Part shown: positions 1 through 32,000 of the stretch, piece after piece
Position numbering within the stretch: position 1 is the stretch's first letter
Layout: each line of letters opens with the position of its first letter
NCBI GenBank assembly: GCA_003194425.1
Contig: PQXB01000002.1
Coordinates: 30,001 to 62,000, forward strand
DNA: 32,000 nucleotides
Reading direction: 5' to 3'
From: Candidatus Methanophagaceae archaeon
Lineage (GTDB): Archaea > Halobacteriota > Syntropharchaeia > Alkanophagales > Methanospirareceae
Translations under genes and position numbers: made by a program
The notes under the pieces: generated by a model
The model's database searches: none
What the model was told of the DNA's origin: nothing
Seen by the model: the letters and a program-made list of their open reading frames with translations, nothing else

Positions 1-1165
1 AGAGCGTCCCGAAGTCGCCCCCAAGGGTGTCGGTCATTCCGTACTCAGGAACAGGGTCGATTTGAATTCCTTTCGGTGCTTCGCCACGCATCTGCTTAAC
101 GACCCAGTAGACCTGCGACGCCCCTGTCGCTCCGATTGGGTGTCCTCTGCCGAGCAGCCCGCCAGACGCGTTTACAGGTATTTTCCCGTCCCTCTCGGTC
201 TGCCCGTCTGCGGTCGCGTCTGCCGCCTCACCCCACCCGAAGAAGCCCATTCCTTCAAGCGCGATTAATTCCGCAATCGTAAAACAGTCGTGAAGTTCGA
301 GCACGTCAATCTCCGAAGGCTCGAGCCCCGCACGCTTAAACGCCATTCTCGCAGAACTCACCCTCGAAGCAGGCTTTGTCAAGTCCCCGCCAGCCATTTT
401 TGAGAGCGCACCGCCCGACCCCTGCCCCGTGCCAAGCACAAAAACAGGCTCGTCCGTGTACTTCCGCGCCTCCTCCGCGGAGCAGAGCACGAGAGCAGCA
501 GCACCGTCTGAGAAAGGGCAGCAGTCCAACAGCGTCAGCGGGTCCGCCACAAACCTCGAATTTACCACTTCCTCCACCTTCAGGTCCCCCATTTTCCCGT
601 AGAACTGCGCCAGCGGGTTTAACGCCCCTTGCCTGTGGTTCTTAACCGAGACGAGTGCCATTTTCTCACGCAGCTCTTCCAGCGGCACGCCGTAATTCTT
701 AGAGTACTGCAACGCCGCCATTCCGAAGACTCCTGGGAAAGTGAGCCCCGCTGGTCCCTCGGTCGGTGCGTGGCACGCCATCGAGAAAGTCCGCGTCGCA
801 AAGAGCGTCCCCATCGTCAACGCCCTCTCTACGCCCCCCGCCAGCACAACATCAAACTCCCCAGCAGCGACCCACATCGCCGCCTCGCGCACTGCAATCG
901 ACGCCGACGCGCACGCTCCCTCGTACCTCGTCGCAGGCACAGGACTCAGCCCGAGCTCGCCAGCAGAGAAGGCTGCGGGCATTACCTGCCCCTCCTCGAA
1001 ACCAGGCAGCGCCGAACCCTGAAACAACGCCTCCACATCCTTCAATTCCACGCCCGCGTCGTCTACCGCCTGCAACGCCGCCTCTGAGAAGAGCTCAAGC
1101 CCCTTCTTCGTCTTCGCTCGCCCGAACTTCGTGTGCCCAACTCCAATTATCGCTACATCCCTCAT
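1..1165 (-). CDS. Thiolase-family protein (archaeal acetyl-CoA C-acetyltransferase / SCP-x-type thiolase); C-terminal part runs off the left edge
   Basis: My own minus-strand translation from ATG (1165..1163) gives MRDVAIIGVGHTKFGRAKTKKGLELFSEAALQAVDDAGVELKDVEALFQGSALPGFEEGQ...YEGACASASIAVREAAMWVAAGEFDVVLAGGVE...ALVSVKNHRQGALNPLAQF. The frame stays open to position 2. It is missing from the ORF track only because it has no stop in the window. The listed + strand ORFs here are P/S/R-rich antisense artefacts. Confidence 0.8.
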   Translation of the reverse strand, partial: MRDVAIIGVGHTKFGRAKTKKGLELFSEAALQAVDDAGVELKDVEALFQGSALPGFEEGQVMPAAFSAGELGLSPVPATRYEGACASASIAVREAAMWVAAGEFDVVLAGGVERALTMGTLFATRTFSMACHAPTEGPAGLTFPGVFGMAALQYSKNYGVPLEELREKMALVSVKNHRQGALNPLAQFYGKMGDLKVEEVVNSRFVADPLTLLDCCPFSDGAAALVLCSAEEARKYTDEPVFVLGTGQGSGGALSKMAGGDLTKPASRVSSARMAFKRAGLEPSEIDVLELHDCFTIAELIALEGMGFFGWGEAADATADGQTERDGKIPVNASGGLLGRGHPIGATGASQVYWVVKQMRGEAPKGIQIDPVPEYGMTDTLGGDFGTL

Positions 1166-1213
1166 TTGCTCCTCCTTCTCTTTGCTCCTCCTTCTCTTTG
1201 CTTCTCCTTCTCC
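1166..1213 (-). repeat. 16-nt tandem repeat x3 (ttgctcctccttctct on +) immediately upstream of the thiolase ATG; each unit carries GGAGG on the mRNA strand
   Basis: Units at 1166-1181 and 1182-1197 are identical. The unit at 1198-1213 has 2 mismatches. Confidence 0.85.
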
Positions 1214-1264
1214 TTTCTCCCCCTTCTTAACTAAACCTAATAAAAATATAATAAACCAAAAAAT

Positions 1265-2449
1265 ATGAACCCAAAAACAACAATCGAACGGGCGAAGGAG
1301 CATTTCGGAAAAATCATTGAGGAGCAACTGAACCGCGTTGAAGCACTGAAAAACTCCGAGACTCGCGAAAATTGGACAGACTACAAATCGCTAAAACCCA
1401 TCGTAATCGGCGTAATCGGGGGAGACGGAATCGGTCCTTACATTTCGAGGGAAACGAGGCGGGTTTTGGAGTTCCTGCTGCGCGACGCGGTGGAGAGCGG
1501 TAAGATTCGGTTTAAAGAGATTTCGGGGCTGACAATCGAACGCCGTGTAGAGGTCGGGCAGACGCTACCTGACGCGGTGCTTGCGGAGGTAAAGAAATGC
1601 CACGTGCTTCTAAAAGGTCCAACGACAACTCCAACCGCCAAGGACGGCTCCTGGCCGAACCTCGAGAGTGCGAACGTGGCGTTGAGGCGAGAGCTTGACC
1701 TTTTTGCGAACGTCCGCCCTGTAAAAGTGCCGGAGCAGGGAATTGACTGGGTCTTCTTCCGCGAGAACACCGAAGGAGCCTACATTCTCGGAAGCAGGGG
1801 TGTAAATGTCTCCGACGACCTCGCCGTTGACTTTAAGGTCGCCACAACGCAGGGTTCGGAGCGAATAATTCGGCTCGCCTTCGACTACGCCCACCGAAAC
1901 GAAATCAACCGCCTGACCGTCGTAACGAAAGCAAACATCTTGAAAGCGACCGACGGCAAGTTCCTCGGCGTCGCAGATTATGTCGCCGCACGCTACCCCG
2001 CGGTCAAGTGGGACAGTTGGTTCGTGGACATTTTTGCTGCCAAACTCCTTGACCCAAAGCGACGCAGGGAGTTCCGAGTCGTCGTTCTTCCTAACCTCTA
2101 CGGCGACATCGTTACAGACGAAGCCGCGGAGTTGCAGGGTGGCGTCGGCACCGCAGGCAGCGCCAACATCGGCAAACGCTACGCAATGTTCGAGGCAATT
2201 CACGGCTCTGCACCGAGAATGGTTGAAGAAGGAAGGGCAGAGTTTGCCAACCCGTCAAGCCTTCTGCGTGCCTCTGTGCTGCTCCTCCGCCACATCGGGT
2301 TCGTTGCAGAAGCGGAGAAGTTGGAGACCGTTCTTGATTTTTGTTCGCGTGAAAAGAGTAAGAGAAAGCTCGTTCCAAGCGGTCGTTCTGACGGTGCGAC
2401 CTGCACGGAGTTCGCGGATTTTGTGATGAAAACTATTCCGAAGATTTAG
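1265..2449 (+). CDS. Isocitrate/isopropylmalate dehydrogenase family protein (IDH-like)
   Basis: 394 aa. Motifs GGDGIGPYI, LKGPTTTP...SANVALRRELDLFANVRPV (IDH-type substrate loop) and NLYGDIVTDEAAELQGGVGTAGSANIG. Confidence 0.85.
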   Translation: MNPKTTIERAKEHFGKIIEEQLNRVEALKNSETRENWTDYKSLKPIVIGVIGGDGIGPYISRETRRVLEFLLRDAVESGKIRFKEISGLTIERRVEVGQTLPDAVLAEVKKCHVLLKGPTTTPTAKDGSWPNLESANVALRRELDLFANVRPVKVPEQGIDWVFFRENTEGAYILGSRGVNVSDDLAVDFKVATTQGSERIIRLAFDYAHRNEINRLTVVTKANILKATDGKFLGVADYVAARYPAVKWDSWFVDIFAAKLLDPKRRREFRVVVLPNLYGDIVTDEAAELQGGVGTAGSANIGKRYAMFEAIHGSAPRMVEEGRAEFANPSSLLRASVLLLRHIGFVAEAEKLETVLDFCSREKSKRKLVPSGRSDGATCTEFADFVMKTIPKI

Positions 2450-4616
2450 TATTCTCTTTCTCCTTCTTCTCCTTCCACTGCAGGAAATTGCAGTACGGGC
2501 AGCCGAAGTCCCACGCCCGCCGCTTCCCTTTCCCCACAATCTTCAACTTGAACAGGTAAGGGTGCTCCTCGCATTTGTCCTCGGTCACGACCACCTTTCC
2601 AGTCGTTGAGTTCGGCAGTGGCAGGGAGAAACTGCAGTCAGGGTAGTTGCTACAGCCCAGAAACCTCTTGCCTCGTTTGGATCGCCGTAGCAAGAGTGCA
2701 GACCCGCATTTCGGGCACTCGCCGACGACCTTGTCGATTTTTACGGCTTCTCTAAGCGACTTCGCAATTTCCTCGCGGTTCGCAGTCAGCTCCTTGAACG
2801 CAGCTTTCAGAATCCGCCTCGAATCAGCCACCACCTCCTCCTTCGCACGCTTGCCCACGCTTATTTCGTCCATCTCCTGCTCCAGCGTCTTCGTCATTTC
2901 CGGCTTCGTTACCAACGTCGCGTGCTTCTCCAACGCGTCGACGAGAGCGAAGGCTTTTCCTGTCGGCTTTGCGGGGTTGCCCTGCACGTACTCGCGGTCG
3001 TACAACTTTCCAATTATCTCGTGCCTCGTGCTCTTCGTGCCGAGCCCCAGCTCCTCCATCTTTTTCACCAACCCTGCCTGCGAAATCCTGTTCGGCGGTT
3101 TCGTCTCCTTCTCCACGACCTCAACGCCAACGACCTCCACTCGCTCGCCCTTCTTTAAGTCCGGTAATTTTAGCACCTCCTTCTCCCGCTTCAAATACGG
3201 GTAAACCGCCAAAAACCCCCGTTCCTTCAGTTCCTTCCCCTTCGCCTTCAAAATCTCGCCGCCCGCCTCTACCTTGACCTCCGTGTCCTTCCACTTTGCG
3301 GGGTCCGAGAGCGTAGCCAAGAACCGCCTCACCACGAGTTCGTAGACCTTCCACTCGTCACTGCCTTCCTCAATTTTCTTCTCGCCCGCTTCTGCGGTGG
3401 CGACAGGGTGAATCGGCGGGTGGTCGGTGGTCTTCTTCTTGCCCGCGGTCGGCTTTAGAGTCCTCTTCTTCGCGATTTTGGCAGCGTGCTCCCCGACCCC
3501 AACCCCTAACACCCTGCTGCCCAGAAACATCTTCACCAACGCCCTCAAGTCCAGCGTCTTGGGGTAGGTGGTGTTGTCGGTGCGGTGGTAAGAAATGAGT
3601 CCTGCGAGGTAGAGGCTCTCTGCGACGGTCATCGTGCGTTTCGGCGAGAACCCGAAGGACGCCGCGGCTCTTATGAACGCAGTGGTGTCGAAAGGCGTCG
3701 GCGGCTTCTCAGTCCGCAACTTCGTCTTTACTGCACACACAACCGCACCACCACTGCCCGCACCACCACTGCCTGCACCACCACCTGCTCCTTCTCCAGC
3801 CACTCCAGCCACTCCAGCCACTCCAGCAGCCTCAATTCTCGCCTTCGCCGCCTCTGCCTCCGCCTTCTTCCAGAACTTACCCTTCTCGTGTGCAGCCTCA
3901 AAAATCTCGCCCTTCGCGGTCTTTAATTTTGCAGTCACCTCCCAGTACTTGCGAGGCACGAACTTCTCAATCTCTCGCTCCCTCGCGACCAGCAACGCAA
4001 GCGTCGGGGACTGCACACGACCGACCGAGAAGAGAGAGGAGAAACTCGCAGACAACGAGACGAACCTTGTCAGCGACGCACCCCAGACCAAGTCGGTAAT
4101 TTGTCTCGCTTCGGCTGCTGCTGCGAGGTTGTAGTCCACTTCGCTCCTCGCTGCGAAGCTCTCTTTTATCTCCTTCTCTGTGATCGCGCTGTAACGCATT
4201 CGGTCGATTTTCACGCTCGCCCTCGGCGACAGCAGCGCGGGGTTGGATTTTTTAATAATATTTAGTGCTTCGACGCCGATTAACTCGCCCTCGCGGTCGT
4301 AGTCGGTTGCAAGCGTGAGGGCGTCGGCGTCCTTCGCAATCTGCCGCAACGCCTTGACCACCTCCTTTTTTAGCGGAACCACGACTAACTCGGAATCAAT
4401 TAATTTGTAAGCGTTTGTCAGGCTCCAAGTCTTGTACTCTTTCGGGACGTCCAACTGAACAATGTGCCCGCTCAGCCCAACGACCACTTTCCCGTCGAAC
4501 TCGTACGCGGCTACTTTCTCTACTCCTCCTACCTTCATCTTCTTTGCTCTGCCGTCGGAGAGGATTGCTGCGATTCGCCTCGCTGTCGTCCCTTTCTCTG
4601 TAATTATGTAGTGCAT
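2433..4616 (-). CDS. topA: DNA topoisomerase IA (archaeal TopA/topo III type) with C-terminal zinc ribbons
   Basis: 727 aa. N-terminal TOPRIM (MHYIITEKGTTARRIA...ATDYDREGE), SYHRTDNT active-site Tyr region, C-terminal CPKCGS...CSNYPDC and CPYC. Carries a low-complexity insert AGVAGVAGVAGEGAGGGAGSGGAGSGGA. Confidence 0.9.
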   Translation of the reverse strand: MHYIITEKGTTARRIAAILSDGRAKKMKVGGVEKVAAYEFDGKVVVGLSGHIVQLDVPKEYKTWSLTNAYKLIDSELVVVPLKKEVVKALRQIAKDADALTLATDYDREGELIGVEALNIIKKSNPALLSPRASVKIDRMRYSAITEKEIKESFAARSEVDYNLAAAAEARQITDLVWGASLTRFVSLSASFSSLFSVGRVQSPTLALLVAREREIEKFVPRKYWEVTAKLKTAKGEIFEAAHEKGKFWKKAEAEAAKARIEAAGVAGVAGVAGEGAGGGAGSGGAGSGGAVVCAVKTKLRTEKPPTPFDTTAFIRAAASFGFSPKRTMTVAESLYLAGLISYHRTDNTTYPKTLDLRALVKMFLGSRVLGVGVGEHAAKIAKKRTLKPTAGKKKTTDHPPIHPVATAEAGEKKIEEGSDEWKVYELVVRRFLATLSDPAKWKDTEVKVEAGGEILKAKGKELKERGFLAVYPYLKREKEVLKLPDLKKGERVEVVGVEVVEKETKPPNRISQAGLVKKMEELGLGTKSTRHEIIGKLYDREYVQGNPAKPTGKAFALVDALEKHATLVTKPEMTKTLEQEMDEISVGKRAKEEVVADSRRILKAAFKELTANREEIAKSLREAVKIDKVVGECPKCGSALLLRRSKRGKRFLGCSNYPDCSFSLPLPNSTTGKVVVTEDKCEEHPYLFKLKIVGKGKRRAWDFGCPYCNFLQWKEKKEKENTKSSE

Positions 4617-4697
4617 CTTGTCTCGTTTTCCTGTAGTTTATTTAAAGCCGAGAGCCAAGTAAAATTGGAGAAAGAATTGGAGAAGAGAAATTAGACA

Positions 4698-5807
4698 ATG
4701 GCGACAATCATCGGGAAGGTTTTGCGGGTTCTACCACTTAAAGAAGTTAGACCGAGACCAAAAGCAGAACGAACAGCAACAGAACGAACTGCAACAGAAC
4801 GAACTGCAGAGCAAGTAAGCGGTGGCGAGACTAAAAAAATCGTGGACCTCATAATTTCGGACGAGTTTGACTACAGAAAGGTCTCGTTTTGGGAGGAGTA
4901 CGCAGAACTCGTCGCTCGTGGCAAGATAAAGACTGGCGACGTGCTGAAGATTGAGAACGCTTGGATTTTAAGCAGCGAGAAGCAGGCAGCAGAGAAACGA
5001 GCGAACGTCGGGAGATTTACGAGGGTAACCAAAATCTCAAGAGAAATCGACGCTTTGAGCCGTGCCGACTACTTGAGGCAGAACCTTACCGTGCTGGCGG
5101 TTGCGAGACCCGAGAAGAGGGGGCGGGTCTGCGTCGCGGGTGTAACCGAGAACGGCGAGTGGGTGCGACCGCAGGACGTTTACGAAGCAGACACGCAAAA
5201 CTTCAAGAACCTCTGCGTCTCAAAAGTTTATCTCGACGCGTGGCGGGGCAGGCGGGCACGGAAGGAGGACAGGTTCTTCGTCTGCGGCGAGGGTGTGGGC
5301 AGGGAACTGAGCGAGGACGAGAAGCGAGCGTTCCTGGAGCAGAACCTCGACGACTCGGTAGACGCAGTCTTTAAGAGCGGAAAGCAGGGCGAGAGAAGGA
5401 GCTTAGGTCTGATAAAACCACGCATTCTGCGGGTCCACGAGGAGGTGGCGAAGTCGGGAAAAAGGGGAAAGGCAGAGGGAAGGGAAAAAGAGGGAAGGGG
5501 AAAAAGCGGGAAGGGGAAAAAAGAGAGAGTGAAAAGTCACGAACAGTACCTCCGCTTCAACTTCAAAGACGGCTCGGGCAGAACTTACCGCGGGTGGTCG
5601 TGCAGGTGCGACGACTTCTACAAAGCCTGGAACGACCTAAAGCAGAAGCACCGTTGGACTTACGGCTGGAGAATGCTCTGGCGTTTGCGGAGGAGCGAGA
5701 CTTACCTCGTAATTGGGCTCACTTTCTCGGACTACGGCGTTGAGCGGCTGGAGTACGGCGCATACCCAATGATCGTCGGGGTTCATTCAATTAAAAATCA
5801 GAAATAA
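4698..5807 (+). CDS. Hypothetical nucleic-acid-binding protein: N-terminal RPA-like OB fold plus a C-terminal domain resembling the 'dual OB' (DuOB) family
   Basis: 369 aa. The N-terminal pattern KKIVDLIISDEFDYRKVSFWEEYAELVARGKIKTGDVLKIENAWI is typical of OB folds. The second domain starts LTVLAVARPEKRGRVCVAGVTENGEWVRP. An ERTAT x3 repeat and a K/G/E-rich linker are present. Function is not assignable from sequence alone. Confidence 0.55.
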   Translation: MATIIGKVLRVLPLKEVRPRPKAERTATERTATERTAEQVSGGETKKIVDLIISDEFDYRKVSFWEEYAELVARGKIKTGDVLKIENAWILSSEKQAAEKRANVGRFTRVTKISREIDALSRADYLRQNLTVLAVARPEKRGRVCVAGVTENGEWVRPQDVYEADTQNFKNLCVSKVYLDAWRGRRARKEDRFFVCGEGVGRELSEDEKRAFLEQNLDDSVDAVFKSGKQGERRSLGLIKPRILRVHEEVAKSGKRGKAEGREKEGRGKSGKGKKERVKSHEQYLRFNFKDGSGRTYRGWSCRCDDFYKAWNDLKQKHRWTYGWRMLWRLRRSETYLVIGLTFSDYGVERLEYGAYPMIVGVHSIKNQK

Positions 5808-6241
5808 AACTCCCTCACGAACTCCGGCTTCCTCGCCAGCAGGTCCCGAATGCTCACAATTCCCACGAACCTGCCGTTTTCAACAACGGGCAGTCGTTTT
5901 ATTCGCTTCCGCGCTGCGAGTTTGCAGGCTTCGTCTACCGTTGTCTCTGGCTCGACGGTGACTAGAGGAGACGACATTATTTCTCTCGCCTTTACTTCGC
6001 TCGCCCGCTTGTCCTTCAGCAAAACCTTTAACGCAATGTCCCGCTCGGTGATAATTCCCACGGGCTTCCCTCCTTTACTCCCCTCTCGCCCTTCTTTCTC
6101 CCCTTCTTTCCCCTCTTCTCCGCTACTCGTTATCGCCACGCTCCCAATTCCCAACTCGTCCATATCTTCCGCTATTTTCGTAACCAGCGTCTCCTCATCC
6201 TCTGCGATTATTGGACGACTCATTATTTCCCTTATTTTCAT
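5798..6241 (-). CDS. CBS-domain pair protein
   Basis: 147 aa. Two CBS repeats (IMSRPIIAEDEETL...GIGSVAI and REIMSSPLVTVEPETTVDEACKLAARKRIKRLPVVENGRFVGIVSIRDLL). G/E/K insert SSGEEGKEGEKEGREGSKGGKP. Confidence 0.85.
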   Translation of the reverse strand: MKIREIMSRPIIAEDEETLVTKIAEDMDELGIGSVAITSSGEEGKEGEKEGREGSKGGKPVGIITERDIALKVLLKDKRASEVKAREIMSSPLVTVEPETTVDEACKLAARKRIKRLPVVENGRFVGIVSIRDLLARKPEFVREFYF

Positions 6242-6604
6242 CCTTCCCTCTCCTCCTTTCCCTCTTCTTTCCCTCTTCGTTACTCCGCTCTGATATTAGA
6301 ACAAACCTTATTTAAACCTTATTTAAGTCCCGCTCTTATTAAAATCAAAAACATCAAAGTATTTAAACGCAGAAATTATAAAGTAAGTTCGCAAGTGTGT
6401 TGAATTGCAGTGCAAACGTAAACATTTATCGCCGAGAGCGCAAGGGTTTAACCGAGATTCCTTCCAGATGAACGAGGAGAGAGGGGGAGCCCGCGGTAAA
6501 AGAAAATAGCGACGCCTGAACAGAGGCTCTCCCACAAGATCTCTGAATTCTCCACCGCACCTACTTTTATTTTACTAAACTTTTGTGAAAACGAGCGGTT
6601 TCCG

Positions 6605-7618
6605 ATGAAAATAACGATAATCGGCGGGGCAGGAGGAATGGGAAAGTGGTTCGCCGGGTTTTTCAAGGCGAACGGTGCTGAAGTTCGGATCGTGGACAAG
6701 AGCGAGCAGACCGAGGCGGTCGCAAGACAAATCGGCGTGGAATTCTTGAAGACCGACATTTTGGGCGACGAAAAAGAAGAAAAAAAAGAAGAAGGAGAGA
6801 AGGAGGTTGCGGCGACCGAGGTGCTGCTCGTTTCGGTCCCGATTGACTTAACGAGCCGCGTGATTGAGCGAGTGGGACCGAGAATGCCGGCAGGCTCGCT
6901 GCTGATGGATTTAACTTCGGTGAAAAAAGCACCGGTTGCTGCGATGGAACGATTTGCGAGCAGCGGTGTTGAGATTCTCGGCACGCACCCCCTCTTCGGT
7001 CCTTCTGCAAAGAGCCTGCAGGGTCAGACTGTCATTCTCGTGCCTTCAACTTCAAGAAGCGGCTCAAGCGGTTTAGTGAGTTTGAAGGGTTTGAGGGGTT
7101 CGAGGGGTTCGAGGGGTTCGAGGGGTTTGAGGGGTTCGAGGGGTTCGAAATCCGAAAAAATCGCAGAGCTCTTCAAGAGTAAAGGGGCGAGGATTGAAGT
7201 CTTAACTGCGGCGGAGCACGACGAAATAATGGCAGTGGTTCAGGGGCTGACGCATTTTATCCTCATCGCTTTCGGCGTTGCTTTAAAAGACCTCGATTTT
7301 GAGGTCGCACGGGCGAGGCGGTTTATGAACCCGCAGTTCAAAATAATAACCGATTTCGTGGGCAGGCTCCTGCACCAAGACCCGCACCTTTACGCAACAA
7401 TTCAGACGAACTTCGAAATGGGCAGGATTCACGAGGCGTTTTTGACGACTGCCAGCAGGCTGCACGAGTTGGTCTTAGAAGGTAGAGTGGGTGAGTTAGT
7501 AAAAGAAATGCAGGAGGCGAAGAGGCATTTCGGGAACGCCGAGACCGAGCGAGCGTTCGCGGACTCGGAGCGGGTGTTAGAGCAGAAGCTAAAAGAGGGT
7601 GGAAAAAGAAAAAAATGA
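6605..7618 (+). CDS. tyrA: Prephenate dehydrogenase
   Basis: 337 aa. Rossmann motif MKITIIGGAGGMGKWFA, GTHPLFGP, helical C-terminal domain. Insert GLRGSRGSRGSRGLRGSRGS is encoded by a 9-bp repeat. Confidence 0.85.
   Translation: MKITIIGGAGGMGKWFAGFFKANGAEVRIVDKSEQTEAVARQIGVEFLKTDILGDEKEEKKEEGEKEVAATEVLLVSVPIDLTSRVIERVGPRMPAGSLLMDLTSVKKAPVAAMERFASSGVEILGTHPLFGPSAKSLQGQTVILVPSTSRSGSSGLVSLKGLRGSRGSRGSRGLRGSRGSKSEKIAELFKSKGARIEVLTAAEHDEIMAVVQGLTHFILIAFGVALKDLDFEVARARRFMNPQFKIITDFVGRLLHQDPHLYATIQTNFEMGRIHEAFLTTASRLHELVLEGRVGELVKEMQEAKRHFGNAETERAFADSERVLEQKLKEGGKRKK
7084..7147 (+). repeat. 9-bp in-frame tandem repeat (gaggggttc / gaggggttt) x7 inside tyrA
   Basis: Direct reading of 7084-7147. Encodes the (G/L)RGS repeats. 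Confidence 0.9.
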
Positions 7619-8508
7619 GGAGTTTCCTCGAGGAATATTCAAGGCTCGTTGGACTTCTTCTGCTCTCTTTCGTGTTTATTTTCCTTTTTTCAACCCCCTC
7701 AATGATTCTCGCTAAAACGATCACAACGATTGACACCGAGCTCTCGCGTGCGTCCGGGACTGCAACGCCTGTCCGAACGCTGTTGGATTTCGGAAACAAC
7801 GAGCACATTCAGGCTTTTCCGCGGCAGGTCGGCGAGTGGACTGCCGCAAACGATTACAACACGACGCAGGTTGCAGAGAGCCTGGGTGCAGAAGTGGTGC
7901 TCTTGCGTGCCTACAAGCATCCGAAATTCTATCAGCCCGTGATTTTTCTGATTGTGCAGTCCAACGCTCGTTCAAGCTTTCACCCCCCGATCGTCTGCTA
8001 CCCCGCGATGGGCTACGAGATTGAAGAAGAGGGCAAGGCGAAAATAGAGGTGCAGAATTTGAGCTGGGTGGAAAAACCGTTGTACGCTGCCTGGGCGGGG
8101 GAGGGGACTGGCGGTGAGAGGGCGTGGGCGGCGAGCCGAAATTTCAACGACACAATCTCCGCCAAGAAACTCGTCGTCGTAAAGAAAGCAGCGGCAGGCG
8201 AGGTAACCGAGCGACTGGTCGTGCTGTATTTTTATGTAAAAGAGAGCCCTTTTACTTCAGAGAACATTACCTTGGTCCGCGTCTCGGCACTCGCACCCAC
8301 TAAAGGCTCTTACGACGGCGTTCTCGGCGTAACAAAAGAGTTCTTGGGCGAGTCGGTGCCAAGAATGTTTGAACCGCGAAGAGAAGAGGAGCGGGTTATT
8401 TTTATTCTCCTCGATTTAGGTTCTGTGGTGGGTAAAGTGGCGGTTGGCTTGCTGCTCCTTCTCCCGCTGCTGCTCCTCTTTTACCCGCAAATTAAAAGAT
8501 TAATTTAA
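7615..8508 (+). CDS. Membrane-anchored EpsI-like (DUF3485, exosortase/archaeosortase-associated family) protein, putative
   Basis: 297 aa. N-terminal and C-terminal hydrophobic helices. FPRQVGEWTA...LGAEVVLLRAYK...PVIFLIVQSNARSSFHPPIVCYPAMGYEI matches my memory of the EpsI signature (P..iG.W...R.Y...h.P..C.p..G). The start overlaps the tyrA stop (ATGA). Confidence 0.5.
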   Translation: MRSFLEEYSRLVGLLLLSFVFIFLFSTPSMILAKTITTIDTELSRASGTATPVRTLLDFGNNEHIQAFPRQVGEWTAANDYNTTQVAESLGAEVVLLRAYKHPKFYQPVIFLIVQSNARSSFHPPIVCYPAMGYEIEEEGKAKIEVQNLSWVEKPLYAAWAGEGTGGERAWAASRNFNDTISAKKLVVVKKAAAGEVTERLVVLYFYVKESPFTSENITLVRVSALAPTKGSYDGVLGVTKEFLGESVPRMFEPRREEERVIFILLDLGSVVGKVAVGLLLLLPLLLLFYPQIKRLI

Positions 8509-8665
8509 CTTCAATCTTAAGGTAAAGCGGCATAAGTTCGAACAGACGCACATCGTACCGCTCGTCCTTCACACGCGAGAGGAACCAGTCGCTTCGGTCA
8601 GTACTCTCGCCCTTAACCACCGAGCCGTAGAGCAGCACGCCCAGAACAGAAGCGTTGTCGAGCAA
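8492..8665 (-). pseudogene. Possible remnant or mini-ORF with a nucleotidyltransferase (MNT-like) GS motif
   Basis: My minus-strand translation, with a TTG as the only candidate start, gives LLDNASVLGVLLYGSVVKGESTDRSDWFLSRVKDERYDVRLFELMPLYLKIEVKLIF*. VLGVLLYGSVVKGE..SD resembles the minimal NTase G-S-x9-12-(D/E)x(D/E) motif, but the second acidic residue is missing. It is preceded by a GA-rich leader like real genes here. Confidence 0.25.
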
Positions 8666-8746
8666 GAACCCGAGGTCTCACCTCACTCTCATTCTCACTT
8701 TCCTCTCTCTTTCTTCTCTCCTTCCAACCACCTCTGAATCCACCGC

Positions 8747-9970
8747 TCAACTCCCGCCGTCCCACCGAAACCTCAGCACTGCAGCGATTCCGCCCAACCC
8801 TTTCAGTCGCTTTCCCGGCTCGAACTCAGTGCTGAAGACCACCACTCTCCCCCTCCCGCTCTCCACAGCCTTAAGAATTTTCTCTACCTCACGCCTTTCC
8901 TCCTCCGCCTCCTCCGCCTCCTCACCCTCTTCTTCGCCAGCGCTCAGTTTTTCGTCGCTGACCAGCAGGGTTTCAACCGCGCCGAACTGCAGAGCCTCCC
9001 AGACCTCTTCCTTCCCGTACACCGCCTTTCCGCCCTTCTCTTTACTTATTTCTTGCATTAACTTGTCCAGCAGTCGAACCTCTCGTGTTAGCCGCTCCTC
9101 GCTCTTCAGCCGTTCCACCGCCCCGCGTTTCAGAACCTCCAGGAAGCCCGAAGTTCCGACGCTCGACGCCTGCTCGGTTCTCGCTCGCTTGGCTAACTCC
9201 GCGTCCTTTTCCTTCAAGAACGAGAAAAAGTCGTTCTTCACGAACCCGGGACCTGCGATAATTATTGCCCCTCCTGCTGCTGCTCCTCCTCTGCCTCCTC
9301 TGGATGTGTAAAGAAAAGAGGTCTTCAACTGCTTTAGCACGGCGTTGAAAAAATCGCTTTTACTGCCTGCACCTGCGCTACCCTCTCCTTTCCCGGAGCC
9401 GAGCCTTATCGAGAAGAGTTCGTCTACGCCGTACTGCCTCACGACGCCCGCAACCGCCTCGCCCTCCTCAATCGTAACTACAACAACCTCGGGAGAAGCA
9501 ACCGCCGCCGCTCTCTCCGCCTCTCGCAGCCTCTTCAACTGGTGCTCCTTCCACTCCTTCACGACCGAGAGTTCTGTACCTTGCCCGATGTTTAGGGAGT
9601 GGTAAGACCCCAGTTCTGTCTCCGCTCCCCTCTCCGCCCCCACCTCGATCACGCCTTTCACACGCAGCCTGCGGGAGAACTTGTGAAATTCAACGCTCTC
9701 CACTCTCACGCCCAACCGAACAGGTTTCTTCTCGGTCTTGTCCGGGCGGATTTTGTCGGTCGCTCCTTCTAATCTGCGGTAGGAGAGGGCGAAGACGAGG
9801 TCGCCCGTCTCGATTAAGTGCTTGAGGTGCCACAAGTCGTCCAACGACTCTGGGATTAGCGAAATCTCCCCTGTTTTTCCTCCCCGCCCCTTTTCTCCTC
9901 CCCGCCCCTTTTCTCCTCCGTTCCCCCTTTCTCCTCCTCTCGTTTTTATCCTCTTTTTTAAGACCCGCAT
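8747..9970 (-). CDS. pelA: Pelota (Dom34-like mRNA surveillance / ribosome rescue factor)
   Basis: 407 aa. SLIPESLDDLWHLKHLIETGDLVFA N-domain, eRF1-like middle and C domains. N-terminal insert GGERGNGGEKGRGGEKGRGGKTG comes from an 18-bp repeat at 9873-9935. Confidence 0.9.
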   Translation of the reverse strand: MRVLKKRIKTRGGERGNGGEKGRGGEKGRGGKTGEISLIPESLDDLWHLKHLIETGDLVFALSYRRLEGATDKIRPDKTEKKPVRLGVRVESVEFHKFSRRLRVKGVIEVGAERGAETELGSYHSLNIGQGTELSVVKEWKEHQLKRLREAERAAAVASPEVVVVTIEEGEAVAGVVRQYGVDELFSIRLGSGKGEGSAGAGSKSDFFNAVLKQLKTSFLYTSRGGRGGAAAGGAIIIAGPGFVKNDFFSFLKEKDAELAKRARTEQASSVGTSGFLEVLKRGAVERLKSEERLTREVRLLDKLMQEISKEKGGKAVYGKEEVWEALQFGAVETLLVSDEKLSAGEEEGEEAEEAEEERREVEKILKAVESGRGRVVVFSTEFEPGKRLKGLGGIAAVLRFRWDGGS

Positions 9971-10089
9971 CTTGAGAAGAAGAGATATTTTGTAGCAAAA
10001 AACGCAAAAAAATCAAAAACCTTTTAAACAACATTTTTCTTACATTTTTGTCAAAAGTAAAAATAAAAAATTAGGAGGTGAGGGGAAAA
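9971..10089. promoter_or_regulatory. AT-rich divergent promoter region (pelota <-> cytochrome 1) with TATA-like boxes and a strong SD for cytochrome 1
   Basis: TATA-like ccttttaaaca (about 10019-10031) and aaagtaaaaataaaaaatt (about 10052-10071). GGAGGTG at 10074-10080, 9 nt before ATG 10090. Confidence 0.45.
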
Positions 10090-10908
10090 ATGAACACGAA
10101 CAAATTGGTTTTGTTGGGAGTAGCAGTCGTAGCAATCGGGATATTCGCACTGCCGAGCACGGTCTCGCTCTTCGCAGGTCAGCACGTCTGGTACGACATT
10201 AGCCAACCGGAAAATAATGTTCCGTGTATAAAGTGCCACGCAGATATTTATGGAGAGTTTCTGATGTCGGGTGCTCACCAAACATTAGCTGGCGGAGAGT
10301 CCAGTAATAGCACGAATAGTACTACCTATGATTCAAATAAGGCCTGCGCCGCGTGCCACCGAGTTGACTCTGTTGATTACAAATTCGCAAGTGGAGATGG
10401 CGGCAGCTTCACTCGAGGTAACAAAGCACACGCAGCCGCTACAATCGCGTGTATGGCATGCCATGAATTTGGTTCTACGGCAGAAGACAAGGGACCGGCA
10501 GCGGGAGGATTTGCACAGCCGTCATACGGTGTTGGATTTGAAGGACAACAATACCACTACACCGATGATATGCATAAAGGGGAACACGCAGCACACAACC
10601 CGTTTATTGCACAAGCGATAAACTCAGAGATGCTCGAAGATTCCAACGAGGCGTGCTTAGCCTGCCACACCTACATCCCAGTCAAGATAAACTGGAGCCA
10701 CGCGAGAAGCCTGGAGTTCAACATCGAGCCAGAAATAAATACAACCGACTGGAGCCACGACTGGAACGTAACCGAGTGGGGCATAAATACAAGCAGCTAC
10801 GCCAATGCAACAGTCTGGGGAAACACAACAGGATATGGAAACACGACTTACTACAAAAACTGGCCAGGCGACATAGACGAGATATACGAGAACGAAAACA
10901 GCGATTGA
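10090..10908 (+). CDS. Tetrahaem c-type cytochrome, secreted or membrane-anchored, sequon-rich
   Basis: 4 CxxCH (CIKCH, CAACH, CMACH, CLACH). N-terminal hydrophobic segment LVLLGVAVVAIGIFALPSTVSLFAGQHVWYD. 9 N-x-S/T sequons, 7 of them in the last ~75 aa. ATG 10090 is preferred over the track's GTG at 10078 because of SD spacing. Confidence 0.9.
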   Translation: MNTNKLVLLGVAVVAIGIFALPSTVSLFAGQHVWYDISQPENNVPCIKCHADIYGEFLMSGAHQTLAGGESSNSTNSTTYDSNKACAACHRVDSVDYKFASGDGGSFTRGNKAHAAATIACMACHEFGSTAEDKGPAAGGFAQPSYGVGFEGQQYHYTDDMHKGEHAAHNPFIAQAINSEMLEDSNEACLACHTYIPVKINWSHARSLEFNIEPEINTTDWSHDWNVTEWGINTSSYANATVWGNTTGYGNTTYYKNWPGDIDEIYENENSD

Positions 10909-10928
10909 GCAGCAGCAGTGCAAGACGA

Positions 10929-10988
10929 AGGTAACCCTTCCCTTTCTTCTCTTCGGGGCTGGGGTTACCTACTTTTTTATTTTTTTAG
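10929..10988 (+). terminator. Stem-loop plus T-run downstream of cytochrome 1
   Basis: Perfect 9-bp inverted repeat aggtaaccc (10929-10937) / gggttacct (10962-10970), followed by acttttttatttttttag. Confidence 0.55.
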
Positions 10989-11042
10989 TTTTAACACACA
11001 AAATAAACACACAAAACAAAAAAAGAGCAAGAAAGAGCCAAA

Positions 11043-11810
11043 ATGCAAGCCTTCGCAGAAGCGGTAATATTAAGCCTCGTGGTCAGTGTGTTCGTAGCAT
11101 CTCTCTTGTTCTTCTTCTACTCGACTGCAGTAAACGGCACCGAACTGCCTCTCCGTCTCTACACCCAAGTCAAGAGAAAATACCGCGAGCATTCAAGGAA
11201 GAAGAGAGTAAAAGAGCGGCTCGAAGAATTCAAGACCGCCTCGGGCAGCAGACCGTCCCTTCTCGTCTCTTCGCTCCTCTTCTCGCTCTTCCTGCTCGTC
11301 GTCTTTGCTCTACTATTTAAACTCGCGTTCTTCTCCGCCGTCACCTCGGACAGCATGCGACCCACATTTGAACGCGGTGACCTCGTGGCAATGCAGAAGA
11401 TTCAGACCACGCCAAAAGAGGGCGACATAATTATGTTTGAGCGACCTGATTTCCTGCTTCCTTTTATTCATCGCGTCGTCGCAGTGACCGAGGAGAAGGG
11501 AGGCAAGCGGAAAGTGAGGACAAAAGGGGACGCTTGCGAGAGAGTAGATCCTTGGGTTCTGCCCGAGGGAGCGGTCGAGGCGAAAGCCGTGCAGTTAGGC
11601 GGACGAGCAGTGGTTCTAAAAGATGTCGGCAATTATTTCATCCTCGACGCCCGAGAGAGGCGAATTGGCAGGTACGGACTGGAATACACTTTTATGAAGA
11701 ACATTTTTTTTATTTTGCGGATGTACGGCTACGCGTTCTGCGTCCTTGCAATCATTGGTTATTTGGTCTTGACGATCAGGGAGATGCAGACGAGGAAGAG
11801 GAGGGGGTAA
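11043..11810 (+). CDS. Signal peptidase I, ER/archaeal (SEC11/SipW-like, Ser-His) type, with an extra N-terminal TM plus basic loop and a C-terminal TM
   Basis: 255 aa. Box B SDSMRPTF, box C GDLV, box D HRVV (His rather than the bacterial Lys), box E TKGDACERVD. Hydrophobic segments at about aa 5-27, 71-97 and 215-243. Basic loop KRKYREHSRKKRVKERL. Confidence 0.85.
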   Translation: MQAFAEAVILSLVVSVFVASLLFFFYSTAVNGTELPLRLYTQVKRKYREHSRKKRVKERLEEFKTASGSRPSLLVSSLLFSLFLLVVFALLFKLAFFSAVTSDSMRPTFERGDLVAMQKIQTTPKEGDIIMFERPDFLLPFIHRVVAVTEEKGGKRKVRTKGDACERVDPWVLPEGAVEAKAVQLGGRAVVLKDVGNYFILDARERRIGRYGLEYTFMKNIFFILRMYGYAFCVLAIIGYLVLTIREMQTRKRRG

Positions 11811-11814
11811 AAAG

Positions 11815-12600
11815 ATGAAAGGATTCTTCTTAATCGCGGTTGCAGTAGTCGCGGTCGGCATCTTCGTGCTTCCGAGCACGGTCTCGTTCTTCACCGAGCA
11901 GCACAACTGGTACGACCTTTCTCCAGCGACACATGTGCAAGCGAGCTGGGGAAGAAATGATGTGCCGTGCGAGAAATGTCATACTGATGTTGAAGGACAG
12001 ATGCAGAGTCCTGAGAACGGTGCGCACCGCGATTTAACCTGCGCTGATTGTCACAGGGCTCCTTTTACCGAATATAATTACGCTCGCGGGAACTACATTT
12101 GCGTAAACAAATTTGGAATCCCCAAATGGCAAGGCACAAAACCAGGTAAAGAAGCACACGCCGCATCCGTGGTCGCGTGTACGGACTGTCACACTGCTAA
12201 TGACACCGAGATACACCCGCGTGACCCTGAATATGTTACAAGGTGTAACGACTGCCATCACTCTCCGCCGAAAGAAATTGAAGATAAATGGAAATGGATG
12301 ATCGCAGGCGGTTTCGGACTGACCGGTAGAACGAACGACACAGGCGAGAAGGAGGCACACGAGAAGTTCCTGCACGACGCGATTGAGAACGCCTCCTTGA
12401 AAGGTTCGAACGAGGCTTGCATCGCCTGCCACACTGCTACCTCGGTTACAGTCACATATTTAGTGCCGCAAGGCTACAAAATTAAGTCAAGCAGGAAGTG
12501 GGAGGGCGACGAGGCTTGCGGCGAGTGGGAAGTTAATTTCTCGTACTGCAACTTTACCCGCGTGGAAGGAGCGAGCGGAGGAGCGAGCGGCGATGATTAA
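11815..12600 (+). CDS. Pentahaem c-type cytochrome, paralogue of cytochrome 1
   Basis: 5 CxxCH (CEKCH, CADCH, CTDCH, CNDCH, CIACH). N-terminus FLIAVAVVAVGIFVLPSTVSFFTEQHNWYD. Starts 4 nt after the peptidase stop. Confidence 0.9.
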   Translation: MKGFFLIAVAVVAVGIFVLPSTVSFFTEQHNWYDLSPATHVQASWGRNDVPCEKCHTDVEGQMQSPENGAHRDLTCADCHRAPFTEYNYARGNYICVNKFGIPKWQGTKPGKEAHAASVVACTDCHTANDTEIHPRDPEYVTRCNDCHHSPPKEIEDKWKWMIAGGFGLTGRTNDTGEKEAHEKFLHDAIENASLKGSNEACIACHTATSVTVTYLVPQGYKIKSSRKWEGDEACGEWEVNFSYCNFTRVEGASGGASGDD

Positions 12601-13744
12601 AATCAAATACAAATACAAGGTCGCGGTGCTCGTCTTGGTTGTTCTTACTGCGTCTTTAGCCTGTTCTGTCTTCTCTTCTTCTCTCTTTGAGGGGCAGCAC
12701 ACTTGGTACGACCTCTCTGCGCCCGAAAACGATGTGTCCTGCTACAAGTGCCATAAAAATATCAGAGCAGAGTTTGACGAGACGCCCTCGACGCCCCTGC
12801 CTCCGGGAAGCGGTGTACCGCACAAGGACAAATCGTGTGAGTACTGCCACAGGAGCGAGCCGGGCGTAACCTACGCGAACGGCTCTGGTAAGTACTCGGA
12901 GCCTGGTGAAGAAGCCCACGCCGCCTCTGTTCCCTTGTGCCAGCAGTGCCACGAGCACGAGAGCAAAGACCTCGCGGCTGCAGATGAGTCGCACAAGCCG
13001 TTGAACCGGGGTGGAGGGAGTGGCTCTGCCGCAGAGTCTAACGAGGCTTGCGTCTTGTGCCACACGGGCTTTGACAAGAGCATTGACTTTACGAGACCGC
13101 TCTATGTGGAGTACGAGATTAAGAATGTCAGCGGAACTTGGTTAGTTCATAATTTCAACCTCGGTCCGAGCAGCACCGCCACAGTAAACCTGACCCCACC
13201 CGGCGAGAGGCACACTTGGAAGAACGCGTCCGCGGTCAACTGCTTTGACTGCCACTCCGACATCAAGAACGCACTCAAGAACGGTGGGCACGTGCCGAGC
13301 AGTGGAAAAACTCTTTCAGGCACCGCAGTTTCAGGACACAAAGGCAGGCGACACAACTTTAGTAGAACCAGCACCGGCGTGAGCGTCGAAGACTGTAAGC
13401 CCTGCCACCGACCGAGTTTGTCTGACTTTGGAGCAGGCTACAACCACTTGGAAGCACGGCTCGACTACCACGCCGCGACGACCGAGCACTGCTACGACTG
13501 CCACTACAACGGAACTGCAACCGCGTTCAACGAAACTGGCTCAGGCTGTGTAGAGTGCCACAACATTTTACGAACTCCTGGAAACCACACCGAAATATTG
13601 AACAGCACCTTCTCCCAGAATTTCTGCGGGTACAAAATTGACAAGGTCTGCGTCGGCTGCCACCTGCCTGGTCCTGGCACCAGCGTGCCGTTTTCCGACA
13701 GGCACTTCACGATTTACACCGAGCCGAACGCCACAATTTTATGA
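12593..13744 (+). CDS. Nonahaem c-type cytochrome: shared tetrahaem core plus a 5-haem C-terminal extension
   Basis: 9 CxxCH (CYKCH, CEYCH, CQQCH, CVLCH, CFDCH, CKPCH, CYDCH, CVECH, CVGCH). N-terminus VAVLVLVVLTASLACSVFSSSLFEGQHTWYD. 8-nt overlap with the upstream cytochrome (gcgATGATTAA). 10 sequons. Confidence 0.9.
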   Translation: MIKIKYKYKVAVLVLVVLTASLACSVFSSSLFEGQHTWYDLSAPENDVSCYKCHKNIRAEFDETPSTPLPPGSGVPHKDKSCEYCHRSEPGVTYANGSGKYSEPGEEAHAASVPLCQQCHEHESKDLAAADESHKPLNRGGGSGSAAESNEACVLCHTGFDKSIDFTRPLYVEYEIKNVSGTWLVHNFNLGPSSTATVNLTPPGERHTWKNASAVNCFDCHSDIKNALKNGGHVPSSGKTLSGTAVSGHKGRRHNFSRTSTGVSVEDCKPCHRPSLSDFGAGYNHLEARLDYHAATTEHCYDCHYNGTATAFNETGSGCVECHNILRTPGNHTEILNSTFSQNFCGYKIDKVCVGCHLPGPGTSVPFSDRHFTIYTEPNATIL

Positions 13745-13805
13745 CTTTCACAACAGTTAGCATTTATTTCCGTTTCTTTGGCAAAGAAAGGTTTAAAGAA
13801 AGGTT

Positions 13806-15173
13806 TTAGGCGAACATTACCCCCATTTCTTTGCTCTTCGCACTCAGACCCAGACACGACCGCTGCTCCTCCCCCAGAATCTTTTTTATCGCGTGCACGA
13901 ATTCTGCAGTTCCCACTGCACTCTTGTTCCTTTTCACAGCGAGCATTCCCGCCTCTGTGGAGATTGCTTTTATCTCAGCACCCGTGGCGTTCTCGGTAAG
14001 CGCCGCTAAATTCTCAAAATTCACGCCCTTCTCCAATTTCATCCCTGCCTTGTGCGTGTGAATTCTGAATATTTCCAGCCTCGCTTCCCGGTCTGGCACA
14101 GGAATTTCAATGACGCGGTCGAACCTCCCAGGGCGGAGCAGAGCAGGGTCAAGAATGTCAGGTCTGTTCGTCGCCCCAATTATCCGAACCTCCCCTCTCG
14201 GGTCGAAGCCGTCAATCTCGGCTAAAAGCTGCAACATCGTTCGCTGCACTTCTCGCTCGCCCGAAGTCCCGTCCTCGGTTCTGCGAGCCGCTACCGCGTC
14301 CAACTCGTCAATAAAAAGAATCGAAGGTGCTTTCTCCTTCGCCAGCGCAAAAAGTTCCCGCACCAGCCTCGCACCTTCGCCGATGTATTTCTGCACCAAC
14401 TCCGAGCCGACGACGCGGATAAAAGTGGCAGAAGTCCGATTCGCAACAGCCTTCGCAAGCAGCGTCTTTCCAGTGCCGGGCAGACCTGTAAGAAGCACAG
14501 CCTTCGGCGGCACCACTCCCACTCGCTCAAACCGCTCGGGCGCAGTCAGCGGCAACTCCACCACTTCCCGCACTTCTTCTACCTGCTCCCTCAGCCCCCC
14601 AATCATCTTGTAGTCCACGCACGGCGTTTCAATCACTTCCATTCCGTGCACCGACGGGTCCTTCGCAGAGGGGAGCACGCTAACCACCGCCAGCGACTGC
14701 TGACTCATTCCGACTTGCGCGCCGGGTGCGAGTTCTCTTGGGTCTACGAGTTGGGGAGCGTAAGTCACGACGAAGCGCGGTCCTGTGCTGCTCCTCACGA
14801 CCACTCGGTTGTCTGCTTCTGCTCCGTCGGTCCCCTCAATTCTCTCCACAACCGTGCCAACGATCAACGGCGGAGAAGACAACTTCTCTAACTCGGTCTG
14901 CAGCTTTTTTATCTCCCGCTCGTACCGCACCCGCATACTTTCGTAATATCGCCACTCTCGCTCTATTTTCCCCAACCGCGCCCTCAACTTGTAGTTCGCC
15001 TCCTCCAACTGCCGCATTTTATCCTGCAAGTGCCCGAAGTAGTTCTCGCCACACGGTTTGCCGCACGATTCTCCGCTGCCTCTCGTGCCTCCGCTGCCTC
15101 TCGTGCCTGCACCTGCACTTGCTTCTGCACCTGTGCTTGAGTTTATGCTTGTGCTTGCTTTCATCTTGCCCAA
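13806..15173 (-). CDS. pan: Proteasome-activating nucleotidase (AAA+ ATPase, Rpt-like)
   Basis: 455 aa. Coiled-coil N-terminus, OB region, Walker A GLPGTGKTLLAKAVA, Walker B ILFIDELDA, GATNRPDILDPALLRPGRFDR. Low-complexity N-terminus with an 18-bp repeat at 15072-15107. Confidence 0.92.
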   Translation of the reverse strand: MGKMKASTSINSSTGAEASAGAGTRGSGGTRGSGESCGKPCGENYFGHLQDKMRQLEEANYKLRARLGKIEREWRYYESMRVRYEREIKKLQTELEKLSSPPLIVGTVVERIEGTDGAEADNRVVVRSSTGPRFVVTYAPQLVDPRELAPGAQVGMSQQSLAVVSVLPSAKDPSVHGMEVIETPCVDYKMIGGLREQVEEVREVVELPLTAPERFERVGVVPPKAVLLTGLPGTGKTLLAKAVANRTSATFIRVVGSELVQKYIGEGARLVRELFALAKEKAPSILFIDELDAVAARRTEDGTSGEREVQRTMLQLLAEIDGFDPRGEVRIIGATNRPDILDPALLRPGRFDRVIEIPVPDREARLEIFRIHTHKAGMKLEKGVNFENLAALTENATGAEIKAISTEAGMLAVKRNKSAVGTAEFVHAIKKILGEEQRSCLGLSAKSKEMGVMFA

Positions 15174-15209
15174 CTATTTATCTCTCCAGCCTCAAATATA
15201 AAAGTAAAA

Positions 15210-15689
15210 ATGACGCAATGTGAAATCTGCGGTGCGGAAATAAAAGGAGGAAGAGCGGGGCTGTGCATAAAAATCGGCTCCTCTGAACTGCGGGTTTGCA
15301 AGTCGTGTGCTCGGCACGGAACAGTCGTGGAGACGGCGGAGACGGAAGCGGAGAGGAGAGGCGGAGGCGGAAGCGGAGGCGGAAGAGACAAGAAACAGCA
15401 GACAGCAGTGGTAGGAGCAGGAAAGAGAGCAGAAGCGGAGAGAAGGCAGGACTCAAGGTTGTACGAGAAAATGGAGCACGATTTAGACGCGGAGGCGGAA
15501 CTCGCGGAGGACTACGGGCAGCGGATAAAAAAGGCGAGGGAGAAAGCGGGGCTGAAGCAAGCCGCGTTCGCACAAAAAATAAACGAGAAGCAGTCGTTGC
15601 TGCGGAAGATTGAGAGAGAGGAGGTGCTGCCCAGCGAGGCAGTGCGACGGAAAATAGAGCGTTCTCTCAATATTTCACTCTCTGAATAA
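15210..15689 (+). CDS. mbf1: Archaeal multiprotein bridging factor 1 (Zn-ribbon plus HTH_3)
   Basis: 159 aa. N-terminal CEICG...CKSC zinc ribbon. C-terminal HTH DYGQRIKKAREKAGLKQAAFAQKINEKQSLLRKIERE. G/E/R-rich linker. Confidence 0.85.
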   Translation: MTQCEICGAEIKGGRAGLCIKIGSSELRVCKSCARHGTVVETAETEAERRGGGGSGGGRDKKQQTAVVGAGKRAEAERRQDSRLYEKMEHDLDAEAELAEDYGQRIKKAREKAGLKQAAFAQKINEKQSLLRKIEREEVLPSEAVRRKIERSLNISLSE

Positions 15690-16475
15690 CTCGCTCTCCG
15701 AGAGTTCCGAGCCCGCTAAATGCCAGCGGTCGCAGTAAGACAGGAACACCTGCAGTGCCTCTTGGTACGCTGCTTCAGAGAATTCTCTCCACTCCACCCC
15801 CGAGACCGCGGTCTTGGTCTTGACATTCTTGGTCTTAACATTTTTGTCTTTGTCCAGCCGAAGCACGCCTAACCCCTGAACCCGCTCGCCGCTTCTTTCT
15901 TCGTAAGCCCACCTGTACGCACTTACTTGAAGGAGGTGCTCGGGGCGAATTATCCGCGAGGTCTTTAGGTCCACGACGTACAGCCGACCGTCCAAGTACC
16001 CGAGAAGGTCCAAAGATCCTGCGTAACCCTGCTCGCTCCAGACACCTAACTCAACCCCAACAGCCTCAAACCCAGTCGCCGCCTCCCACTCGAGAAACGC
16101 AGAAAACGGGTTCTTAATCTCCTCGTCTTCCACTTCAACTTCTTCCACCTCAACTTCTTCCACCTCAACTTCTTCCACCTCAACTTCTCGCTCCTCCCTT
16201 CCTGCCTCTTCCTCTTGTCTTGTCTTGAGTTTGAGGTTGAGGTAGCGTTCGATTGCCTTGTGCACCCGCGTTCCGAGGTCAGCAGCGTGGTCAGAGATTT
16301 CACGCCACCTCGGCTCCCTCTCCTTCCACGCCTCCAGTCCAGGCTTTCTAACGCTGTCCAAAATTGTCGTAACGCTCGGCAGAATTCCAATCGGGGTCCT
16401 GTAAAAATGCTTGGATGCGGTTTTGATCAGTTCTATCTCACCTTTCTTGCCTCTCTCTGCTCTCTCGTTTTTCAT
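15675..16475 (-). CDS. PD-(D/E)XK (RecB/Cas4/lambda-exonuclease-like) nuclease family protein
   Basis: Internal ATG (16475..16473; MKNERAERGKKGEIELIK...) is preferred over the 327-aa track ORF, whose N-terminal 61 aa overlap the divergent rimI region. Motifs GSLDLLGY...LYVVDLKTS (D...D/ExK) and QVSAY (QxxxY). EEVEV x4 acidic insert. Confidence 0.65.
   Translation of the reverse strand: MKNERAERGKKGEIELIKTASKHFYRTPIGILPSVTTILDSVRKPGLEAWKEREPRWREISDHAADLGTRVHKAIERYLNLKLKTRQEEEAGREEREVEVEEVEVEEVEVEEVEVEDEEIKNPFSAFLEWEAATGFEAVGVELGVWSEQGYAGSLDLLGYLDGRLYVVDLKTSRIIRPEHLLQVSAYRWAYEERSGERVQGLGVLRLDKDKNVKTKNVKTKTAVSGVEWREFSEAAYQEALQVFLSYCDRWHLAGSELSESELFRE
16127..16186 (-). repeat. 15-bp in-frame tandem repeat x4 (cttccacctcaactt on +) inside the nuclease gene
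   Basis: Units at 16127, 16142, 16157 and 16172. Encodes (EVEVE)n. Confidence 0.9.
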
Positions 16476-16521
16476 CGTCTCTCGTTCCTTAATCAATAAA
16501 TTAAAAAGATTTAAAGAAAAT

Positions 16522-17040
16522 ATGGGCAATTTTATGAGACGGAGGAAGGCAAGGAAAGAGGAGGAGGTAAGCGTAAGGAACGCAGCAGGTTCGGATTTAC
16601 GGGAAATTGTGAGGCTGTGGCAGACAAACATAAAAACTGCAAACACGGCGCCAGACATCGCCGACTTCTTTTACTCGTTCAAAATATATTTTTTCGTCGC
16701 TGTTTGTTCTGGCAGTGCTTGTTCTGGCAGTGCTGACACTACCAACAAAATCGTCGGCTTCGTCGGTGGCACCGTAAGAAACGGGAGCGGGCACGACGCC
16801 CACATTTCAGGAATCGCAGTGGAGAAGGAGCACCGAAGGAGGGGAATTGGAACGCGGCTGCTAACGACGGTGGAGCGAGAATTTCGGGCAGACGGGTTCG
16901 GAAAAGTCACGCTTGAGGTCAGGAAGAGCAACAGGGCTGCGATAAATTTCTACGAGAAACAGGGCTACAAACGGTCGTATTTTGTAACAGGCTACTACGC
17001 AGACGGCGAGGACGCAATCGTCTGCGAGAAGAGGCTTTGA
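16522..17040 (+). CDS. rimI: GNAT N-acetyltransferase, RimI/Ard1-like (ribosomal protein / N-terminal acetyltransferase)
   Basis: Start ATG 16522 (MGNFMRRRKA...) is preferred over the track start at 16411. Acetyl-CoA motif EHRRRGIGTRLL. NRAAINFYEKQGYK. 15-bp repeat insert (CSGSA x2) at about 16706-16735. Confidence 0.8.
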   Translation: MGNFMRRRKARKEEEVSVRNAAGSDLREIVRLWQTNIKTANTAPDIADFFYSFKIYFFVAVCSGSACSGSADTTNKIVGFVGGTVRNGSGHDAHISGIAVEKEHRRRGIGTRLLTTVEREFRADGFGKVTLEVRKSNRAAINFYEKQGYKRSYFVTGYYADGEDAIVCEKRL

Positions 17041-17041
17041 C

Positions 17042-17245
17042 TTAAGAAGATTGGTTTTGATCTGAAAGCTCTAACGCACCCACCGGGCAAATATTCACGC
17101 ACGCTTTACAGCCGTTGCATTTTTCGTCCGCTATTTCTATCCAGACCCCTTTCAACTCGATCGCGTCCGTGGGGCAGACCGTAACGCACGCACCACAATA
17201 CGCACACCTGAACCTGTCTATTTTTAACATCGTTTTTATCGTCAT
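17042..17245 (-). CDS. 2x[4Fe-4S] ferredoxin
   Basis: 67 aa. CAYCGACVTVCP and CNGCKACVNICP. Start overlaps the AMMECR1 stop by 4 nt. Confidence 0.85.
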   Translation of the reverse strand: MTIKTMLKIDRFRCAYCGACVTVCPTDAIELKGVWIEIADEKCNGCKACVNICPVGALELSDQNQSS

Positions 17246-17823
17246 TTCTCTTCCTTAAAAATTTGCCCCTCAAAAGTGCTGACCTCGGTACCTTCCTGCA
17301 GCCAAGCGTCCTGCGGCAAGCCCGCTTTCCAGCAGGTCTGGCAGAGAAACTCCTCCGCCGACCACTTGTTCTCGGTAGCGACCTGCGGTAGCAGAAGCCC
17401 CTGCTGCATTCCTCGCTTCACGATTAAACCGTGCTTGCCGATTTTTATCTGCGCGGGCAAGTCCTTCGGCTTCGCTCGCAGGACCCGTGGCGGTGTGAGA
17501 ATAGTAATCTCGATGCGTAGGTCTCCGAGTTCCTCTTCCGTTACCGGCGGAAATCTGGGGTCGCTGACCGCCGCGGAGACAGCGGCGCCTACAATAGCCT
17601 CTTTTAGCTTGAAAACAGGGTAAGGGTAGCCGATGCAGCCACGCAGAGTTCCGTGCTTGTTCAGCGTGACAAAAACACCCCCCTTCTCTTCGAAACAGAG
17701 AGGCAGCACCTCGCCGCCAGGCTCAGGCGGTTTTAGCCTGACCTGCTGCTCCTCGGTCAGATATTTTTTTATTGCCTCCCTTGCGAGTTTCAAGCCCGCT
17801 TCTCCTTCCTCTTTAGTCAGCAT
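17242..17823 (-). CDS. AMMECR1-domain protein
   Basis: 193 aa. Hallmark LRGCIGYPYP, plus RIEITILTPP...HGLIV..G...GLLLPQV. Confidence 0.9.
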   Translation of the reverse strand: MLTKEEGEAGLKLAREAIKKYLTEEQQVRLKPPEPGGEVLPLCFEEKGGVFVTLNKHGTLRGCIGYPYPVFKLKEAIVGAAVSAAVSDPRFPPVTEEELGDLRIEITILTPPRVLRAKPKDLPAQIKIGKHGLIVKRGMQQGLLLPQVATENKWSAEEFLCQTCWKAGLPQDAWLQEGTEVSTFEGQIFKEEK

Positions 17824-17855
17824 TTTTGGTTGTTTTGTGTTTAGTTTGCGTTTTA

Positions 17856-17938
17856 TGCGGGGGGCAGGATTCGAACCTGCGAACCCCTTCGGGAGCAGAT
17901 CTTGAGTCTGCCACCTTTGGCCTCTCGGTAACCCCCGC
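17856..17938 (-). tRNA. tRNA-Leu (anticodon CAA), class II with long variable arm, no encoded CCA
   Basis: Reverse complement GCGGGGGTTACCGAGAGGCCAAAGGTGGCAGACTCAAGATCTGCTCCCGAAGGGGTTCGCAGGTTCGAATCCTGCCCCCCGCA. 7-bp acceptor stem, anticodon stem GCAGA/TCTGC with loop CTCAAGA, T-arm GCAGG-TTCGAAT-CCTGC. Confidence 0.9.
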
Positions 17939-17947
17939 CTGCAGTGA

Positions 17948-18346
17948 TTACACGATCATCGTAGCCGCGGAGGCGATTGTAGAGAACCGCTCGACCGCTT
18001 CCCGCGCAACCGGTCCCCTTATCTCCGACGCCTTTAGAATCCCTTTCTCGTCTACAATAACCGCAGCGTTGTCCTCGAACTTTATTCGCATCCCCGAAGG
18101 ACGCCTGTACTCCTTTCGCTGCCGCACTACCACCGCCTTCACTATTTGCTTCTTTATCTCCGGCCTGCCTTTCTTCACTGTTGCCACCACCATATCCGCA
18201 ACCCCCGCCCTTGGGTACCGGTTCTTCACGCCGCGGTAGCCCTTCACCGCGATTATCTGCAGCACCTTCGCACCGCTGTTGTCCACGCAGTCCAACCGCG
18301 TGCCTGTCTGCAACGCCTTCGTCACCTTCGCTCTTACTCCTTTCAT
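17948..18346 (-). CDS. rpl14: 50S ribosomal protein uL14
   Basis: 132 aa. [22 protein letters not shown]...[14 protein letters not shown]. Confidence 0.95.
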
Positions 18347-18410
18347 ATTTACTGTCGCCTGCCTAATTACAATTGTTTGTTTAGCATTTATAAACTAAAC
18401 TCCTTCATCT

Positions 18411-18446
18411 TTCTTCCAAGAATTTCTTCCAAGAATTTCTTCCAAG
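18411..18446. repeat. 13-nt tandem repeat (ttcttccaagaat) x2.8 between the 2TM gene and rpl14
   Basis: Units at 18411, 18424 and 18437 (partial). Confidence 0.85.
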
Positions 18447-18493
18447 TCGACATATCTCAGCTCTAACATCTTTTAAATCAAAGCAAGTAGATC

Positions 18494-18823
18494 CTATGTA
18501 GATTTTTTTAGTTTCCGTGATTTCTTCATCTCTGATTTTTTCATCTCTCTTACCCTATATTCAGCTTTAGCTTCTCTTTCCTTAAGTTCTTTTTCTAACC
18601 AACGAACGCCAAATAGGTAATGCATTGATATTCCAATTCCCCAACCTATAAGCGGGTAAAAGAACCAAATCGCCTCTGGAGAATATATGAAGTTAATGGC
18701 TATCAACATGGCATTAACCAACACATACACCACTAAATGGGCTAAAAAGCCTCGCTTTTCCTCTTCTTCCCTTTCTTCTCTGTACGCTTTTTTATATCTT
18801 TCTAATGATATTTCTTGTGCCAT
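18494..18823 (-). CDS. 2TM-domain small membrane protein (PF13239-like), low-GC insert in the r-protein operon
   Basis: 109 aa. KRGFLAHLVVYVLVNAMLIAINFIY...WFFYPLIGWGIGISMHYLFG fits my memory of the 2TM domain pattern. Charged coiled N- and C-terminal tails. Confidence 0.7.
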   Translation of the reverse strand: MAQEISLERYKKAYREEREEEEKRGFLAHLVVYVLVNAMLIAINFIYSPEAIWFFYPLIGWGIGISMHYLFGVRWLEKELKEREAKAEYRVREMKKSEMKKSRKLKKST

Positions 18824-18828
18824 TTTTC

Positions 18829-18854
18829 ACCTTCTTTCATAACCTTCTTTCATA
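18829..18854 (-). repeat. 13-nt tandem duplication (accttctttcata x2 on +) directly upstream of the 2TM ATG
   Basis: Units at 18829-18841 and 18842-18854. The mRNA sense is tatgaaagaaggt x2, and each unit carries an SD-like gaaggt. Confidence 0.8.
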
Positions 18855-18960
18855 AATTATGTTATTTTCCTTTTTCCTTTTTAATCTTTTTTCTAAGGAC
18901 GTCCAGAAGGTATGTAAATCTAATCTTTTTGAACCATACCAAAAATCCCAATTATCAATC

Positions 18961-19287
18961 TTATCGAAACTTCTTCTCCACGACCACAAAGCTCTTCGTC
19001 TTGCTCAGCGGTCGGCACTCCGCAATCTTCACCACATCCCCTCGCCTCGCGTTTATGCAGGGCGGGTTGTGTGCGTGAATTTTCGACCGCCGCTTCTCGT
19101 ACCGCTCGTACTTCCGCACCTTCTTCAAATAAGACCGCAAGACAACGACCGTCTTCGCCGCTCGGTCGCTCACCACAACGCCTTCCAAAATCTGCCCCCT
19201 CACCGGCAGCCTGCCGTGAAAAGGGCAGTTCTCGTCCTCGCAATCCTTTGTCGGAACTCTTACATCTATTCCAATGTCAGTTTTCAT
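18961..19287 (-). CDS. rps17: 30S ribosomal protein uS17
   Basis: 108 aa. [25 protein letters not shown]...[10 protein letters not shown]...[18 protein letters not shown]. Confidence 0.95.
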
Positions 19288-19292
19288 TTTCC

Positions 19293-19574
19293 TTAACCCC
19301 TCCTTTTTATCCTGTCCTCTGGTCTCGAAACGAGCAAGTCCCCGCTAACTCGCACTCGCACTCGCACCCGCTCCTCTCCGTCTAAATCAAAAACAAAGAC
19401 ATTTCCCGCCTTTGCCACCTTCTTCTCTCTCTCGTCCTCAAGAACAAGCATATTCCGTGTCTCGTCTACCACCGCCCCCCGCAGCCCCCGTAGATCTCTG
19501 TTACTGCTCTCTTCCACTTCTGCCCGCAACCCAATCAGCTCGTGTTGCAAGAAATTCTCTGCCGTTATTTTCAT
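19293..19574 (-). CDS. rnp1: RNase P protein component 1 (Rpp29/Pop4)
   Basis: 93 aa. [36 protein letters not shown]. Confidence 0.85.
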
Positions 19575-19595
19575 TTTATCCTTCGCTTCCTTCGC

Positions 19596-19901
19596 TTAGC
19601 CCTCGCCCTCCAGAGTGTAGCCCATTTCACGCAGCGTCCCCTCAACAAACTTCTTCTGGTCGCCCTGAAGTTCAACGCACCCCTTTTTCACAGTGCCGCC
19701 GCACGCGCACCGTGCCTTCAACTCCTTAGACAGCCCTTTCAAATCCACTTCCTTCTCATTTATTCCCTTTACAACCGTAATAATCTTCCCAAATCGCCGC
19801 CTCGTCGTCAAGACCTTCACCACCTGCTGCTCCTTCGCAATCTCCCTGCAGATGCACAAGTCTTTCGGCAGCCCGCATTTCGAGCAAACTTCCCTGCTCA
19901 T
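19596..19901 (-). CDS. sui1: Translation initiation factor aSUI1 (eIF1 homologue)
   Basis: 101 aa. N-terminal CxxC...CxC knuckle, RRFGKIITVVKGI...LKARCACGGTVK...ELQGDQ. Confidence 0.9.
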   Translation of the reverse strand: MSREVCSKCGLPKDLCICREIAKEQQVVKVLTTRRRFGKIITVVKGINEKEVDLKGLSKELKARCACGGTVKKGCVELQGDQKKFVEGTLREMGYTLEGEG

Positions 19902-20158
19902 TTCACCCTCTCGTTCTCTCTTCCCGCCGCCGCTGTTCTCGCTGCTGCCTCCTCCTGCTCCCTCGCTTCCTCCCGTTCAACCGTTTTTATCCGCGCTATT
20001 GCTCTTTTTACCTCCCTTATTCTACCCGGATTATCCGGCGCTCCCCCCGTGGCAATTACGCCCCGCTCACGCATCAAATCCGTCTCCAAACTCTCTAACT
20101 CCTCCCTCCTCTCTTTCCCACTCATCTTCCTTATTTCGTCAATTCTAAATATGCTCAT
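19898..20158 (-). CDS. rpl29: 50S ribosomal protein uL29
   Basis: 86 aa. IRKMSGKERREELESLETDLMRERG...IREVKRAIARIKTV. Extended E/A-rich tail. Confidence 0.9.
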   Translation of the reverse strand: MSIFRIDEIRKMSGKERREELESLETDLMRERGVIATGGAPDNPGRIREVKRAIARIKTVEREEAREQEEAAARTAAAGRENERVK

Positions 20159-20940
20159 TCTCCCTCTCTTTCCTTCTTCCCTTCCACTTCCTCGCCTTCC
20201 TTCTTCCTTTCCACTTCCCCGCCTTCCTTCTTCCTTTCCACTTCCTCGCCTTCCTTCTTCCCTTCCACTTCCTCGCCTTCCTTCTTCCCTTCCTCTCCCT
20301 TCTCTGCTTCAGATTTTACCGGTTTTGGCTTTAACTCCGCATTTTTATTCACAGCGACCACGCGAAGAGCGTCAGGCACTTTTGCGTCTGGCTTCACAAT
20401 CCAGACCCTCACGCCAATAACCCCCGTCCTTGACTTCGCGATTGCGTAGCCACGATCCACAATCTCCTCCGCGACTACACCGCAATGTTTTATGTAGCCG
20501 TCGATCATCTTTTCCATACGACCCCGCGGTCCCTTGAGCTTGCCCGACATTATAATTTCGCAGCCCAACGCCCCTCTGTCCATTATTCGTTGCAGCGTTG
20601 ACCTGCCTGCCCGTCGGAAATGCCAGCCTCTTTCGATGAGTTTTGCGAGTCGGTTAGCCATCAACGACGCGTTCAAGTCCGGCACGGAAATCGGTTGCAC
20701 ATCAATTTGCGGGTTGTCCAGTTCTTGTTTCCGGGCTACATCTTCTGTCAGCTGTTTTATCCGCCGCCCATCTTTTCCAATTATCATCCCCGGCTTCTCA
20801 ACGTTCACCGTTATCTGCGTCCCCATCGGGGTCCTTTTCATTTCCATTCCCCCGTACCCCGCCCGCTCCAACTCCTTCTCAAAAAACTCGTCCATCCGAA
20901 CCTTCTTTATCCCTTCCTTCACAAAAATCTTCTCTATCAC
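20155..20940 (-). CDS. rps3: 30S ribosomal protein uS3 with a repeat-built C-terminal extension
   Basis: 261 aa. KH domain region plus GALGCEIIMSGKL. The C-terminal ~60 aa are (GKKEGEEVE)n. Confidence 0.95.
   Translation of the reverse strand: MIEKIFVKEGIKKVRMDEFFEKELERAGYGGMEMKRTPMGTQITVNVEKPGMIIGKDGRRIKQLTEDVARKQELDNPQIDVQPISVPDLNASLMANRLAKLIERGWHFRRAGRSTLQRIMDRGALGCEIIMSGKLKGPRGRMEKMIDGYIKHCGVVAEEIVDRGYAIAKSRTGVIGVRVWIVKPDAKVPDALRVVAVNKNAELKPKPVKSEAEKGEEGKKEGEEVEGKKEGEEVERKKEGGEVERKKEGEEVEGKKEREGE
20170..20299 (-). repeat. 27-bp in-frame tandem repeat, about 4.8 copies, encoding the uS3 C-terminal tail
   Basis: Units at 20170, 20197, 20224, 20251 and 20278 (partial). ttccttcttcccttccacttcctcgcc with 1-2 substitutions. 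Confidence 0.92.
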
Positions 20941-20981
20941 TTTCCTCTCCTTTTCATTTCCTTCTCCTACCTTTCCCCCAC

Positions 20982-21521
20982 CTAACTCTTCTCCCCCTCT
21001 TCCCTTAACACCATTTCAATCGTAACCGTCTCGGTGTTCTTTGCGGTGGCACGACCAAAGGCTCGCGGCATCGTCCCTTTTAAGGTCCGACCTTTCTTCG
21101 TCGCAGTGTGCCAAATCCGCATCGTTTCAGGGTCAAGCCCCTTGTACTCCGCGTTCCCCATCGCAGACCGCAGCAGCCTCAAAATCTCCGCACTCGCCTT
21201 CACCGGGTACCGCCCTGCGTCCCACTTCCATTTTTTCAACCCCCGCCGGTGCCCGACCTTCTTCTTGTGCCGCTTGAACGGTACTGCTGCACGCTTCTCC
21301 AAGACCGCCTCCAAGAACGTCTCCGCTTCCTCCACCTTCTTCCCTTTTACCGCCCTGCAAATCTCGAACGCGTGTTTAGGCGAAATGTGTAGTTCGTGTG
21401 CCATCGCCCTCGCAGTCGTTTCAGGATCGACTTCGGTCCCAGTTTTAGTTCCTGTTTTAGTTCCTGTTTTAGTTCCGGCTCCGGTCTTGTTCCCGTCTAC
21501 GCAATATTTTACCCTGCCCAT
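20982..21521 (-). CDS. rpl22: 50S ribosomal protein uL22
   Basis: 179 aa. ARAMAHELHISPKHAFEICRAVKGKKVEEA...GRYPVKASAEILRLL. N-terminal GTKT x3 insert from a 12-bp repeat at about 21440-21480. Confidence 0.9.
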   Translation of the reverse strand: MGRVKYCVDGNKTGAGTKTGTKTGTKTGTEVDPETTARAMAHELHISPKHAFEICRAVKGKKVEEAETFLEAVLEKRAAVPFKRHKKKVGHRRGLKKWKWDAGRYPVKASAEILRLLRSAMGNAEYKGLDPETMRIWHTATKKGRTLKGTMPRAFGRATAKNTETVTIEMVLREEGEKS

Positions 21522-21560
21522 TTTTTACATTCTTTACCTTTTTTACTCTGCCTAACTACC

Positions 21561-22025
21561 TCACCTCAGAGGCACATATTTCGAGGACCTCGTAGCCCCG
21601 ACGCCCGCAGCACCGTGCAACACCCGTTTCCGCGTCAGTGCAAGCTCGCCCAAATAATGCCCTATCATTTCTGTCTTTATCTCCACGTACTCAAAACTTT
21701 TCCCGTTGTGAATCCCAACTTTCTTCCCAACCATTCCAGGCAGCACAAGAGCGTCCCTCAAATGCGTCTTAACGCTCTCGCCCGCCTCGCTCGCCTCGCC
21801 CCCGCCGCTCACCGACTTGACCGACTTGAGAGCCTCAAGCAGTTTATTTTCGCCCTCTCGCAGCCCCCGCTTCAATTTCCGCCGCTGCCTCGCGCACATT
21901 AATTCCGCCAAATCCTCAAGCCTCATCTTCTTCAACTTCGCCAGCGTGTAGCCACGAAAAGTGAACTCCTCTTCCTTCTTTTTTAGCGTAGTCTTTGATT
22001 TAGACTTCCTCTTCTTCTTTCCCAT
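21561..22025 (-). CDS. rps19: 30S ribosomal protein uS19
   Basis: 154 aa. VKTHLRDALVLPGMVGKKVGIHNGKSFEYVEIKTEMIGHYLGELALTRK. Confidence 0.93.
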   Translation of the reverse strand: MGKKKRKSKSKTTLKKKEEEFTFRGYTLAKLKKMRLEDLAELMCARQRRKLKRGLREGENKLLEALKSVKSVSGGGEASEAGESVKTHLRDALVLPGMVGKKVGIHNGKSFEYVEIKTEMIGHYLGELALTRKRVLHGAAGVGATRSSKYVPLR

Positions 22026-22063
22026 TTTTAACCTCCTCTTTTCTCTTTAGTCAATTTTCAATT

Positions 22064-22900
22064 TCAACCTTTTCCCCCCCGCCCTGTTCTCTTTGCCGCG
22101 ATGCTGCCTACTTTTCTTCCAGGTGGGGCTCCTTTACCAGGTGTCTTGGACTTACCGACGTGTTGGTGCCCACCACCGCCGAAGGGGTGGTCGACCGAGT
22201 TCATTGCGACGCCTCTCACTGTTGGATATTTCGCTGCACGTGCCTTCATTTTGTGGTACTTCTTCCCTGCTTTTACAAAAGGTTTTTCAGTCCGACCGCC
22301 GCCTGCGACAACCCCAATCGTGGCGAAGCAGTCCGAAGAGAGCCACTTCTTCTTCCCGCTCGGCATCACCACGAGCGTCTTCCCTGCTCCTGCTCCAGTT
22401 CTTCCGCCTGCTCCAGTTCTCCCGCCTGCTCCTACCCCTCTTCCTGCTCCTGTTTCTTCCGTCTCCGTCTCCTGCTCGTGAGCGAGCAGCGTAGCAAAAT
22501 TGCCTGACGCCCTCGCAAACTTACCACCGTCGTTCGGTCTCGCCTCCAAGTTGCAGACTGTGATTCCTTCGGGAATGCAGCGAAGAGGGAGAGTATTTCC
22601 TGTTTTTATCGCCGCGGACTCGCCGTAAACCATCTCGTCCCCCACCCCAACGCCCTCCGGCACAACCACAAATCTCTCCTCTGTTTTTTCCTCCTTCTCC
22701 CCTCCTTCTCGTTTTTCAATCGTTAAGCGAGCAATCGGCGTACTCCTCGCAGGGTCGTGCACAATTTCCGCGATTTTCCCCAACACAGTCTCATTTTTAT
22801 TCACCCGCAAATGCTCGAGTTTCCCCTTGTACTTGTGCGAGGGAGCTTTAAATGTGGGCGAACCTCTTCCCCGCCGCTGCGCAATTATTCTTTTTCCCAT
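22064..22900 (-). CDS. rpl2: 50S ribosomal protein uL2
   Basis: 278 aa. MGKRIIAQRRGRGSPTFKAPSHKYKG...GVAMNSVDHPFGGGGHQH. Insert ETETEETGAGRGVGAGGRTGAGGRTGAGAG. Confidence 0.95.
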   Translation of the reverse strand: MGKRIIAQRRGRGSPTFKAPSHKYKGKLEHLRVNKNETVLGKIAEIVHDPARSTPIARLTIEKREGGEKEEKTEERFVVVPEGVGVGDEMVYGESAAIKTGNTLPLRCIPEGITVCNLEARPNDGGKFARASGNFATLLAHEQETETEETGAGRGVGAGGRTGAGGRTGAGAGKTLVVMPSGKKKWLSSDCFATIGVVAGGGRTEKPFVKAGKKYHKMKARAAKYPTVRGVAMNSVDHPFGGGGHQHVGKSKTPGKGAPPGRKVGSIAAKRTGRGGKG

Positions 22901-22984
22901 TTTTCGTCTCTCCTTTCCTCTCTCCCCCTTCTTCTCTTCTTCTCTCTCCCCCTTCCTCTCTTCTTTCTAATCCTTCCGCTCTAA
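22901..22984 (-). repeat. 84-nt near-pure polypyrimidine (+) / polypurine (mRNA) spacer between rpl23 stop and rpl2 start
   Basis: Direct reading: ttttcgtctctcctttcctctctcccccttcttctcttcttctctctcccccttcctctcttctttctaatccttccgctctaa. Confidence 0.85.
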
Positions 22985-23239
22985 TTATAAAACTCCAAGC
23001 GAGGTTGCGACCTCTTTCGCCTTGCCCTCCTCTTCCAGTTCAATTATCGCTTTCTTCTCGCCTTTGAAAGTCAGCATCGTCCTTACGCTCCGCACCGACG
23101 CCTCAAACACTCGCTCCACCTCGCTCGCTATTTCTCTCTTGTTCGCCTGTAGGTCGACGATAAACTGCAGTTTGTTCTCCGAATCAATCATCAGCGTCGC
23201 CTTTTCACTTGGAACAATGTGCTTCAGTTTCAGTCCCAT
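22985..23239 (-). CDS. rpl23: 50S ribosomal protein uL23
   Basis: 84 aa. IVPSEKATLMIDSENKLQFIVDLQANKREI...VRTMLTFKGEKKAIIEL. Confidence 0.9.
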   Translation of the reverse strand: MGLKLKHIVPSEKATLMIDSENKLQFIVDLQANKREIASEVERVFEASVRSVRTMLTFKGEKKAIIELEEEGKAKEVATSLGVL

Positions 23240-24105
23240 TTTTTACCCTCTCTTTTAGTCAAGGTTTTTTCTTTAGAGAAAAGGTTGTTAGAGAAAAAGT
23301 TGAGAGCGGACTCGGTCCAGATTGTCAGCCTGCCGGGGTGCGTCCCGGGTGCGAGCAGTTCGGCGTTCAACTCCGCCACACGAGCTACCTCCACGCCCGG
23401 CAGATTCTTCGCACCTGTCTTTATTTTCGCCTCTGCCACCGTTCCTGCCGCCGCTTCCACCTCTGCCTCTGCCACCGCCTCTTTTCCAGAAACGACGATT
23501 AAAACGCTCTTTCTACGCTTGTACCTTCTGCCGCGCATTTTTCCTCGCCCTGCCCGCACTTTCCTCTCCTTCGCACGGAGAAGGTCTTCCCAGACGCCGG
23601 CGGACTTTAAAAAATCCTCTACCTCCGCTGTTTTTCCCAAGCCTGCGAGCGAGTCTTCCACCACCAACGGCAGTTCAACTTCTTCGCCGAATTTGTGCCC
23701 TCTGCTTCTCACGATTTCGGAGTCTGCGGTGGCTGCAACGGCAGACCGCACCGCCCTCCGCCGCTCTTTCTTGTTTATTTTCTGCTTCAAAACTTTTTCG
23801 GTTTTTGGCGGGTGTGCTCGTCTTCCGCCGACAGTCTGCGGGGCGCGTGCTGCTCGGTTGCCTGTTTTTATGCGAGCAACTCTTGAGACGCCTCTGCCGA
23901 CGCCCCAGCTCTCAGCCGAGGTTCTCTTCCCTGCTAAAATGTCAGAGCCTTTTGGCTGAAACCTGTGCGACTGCACTGCCAGCACCGCCCGTTTTATCAG
24001 GTCGGGCCTGTACTCCTCGCTAAAGACCGAGGGCAGCGCCACCTCCCGCACAGCCTTCCCCGACAAGTCCAAGACTTTGACTCTCCCTTCTGCCTCTTTT
24101 ATCAT
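23230..24105 (-). CDS. rpl4: 50S ribosomal protein uL4
   Basis: 291 aa. YRPDLIKRAVLAVQSHRFQPKG...GKRTSAESWGVGRGVSRV. Confidence 0.9.
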   Translation of the reverse strand: MIKEAEGRVKVLDLSGKAVREVALPSVFSEEYRPDLIKRAVLAVQSHRFQPKGSDILAGKRTSAESWGVGRGVSRVARIKTGNRAARAPQTVGGRRAHPPKTEKVLKQKINKKERRRAVRSAVAATADSEIVRSRGHKFGEEVELPLVVEDSLAGLGKTAEVEDFLKSAGVWEDLLRAKERKVRAGRGKMRGRRYKRRKSVLIVVSGKEAVAEAEVEAAAGTVAEAKIKTGAKNLPGVEVARVAELNAELLAPGTHPGRLTIWTESALNFFSNNLFSKEKTLTKREGKKWD

Positions 24106-24120
24106 CTCTTCTCTTTTCTT

Positions 24121-25149
24121 TTATTTTTTGCGAATATAAATAATCTCCGGCACGCTCGGTTTAGAGTGCGATCTTATCGAGTGCGAGAGTCTTACAAGCC
24201 GCTTCTTCGGTCCTGGAACGCTCCCTTTCACCAAAATAAACCCGTTCCGCACCTCCCCGTACTTCACGAAGCCACCCTTTGGCGTTACCTCCTCGCCGTT
24301 CTCCCCGATTTTCAGGACTTGCTTGTTGTACTCGGTTCGCTGCTGGTAGCCGGTCTGCCCGAGTTGAGGGATTTTCCAGCGCACCCGCCGCGGCTTCCAA
24401 GCCCCAATGCAGCCCACGTGGCGACCTCTTCCCGACCGCCGCGCCTTTGCATTCTGAATCATCACACCCCACCGCTTCACGGGTCCCTGCGTGCCTTTCC
24501 CAGTCGTTACTGCGGTAACATCCACAAAGTCGCCGTCTTTGAAGACCTCGCCGATTTTTAACTCCTTTCCAAGCACTTCTCTCGCGTACTCAAGGTCTTT
24601 CTCAACCTCGACGCCCCCCCCGCTCATCTTTATTTCCATCGTCTCGTGCTTCTTCTTCGGCACCCCGCTCACGAGTTTTGGCTGCGTTGAAATTAGCAAA
24701 GTCACGCTAAAATCGTGCGCGTTGCCCTTGACGCTCGCACTTTTGATTAGGTCTGCCACCTTCTCAAAACCCGCTTCAGCCCCTGCGCCTGCCTCTGCGC
24801 CTGCCTCTGCGCCTGCCCCTGCGCCTGCCCCTGCGCCTGCCTCTGCTCTCACTTCGGTTACCACCCGCTTTCCGTAGCTGGTATTTTTGTAAAGCCGAAG
24901 ACCTTCTACCCTCACAGGCGGCGTCTCGATTACAGTCGCAGGAACGGAAATCTCCATTCCTTTTGTCAGGCTGTGCGGGGCGTTGTCTGCTAAAATGAGG
25001 TGCGTCATTCCGGCTTTGTAGCCCGCAAAACCCTGAATCCTTCTGCCTGCCGCTCTCTCTTCTCTTTTGATCCTGCAAGTCTCACTTCTCGCCCGCGTTC
25101 TCGGTGAGAAGGCGAGTGAGCCTCGTCTTGGTCGGTGTCGTTTGGACAT
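24121..25149 (-). CDS. rpl3: 50S ribosomal protein uL3
   Basis: 342 aa. RHRPRRGSLAFSPRTRA...GFAGYKAGMTH...TGKGTQGPVKRWG. (A/E)G insert. Confidence 0.95.
   Translation of the reverse strand: MSKRHRPRRGSLAFSPRTRARSETCRIKREERAAGRRIQGFAGYKAGMTHLILADNAPHSLTKGMEISVPATVIETPPVRVEGLRLYKNTSYGKRVVTEVRAEAGAGAGAGAGAEAGAEAGAGAEAGFEKVADLIKSASVKGNAHDFSVTLLISTQPKLVSGVPKKKHETMEIKMSGGGVEVEKDLEYAREVLGKELKIGEVFKDGDFVDVTAVTTGKGTQGPVKRWGVMIQNAKARRSGRGRHVGCIGAWKPRRVRWKIPQLGQTGYQQRTEYNKQVLKIGENGEEVTPKGGFVKYGEVRNGFILVKGSVPGPKKRLVRLSHSIRSHSKPSVPEIIYIRKK
24777..24848 (-). repeat. 12-bp in-frame tandem repeat x6 (gcgcctgcc[c/t]ct on +) inside rpl3
   Basis: Direct reading. Encodes [26 protein letters not shown]. Confidence 0.9.
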
Positions 25150-25250
25150 TTTCTTGCGTAAATTTTTTGTTATTTTAAATTAGCATTAAATATAAAAACA
25201 TTAAAAATTTAGAAACTTTGTAGTTTGTAGATGAAAGGAGACGAAGAAGA
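25150..25250. promoter_or_regulatory. AT-rich divergent promoter region (rpl3 operon <-> HsdR_N gene)
   Basis: TATA-like tattttaaatt (about 25170-25181) about 25 nt from the rpl3 ATG. attaaatataaaaaca (about 25184-25200) upstream of the + gene. ggag 10 nt before ATG 25251. Confidence 0.45.
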
Positions 25251-26402
25251 ATGGATTTCATCGACCAGATAAAAGCACTGTCTGATCAGATTTCTAAAGA
25301 ATTGGAGCATTTAGAGACGGAGGAGGCGACGAAGCACGCCCTTGTTCTGCCGTTCATTAACGCGCTGGGTTACAATGTCTTTAATCCTTGGGAGGTGGTG
25401 CCGGAATTCACCTGCGATGTCGGGAAAAAGAAGGGTGAGAAAGTGGATTACGCGTTGATGAAAGCCGGAAAACCAATTATGCTTTTTAAGTGCAAGTCTG
25501 CGAACGCTGACCTGGGAAAGGAACACGCAGACCAACTTTACAGATATTTCTCGGTTACCGAGGTAAAAGTCGGGGTTCTCACGAACGGGGTCGTCTACAA
25601 ATTTTACAGCGACCTCGAAGAGACGAACAAAATGGACGCAAAACCGTTTCTTGAACTTGACCTGCTTGACTTGAAGGAGGTGGTTGTAGAGGAGTTGAAA
25701 CGGTTCAGGAAGGAGTCTTTTGACTTGGGTGCGGTTGTCTCTGCGGCGAGCGAGTTGAAATACTCGAAAGAAATAAAGAGGATTCTGGGAGAGGAACTCA
25801 ATTCGCCCTCCGACGAGTTTGTTAAGTTCTTTACGAAGCAGGTTTACTCGGGAAGGGTGACAAAAACGGCTCTGGAAAAGTTTAGGGAAATTATTCACCA
25901 AGCGTTTAAACAGTTCGTCAACGAAAAGATCAGCGACCGACTGAAATCGGCGTTGGAGAAGGAGCAAGAGCAAGAAGGTGCTGCAGGTGTAGCAGAAGAG
26001 CGCGGTGCGGAGGGCGGGAGGAGTGAAGAAAAGAAAGAGAAAGAAGAGGGTCTTGTCACGACCGAAGAGGAAGTAGAGGGTTTTTTTATTGTCCGTGCGA
26101 TTTTGCGTGAGACTACTGAGCCCGAGAGAGTTATTTTGAAGGACCGGAAAAACTACTGCAACGTTCTGCTGGACAACAATATTAGAAGACCGATTTGCAG
26201 GTTCTACTTCAACACCCGGCAGAAATATGTAAGTTTCTTTGACGCGGAGAAAAAGGAGGAGAAGGTGGCGGTAGAGAACTTGAGTGAGATTTACAACTAC
26301 GCTGAGAGGCTTAAAGCAACGGTCGACTACTACAAGGGCTACGAGGGAAGTGGCGTACCTGAAGCTAGTCCAGAATCAGAAAAAGAAAACAAAAACATTT
26401 AA
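25251..26402 (+). CDS. Type I restriction enzyme R N-terminal (HSDR_N-like, PD-(D/E)XK fold) domain protein of unknown function
   Basis: 383 aa. ETEEATKHALVLPFINALGYNVFNPWEVVPEF...GEKVDYALMKAGKPIMLFKCKS...QLYRYF...VGVLTNGVVYKFY. C-terminal module EEEVEGFFIVRAILRE...NYCNVLLDNNIRRPICRFYFN recalls a widespread standalone family. No methylase or specificity genes nearby. Confidence 0.7.
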   Translation: MDFIDQIKALSDQISKELEHLETEEATKHALVLPFINALGYNVFNPWEVVPEFTCDVGKKKGEKVDYALMKAGKPIMLFKCKSANADLGKEHADQLYRYFSVTEVKVGVLTNGVVYKFYSDLEETNKMDAKPFLELDLLDLKEVVVEELKRFRKESFDLGAVVSAASELKYSKEIKRILGEELNSPSDEFVKFFTKQVYSGRVTKTALEKFREIIHQAFKQFVNEKISDRLKSALEKEQEQEGAAGVAEERGAEGGRSEEKKEKEEGLVTTEEEVEGFFIVRAILRETTEPERVILKDRKNYCNVLLDNNIRRPICRFYFNTRQKYVSFFDAEKKEEKVAVENLSEIYNYAERLKATVDYYKGYEGSGVPEASPESEKENKNI

Positions 26403-26425
26403 GCCAAAATTTTCAAAACAGATTT

Positions 26426-26508
26426 GCGGGGGTTGCCAAGAGGACAAAGGCGCAGCGTTGAGGTCGCTGTCCCGTAGGGGTTCGAGGGTTCAAATCCCTC
26501 CCTCCGCA
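26426..26508 (+). tRNA. tRNA-Leu (anticodon GAG), class II, no encoded CCA
   Basis: GCGGGGGTTGCCAAGAGGACAAAGGCGCAGCGTTGAGGTCGCTGTCCCGTAGGGGTTCGAGGGTTCAAATCCCTCCCTCCGCA. Acceptor stem with one G-U pair, anticodon stem CAGCG/CGCTG with loop TTGAGGT, T-arm GAGGG-TTCAAAT-CCCTC. Confidence 0.9.
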
Positions 26509-26511
26509 CTT

Positions 26512-26659
26512 GAGGTAGAGTAAAGGGAGAGAGAAGGGAGGGAGTAGGAGAAAGAGGAGTAAAGGAGAGAGGGAGAGGGAGAGGGAGAGAGAGGGGAGGG
26601 AGTAGGAGAGAGGAGAAGAGGAGAGAGGAGAAGAGGAGAGAGGAGGAGAGGAGAGAAAG
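26512..26659 (+). repeat. About 150-nt near-pure polypurine (GA) tract between tRNA-Leu and ftsZ
   Basis: Direct reading: only a handful of T and no C from about 26512 to the ftsZ ATG. Internal reiterations include gggagag x3, ggagtaggag x2 and gagaggagaagag x2. Confidence 0.85.
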
Positions 26660-27733
26660 ATGAAGCAATTTGGAAGAGGAATGGTTGCGGCGGAGGGAGA
26701 AGCAGTAAAGTCAATGGGGAATGAGGAATTAGAAAGCCTCTTGGAGCGGTCAAAGACGGTCATAAAAGTGATTGGCTGCGGCGGGAGCGGGACGAACACG
26801 ATTCAGCGAATGACCGAGGAGGGAATTTTCGGGGCTGACCTCTTTGCTCTTAACACCGACGCTCAGCACTTGTTGTTCTCAAAGGCGGAGAACAGGCTCT
26901 TGATCGGGAAGAAAACGACACGCGGGCTGGGAGCGGGCAGCATTCCGCGGCTGGGCGAAGAAGCAGCGAAGGAGAACGCAGACGACATAAAATCAATCGT
27001 CGAGGACGCGGATATGGTTTTCGTAACTTGCGGCTTGGGCGGCGGAACCGGGACAGGAGCGGCACCGGTAGTCGCACAGGCGGGACAGGACGCGGGTGCT
27101 CTCACGATTGGCGTGGTGACGCTGCCGTTCAATGCCGAGGGGGAAGTGAGGCGAGAGAACACTTCTACAGGGCTTGAAACGCTGCGTGGGTGCACTGACA
27201 CGCTGATTGTGATGCCAAATGAGCGGCTCTTGGATGTGGTTCCGAGGCTGCCGTTGAACGACGCTTTTCGGGTCGCTGACGATGTTTTGATGCGGGCGGT
27301 AAAGGGGATAACAGAATTAATTACAAAACCCGGTCTGATAAATCTGGACTTTGCCGATGTCAGGACGGTTATGAAAGACGGAGGAATGGCGATGATCGGG
27401 TTCGGCGAGTCAGACGGGCAGAACAAGGCGGCGGATTCAGTGAAACGGGCGTTGAGCTCGCCTCTGCTTGAAGTTGACGTCTCGGAAGCGAAGTCGGCGC
27501 TGGTGAATGTGACCGGTGGCGAGGATATGACCGTTGAGGAAGCGGAAGGGGCGCTTCAGGAGGTGTACAGAATGATGAACCCCGCGGCACGGATAATTTG
27601 GGGCGTTCAGGTGAGTCCCGAGTTGAAGAATAAGATGCGAACCCTTCTCGTTGTCACGGGTGTGAAGTCGGAGCAGATTTTTGCTCGCAGGGCATTGAAA
27701 AAGGAGAAATATGGGATTGAAATTGTGCATTAG
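26660..27733 (+). CDS. ftsZ: Cell division GTPase FtsZ
   Basis: 357 aa. [17 protein letters not shown], tubulin signature [22 protein letters not shown]. Confidence 0.95.
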
Positions 27734-27745
27734 GAGGAGACGAAA

Positions 27746-27973
27746 ATGCAAAGAAAAATCCAAGCAAAAATGCAGACGAAGTTTAAGTTTGAGGAGCTTT
27801 TGAAGAAGTTGGACGAGTATGTGAGAATTTTGAAGTTAGCGAAGACGCCGCAGAAGGAGGAGTTTTTCAAGATTTCCAAGATCGCGGGGGCTGCGATGGC
27901 GTTAATCGGACTTATCGGGTTTTCTATTTATCTGTTGCTGTCGGTTTTACCGGGGGCTTTGAGCAATGTCTGA
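27746..27973 (+). CDS. secE: Protein translocase subunit SecE / Sec61-gamma
   Basis: 75 aa. YVRILKLAKTPQKEEFFKISKIAGAAMALIGLIGFSIYLL, a single C-terminal TM. Canonical position before spt5. Confidence 0.85.
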   Translation: MQRKIQAKMQTKFKFEELLKKLDEYVRILKLAKTPQKEEFFKISKIAGAAMALIGLIGFSIYLLLSVLPGALSNV

Positions 27974-28463
27974 AAATGCGGAATGGGGGAACAAAGGAGA
28001 AGGGAGAAAAATATTCGCACTAAAGACGACGGTCAATCAGGAGCAGGCGGTTGCGGATTTGATAGAGCGTGGGATAAAGGACAAGAAGAAGGAGGAGCAC
28101 GGAATAAAGGCGATTTTGGTGCCGGATGAGTTGCGGGGTTACGTGCTGCTGGAGGCTTCCTTCTCGGACGCTGTAGAGCAGTTAATTCAGAATATTCCGC
28201 ACGCACGGGGCTTAATTAAGGGCGAGATGAAATTGGAGGAGGTAGAGCATTTCCTCGCTCCCAAACCGTCGGTGACAGGAATTCTGGAGGGCAGCATAAT
28301 TGAAATAATTTCGGGTCCGTTTAAGGGCGAGAAGGCGAAGGTGAAGAAGGTTGACGAGGCGCACGAGGAGCTCACGATTGAACTCTTTGAGGGACTGGTT
28401 CCGATTCCGGTCACCGTGCGGGGCGACAGCGTGAAGGTCCTGAGCAGAGAAGGGAAGGAATGA
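27966..28463 (+). CDS. spt5: Transcription elongation factor Spt5 (archaeal NusG)
   Basis: 165 aa. NGN domain IFALKTTVNQEQAVADLI...GYVLLEA. KOW motif GPFKGEKAKVKKVD. 8-nt overlap with secE. Confidence 0.9.
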   Translation: MSENAEWGNKGEGRKIFALKTTVNQEQAVADLIERGIKDKKKEEHGIKAILVPDELRGYVLLEASFSDAVEQLIQNIPHARGLIKGEMKLEEVEHFLAPKPSVTGILEGSIIEIISGPFKGEKAKVKKVDEAHEELTIELFEGLVPIPVTVRGDSVKVLSREGKE

Positions 28464-29380
28464 GAGGGGCGGAAATAAAAAACGAAGATGTTTGCATCTT
28501 GGTGCCGACGCTGAACGAGGCGACGACGGTAGGCGAAGTTGTGCGGGGGTTCAAGAGCCAGGGGTTCGAGAATGTCTTCGTGATTGACGGAGACAGCACG
28601 GACGCGACGCGGGAAATCGCAGAGCGAGCGGGCGCGAAAGTGGTGGTTCAGCAGGGAAAAGGGAAGGGCACCGCACTCAGGCAAGCGTTCAAACTCTTCG
28701 AACTTTCAGAAGCCGAGGTGATTGTAATCATCGACGGCGACGGGACTTACTCACCGTCCGAGGTCGGGAAGTTGCTTGCGCCGATAATTGACGGCGAAGC
28801 AGACCTCGTAATCGGAAATCGGTTCGCGTACAGGGGCGTCTTCAAACTGACGCACCGAATTGGGAACAAGTTCGTGAACCGGCTCTTCGGGTTCGGCTAC
28901 GGTACGAAGACGAACGACATTCTGTCGGGCTACCGGGCGCTCACGAGGGACGCGGTGAAGAAGATGCGGCTTGAGAGAGCGGGTTTTGAGATTGAGGCGG
29001 AGATTGCGATAGAAGCAGTGAAACGAGGCGTTCGGATAAAAGAGGTGCCGATAAAATACGACAAACGCGGAGGGCAGTCAAAACTCAATTTCCTCCGCGA
29101 CGGCTCAAAAATCGCCTACACGCTCTACGAACTCACGAGGACGCAGAACCCGATTTTCTACTTCGGAATCATCGGCGTTCTCTTCCTCCTCGCCGGCGTC
29201 CTGACCGGCTCTTTCGTCGTGCTTGAGTGGTTCAAGAGCATTTCACACGACCTTCTCACGGTGCTGACTGCTTTGTTAGTGATTTTAGGAATTCAGTTCT
29301 TCATTTTCGGGCTGCTGGGTGATTTCCTGGTAACACTGCAGAAGGAAGTGCTGGAGGCGTTGAGGGGGAAGAGAAGATGA
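28460..29380 (+). CDS. GT2-family glycosyltransferase (dolichyl-phosphate glycosyltransferase-like) with C-terminal TM helices
   Basis: 306 aa. [38 protein letters not shown] (DxD). Two C-terminal hydrophobic helices. ATGA overlaps on both sides. Confidence 0.85.
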
Positions 29381-29787
29381 AAGTGGAAAAAAGCGAGGCG
29401 GAAAAAAGTGAGGCGGAAAAAAGCGAGGGAGGGGAGAAAGAGTTAAAGAGCGCGATTGTGCAGGACTACGAGACCGGGGAGGTTTTGATGCTCGCCCACA
29501 TTGACGAGGAGGCGCTGCGACTCTGCGTAGAGACAGGGAGGGCGCACTACTGGAGCAGGAGCCGGGGGAAACTCTGGCGGAAAGGGGAAGTCTCGGGGAA
29601 CGAGCAAATAATTAAGGAGATTTTGATCGACTGCGACGAGGACGCGGTGCTGCTGAAAGTGGAGCAGGTCGGCGGAGCGGCGTGCCACATGGGTTACAGG
29701 TCTTGCTTTTACCGCAGGCTGAACGGTGAGGTCGTGGGGGAGAAGGTCTTCGAGCCGGAGGAGAAGTACGGAAAGAAGGCGGTTTAG
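29377..29787 (+). CDS. hisI: Phosphoribosyl-AMP cyclohydrolase
   Basis: 136 aa. [22 protein letters not shown]...[24 protein letters not shown]...[29 protein letters not shown]-terminal (KSEAE)x3 from a 15-bp repeat. Confidence 0.9.
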
Positions 29788-29794
29788 AGGTTTT

Positions 29795-29868
29795 GGGTTT
29801 AGAGGTTGGGAGGTTTGGATTTTTAGATGTTTTGCTGCTAAACCGCTAAATCTCTAACTCATAAACCC
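29795..29868. other. Long imperfect inverted repeat (G/T-rich arm, 11-nt loop, C/A-rich arm) between hisI and albA
   Basis: Left arm gggtttagaggttgggaggtttggatttttag (29795-29826), loop atgttttgctg, right arm ctaaaccgctaaatctctaactcataaaccc (29838-29868). By hand about 24 of 31 positions pair when G-U pairs are allowed and a one-nt bulge is included. Confidence 0.4.
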
Positions 29869-29925
29869 TTTAAATTACTAACCTTTTTATAGAGGCGAGA
29901 CAAATATGTAAGTAGGTGATGCAAA

Positions 29926-30222
29926 ATGCAGGGAAAACAAGAAGACAACGTGATATATATCGGGAGCAAGCCCGTGATGAGTTATGTCCTCGCGGTAGTG
30001 ACGCAGTTTAACAACGGGTTCGACGATGTGGTGATAAAGGCGAGAGGCAGAGCGATTTCGAGGGCAGTGGACACCGCGGAAGTAGTGAGGAACAAGTTTA
30101 TGCCGAACGTGGAAGTGAAGGACATAAAAATCGCGACAGAGATGATAGAAGGGCGAGAGGGAGGAGGAGGAGATAAAGCGAACGTTTCCTCGATGGAAAT
30201 AACAATGAAGACGAAGGCTTGA
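29926..30222 (+). CDS. albA: Alba DNA/RNA-binding chromatin protein
   Basis: 98 aa. [52 protein letters not shown] gtaggtgat upstream. Confidence 0.92.
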
Positions 30223-30254
30223 ACCGAACGCAGAAATCGGAAAGCAGAGAGAGG

Positions 30255-30300
30255 AGAGGAGAGAAAGAACCTTTTTCTCCTATTTTTTATTTTTTTATTT
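30255..30300 (+). terminator. GA/TC stem followed by long oligo-T runs after albA (also AT-rich promoter material for pyrB)
   Basis: ggagagaaagaacctttttctcc can fold (GGAGAGAAA / TTTTTCTCC, one G-U pair). It is followed by tattttttatttttttatttt. Confidence 0.4.
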
Positions 30301-30303
30301 TAG

Positions 30304-32000
<1,697 letters not shown>

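Follow-up and report, generated by a model that had tools for sequence, protein, structure and literature searches.

A signal peptidase gene lies among multihaem cytochrome genes in the genome of a methane-oxidizing ANME-1 archaeon (Methanophagales), which raises the question whether this peptidase processes the cytochromes encoded next to it. We analyzed a stretch of 32 kb containing the locus, referred to as the window (Table 1). On balance, the genes probably form a module for extracellular electron transfer, organized in two transcription units, in which an accessory peptidase processes cytochromes of the AvECN type.

Table 1. Features of the cytochrome-peptidase locus in window coordinates. 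A slash marks the predicted cleavage position in the N-terminal motifs.
Feature	Position	Strand	Remarks
Pelota	8747-9970	-	TIGR00111, 328 bits
Shine-Dalgarno-like AGGAGGTG	10073-10080	+	9 nt upstream of CytA ATG (10090); read from sequence
CytA, 272-aa tetrahaem c-type cytochrome	10090-10908	+	8E5G E 1.5e-68, residues 5-264
CytA motif LPSTVS/LFAGQHVWYD	10150-10197	+	residues 21-36; signal-peptide end and predicted mature start
Hairpin (10929-10970) and T-run (10973-10986)	10929-10992	+	after CytA stop; likely CytA terminator
255-aa signal peptidase I, S26B (ER/archaeal, Sec11-type)	11043-11810	+	identical to PXF50407.1
Peptidase catalytic codon S104	11352-11354	+	
Peptidase catalytic codon H143	11469-11471	+	
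Peptidase catalytic codon D163	11529-11531	+	
Peptidase catalytic codon D169	11547-11549	+	
Peptidase layout, N-terminal half			TM1 2-30; basic helix 35-66; TM2 73-91; catalytic beta-domain 95-190 (residues)
Peptidase layout, C-terminal			conserved GNYFILD...YGxEYxFxKN segment, then TM 212-254 (residues)
CytB, 261-aa pentahaem AvECN paralogue	11815-12600	+	8E5G E 8.8e-23
CytB motif LPSTVS/FFTEQHNWYD	11869-11916	+	residues 19-34
CytC, 383-aa nonahaem cytochrome	12593-13744	+	8E5G E 4.9e-24, N-terminal ~120 aa; nine CxxCH
CytC motif SVFSSS/LFEGQHTWYD	12665-12712	+	residues 25-40
PAN	13806-15173	-	TIGR01242, 546 bits

The four open reading frames, the first of which opens at 10078 or 10090, contain four, zero, five and nine CxxCH motifs in gene order. 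When all six-frame open reading frames down to 60 aa are considered across the window, these 18 motifs are confined to CytA, CytB and CytC, so the pattern is not due to chance. The hairpin behind CytA has a folding energy of -21.2 kcal/mol (z = -2.5) and is followed by UACUUUUUUAUUUUUUU; CytA is likely transcribed as a monocistronic message with the hairpin and T-run as its terminator. Between the peptidase TAA (11808-11810) and the CytB ATG there is a gap of 4 nt, with GGAGGGGG just upstream of this ATG, and the CytC ATG lies within the 3' end of CytB (TAA at 12598-12600), giving an overlap of 8 nt. Coordinates, haem motif counts, ribosome binding site, terminator, gene junctions and flanks as given in the initial annotation were all recovered from the sequence. 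The position between Pelota and PAN, from which the initial annotation had proposed an inserted cassette, was common to no other locus compared.

The three cytochromes matched each other and PDB entry 8E5G, which confirmed the proposed paralogy and revealed a homology to nanowires that had been missed. The entry represents AvECN, an extracellular cytochrome nanowire of Archaeoglobus veneficus reportedly described by Baquero and co-workers in 2023; 220 of the 262 residues of its chain are modelled. CytA and AvECN (P0115) are 49% identical over their full length, with conservation of the four CxxCH motifs (CytA residues 46, 86, 121 and 189) and of the N-terminal motif. By sequence, CytA is thus an orthologue-level homologue of the nanowire subunit (MmcX family). 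The only PDB fold match of its AF2 model was 8e5g (E 3e-13), and residues 21-40 had a pLDDT below 50 in this model. CytA also carries nine N-glycosylation sequons, for the most part C-terminal. AvECN polymerizes into a haem nanowire, whereas the ANME-1 protein is a putative filament former. The similarity of CytB (CxxCH at residues 52, 76, 122, 144 and 202) and CytC to AvECN is confined to the N-terminal part and the region of the last haem, and both possess extra haems; in CytC the AvECN-like part precedes a five-haem extension. Like the window, A. veneficus has a five-haem paralogue, there directly downstream of AvECN, but its AvECN locus differs in having no peptidase within 10 kb. MmcX is the AvECN-family member of Methanocellales Met12, and the occurrence of the family in ANME-1 has already been reported (PMC11176372). 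A widespread group of small multihaem cytochromes, probably this same CytA/AvECN family, ranks with the most strongly transcribed genes of ANME according to Chadwick et al. 2022 (PMC9012536).

The peptidase contains the SDSMRP and HRV motifs and matched PF10502 and TIGR02228 (60.3 bits; cutoff 51.85). Its family profile matched SEC11C (5e-14), and SEC11C and SEC11A also topped the Foldseek fold matches, with Streptococcus pyogenes SipA (4n31) in third place. The catalytic residues are retained in the clade to which the peptidase belongs (S104 in 48 of 49 sequences; H143, D163 and D169 each in all 49). These data assign the enzyme to the ER/archaeal Ser-His type of S26 peptidases, with SEC11 as closest solved relative. 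The initial placement on a SEC11/SipW branch held for SEC11 but not for SipW, the score against NF046067 being 33.7 bits with a cutoff of 190; a SipW equivalog was accordingly rejected. Hydrophobic segments occupy residues 1-32, 69-103 and 220-248, and the loop of residues 28-75 holds 13 K/R against 5 D/E. The extra N-terminal TM segment and basic region noted earlier were found again, and both the TM segment and the basic helix are conserved in the clade.

Members of this ~250-aa clade reach 118 bits or more with the core HMM, whereas no other S26 sequence exceeds 76 bits. They occurred in 47 GTDB species genomes, all archaeal. Multihaem cytochrome genes, counted when an open reading frame with at least two CxxCH motifs lay on the same strand within 300 nt, adjoin the peptidase gene in 29 of 29 non-Archaeoglobales genomes; at 27 of these 29 loci a neighbor has at least three haems. 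The arrangement is therefore real and conserved in other archaea, where the initial annotation had proposed to look for it. The gene order of the window, with the peptidase followed by a 4-6-haem and an 8-10-haem gene, recurs in 14 loci; in these the gene at the CytB position bears the N-terminal motif, and the products at the CytC position measure 360-437 aa in related loci. A membrane protein of ~270 aa accompanies the peptidase in 36 of the 47 genomes. In ANME-1 loci L011 and L013-L017, of which the peptidases are 53-55% identical to that of the window, a polytopic membrane protein comes after the peptidase, and L012, L013, L014 and L016 have a CcmF-like gene 4-6 kb downstream. The 32-kb window contains neither Ccm genes nor the ~270-aa partner, and the description of the unit as self-contained was too strong. 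About 18 loci of the Archaeoglobales type have a different order, in which a CARDB-domain protein and an 87-aa small membrane protein precede the peptidase and no same-strand cytochrome is found within 300 nt.

A further signal peptidase is encoded in the conspecific MAG GCA_026133975.1, which has both a clade member (MCW7071480.1) and a canonical 170-aa SPase I (MCW7071957.1), so the clade peptidase is not the sole SPase I. The canonical gene shows conserved synteny with an L10e/L16 ribosomal protein gene, its family is widespread in Methanophagales, and A. veneficus also has a canonical enzyme (P0310). The initial annotation had seen the clade peptidase as a private enzyme of the cytochromes, to be tested by a search for a second SPase I and for the same neighborhood elsewhere; with the second enzyme and the 29 of 29 adjacencies, that reading passes its own tests.

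Cytochromes beside the clade peptidase have a near-invariant N-terminal motif in common, LPxTVS/LFxGQHxWYD, in which the -3/-1 rule predicts cleavage of CytA between S26 and L27. In 76 CytA orthologues P22, G30, Q31, H32, W34 and Y35 are invariant and L21, T24, S26, L27 and F28 at least 90% conserved, making the motif the most conserved non-haem segment of proteins whose columns average 34% identity. Among 64 unique neighboring cytochromes, F(0), H(+4) and S/T/A(-2) are present in all 64, P(-6) in 46, L(-1) in 50, G(+2) in 49 and Q(+3) in 52. The Hydrothermarchaeota variant A-M-A/K-F is a textbook AxA site in the same register. The cytochrome N-termini gave no match to TIGR04088, the SipW-cognate signal model suggested initially, even at E ≤ 10. 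Since all motif bearers are homologous, conservation of QHxWYD may merely reflect the fold.

The favored reading, a module with an accessory peptidase, can be put in mechanistic terms. The first unit would be a strongly signalled monocistronic gene for a tetrahaem cytochrome of the AvECN/MmcX type, and the second a translationally coupled operon for a specialized Sec11-type paralogue and the five-haem and nine-haem AvECN paralogues. All three cytochromes would be exported by Sec with signal peptides that end in the family-specific motif. We infer that the accessory peptidase cuts past the small residue at -2 (TVS/LF), which the 170-aa SPase I would not do, or not alone. Cleavage would release the haem-loaded cytochrome from the membrane and also bare the N-terminal LFxGQH arm, of which the invariant His may be a haem axial ligand. 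In known cytochrome filaments 0, 1 or 3 His residues ligate haems of neighboring subunits, and one of the three subunit interfaces illustrated is that of AvECN (F2KMU8). Lone AvECN orthologues and the ~18 Archaeoglobales-type loci, where a CARDB protein and not a cytochrome precedes the peptidase, count against this reading, as does the low pLDDT of CytA residues 21-40.

We consider it unlikely that the peptidase merely duplicates the general SPase I, as a redundant paralogue without substrate preference. Gene dosage or co-regulation would then account for the arrangement, since export of cytochrome in very large amounts would call for more signal-peptidase capacity in ANME. The housekeeping SPase could cut at the predicted site, which conforms to the ordinary -3/-1 rule, and the genes of AvECN orthologues often stand by themselves: in A. 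veneficus and on three other long contigs no clade peptidase gene lies within 10 kb. In addition, MmcX restored electron uptake in Shewanella oneidensis, a host without clade peptidase (PMC11176372), which counts against the favored reading. However, the clade has its own extra TM segment, basic helix, GNYFILD...YGxEYxF segment and usually a membrane partner, and the canonical 170-aa enzyme has none of these features. Moreover, signal-peptide c-regions are normally unconserved in sequence, yet that of the cytochromes hardly varies between several archaeal orders and classes, and a similar ending (ALPNxVxL) occurs in some non-cytochrome neighbors of the peptidase.

Still less probable is that the peptidase acts mainly in assembly or anchoring, as a membrane platform that with its ~270-aa partner holds the cytochrome N-terminus and promotes polymerization or haem loading; Meyerdierks et al. 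2010, as related by Chadwick et al. 2022 (PMC9012536), first read the genes as membrane anchors. The conserved partner, the extra TM segment and the basic helix do suggest a complex, and SipA, whose role in S. pyogenes pilus polymerization would be the parallel, ranks high among the fold matches. Nevertheless, 48-49 of 49 members keep the catalytic Ser, the His and the two Asp, unlike SipA, which argues that proteolysis is under selection, and the window module keeps the peptidase without the partner. We regard it as very improbable that the enzyme in truth serves other surface proteins, for instance the CARDB-domain proteins of Archaeoglobales or other envelope proteins, with the cytochromes as mere neighbors in a cell-surface island. 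The Archaeoglobales-type gene order would fit such a role, but the CARDB protein of G. ahangari lacks an LF.GQH-type N-terminus, and this organism keeps four motif-bearing cytochromes within 7 kb. In the other 29 genomes no CARDB protein intervenes, and translation of the cytochrome genes is coupled to that of the peptidase gene.

The core idea of a cytochrome-cluster signal peptidase that cleaves cytochromes is already published. Chadwick et al. 2022 (PLoS Biol, PMC9012536) describe the peptidase in cytochrome clusters of ANME, Syntrophoarchaeum, Geoglobus and Ferroglobus, propose that it removes the cytochrome signal peptides and report that it is missing from cytochrome-free ANME-1; the claim that no described system is organized this way was wrong. 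The ANME-1 cluster was reportedly first shown by Meyerdierks et al. 2010. The parts of Chadwick et al. 2022 (PMC9012536) on these clusters do not mention the AvECN homology of the neighbors, the LPxTVS/LFxGQHxWYD motif or the separate housekeeping SPase. An S26 peptidase within a cytochrome cluster is common to the published clusters and the window. Their order of peptidase and polytopic membrane protein is that of L011 and L013-L017, whereas the window has no nearby membrane partner or CcmF and places its peptidase/five-haem/nine-haem operon beside an AvECN orthologue. The present scan also found clade members in Methanocellales, Thermoplasmata/Methanomassiliicoccales and Hydrothermarchaeota.

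Bacillus subtilis SipW, an ER-type signal peptidase dedicated to its substrates, has its gene next to that of a fibre protein (TasA/TapA); it is an extra paralogue besides the housekeeping SPases, and its operon encodes secreted polymer-forming proteins with a distinctive signal-peptide end in common. The window peptidase resembles it as an ER-type Ser-His S26 enzyme with C-terminal TM segment, as an extra paralogue and in this kind of operon, but differs in its extra N-terminal TM segment and basic helix, in its NF046067 score below the cutoff, in the lack of a TIGR04088 match and in its candidate substrates, which are haem proteins and not TasA/camelysin folds. S. pyogenes SipA/LepA (PDB 4N31), a signal-peptidase homologue without catalytic residues, is essential for pilus polymerization; it shares the S26 fold and a gene position within a surface-polymer locus with the window peptidase, whose clade has conserved the catalytic residues. 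In Geobacter sulfurreducens the cytochrome nanowire OmcZ matures with the help of a protease, the subtilisin-like OzpA, which trims OmcZ-L to OmcZ-S. OzpA is no signal peptidase and has no sequence relationship to the window enzyme, but the two systems would be alike in concept, with a dedicated protease needed ahead of multihaem cytochrome polymerization.

An ANME-1 methanotroph is the source of the window: the encoded peptidase protein is identical to PXF50407.1 ("Candidatus Methanophagaceae archaeon"), and the DNA shares 96.6% identity with JAOQIL010000003.1 from the Methanophagales MAG GCA_026133975.1. ANME-1 consume much marine-sediment methane and hand the electrons to partner bacteria. 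Since the giant S-layer cytochromes of ANME-2 are missing in ANME-1, small cytochromes like those encoded here are the main wire candidates in this group.

Four ORFs on one strand (10090-13744) encode an S26 peptidase and the multihaem cytochromes CytA, CytB and CytC. Across all frames of the 32-kb window, ORFs of 60 aa or more other than these three cytochromes contained no CxxCH motif. The ATG of CytA is preceded at 9 nt by a AGGAGGTG site. Because the terminator rule missed the CytA hairpin with its 24-nt loop, the region was folded directly, which gave a hairpin of -21.2 kcal/mol followed by a U-run. The peptidase and CytB genes are separated by 4 nt, CytB and CytC overlap by 8 nt, and GGAGG-like sites lie within the upstream genes at the peptidase, CytB and CytC junctions. 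With the site and hairpin/U-run of CytA and the tight junctions of the trio, the module reads as two predicted transcription units, a monocistronic CytA and a coupled peptidase-CytB-CytC operon. A sigma-70 promoter scan, which is not meaningful for an archaeon, found nothing beyond shuffle expectation. The module is flanked on the opposite strand by Pelota and PAN, and the remaining window is core chromosome with topoisomerase, a ribosomal-protein operon and FtsZ. Two results bear on the possible inserted cassette of the initial annotation. Among the loci compared, no other peptidase locus occupied the Pelota/PAN position, and the GC content of the module (0.47-0.51 against about 0.55) is only mildly lowered.

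Features of the window and of comparison loci (L-numbers; L003 is A. veneficus CP002588, L004 is G. ahangari)
Feature	Location	Strand	Length	CxxCH
CytA	10090-10908		272 aa	4
S26 peptidase	11043-11810		255 aa	0
CytB	11815-12600		261 aa	5
CytC	12593-13744		383 aa	9
Prephenate dehydrogenase	6605-7618			
EpsI-like protein	7615-8508	+	297 aa	
Pelota	8747-9970	-		
PAN	13806-15173	-		
aMBF1	15210-15689	+		
Cas4-like nuclease	15675-16658	-		
Region of lowered GC	18001-19500			
ORF in the lowered-GC region	18859-19296		145 aa	
HSDR_N-domain protein	25251-26402	+		
Membrane partner	L013:3369-4184	+		
Membrane partner	L022:12747-13586	+		
Membrane partner	L004:7638-8402	-		
CARDB protein to peptidase unit	L004:4879-7648			
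AvECN	L003:10001-10789			
Pentahaem paralogue of AvECN	L003:10961-11779		272 aa	
W/E/K/P-repeat protein	L001:7462-7920	+		

Several other features of the window were recorded. The EpsI-like protein shows weak similarity to EpsI/DUF3485 (exosortase-associated) and is hydrophobic at both ends; the 5' end of its gene overlaps the end of the prephenate dehydrogenase gene by 4 nt, and no archaeosortase or exosortase was found near it in the window annotation. Low-complexity charged inserts occur in four housekeeping proteins, namely at the N-termini of Pelota (GGERGNGGEKGRGGEKGRGGKTGE) and PAN (GAEASAGAGTRGSGGTRGSGES), in aMBF1 (RRGGGGSGGGRDKK) and in the Cas4-like nuclease (EVEVEEVEVEEVEVEEVEVEDEE and KNVKTKNVKTK), and short in-frame repeats of this kind appear to be a genome-wide habit. 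The region of lowered GC (0.42-0.45) adjoins the ribosomal-protein operon and has a strongly negative GC skew; the ORF within it had no Pfam match. The Cas4-like PD-(D/E)xK nuclease matched TIGR00372 weakly (22 bits). Both this nuclease and the HSDR_N-domain protein lie amid core genes, and neither a CRISPR nor a restriction-system context was seen around them in the window.

The peptidase scored above the cutoffs of TIGR02228 (sigpep_I_arch; 60.3 bits, cutoff 51.85) and PF10502 (38.6 against 22.9). Its catalytic set comprises a Ser nucleophile, His instead of Lys as general base, and conserved Asp residues: SDS104M, H143RV, GD163 and D169 align with SGSM, HRV and GDNN..D of SEC11, the last reading GDA...D in the peptidase. 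Of 49 family members, 48 have the Ser and all have His143, Asp163 and Asp169. When a profile of these 49 sequences was compared with the PDB, human SEC11C and SEC11A were the sole strong sequence matches. Residues 100-190 of the AF2 model (pLDDT 84-93) form a confident S26 beta-barrel catalytic core, for which Foldseek ranked SEC11C (7p2q_A, E 8e-5) before SEC11A (7p2p_A) and SipA of S. pyogenes. The ER/archaeal type given in the initial annotation is borne out by the TIGR02228 score, the Ser/His residues and the SEC11-like fold, and the protein is a predicted S26B-type cleaver of Sec signal peptides. The SipW equivalog model NF046067 was also considered; the peptidase reached 33.7 bits, far under the cutoff of 190, and the SipW label was dropped.

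Members of the cytochrome-linked peptidase family were delineated with an HMM built on the catalytic core and the C-terminal segment, which gave members at least 118 bits and all other S26 proteins at most 76 bits. In a sample of one genome per GTDB species, yielding 75 loci, 47 scored at least 118 bits and all 47 were archaeal. They come from ANME-1, ANME-2/Methanosarcinales, Syntrophoarchaeum, Methanocellales, Thermoplasmata/Methanomassiliicoccales, Hydrothermarchaeota and Archaeoglobales. The extra N-terminal TM and basic segment pointed out earlier proved to be conserved across this clade. Beyond what the canonical enzyme has, the family carries a long basic helix (13 K/R) between a first and a second TM helix, then a conserved GNYFILD...YGxEYxFxKN segment and a C-terminal TM. 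Neither A. veneficus nor G. ahangari is listed by the pattern-based genome scan; since G. ahangari does have a clade member, the absence of A. veneficus from the list is uninformative.

The association with cytochromes holds well beyond the window. In all 29 non-Archaeoglobales loci the peptidase gene has a multihaem cytochrome ORF on its strand no more than 300 nt away, with at least 3 haems in 27 of them. The gene order of the window (peptidase, 4-6-haem gene, 8-10-haem gene) recurs in 14 loci. A second arrangement, found in the ANME-1 loci L011 and L013-L017, has 3-5-haem cytochromes upstream that carry the N-terminal motif described below, and downstream a short ORF with 2-3 haems plus genes for a polytopic membrane protein and a 4-haem protein; it matches the cluster of Meyerdierks 2010 and Chadwick et al. 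2022 (PMC9012536). In L012-L014 and L016 a CcmF-like gene follows 4-6 kb downstream. In about 18 loci of the Archaeoglobales type, G. ahangari among them, the peptidase is instead the last gene of a unit, behind genes for a CARDB-domain surface protein (612 aa) and an HTH-like membrane protein of 87 aa; a 6-haem cytochrome is transcribed divergently upstream. G. ahangari nevertheless carries four motif-bearing cytochromes within 7 kb.

A frequent further neighbour is a polytopic membrane protein of about 270 aa that belongs to no Pfam family. It occurs together with the peptidase at 36 of the 47 GTDB loci and adjoins it in 38 of 53 loci examined, spanning ANME, Methanocellales, Thermoplasmata, Hydrothermarchaeota and Archaeoglobales; in Archaeoglobales the two genes are convergent and 1-20 nt apart. 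An HMM search for this membrane partner was negative in the 32-kb window, L003, L018 and L019. It probably corresponds to the '8x TMH' gene of Chadwick et al. 2022 (PMC9012536), and if so would be far more widespread than reported there.

A housekeeping signal peptidase besides the cytochrome-linked one would favor a specialized role of the latter. As query we used the second S26 gene of the ANME-2-like contig L018 (185 aa, SGSM...HRA...GDNN), which retrieved more than 1000 relatives, many of them from Methanophagales, Syntrophoarchaeum and A. veneficus. One of these, P0352 (MCW7071957.1, 170 aa), lies on JAOQIL010000008.1 of GCA_026133975.1. The same assembly carries MCW7071480.1, which is near-identical to the window's peptidase, so a canonical and a clade copy occur together in a conspecific MAG. 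The accession pair PXF50407.1/PXF51703.1 suggests the same pairing in the window's own MAG. Around the canonical gene, 16 contigs show the same order: DUF373, SPase, ribosomal L10e/L16, then isocitrate/isopropylmalate dehydrogenase.

CytA matched the chain of PDB 8E5G, a cryo-EM structure of the extracellular cytochrome nanowire of A. veneficus (subunit AvECN, UniProt F2KMU8), over its full length (residues 5-264 on 1-256, E 1.5e-68, 49% identity), and its four haem sites line up with those of the solved subunit. Its AF2 model is of moderate confidence (pLDDT 67), and a fold search with it gave 8e5g as the sole PDB match with E of at most 0.001 (E 3e-13, TM 0.53/0.63). CytB (E 8.8e-23) and CytC (E 4.9e-24) matched 8E5G partially, mostly in the N-terminal ~120 residues and the region of the last haem. 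As all three match 8E5G and one another, they are paralogues, in agreement with the initial annotation. Orthologous sets lie side by side in other genomes too: in G. ahangari an AvECN-like 264-aa gene is followed by genes for 230-aa and 398-aa cytochromes overlapping by 4 nt, and in A. veneficus a pentahaem paralogue follows AvECN directly downstream. The C-terminal ~80 aa of AvECN and this paralogue are nearly identical (CIACHTYVPVKINWTHKVSLEF...NDASNWPGW, one difference) and the N-terminal halves have diverged, which looks like recent gene conversion. The AvECN/MmcX family was already known from ANME-1, ANME-2, Syntropharchaeales and Archaeoglobales (PMC11176372). According to Chadwick et al. 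2022 (PMC9012536), a widespread small-cytochrome group, including 4-haem proteins of ANME-1 GB37 and GB60, ranks among the most transcribed genes of ANME; this group is probably the AvECN/MmcX family.

The cytochromes adjoining clade peptidases share a conserved stretch that follows the hydrophobic signal-peptide core (LPxTVS↓LFxGQHxWYD, arrow at the predicted cut). Counted over 64 unique neighboring sequences with F as position 0, it has P at -6 (46/64), T, V, A or S at -4 (33, 15, 8 and 7), V or I at -3 (34 and 13), S, T or A at -2 (50, 7 and 7), L at -1 (50/64), F at 0 (64/64), G at +2 (49/64), Q at +3 (52/64), H at +4 (64/64) and W or F at +6 (41 and 16). Across 76 CytA orthologues, which average 34% column identity, P22, G30, Q31, H32, W34 and Y35 are invariant, and conservation reaches at least 90% at L21, T24, S26, L27 and F28. 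Small or neutral residues always occupy -4 and -2, and Pro stands at -6, the classical -3/-1 pattern of signal peptidase substrates. The predicted cut therefore falls between -2 and -1 (TVS↓LF), and a Hydrothermarchaeota variant, A-M-A↓K-F, keeps the register. From this pattern and the variant the mature N-termini are predicted to be LFAGQH (CytA), FFTEQH (CytB) and LFEGQH (CytC). The N-terminal 45-49 aa of CytA, CytB, CytC and AvECN gave no match to TIGR04088, or to any other NCBIfam model at E of at most 10, in a search whose HMMER filters may lose very weak matches; a SipW-class signal on these proteins is thereby not upheld. Some non-cytochrome ORFs directly upstream of the peptidase have signal peptides with a related ending, ALPNxVxL, lack the F..QH part, and continue in W/E/K/P-rich repeats (PPEWKE...), sometimes fused to a 4-haem domain. 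Such ORFs occur in L001, L006 and L012, and the type forms the N-terminal part of a 4-haem protein in L008.

Two observations support the predicted N-termini indirectly. Structure 8E5G models only 220 of 262 AvECN residues (Foldseek target length), and the known cytochrome filaments reportedly use 0, 1 or 3 His residues to bind the haems of a neighboring subunit; one source illustrates the interfaces of OmcZ, OmcS and F2KMU8. In view of such ligation and of the residues modelled, the invariant motif His is a plausible candidate haem ligand, possibly between subunits.

The initial annotation described the module as a private, self-contained maturation unit organised like no cytochrome system known. 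The last point does not stand: a signal peptidase in ANME cytochrome clusters and its proposed role were published in 2022, together with the report that the enzyme is missing from cytochrome-free ANME-1 (Chadwick et al. 2022, PMC9012536). The window belongs to that cluster type, an S26 peptidase within multihaem-cytochrome genes, but in the clusters described in that paper a polytopic membrane protein adjoins the peptidase, whereas the window module is without one. In the searchable literature we found nothing on AvECN paralogues as the peptidase's immediate partners, the near-invariant cognate motif with its predicted cleavage bond, the conserved trio of peptidase, small and large cytochrome, an explicit second housekeeping SPase, or the clade and membrane partner in Methanocellales, Thermoplasmata and Hydrothermarchaeota.

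Dedication of the peptidase to the cytochromes is well supported by comparative genomics; self-containment is not, the window holding neither the partner nor any Ccm genes. Exclusivity is further weakened by AvECN orthologues, which are often solitary (A. veneficus, L106, L107, L108), and by MmcX, which works in Shewanella, where its expression led to electron uptake (PMC11176372). Moreover, the predicted TVS↓LF site is acceptable to any SPase I. For these reasons dedication falls short of demonstration, and strict dependence of the cytochromes on the clade peptidase is doubtful. Nothing is overturned by these results; they sharpen a hypothesis published in 2022. The peptidase clade, cognate motif, predicted cleavage bond and membrane partner give a handle on archaeal nanowire biogenesis and an entry point to the release and assembly of the filaments, from which heterologous production may benefit.

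We tentatively propose, as a reading that is rather unlikely to hold as a whole, that the clade peptidase, in most cases together with the ~270-aa membrane partner, is the dedicated biogenesis machinery of archaeal AvECN-type nanowires. The precursor would be tethered by its N-terminal helix during haem loading by Ccm, and cleavage at TVS↓LF would then free an LFxGQH arm whose invariant His could ligate the haem of the neighboring subunit. Signal-peptide removal would thereby license polymerisation, and the 5-haem and 9-haem paralogues might form a cell-proximal base or adaptor feeding the CytA filament. Such a pathway would be a haem-coordination analogue of the donor-strand assembly of SipW/TasA.

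Follow-up and report, generated by a model that had tools for sequence, protein, structure and literature searches.

A shared N-terminal module and a linked signal peptidase point to how AvECN-type cytochrome nanowires may mature in ANME-1

Three multihaem cytochromes encoded around a signal peptidase gene, in the 32,000 nucleotides of archaeal DNA analysed here (the window), carry the same conserved N-terminal module. The module, together with the position of the peptidase gene among the cytochrome genes, suggests a route by which nanowires of archaeal cytochromes could mature. We consider it reasonably probable that these three paralogues of the AvECN family have their conserved signal cut by the neighbouring Sec11/SipW-type peptidase, and that a histidine-containing arm is thereby freed for nanowire assembly. 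The cytochromes belong to the known AvECN-type family; peptidase-triggered assembly is the hypothesis that we put forward for them. The locus bears on how archaea, notably uncultured ANME, assemble conductive cytochrome filaments for interspecies electron transfer. It brings together, in ANME-1, a clear orthologue of the one euryarchaeal nanowire subunit with a solved structure, two larger paralogues that share its arm, and a signal peptidase with intact catalytic residues whose subfamily accompanies these cytochromes.

Organization of the locus

The window comes from a methane-oxidising ANME-1 (Methanophagales) archaeon, and the features of the locus are listed in Table 1. The start of cyt1 is placed at ATG 10090, with a Shine-Dalgarno sequence (GGAGGTGA) upstream, in preference to GTG 10078, which was rejected. 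Downstream of cyt1, the peptidase gene is followed closely by cyt2 and cyt3 in a compact operon; cyt2 starts 4 nt past the peptidase stop codon, and the first 8 nt of cyt3 lie within the 3′ end of cyt2. The same gene order, peptidase followed by a 4-6-haem and then a 9-haem cytochrome, is found again at other loci. The stem-loop 3′ of cyt1 appears to set this gene apart from the peptidase operon, with a whole-stretch z-score of only -1.44 and just a short sub-stem recovered by a consensus scan. With a ribosome-binding site of its own and this terminator-like hairpin, cyt1 is likely to encode the major filament subunit.

Table 1. Positions of genes and sequence elements at the cytochrome-peptidase locus of the window
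Feature	Position	Strand	Basis or detail
cyt1, tetrahaem c-type cytochrome, AvECN nanowire subunit orthologue	10090-10908	+	phmmer against PDB; 4 CXXCH
cyt1 signal peptide (predicted), M1-S26, last residues L-P-S-T-V-S	10090-10167	+	cleavage inferred; AlphaFold2 helix, conserved P/T/S
cyt1 conserved arm, L-F-A-G-Q-H-V-W-Y	10168-10194	+	His codon 10183-10185
cyt1 first haem-binding motif, C-I-K-C-H	10225-10239	+	sequence
Terminator-like stem-loop, GGUAACCCCU...GGGGUUACC, then U6-A-U7, 3′ of cyt1 stop	10929-10985	+	sequence and fold
Sec11/SipW-type (S26B, Ser-His) type I signal peptidase, cytochrome-linked subfamily	11043-11810	+	TIGR02228, PF10502
cyt2, pentahaem AvECN-family paralogue	11815-12600	+	8e5g_A match; 5 CXXCH
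cyt2 predicted signal peptide, M1-S24	11815-11886	+	
cyt2 arm, F-F-T-E-Q-H-N-W-Y	11887-11913	+	
cyt3, nonahaem paralogue, AvECN-like core and 5-haem C-terminal extension	12593-13744	+	8e5g_A match; 9 CXXCH
cyt3 predicted signal peptide, M1-S30	12593-12682	+	
cyt3 arm, L-F-E-G-Q-H-T-W-Y	12683-12709	+	

Homology to AvECN and the histidine of the arm

Archaeoglobus veneficus makes an extracellular cytochrome nanowire, AvECN, whose structure (PDB 8E5G) was reportedly described by Baquero et al. in 2023. In phmmer searches of the PDB, cyt1 matches this protein (8e5g_A) over its full length, residues 5-264, with an E-value of 1.5e-68, and cyt2 and cyt3 match in two stretches each, with E-values of 8.8e-23 and 4.9e-24. 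On sequence grounds, cyt1 is an AvECN orthologue, with cyt2 and cyt3 as paralogues that bind 5 and 9 haems. Four CXXCH motifs (C50, C90, C125 and C193) are accompanied by four conserved distal histidines outside these motifs (H36, H67 at 98%, H118 and H173), with cyt2 and cyt3 carrying extra haems. Haem ligation, which the original prediction named as one possible role of the mature N-terminus, gains support: the N-terminal His belongs to a set of exactly four invariant histidines outside the CXXCH motifs, the number needed for four bis-His haems, and its role as a distal haem ligand is almost certain. For AvECN, a review reports that the distal His comes from another subunit for three of the four haems (PMC12203936), and bioRxiv 10.1101/2023.06.12.544705 is consistent with such inter-subunit ligation.

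Conservation of the N-terminal module

The three N-termini were correctly quoted in the original prediction; a hydrophobic helix, P-x-T-x-S and (L/F)-F-x-x-Q-H-x-W-Y-D are present in cyt1, cyt2 and cyt3. The identical 15-mer that it noted, CCGAGCACGGTCTCG, indeed occurs twice, at 10153-10167 in cyt1 and 11872-11886 in cyt2, with 0 matches expected by shuffling the window, an identity far less improbable than the shuffle implies because both copies encode P-S-T-V-S. Through the first CXXCH, cyt1 and cyt2 are identical at 30/48 positions as against 60/169 in the remainder, and the corresponding values are 23/50 and 53/169 for cyt1 and cyt3, and 24/48 and 41/146 for cyt2 and cyt3.

The module is near-invariant, and always N-terminal, in >200 homologues, 120 of which have overall identities of 29-58% (one, 97%). 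Among 121 family members, mean pairwise identity is 0.79 in the c-region (P to S) and 0.83 in the L-F-x-G-Q-H-x-W-Y arm versus 0.45 in the remaining mature protein with CXXCH motifs left out, so that conservation exceeds what a plain export signal would account for, as had been proposed. The h-region, at 0.54, has one Gly conserved at 93%. Within the arm, the N-terminal alignment has F, H, W and Y invariant and G and Q nearly so, and across the family the frequencies are F 100%, G 96%, Q 97%, H 100%, W/F 99% and Y 87%. A profile of 45 N-terminal positions that includes no CXXCH identified, at E <= 0.001, 190 cluster representatives among 1.84 billion, and every match falls within residues 1 to ~50. 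CXXCH is present in 130 of the 147 newly listed matches; the 17 without it are all 33-81 aa long and mostly evident fragments. One CXXCH-bearing match, P0339, was rejected as a low-complexity false positive. In the sequences so retrieved, the module is found on multihaem cytochromes only, and [LM]-F-x-G-Q-H-x-[WF]-Y at residues ~25-40 could serve as a search signature for nanowire-type cytochromes in metagenomes.

Signal type and predicted cleavage site

The module reads as a Sec-type signal peptide with unusually conserved h- and c-regions (G-x-F-A-L-P-x-T-x-S), followed by the arm (L/F)-F-x-G-Q-H-x-W-Y. The sequences and family statistics have the features of a class I signal with predicted cleavage, namely a basic n-region, an h-region of ~15-20 residues and small uncharged residues at -1 and -3. 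A class III (type IV pilin-like) signal, which is cut after [KR]-[GA] ahead of the hydrophobic segment, was rejected on inspection of the n-regions (MNTNK-LVLL, MKGFF-LIAV and KYKYK-VAVL), as these have no G/A at -1. AlphaFold2 predicts a confident helix at residues 7-28 of cyt1 (GTG numbering), in a model that, without haems, has a pLDDT of 56.6 and no Foldseek match.

Cleavage before (L/F)F had been predicted from small residues at -3 and -1 in the window cytochromes, and this logic extends to the whole family, with P at -5 in 98%, T at -3 in 93% and S/A/T at -1 in 97%. Distant variants have the canonical A-x-A/K-F-T-G-Q-H (the slash marks the predicted cut) in the same register. The conserved P(-5), T(-3) and S/A(-1) thus favour a cut just before L-F-x-G-Q-H; an alternative cut after position H-3 is ruled out by the T of cyt2 and the E of cyt3 at this position.

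The signal peptidase and its linkage to cytochromes

The peptidase is a type I signal peptidase of the archaeal/ER type (S26B). It scores 60.3 bits against TIGR02228 (cut-off 51.85), also matches PF10502, and retains S104 (SDSM), H143-R144, with His rather than Lys, and D163 (GD163), aligned with the catalytic motifs of SEC11A/C. Human SEC11C and SEC11A (7P2Q and 7P2P) are the best Foldseek matches of its model, three membrane helices are predicted and the protein is 100% identical to one in a Methanophagales MAG. With these catalytic residues intact, it is predicted to be an active Sec11/SipW-type enzyme of a distinct subfamily. A. veneficus, which makes AvECN filaments, has an orthologue with 42% identity and the same architecture at a locus other than that of AvECN.

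At 35 of 42 metagenomic loci that encode a close peptidase homologue, a strict-motif cytochrome gene lies no more than 1.1 kb away and in most cases overlaps the stop codon of the peptidase gene; at 3 more, the cytochrome has a variant motif. The tight linkage of peptidase to motif cytochromes that had been anticipated thus holds at 38/42 loci. The converse expectation, that the motif would be restricted to cytochromes next to a peptidase, fails; with flanks of up to 10 kb inspected, a peptidase gene is present at only 8 of 77 genomic loci for motif-bearing cytochromes and absent from 69, and the AvECN gene is likewise not adjacent to one. As most motif cytochromes, AvECN included, have no peptidase nearby, adjacency is unnecessary for processing. 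According to one study, ANME-1 lineages that lack cytochromes also lack this peptidase (PMC9012536).

Maturation and alternative explanations

In the maturation that we envisage, the precursors would be exported and their haems attached while the signal peptide tethers them. The peptidase encoded amid the cytochrome genes would then cut at P-x-T-x-S/L-F-x-G-Q-H, after T-x-S and six residues before the haem-ligating His. This would release a short N-terminal arm that, in the polymer, probably ligates a haem of the adjacent subunit, much as the SipW cut exposes the donor strand of TasA. It is a bolder, unlikely proposal that the module and a dedicated Sec11-type peptidase constitute a switch for cleavage-triggered polymerisation. 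On this view, the 4-, 5- and 9-haem paralogues, which share the N-terminal His arm, could all be built into a single filament, at its base, at its tip or at branch points, and the resulting heteropolymeric nanowire would connect to larger cytochromes of ANME-1.

An N-terminal His just before the first CXXCH may also ligate intramolecularly, as in cytochromes c7, and a possible, though on the whole rather doubtful, account is that an ordinary Sec signal precedes a Q-H-x-W-Y whose conservation reflects no more than folding of the first haem pocket inside one subunit, the peptidase being a general or load-sharing enzyme with no role in polymerisation. The His would be a haem ligand either way, and most motif cytochromes are not beside a peptidase, but the c- and h-regions equal or exceed the mature protein in conservation, which is unusual for generic signal peptides. 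Chadwick et al. read the peptidase as a remover of multihaem cytochrome signal sequences (PMC9012536), whereas members of the subfamily hardly ever occur apart from such cytochromes and intramolecular ligation would depart from AvECN, with its inter-subunit distal His for three of four haems (PMC12203936). That the signal, at least in cyt2 and cyt3, stays uncleaved as an anchor, its helix holding the cytochromes at the surface and its G/P/T/S serving helix packing, would fit the single long confident helix given by AlphaFold2 and the lack of any other anchor or C-terminal sorting signal in cyt1, cyt2 and cyt3. We judge this improbable; P(-5)/T(-3)/S(-1), replaced by A-x-A in variants, has the form of a classical type I cleavage box, a signal peptidase with intact catalytic residues is translationally coupled to cyt2 and cyt3, and cyt1 is orthologous to the subunit of a filament that is sheared off cells as a soluble polymer (PMC12954529).

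The original prediction also likened the N-termini to the SipW-cognate (TasA/TapA-type) signal class, to which there is a loose pattern likeness (T-x-small, then x-F after the cut). A SipW-type peptidase gene also lies amid the substrate genes, as in tapA-sipW-tasA, here between cyt1 and cyt2, although the enzyme is of the archaeal/ER type. This resemblance was not borne out and membership of the class is very improbable; at E <= 10, TIGR04088 matches none of the N-termini of cyt1, cyt2, cyt3 and AvECN, whereas TasA, the positive control, scores 40.3 bits (cut-off 19), and the module is confined to cytochromes. The peptidase was rejected as an equivalog of B. subtilis SipW, with 33.7 bits against NF046067 versus a cut-off of 190. 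It is scarcely credible that the N-terminal likeness reflects recent duplication or gene conversion in the cluster rather than selection. The 15-mer shared by cyt1 and cyt2 is what such an event might leave, but outside it the three N-termini have many synonymous DNA differences, and, among proteins of 29-58% overall identity, the module is kept in Archaeoglobi, ANME-1, Syntrophoarchaeum and Methanosarcinales-related archaea.

Comparison with known systems

AvECN (UniProt F2KMU8) resembles cyt1 in its ~49% identity, four CXXCH, four extra histidines and N-terminal module (LPSTTSLFLGQHMWY in AvECN). The host of AvECN is, however, an Archaeoglobus with its peptidase orthologue elsewhere, whereas cyt1 shares an ANME-1 cassette with the genes for its 5- and 9-haem paralogues and for a signal peptidase. 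In ANME, Geoglobus and Ferroglobus, Chadwick et al. (2022) reported a signal peptidase that, with an '8x TMH' protein, is linked to multihaem cytochromes, and the peptidase, from its description and phyletic range, looks like the same family (PMC9012536). It lies there beside CcmF2 and the giant ANME MHC-B and is given a generic reading, and in the text available neither the conserved cleavage box with its His arm nor a connection to AvECN-type subunits is described; an '8x TMH' gene is not adjacent at the locus in the window.

In the structural comparison, the peptidase model has its third-best match in Streptococcus pyogenes SipA (PDB 4N31), a protein with a signal-peptidase fold from a filament gene cluster. 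SipA is essential for pilus polymerisation, lacks catalytic residues and acts as a chaperone, unlike the window peptidase, which keeps Ser, His and Asp. OmcZ is matured by a neighbouring protease, OzpA, before nanowire assembly. In OmcS and OmcE of Geobacter sulfurreducens, one subunit provides a His that ligates a haem in the following subunit (PMC12954529; PMC12203936). Protease maturation before assembly and inter-subunit His ligation are both proposed here for the ANME-1 cytochromes, although OzpA is subtilisin-like and removes a C-terminal domain, and the protein families are unrelated.

SipW-type cleavage makes the N-terminus of TasA that serves as donor strand for polymerisation. Cleavage by TafD similarly makes an N-terminus used in polymerisation at archaeal Tafi loci (PMC12337348). 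As in tapA-sipW-tasA of Bacillus subtilis and these Tafi loci, the ANME-1 locus has an ER/archaeal-type Ser-His peptidase amid genes for secreted, presumably filament-forming substrates. The ANME-1 substrates are, in contrast, multihaem cytochromes with a signal that has no TIGR04088 match, the peptidase is set apart by an additional membrane helix at its N-terminus and a conserved segment at its C-terminus, and the N-terminus of the substrates presumably functions in haem ligation rather than in β-strand donation.

The N-terminal module of the cytochromes

The N-terminal likeness of cyt1, cyt2 and cyt3, the three multihaem cytochromes of the window, is real, with sequences exactly as quoted in the original prediction. 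Residues 5-264 of cyt1 match chain A of PDB 8E5G, the Archaeoglobus veneficus extracellular cytochrome nanowire (AvECN, UniProt F2KMU8), with an E-value of 1.5e-68. Cyt2 and cyt3 also match this chain (E about 1e-23 each), over its N-terminal half and last haem region, and cyt3 has an additional C-terminal extension with five haems. Database searching returned 258 relatives, from Archaeoglobaceae, Geoglobus, Methanophagales, Syntrophoarchaeum and related lineages. An AlphaFold2 model of cyt1, built from a 55-sequence alignment, had a pLDDT of 56.6 and no Foldseek match.

Up to the first CXXCH, the three paralogues are 46-63% identical, versus 28-36% over the remainder. The 15-mer noted as shared by cyt1 and cyt2, CCGAGCACGGTCTCG, indeed occurs in the window at 10153-10167 and 11872-11886 only; as both genes encode P-S-T-V-S, this identity is less surprising than a shuffle control suggests. 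A hairpin over the cyt2 copy has, by eye, no counterpart in cyt1 and was taken as chance. Gene conversion, as the sole cause of the likeness, is ruled out by family-wide conservation. In 120 homologues with overall identities to cyt1 of 29-58%, and in one more with 97%, the N-terminus is near-invariant as (I/V)-G-x-F-A-L-P-(S/N/Q)-T-(V/M)-S-L-F-(A/S)-G-Q-H-x-W-Y. The mean pairwise identity is 0.79 for the P..S box and 0.83 for the L-F-x-G-Q-H-x-W-Y segment, here termed the arm, with 0.54 for the hydrophobic core and 0.45 for the rest of the mature protein minus its CXXCH motifs.

A 45-position profile of this module (hydrophobic signal helix, box and arm), ending deliberately before the first CXXCH, identified 190 proteins among 1.84 billion cluster representatives at E <= 0.001, and in all of them the match falls within about the first 50 residues. 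Of the 147 newly listed matches, 130 contain CXXCH motifs, in most cases four or five, one of these 130 being a low-complexity false positive; the other 17 are 33-81 aa long and most are evident fragments. Within the PDB, the module was found only on 8E5G. The module is thus part of a cytochrome domain, and is not a general sorting tag attachable to any cargo. A literature search with the motif strings returned only one unrelated paper. The signal part and the arm are separable, as three cytochromes of a second 4-haem type, encoded upstream of peptidase homologues (L080 170-766, L084 2618-3304 and L096 974-1624, in loci fetched around those homologues), retain a signal-like ..VGLFALPGTV.. followed by L-Y-I-E-E.., with the Q-H-x-W-Y arm absent.

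Predicted cleavage and the arm histidine

The proposal that the signal is cut directly before (L/F)-F is well supported bioinformatically. Numbered relative to the arm His in 201 unique sequences, H-10 is P (98%), H-8 is T (93%), H-6 is S (78%), A (16%) or T (3%), H-5 is L/M (92%), H-4 is F (100%), H-2 is G (96%) and H-1 is Q (97%). With H-6 taken as -1, this reads as a textbook type I box, in which Pro occupies -5 and both -3 and -1 hold small residues. The register is retained in distant cytochromes that adjoin related peptidases (P-S-A-M-A/K-F-T-G-Q-H, V-F-T/L-F-A-R-Q-H and S-S-G/L-F-G-L-Q-H, the slash marking the predicted cut). The mature N-termini would be L-F-A-G-Q-H (cyt1), F-F-T-E-Q-H (cyt2) and L-F-E-G-Q-H (cyt3), with His at position 6.

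Other readings of the N-termini fared less well. A cut after H-3, the sole alternative site, is excluded by cyt2, with T at H-3 and F two positions before it, and by cyt3, with E and L in these places. A class III signal was ruled out by inspection. The A-S-L-A-C within the cyt3 signal peptide (12653-12667) resembles a lipobox, but this is probably a chance likeness since the Cys is missing from the N-termini of peptidase-adjacent 9-haem cytochromes at other loci. Membership of the SipW-cognate signal class, as first suggested, was rejected: TIGR04088 returned no match at E <= 10 to the N-termini of cyt1-3 or AvECN, whereas the TasA N-terminus, as positive control, scored 40.3 bits against a cut-off of 19.

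The family alignment has exactly four invariant or near-invariant histidines outside CXXCH motifs, H36, H67, H118 and H173 (numbered from the GTG start of cyt1), and H36 is the His of the arm. Since each of four bis-His c-type haems requires a distal ligand, H36 is almost certainly one of the four, judging from conservation, and the segment from this His onwards must then belong to the mature protein. In AvECN, three of the four distal His are described as supplied by another subunit (PMC12203936). An independent modelling paper gives the number of inter-subunit His ligands as 0, 1 or 3 across known nanowires, with extra-subunit parts required to complete ligation in all filaments but OmcZ (bioRxiv 10.1101/2023.06.12.544705). 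With the ligand map known from secondary sources, H36 is likely to be among the three AvECN-type inter-subunit ligands; the haem indices of 8E5G are renumbered in the supplement of PMC11936953, and the modelled residue range is not derivable from them. The original intuition that the mature N-terminus has a structural role is probably right. The cut itself would generate the very end of the protein that is involved in assembly.

The residue four after the arm His (region 10183-10200 in cyt1) is N in 38% and D in 37% of the family. When followed by (I/L)-S, as in AvECN W-Y-N-I-S, the N form makes an N-glycosylation sequon directly after the arm; cyt1, cyt2 and cyt3 all have D.

The cassette and its signal peptidase

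The cytochrome genes and a signal peptidase gene form a four-gene cassette flanked by the pelota and PAN genes.

Genes of the cytochrome cassette and its flanks, in window coordinates
Feature	Position	Strand	CXXCH motifs
Pelota	8747-9970	-	
cyt1	10090-10908 (GTG alternative 10078)		4
S26 signal peptidase	11043-11810	+	
cyt2	11815-12600		5
cyt3	12593-13744		9
PAN (proteasome-activating ATPase)	13806-15173	-	

Translation of cyt1 is assigned to the ATG at 10090, not the GTG at 10078, because its homologues begin MNTNK and the Shine-Dalgarno sequence GGAGGTGA lies just before this ATG. Cyt1 has a strong ribosome-binding site of its own. At its 3' side (10929-10985), a G+C-rich 10-bp stem is followed by a U run, which is only suggestive given the weak z-score for the whole stretch. 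The peptidase and cyt2 genes are 4 nt apart, and cyt2 and cyt3 overlap by 8 nt. This layout would fit a highly expressed major subunit, cyt1, and a lower-expressed maturation and accessory operon of peptidase, cyt2 and cyt3. The G+C content is 0.466 at 10001-11000, the cyt1 region, versus 0.51-0.56 in neighbouring stretches.

The peptidase scores 60.3 bits with the archaeal signal peptidase I model TIGR02228, above the cut-off of 51.85, and 33.7 bits, below the cut-off of 190, with the Bacillus SipW equivalog model. It has conserved S104 (S-D-S-M-x-P), H143-R144 and G-D163, aligned to the catalytic Ser/His/Asp motifs of human SEC11A and SEC11C. Its AlphaFold2 model (pLDDT 72.5, 85-93 in the catalytic core) most closely matches SEC11C and SEC11A, then Streptococcus SipA. 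These scores, residues and structural matches identify a peptidase of the Ser-His (ER/archaeal/SipW) type, the norm in archaea. Unusually, it has a further helix at the N-terminus, a long, basic linker on the cytoplasmic side and, ahead of the C-terminal helix, a conserved G-N-Y-F-I-L...Y-G-x-E-Y segment. Close relatives of about 245-255 residues form a compact subfamily, and a protein encoded on a 202-kb MAG contig, designated 'signal peptidase I [Methanophagales archaeon]', is 100% identical, which makes the source of the window an ANME-1 archaeon.

The remainder of the window is housekeeping, including ribosomal proteins, topoisomerase, FtsZ and two tRNA-Leu genes. Upstream of the cassette by about 1.6 kb, beyond pelota, 7615-8508 (+) encodes a membrane protein of 297 aa that carries an EpsI-like, exosortase-associated domain (PF11984/DUF3485, E 1.5e-8), for which EpsI models score below their own cut-offs; the gene overlaps the prephenate dehydrogenase stop codon and has no adjacent archaeosortase gene. 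Low-complexity Gly/Glu/Arg/Lys-rich inserts are present in housekeeping proteins, for example in pelota (GGERGNGGEKGRGGEKGRGG), at the PAN N-terminus (GAEASAGAGTRGSGGTRGSG) and, as ERTATERTATERTA and GKRGKAEGREKEGRGKSGKGKK, in an unassigned 369-aa protein encoded at 4698-5807 (+). Several ribosomal proteins look long (S19, 154 aa; L22, 179 aa). The cumulative GC skew has a minimum near 25 kb (about 24000-26500), where the minus-strand ribosomal protein operon (L3 end at 25149) meets plus-strand genes (from 25251), and the skew there tracks gene orientation.

Linkage of peptidase and cytochrome genes

The suggestion that the motif is confined to cytochromes beside the peptidase did not hold. 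Motif-bearing cytochrome genes often stand in tandem, two to five in a row and each coding for 3-6 haems. Of 77 genomic loci with such genes, examined with flanks of up to 10 kb (many contigs being shorter), only 8 have the peptidase within the flanks: 7 of 28 loci of ANME-1, Syntrophoarchaeum or Methanosarcinales type and 1 of 33 from Archaeoglobi. The strong linkage is in the reverse direction, from peptidase to cytochrome. Of 42 metagenomic loci that encode a close homologue of the peptidase, 35 have a strict-motif cytochrome gene within 1.1 kb, usually overlapping the peptidase stop codon, and three further loci have a variant-motif cytochrome. Two of the remaining four (L113, L115, L116 and L118) end at the peptidase. 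A recurrent order is peptidase, then a 4-6-haem, then a 9-haem cytochrome, and the more distant peptidases neighbour cytochromes with L-F-A-G-Q-H-N-F-Y-D or A-K-F-T-G-Q-H variants.

A. veneficus has a peptidase orthologue with 42% identity and the same architecture, in an unrelated locus (L159). Before it (5738-7995) are genes for two proteins, one of 642 aa that faintly matches CARDB and one of 108 aa, and, by annotation rather than a CXXCH scan, no cytochrome-family gene lies within 8 kb. Chadwick et al. (PMC9012536) had earlier reported that, in ANME, Geoglobus and Ferroglobus, a signal peptidase gene is linked to those of multihaem cytochromes, and that it is missing from cytochrome-free ANME-1 lineages, an absence that argues against a housekeeping role.

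Comparison with known systems

Most of the pieces are already known, namely the AvECN family with its inter-subunit His ligation and the cytochrome-linked signal peptidase of ANME. The new observations are the family-wide cleavage box placed directly against the His arm, the restriction of the module to multihaem cytochromes, a peptidase subfamily sited near-obligately beside such cytochromes, and an ANME-1 cassette in which 5- and 9-haem paralogues carry the module. Together, they point to assembly that is gated by cleavage and may also be mixed. The AvECN locus itself differs in having no peptidase in its vicinity, where only a motif-bearing paralogue with more CXXCH motifs is encoded. Despite the rejected class membership, the functional analogy of the cassette with tapA-sipW-tasA, and with the TafD-containing Tafi loci of archaea, holds, as these too encode a dedicated Ser-His signal peptidase amid filament-forming substrates.

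Follow-up and report, generated by a model that had tools for sequence, protein, structure and literature searches.

The gene cyt1 (forward strand, 10090-10908, with its ATG at 10090 and its stop at 10908) encodes a 272-aa tetrahaem c-type cytochrome of the family of AvECN, the filament protein of Archaeoglobus veneficus. Homology and predicted fold both support the interpretation of cyt1 as a relative of a filament cytochrome; from these we infer its function. On balance, cyt1 is rather probably the major AvECN-type haem-wire subunit of an ANME-1 archaeon, which would be exported, processed, and polymerized, and which would deliver electrons to a syntrophic partner through a filament with a glycosylated sheath. 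The analyzed window, i.e. the whole stretch of 32,000 nt in which cyt1 is located, is chromosomal (ribosomal-protein operon, FtsZ, Spt5, PAN, Pelota, and topoisomerase), and the nearest relatives of its ribosomal protein L3 are from Methanophagales and 'Ca. Methanospirareceae'. The lineage carrying cyt1 is outside the GTDB species representatives: the best genome match of cyt1 was 51% identical, and the best protein cluster 97% identical. The same operon was found on contigs from SRR6664617 and ERZ27227320.

Comparison of cyt1 with all PDB chains using phmmer gave a single strong match, 8e5g_A (E = 1.5 × 10−68), in which residues 1-260 of cyt1 were aligned with residues 1-256. Identity between cyt1 and AvECN was 49% in BLASTP and 51% in a MAFFT alignment, i.e. 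about 50% overall. The structure 8E5G of AvECN (F2KMU8 / AEA46122) was reportedly presented by Baquero et al. in Cell in 2023. It corresponds to the filament of A. veneficus AvECN (F2KMU8) as determined by cryo-EM (PMC12954529, PMC12203936, bioRxiv 2023.06.12.544705), in which three of the four distal histidines are supplied by another subunit (PMC12203936). The filament has been described as a homopolymer although a pentahaem paralogue adjoins its gene (PMC11936953, bioRxiv 2023.06.12.544705). For insulated nanowires, the proposed principle is that multihaem subunits polymerize, with bis-His haems that alternate between stacked and T-shaped packing and with histidines that ligate haems of a neighboring subunit (PMC12954529, PMC12203936). 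What cytochrome filaments do physiologically is a matter of debate (PMC11936953). Searches of Pfam and NCBIfam with cyt1 yielded weak generic multihaem matches at most. An annotation as CymA/NapC was rejected, with PF03264 scoring 16.2 bits against a cut-off of 24.1 (E = 0.0089) and covering residues 76-126 only.

The initial annotation had counted four CxxCH motifs in about 270 aa, and the protein indeed contains exactly four, all encoded on the forward strand: (i) CIKCH (residues 46-50; 10225-10239); (ii) CAACH (residues 86-90; 10345-10359); (iii) CMACH (residues 121-125; 10450-10464); and (iv) CLACH (residues 189-193; 10654-10668). All cysteines of cyt1 are located within these motifs. Their leading residues C46, C86, C121, and C189 align with C46, C81, C115, and C185 of AvECN, so that the motifs occupy equivalent positions in both proteins. 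Across an alignment of 96 relatives, all eight haem cysteines and the four motif histidines were invariant. The same was true of the non-motif residues H32, H114, and H169 (96 of 96), while H63 was kept in 89 and H204 in 93 of the 96 relatives. AvECN has the same conserved non-motif histidines (H32, H114, H169, H63, and H204 of cyt1 correspond to H32, H108, H165, H64, and H200, respectively). Bis-His ligation requires four further histidines, and the conserved non-motif histidines of cyt1 are numerous enough for this. Judged from their conservation, H32, H63, H114, and H169 are candidates for distal or inter-subunit haem ligands.

The AlphaFold model of cyt1, a monomer without haems derived from the 96 relatives, was of moderate confidence (pLDDT 66, pTM 0.57). 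When this model was compared with the PDB using Foldseek, 8E5G alone was retrieved at E ≤ 0.001 (E = 7.6 × 10−15, probability 1.00), with a TMq of 0.59, a TMt of 0.71 (for the 220-residue target), and 47% identity over 230 columns. The segments bearing H32 and H114 displayed pLDDT values below 50, which is compatible with ligands that would become ordered only between subunits. Two loops, one linking haem 1 to haem 2 and the other haem 3 to haem 4, diverge from those of AvECN. A further difference is that the AvECN polymer has been seen by cryo-EM, whereas cyt1 is known from its sequence and a model.

Kinship of cyt1 to archaeal filament cytochromes had been raised as a question in the initial annotation. 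It holds for AvECN, in both sequence and fold, but neither Pyrobaculum PcECN nor Geobacter OmcS, OmcE, or OmcZ showed detectable similarity to cyt1; PcECN (8E5F) and the three Geobacter proteins were absent from the PDB sequence and Foldseek matches of cyt1 at E ≤ 10. What cyt1 would have in common with PcECN (A3MW92, PDB 8E5F), OmcE, and OmcS is the proposed working principle alone, with no detectable relation in sequence or fold.

Residues 198-260 (10681-10869, forward strand) make up a haem-free, beta-rich C-terminal domain with seven N-x-S/T sequons. A haem-free C-terminal region with seven sequons and many W, Y, N, and T residues had been recognized before, and our analysis bears this out. 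In total, cyt1 contains nine N-x-S/T sequons, seven of which fall within residues 201-253, i.e. the last approximately 70 residues (composition-preserving shuffles: mean 3.3, P = 0.0016). The sequons at N233 and N245 were kept in 91% and 93% of the relatives, respectively. This W/Y/N/T- and sequon-rich C-terminus is the conserved beta-rich domain of AvECN and no peculiarity of cyt1.

The N-terminal export/processing region (residues 1-35; 10090-10194, forward strand) starts with MNTNK, followed by a hydrophobic stretch and then LPSTVSLFAGQHVWY. With its basic residues, hydrophobic stretch, and small residues it resembles a signal peptide, yet it is unusually conserved. P22, F28, G30, H32, W34, and Y35 were invariant in all 96 relatives, and A15, G17, L21, T24, S26, L27, and Q31 complete the set of strikingly conserved residues in this region. 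The motif LPSTVSLFxGQHxWY is common to the N-termini of cyt1 and of the neighboring cytochromes cyt2 and cyt3, and the A. veneficus proteins carry this motif as well (LPST.SLF.GQH.WY in the comparison with AvECN); the near-invariant segment of about 35 residues is found in cyt1, cyt2, cyt3, and hundreds of relatives. Conservation of the cyt1 N-terminus goes far beyond what is expected for an ordinary cleaved signal peptide, and the hydrophobic segment might instead stay in place as a membrane anchor.

The latter possibility bears on an alternative in which cyt1 is a carrier that does not polymerize and either stays at the cytoplasmic membrane, anchored by an N-terminal helix that is not cleaved off, or moves freely within the pseudo-periplasm. 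Such a CymA/NapC-like protein or small shuttle would connect the quinol/methanophenazine pool with outer cytochromes. Besides the conserved hydrophobic N-terminus, sub-threshold Pfam matches to the NapC/NirT and cytochrome c3/c7 families speak for it, as does the CymA-like role that has been raised for small ANME multihaem cytochromes (MHCs) with C-terminal anchors or PGF-CTERM (PMC9012536). We nevertheless consider it unlikely. The closest characterized relative, which is about 50% identical to cyt1 along its whole sequence, was obtained as a homopolymeric filament from outside the cell, and in cyt1, as in the filament protein, four non-motif histidines and the haem-free C-terminal domain are conserved. 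Moreover, the 8E5G model covers 220 of the 262 residues of AvECN, a length that would accord with removal of the N-terminal segment.

The spacer upstream of cyt1 (9971-10089, 119 nt) has an A+T content of 74% compared with 47% in the whole window and contains a TATA-like element, TTTTAAA (10022-10028, forward strand), as a candidate archaeal promoter. A Shine-Dalgarno sequence, GGAGGTG (10074-10080, forward strand), precedes the ATG by 9 nt. Downstream of cyt1 lies a terminator-like element (10929-10986, forward strand), in which a 9-bp stem (10929-10937 with 10962-10970; nine Watson-Crick pairs plus one G.U) precedes a T6AT7 run (10973-10986). AT-rich upstream material, the GGAGGTG at this distance, and the perfect 9-bp stem with its T-run, all named in the initial annotation, were recovered. 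A sigma-70 promoter scan was dismissed, as the host is an archaeon, and a terminator scan with a loop limit of 8 nt missed the hairpin, whose loop is longer.

The hairpin has a minimum free energy of −23.7 kcal/mol (z = −1.95); 9 of 200 shuffles folded equally well, and by itself it is only weakly significant. Since an oligo-T tract is the decisive signal for archaeal termination, the T-run outweighs the hairpin at the 3′ end of cyt1. Oligo-T runs were present 3′ of the best cyt1-like gene in 57 of 65 related loci, compared with 24% of random 150-nt windows. Two loci representing the same operon (L002 and L003) gave no comparative signal for the promoter or the terminator of cyt1, as their sequences are near-identical.

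Three further genes follow on the forward strand after a gap of 134 nt. These comprise (i) a signal peptidase of the SipW/Sec11-type S26 class (archaeal/ER-type; 11043-11810), which retains the Ser in SDSMRP, the His in IHRV, and the Asp in KGD; (ii) cyt2 (11815-12600), encoding a 261-aa pentahaem paralogue of the family and starting 4 nt past the peptidase gene; and (iii) cyt3 (12593-13744), which overlaps cyt2 by 8 nt and encodes a 383-aa nonahaem paralogue consisting of the family core and a five-haem C-terminal extension. The 134-nt gap and the terminator, as opposed to the tight spacing downstream, suggest that cyt1 is a transcription unit of its own. The strong Shine-Dalgarno sequence is present as had been claimed for cyt1, but it is not unique to this gene: cyt2 (GGAGGGGG) and cyt3 (GGAGGAG) have one too, and among the four cluster genes only the peptidase gene is without one. 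A Shine-Dalgarno sequence and a terminator of its own would be consistent with cyt1 as a major subunit made in excess. High expression would be expected by analogy, because transcript levels of family members in ANME-1 cultures are among the highest of any gene (PMC9012536, PMC5947290).

The peptidase passed the cut-off of TIGR02228 (60.3 versus 51.85 bits), and its score against the SipW equivalog was 33.7 bits (cut-off 190). Its SDSMRP, IHRV, and KGD motifs align with SGSMEP, VHRV, and KGDNN of human SEC11A/C. The protein is 100% identical to an NCBI entry named 'Methanophagales archaeon' and belongs to a narrow, ANME-associated subfamily of about 77 clusters scoring at least 221 bits, with the next match at 128 bits. 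Among 77 genome loci, the peptidase adjoined family cytochromes in seven (from ANME-1, Syntrophoarchaeum, and related MAGs), and it was absent from all loci labelled Archaeoglobaceae, Archaeoglobus, or Geoglobus. Four loci seeded with homologues of the peptidase displayed one gene order, i.e. peptidase, family cytochrome with 4-6 CxxCH motifs, and nine-haem cytochrome (405-435 aa), with small or no gaps inside the module; in one of them (L085) the family cytochrome with 4-6 motifs is broken by an N-run. The module also recurs without a neighboring cyt1-type gene. In A. veneficus, the locus has neither a SipW-like peptidase nor a nonahaem paralogue, both of which adjoin cyt1. As A. veneficus forms its filament without such a peptidase gene in the locus, the family as a whole does not depend on the peptidase.

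A dedicated ER/archaeal-type signal peptidase is encoded together with a secreted fibre subunit in the tapA-sipW-tasA operon of Bacillus subtilis. Both systems combine a SipW/Sec11-type S26 peptidase with secreted, proposed fibre proteins in one operon, and the presumed substrates in the cyt1 cluster share a conserved N-terminus. They differ in that the substrates are TasA-fold proteins in B. subtilis and cytochromes here. Synteny suggests that the peptidase may act on the cytochromes of the cluster. A signal peptidase in ANME cytochrome clusters was noted by Chadwick et al., who assumed that it removes signal peptides, and who also described a haem-handling-like '8xTMH' gene accompanying it (PMC9012536). 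No '8xTMH' gene was found beside the cyt1 cluster. As a candidate for it, the ORF at 4698-5807 was rejected (no Pfam match, charge-rich, and no long hydrophobic stretch by eye). An EpsI/DUF3485-like gene (7615-8508) was likewise rejected as a sorting partner, as none of the related loci contains an equivalent. Less described so far are two features of the locus, namely the constant grouping of three genes in one module and the conserved N-terminus that the cytochromes share.

Both cyt2 and cyt3 are more distant from AvECN than cyt1, with 32% (E = 2 × 10−30) and 30% identity (E = 1 × 10−26), respectively. All three cytochromes of the cluster share the N-terminal motif, haems 1-3, AGGF, and the haem-4 motif SNEACxxCHT. 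Modeling of cyt3 (AlphaFold, 11-sequence alignment) gave a pLDDT of 48 and a pTM of 0.37, a quality insufficient for fold comparison. In Archaeoglobus, ANME-1, Methanoxibalbensis, and Syntrophoarchaeum loci, 5-/6-haem paralogues as a rule follow a tetrahaem gene, and a pentahaem paralogue lies downstream of the tetrahaem gene in A. veneficus as well as here. This gene order, the shared motifs, the coupling of cyt2 and cyt3 in translation through their overlap, and the recurrence of the peptidase module without an adjacent cyt1-type gene would all fit a mixed filament or complex of the three proteins, or a wire of cyt2/cyt3 with cyt1 as an accessory. Either arrangement is quite improbable, as AvECN is homopolymeric despite its neighboring paralogue, cyt1 retains the AvECN architecture including the C-terminal domain and matches AvECN far more closely than its two paralogues do, cyt3 is without the segment that bears the invariant H169 of cyt1, and the terminator after cyt1 suggests a differing stoichiometry.

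Relatives of cyt1 were found in Archaeoglobaceae, Methanophagales (ANME-1), Ca. Methanoxibalbensis, Syntrophoarchaeum, and Methanosarcinales MAGs. The family comprises 254 clusters at 50% identity (E ≤ 1 × 10−3, among 1.8 billion representatives) and includes many paralogues with 3 to 11 haems; polymerization has been demonstrated for one member. In the study of Chadwick et al. (2022), this family is the most broadly distributed and also the most highly transcribed group of small MHCs in ANME (PMC9012536). According to S3 Data of that study, the top-transcribed family member reached values of 7.09 in ANME-1 GB37 and 6.69 in GB60, which exceed those of nearly all pathway genes except Mcr (PMC9012536). 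The alignment in its S14 Fig contains AvECN, the AvECN paralogue, and a tetrahaem protein of ANME-1 GB60 (PMC9012536). Using the sequences in S14Fig.faa, we linked the GB60 protein to accessions: it is identical to PXF50482.1/ALG76137.1 and to the product of a related locus (L005:4530-5318), and 51% identical to cyt1. Krukenberg et al. (2018) observed haem-staining intercellular filaments and highly expressed four-haem cytochromes in ANME-1 consortia (PMC5947290). Suzuki et al. (2024) tied a clade including ANME-1 members to AvECN, modelled MmcX of Methanocellales Met12 on 8E5G, and proposed a nanowire role for MmcX. MmcX has also been expressed in Shewanella, a cytochrome-competent host. The small MHC group of ANME and MmcX belong to the same protein family as cyt1; transcription data exist for the ANME group, whereas cyt1 is known from its sequence and a model. 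Both the family assignment and the nanowire hypothesis are thus already published for ANME homologues, and cyt1 adds a member.

If cyt1 is the subunit of an AvECN-type wire, its route to the filament may be outlined as follows: (i) the precursor would be exported via its N-terminal hydrophobic segment; (ii) four c-type haems would be attached at the observed CxxCH motifs, as expected from the chemistry of the family; (iii) the N-terminus would be processed near LPSTVSLFAG/QH, possibly by the adjoining SipW-like peptidase, so that the mature protein would be expected to start around S26/L27 or G30/Q31; (iv) the subunits would stack head-to-tail in a presumed geometry in which H32, H63, H114, and H169 serve as sixth haem ligands; and (v) a continuous chain of bis-His haems would result within a protein sheath. 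The outer face of this sheath would be formed by the sequon-rich C-terminal beta domain, which is probably N-glycosylated. The module of peptidase and five- and nine-haem cytochromes would supply maturation and minor parts, e.g. a base or adaptor. The host of AvECN is an Archaeoglobus sulfite/thiosulfate reducer, whereas that of cyt1 is a Methanophagales/ANME-1 methane or alkane oxidizer of a different class, in which the filament would take the electrons of methane or alkane oxidation to minerals or to a partner that reduces sulfate in syntrophy.

More speculatively, the cluster might be a dedicated assembly line for cytochrome wires, in which cleavage by the private peptidase frees the tail with H32 and thereby triggers polymerization. 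H32 likely directly follows the cleavage site, and the histidine of the freed tail could plug into a haem of the next subunit, in a logic similar to that of donor strands or of SipW/TasA. The five- and nine-haem paralogues, which carry the same tail, would act as base or adaptor, nucleating the cyt1 polymer close to the membrane and feeding electrons into it. Three facts prompted this idea, namely the near-invariant N-terminus of about 35 residues, the position of H32, and the peptidase module. We regard this scheme as tentative and somewhat doubtful.

Both the family and its connection with AvECN have been published before, so that cyt1 represents no new category, but a good and already anticipated candidate for the wire of ANME-1. 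It has long been asked how ANME-1 passes electrons from methane oxidation to the sulfate reducers that are its partners; intercellular filaments that stain for haem and four-haem cytochromes with very high expression have been seen, yet no ANME filament structure has been solved. The locus of cyt1 would provide a complete example, from ANME-1, of the only archaeal tetrahaem family for which polymerization has been proven, and it adds likely maturation and partner genes, i.e. those for the private peptidase and the five- and nine-haem paralogues, as concrete targets.

A conserved, translationally coupled module of three genes, encoding a peptidase and two cytochromes, was detected in the window and in related loci (L060 and L081-L085, the latter including loci seeded from peptidase homologues). 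Its gene order is a SipW/Sec11-type signal peptidase, followed by a cytochrome of the AvECN family (i.e. relatives of cyt1 and of the Archaeoglobus veneficus nanowire subunit) with 4-6 CxxCH motifs, and then by a 9-haem cytochrome. The third gene product also belongs to the AvECN family and comprises about 400-435 aa; the L060 copy carries 6 CxxCH motifs. The module occupies positions 11043-13744 of the window, 6001-8823 of L081/L082, 6001-8743 of L083, 6001-8697 of L084, 6001-8730 of L085, and 2677-5517 of L060. In several genomes, the AvECN-type tetrahaem gene is not adjacent to it.

The gene at 7615-8508, two genes upstream of cyt1, encodes 297 aa that include an exosortase-associated EpsI/DUF3485 domain as well as hydrophobic segments at the termini; a counterpart of this gene was found in none of the related cytochrome loci. 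Housekeeping genes of the window contain numerous short tandem repeats whose periods are divisible by 3 (9-27 nt), for instance at 3743-3827, 4765-4808, 7087-7148, 9868-9937, 16126-16188, 20163-20300, and 24779-24846. The affected genes encode topoisomerase, prephenate dehydrogenase, Pelota, a PD-(D/E)XK nuclease, and ribosomal proteins S3 and L3, and the repeats give rise to Gly/Arg/Glu/Lys-rich insertions, e.g. GSRGSRGS, GGEKGRGG, EVEVEEVEVEE, and five copies of KKEGEEVEG. Genes for tRNA-Leu are located at 17856-17938 (-; anticodon CAA) and 26426-26509 (+; GAG). Between the second of these and ftsZ lies a long purine-rich GAGA-type repeat (26524-26660). Between the ribosomal-protein operon and a tRNA-Leu gene, positions 25251-26402 encode a 383-aa protein in which, of the domains of a type I restriction R subunit, just the N-terminal one (HSDR_N) is present.

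In A. veneficus (L001), AvECN (6001-6789) and the adjacent pentahaem paralogue (6961-7779) share a C-terminal domain of about 70 residues, identical from PVKINWTHKVSLEF to NWPGW save one F/Y difference, and their N-terminal halves have diverged. This pattern looks like recent gene conversion.

In five ANME-1 loci (L037, L039, L047, L048, and L080), the gene just downstream of the peptidase gene encodes a cytochrome of very small size (about 108-135 aa) that has 2-3 CxxCH motifs and in which the N-terminal motif is present in degenerate form (MPNTISLFGGDH). A 4-haem protein is encoded farther downstream; it comprises about 153-185 aa, and its N-terminus resembles that of a lipoprotein and its linker is rich in Pro and Thr. 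In L047, the ORF of this protein is truncated and contains 3 CxxCH motifs.

The N-terminal ~35 residues of the cytochromes (..A.G.FALPSTVSLFxGQHxWY) are nearly invariant across 96 relatives and all paralogues; in the window, they correspond to 10090-10194 (cyt1), 11815-11910 (cyt2), and 12593-12710 (cyt3). This conservation far exceeds that of a normal signal peptide. It suggests either a signal dedicated to recognition or processing, or a structural role for the tail bearing H32, an invariant histidine and candidate distal haem ligand.
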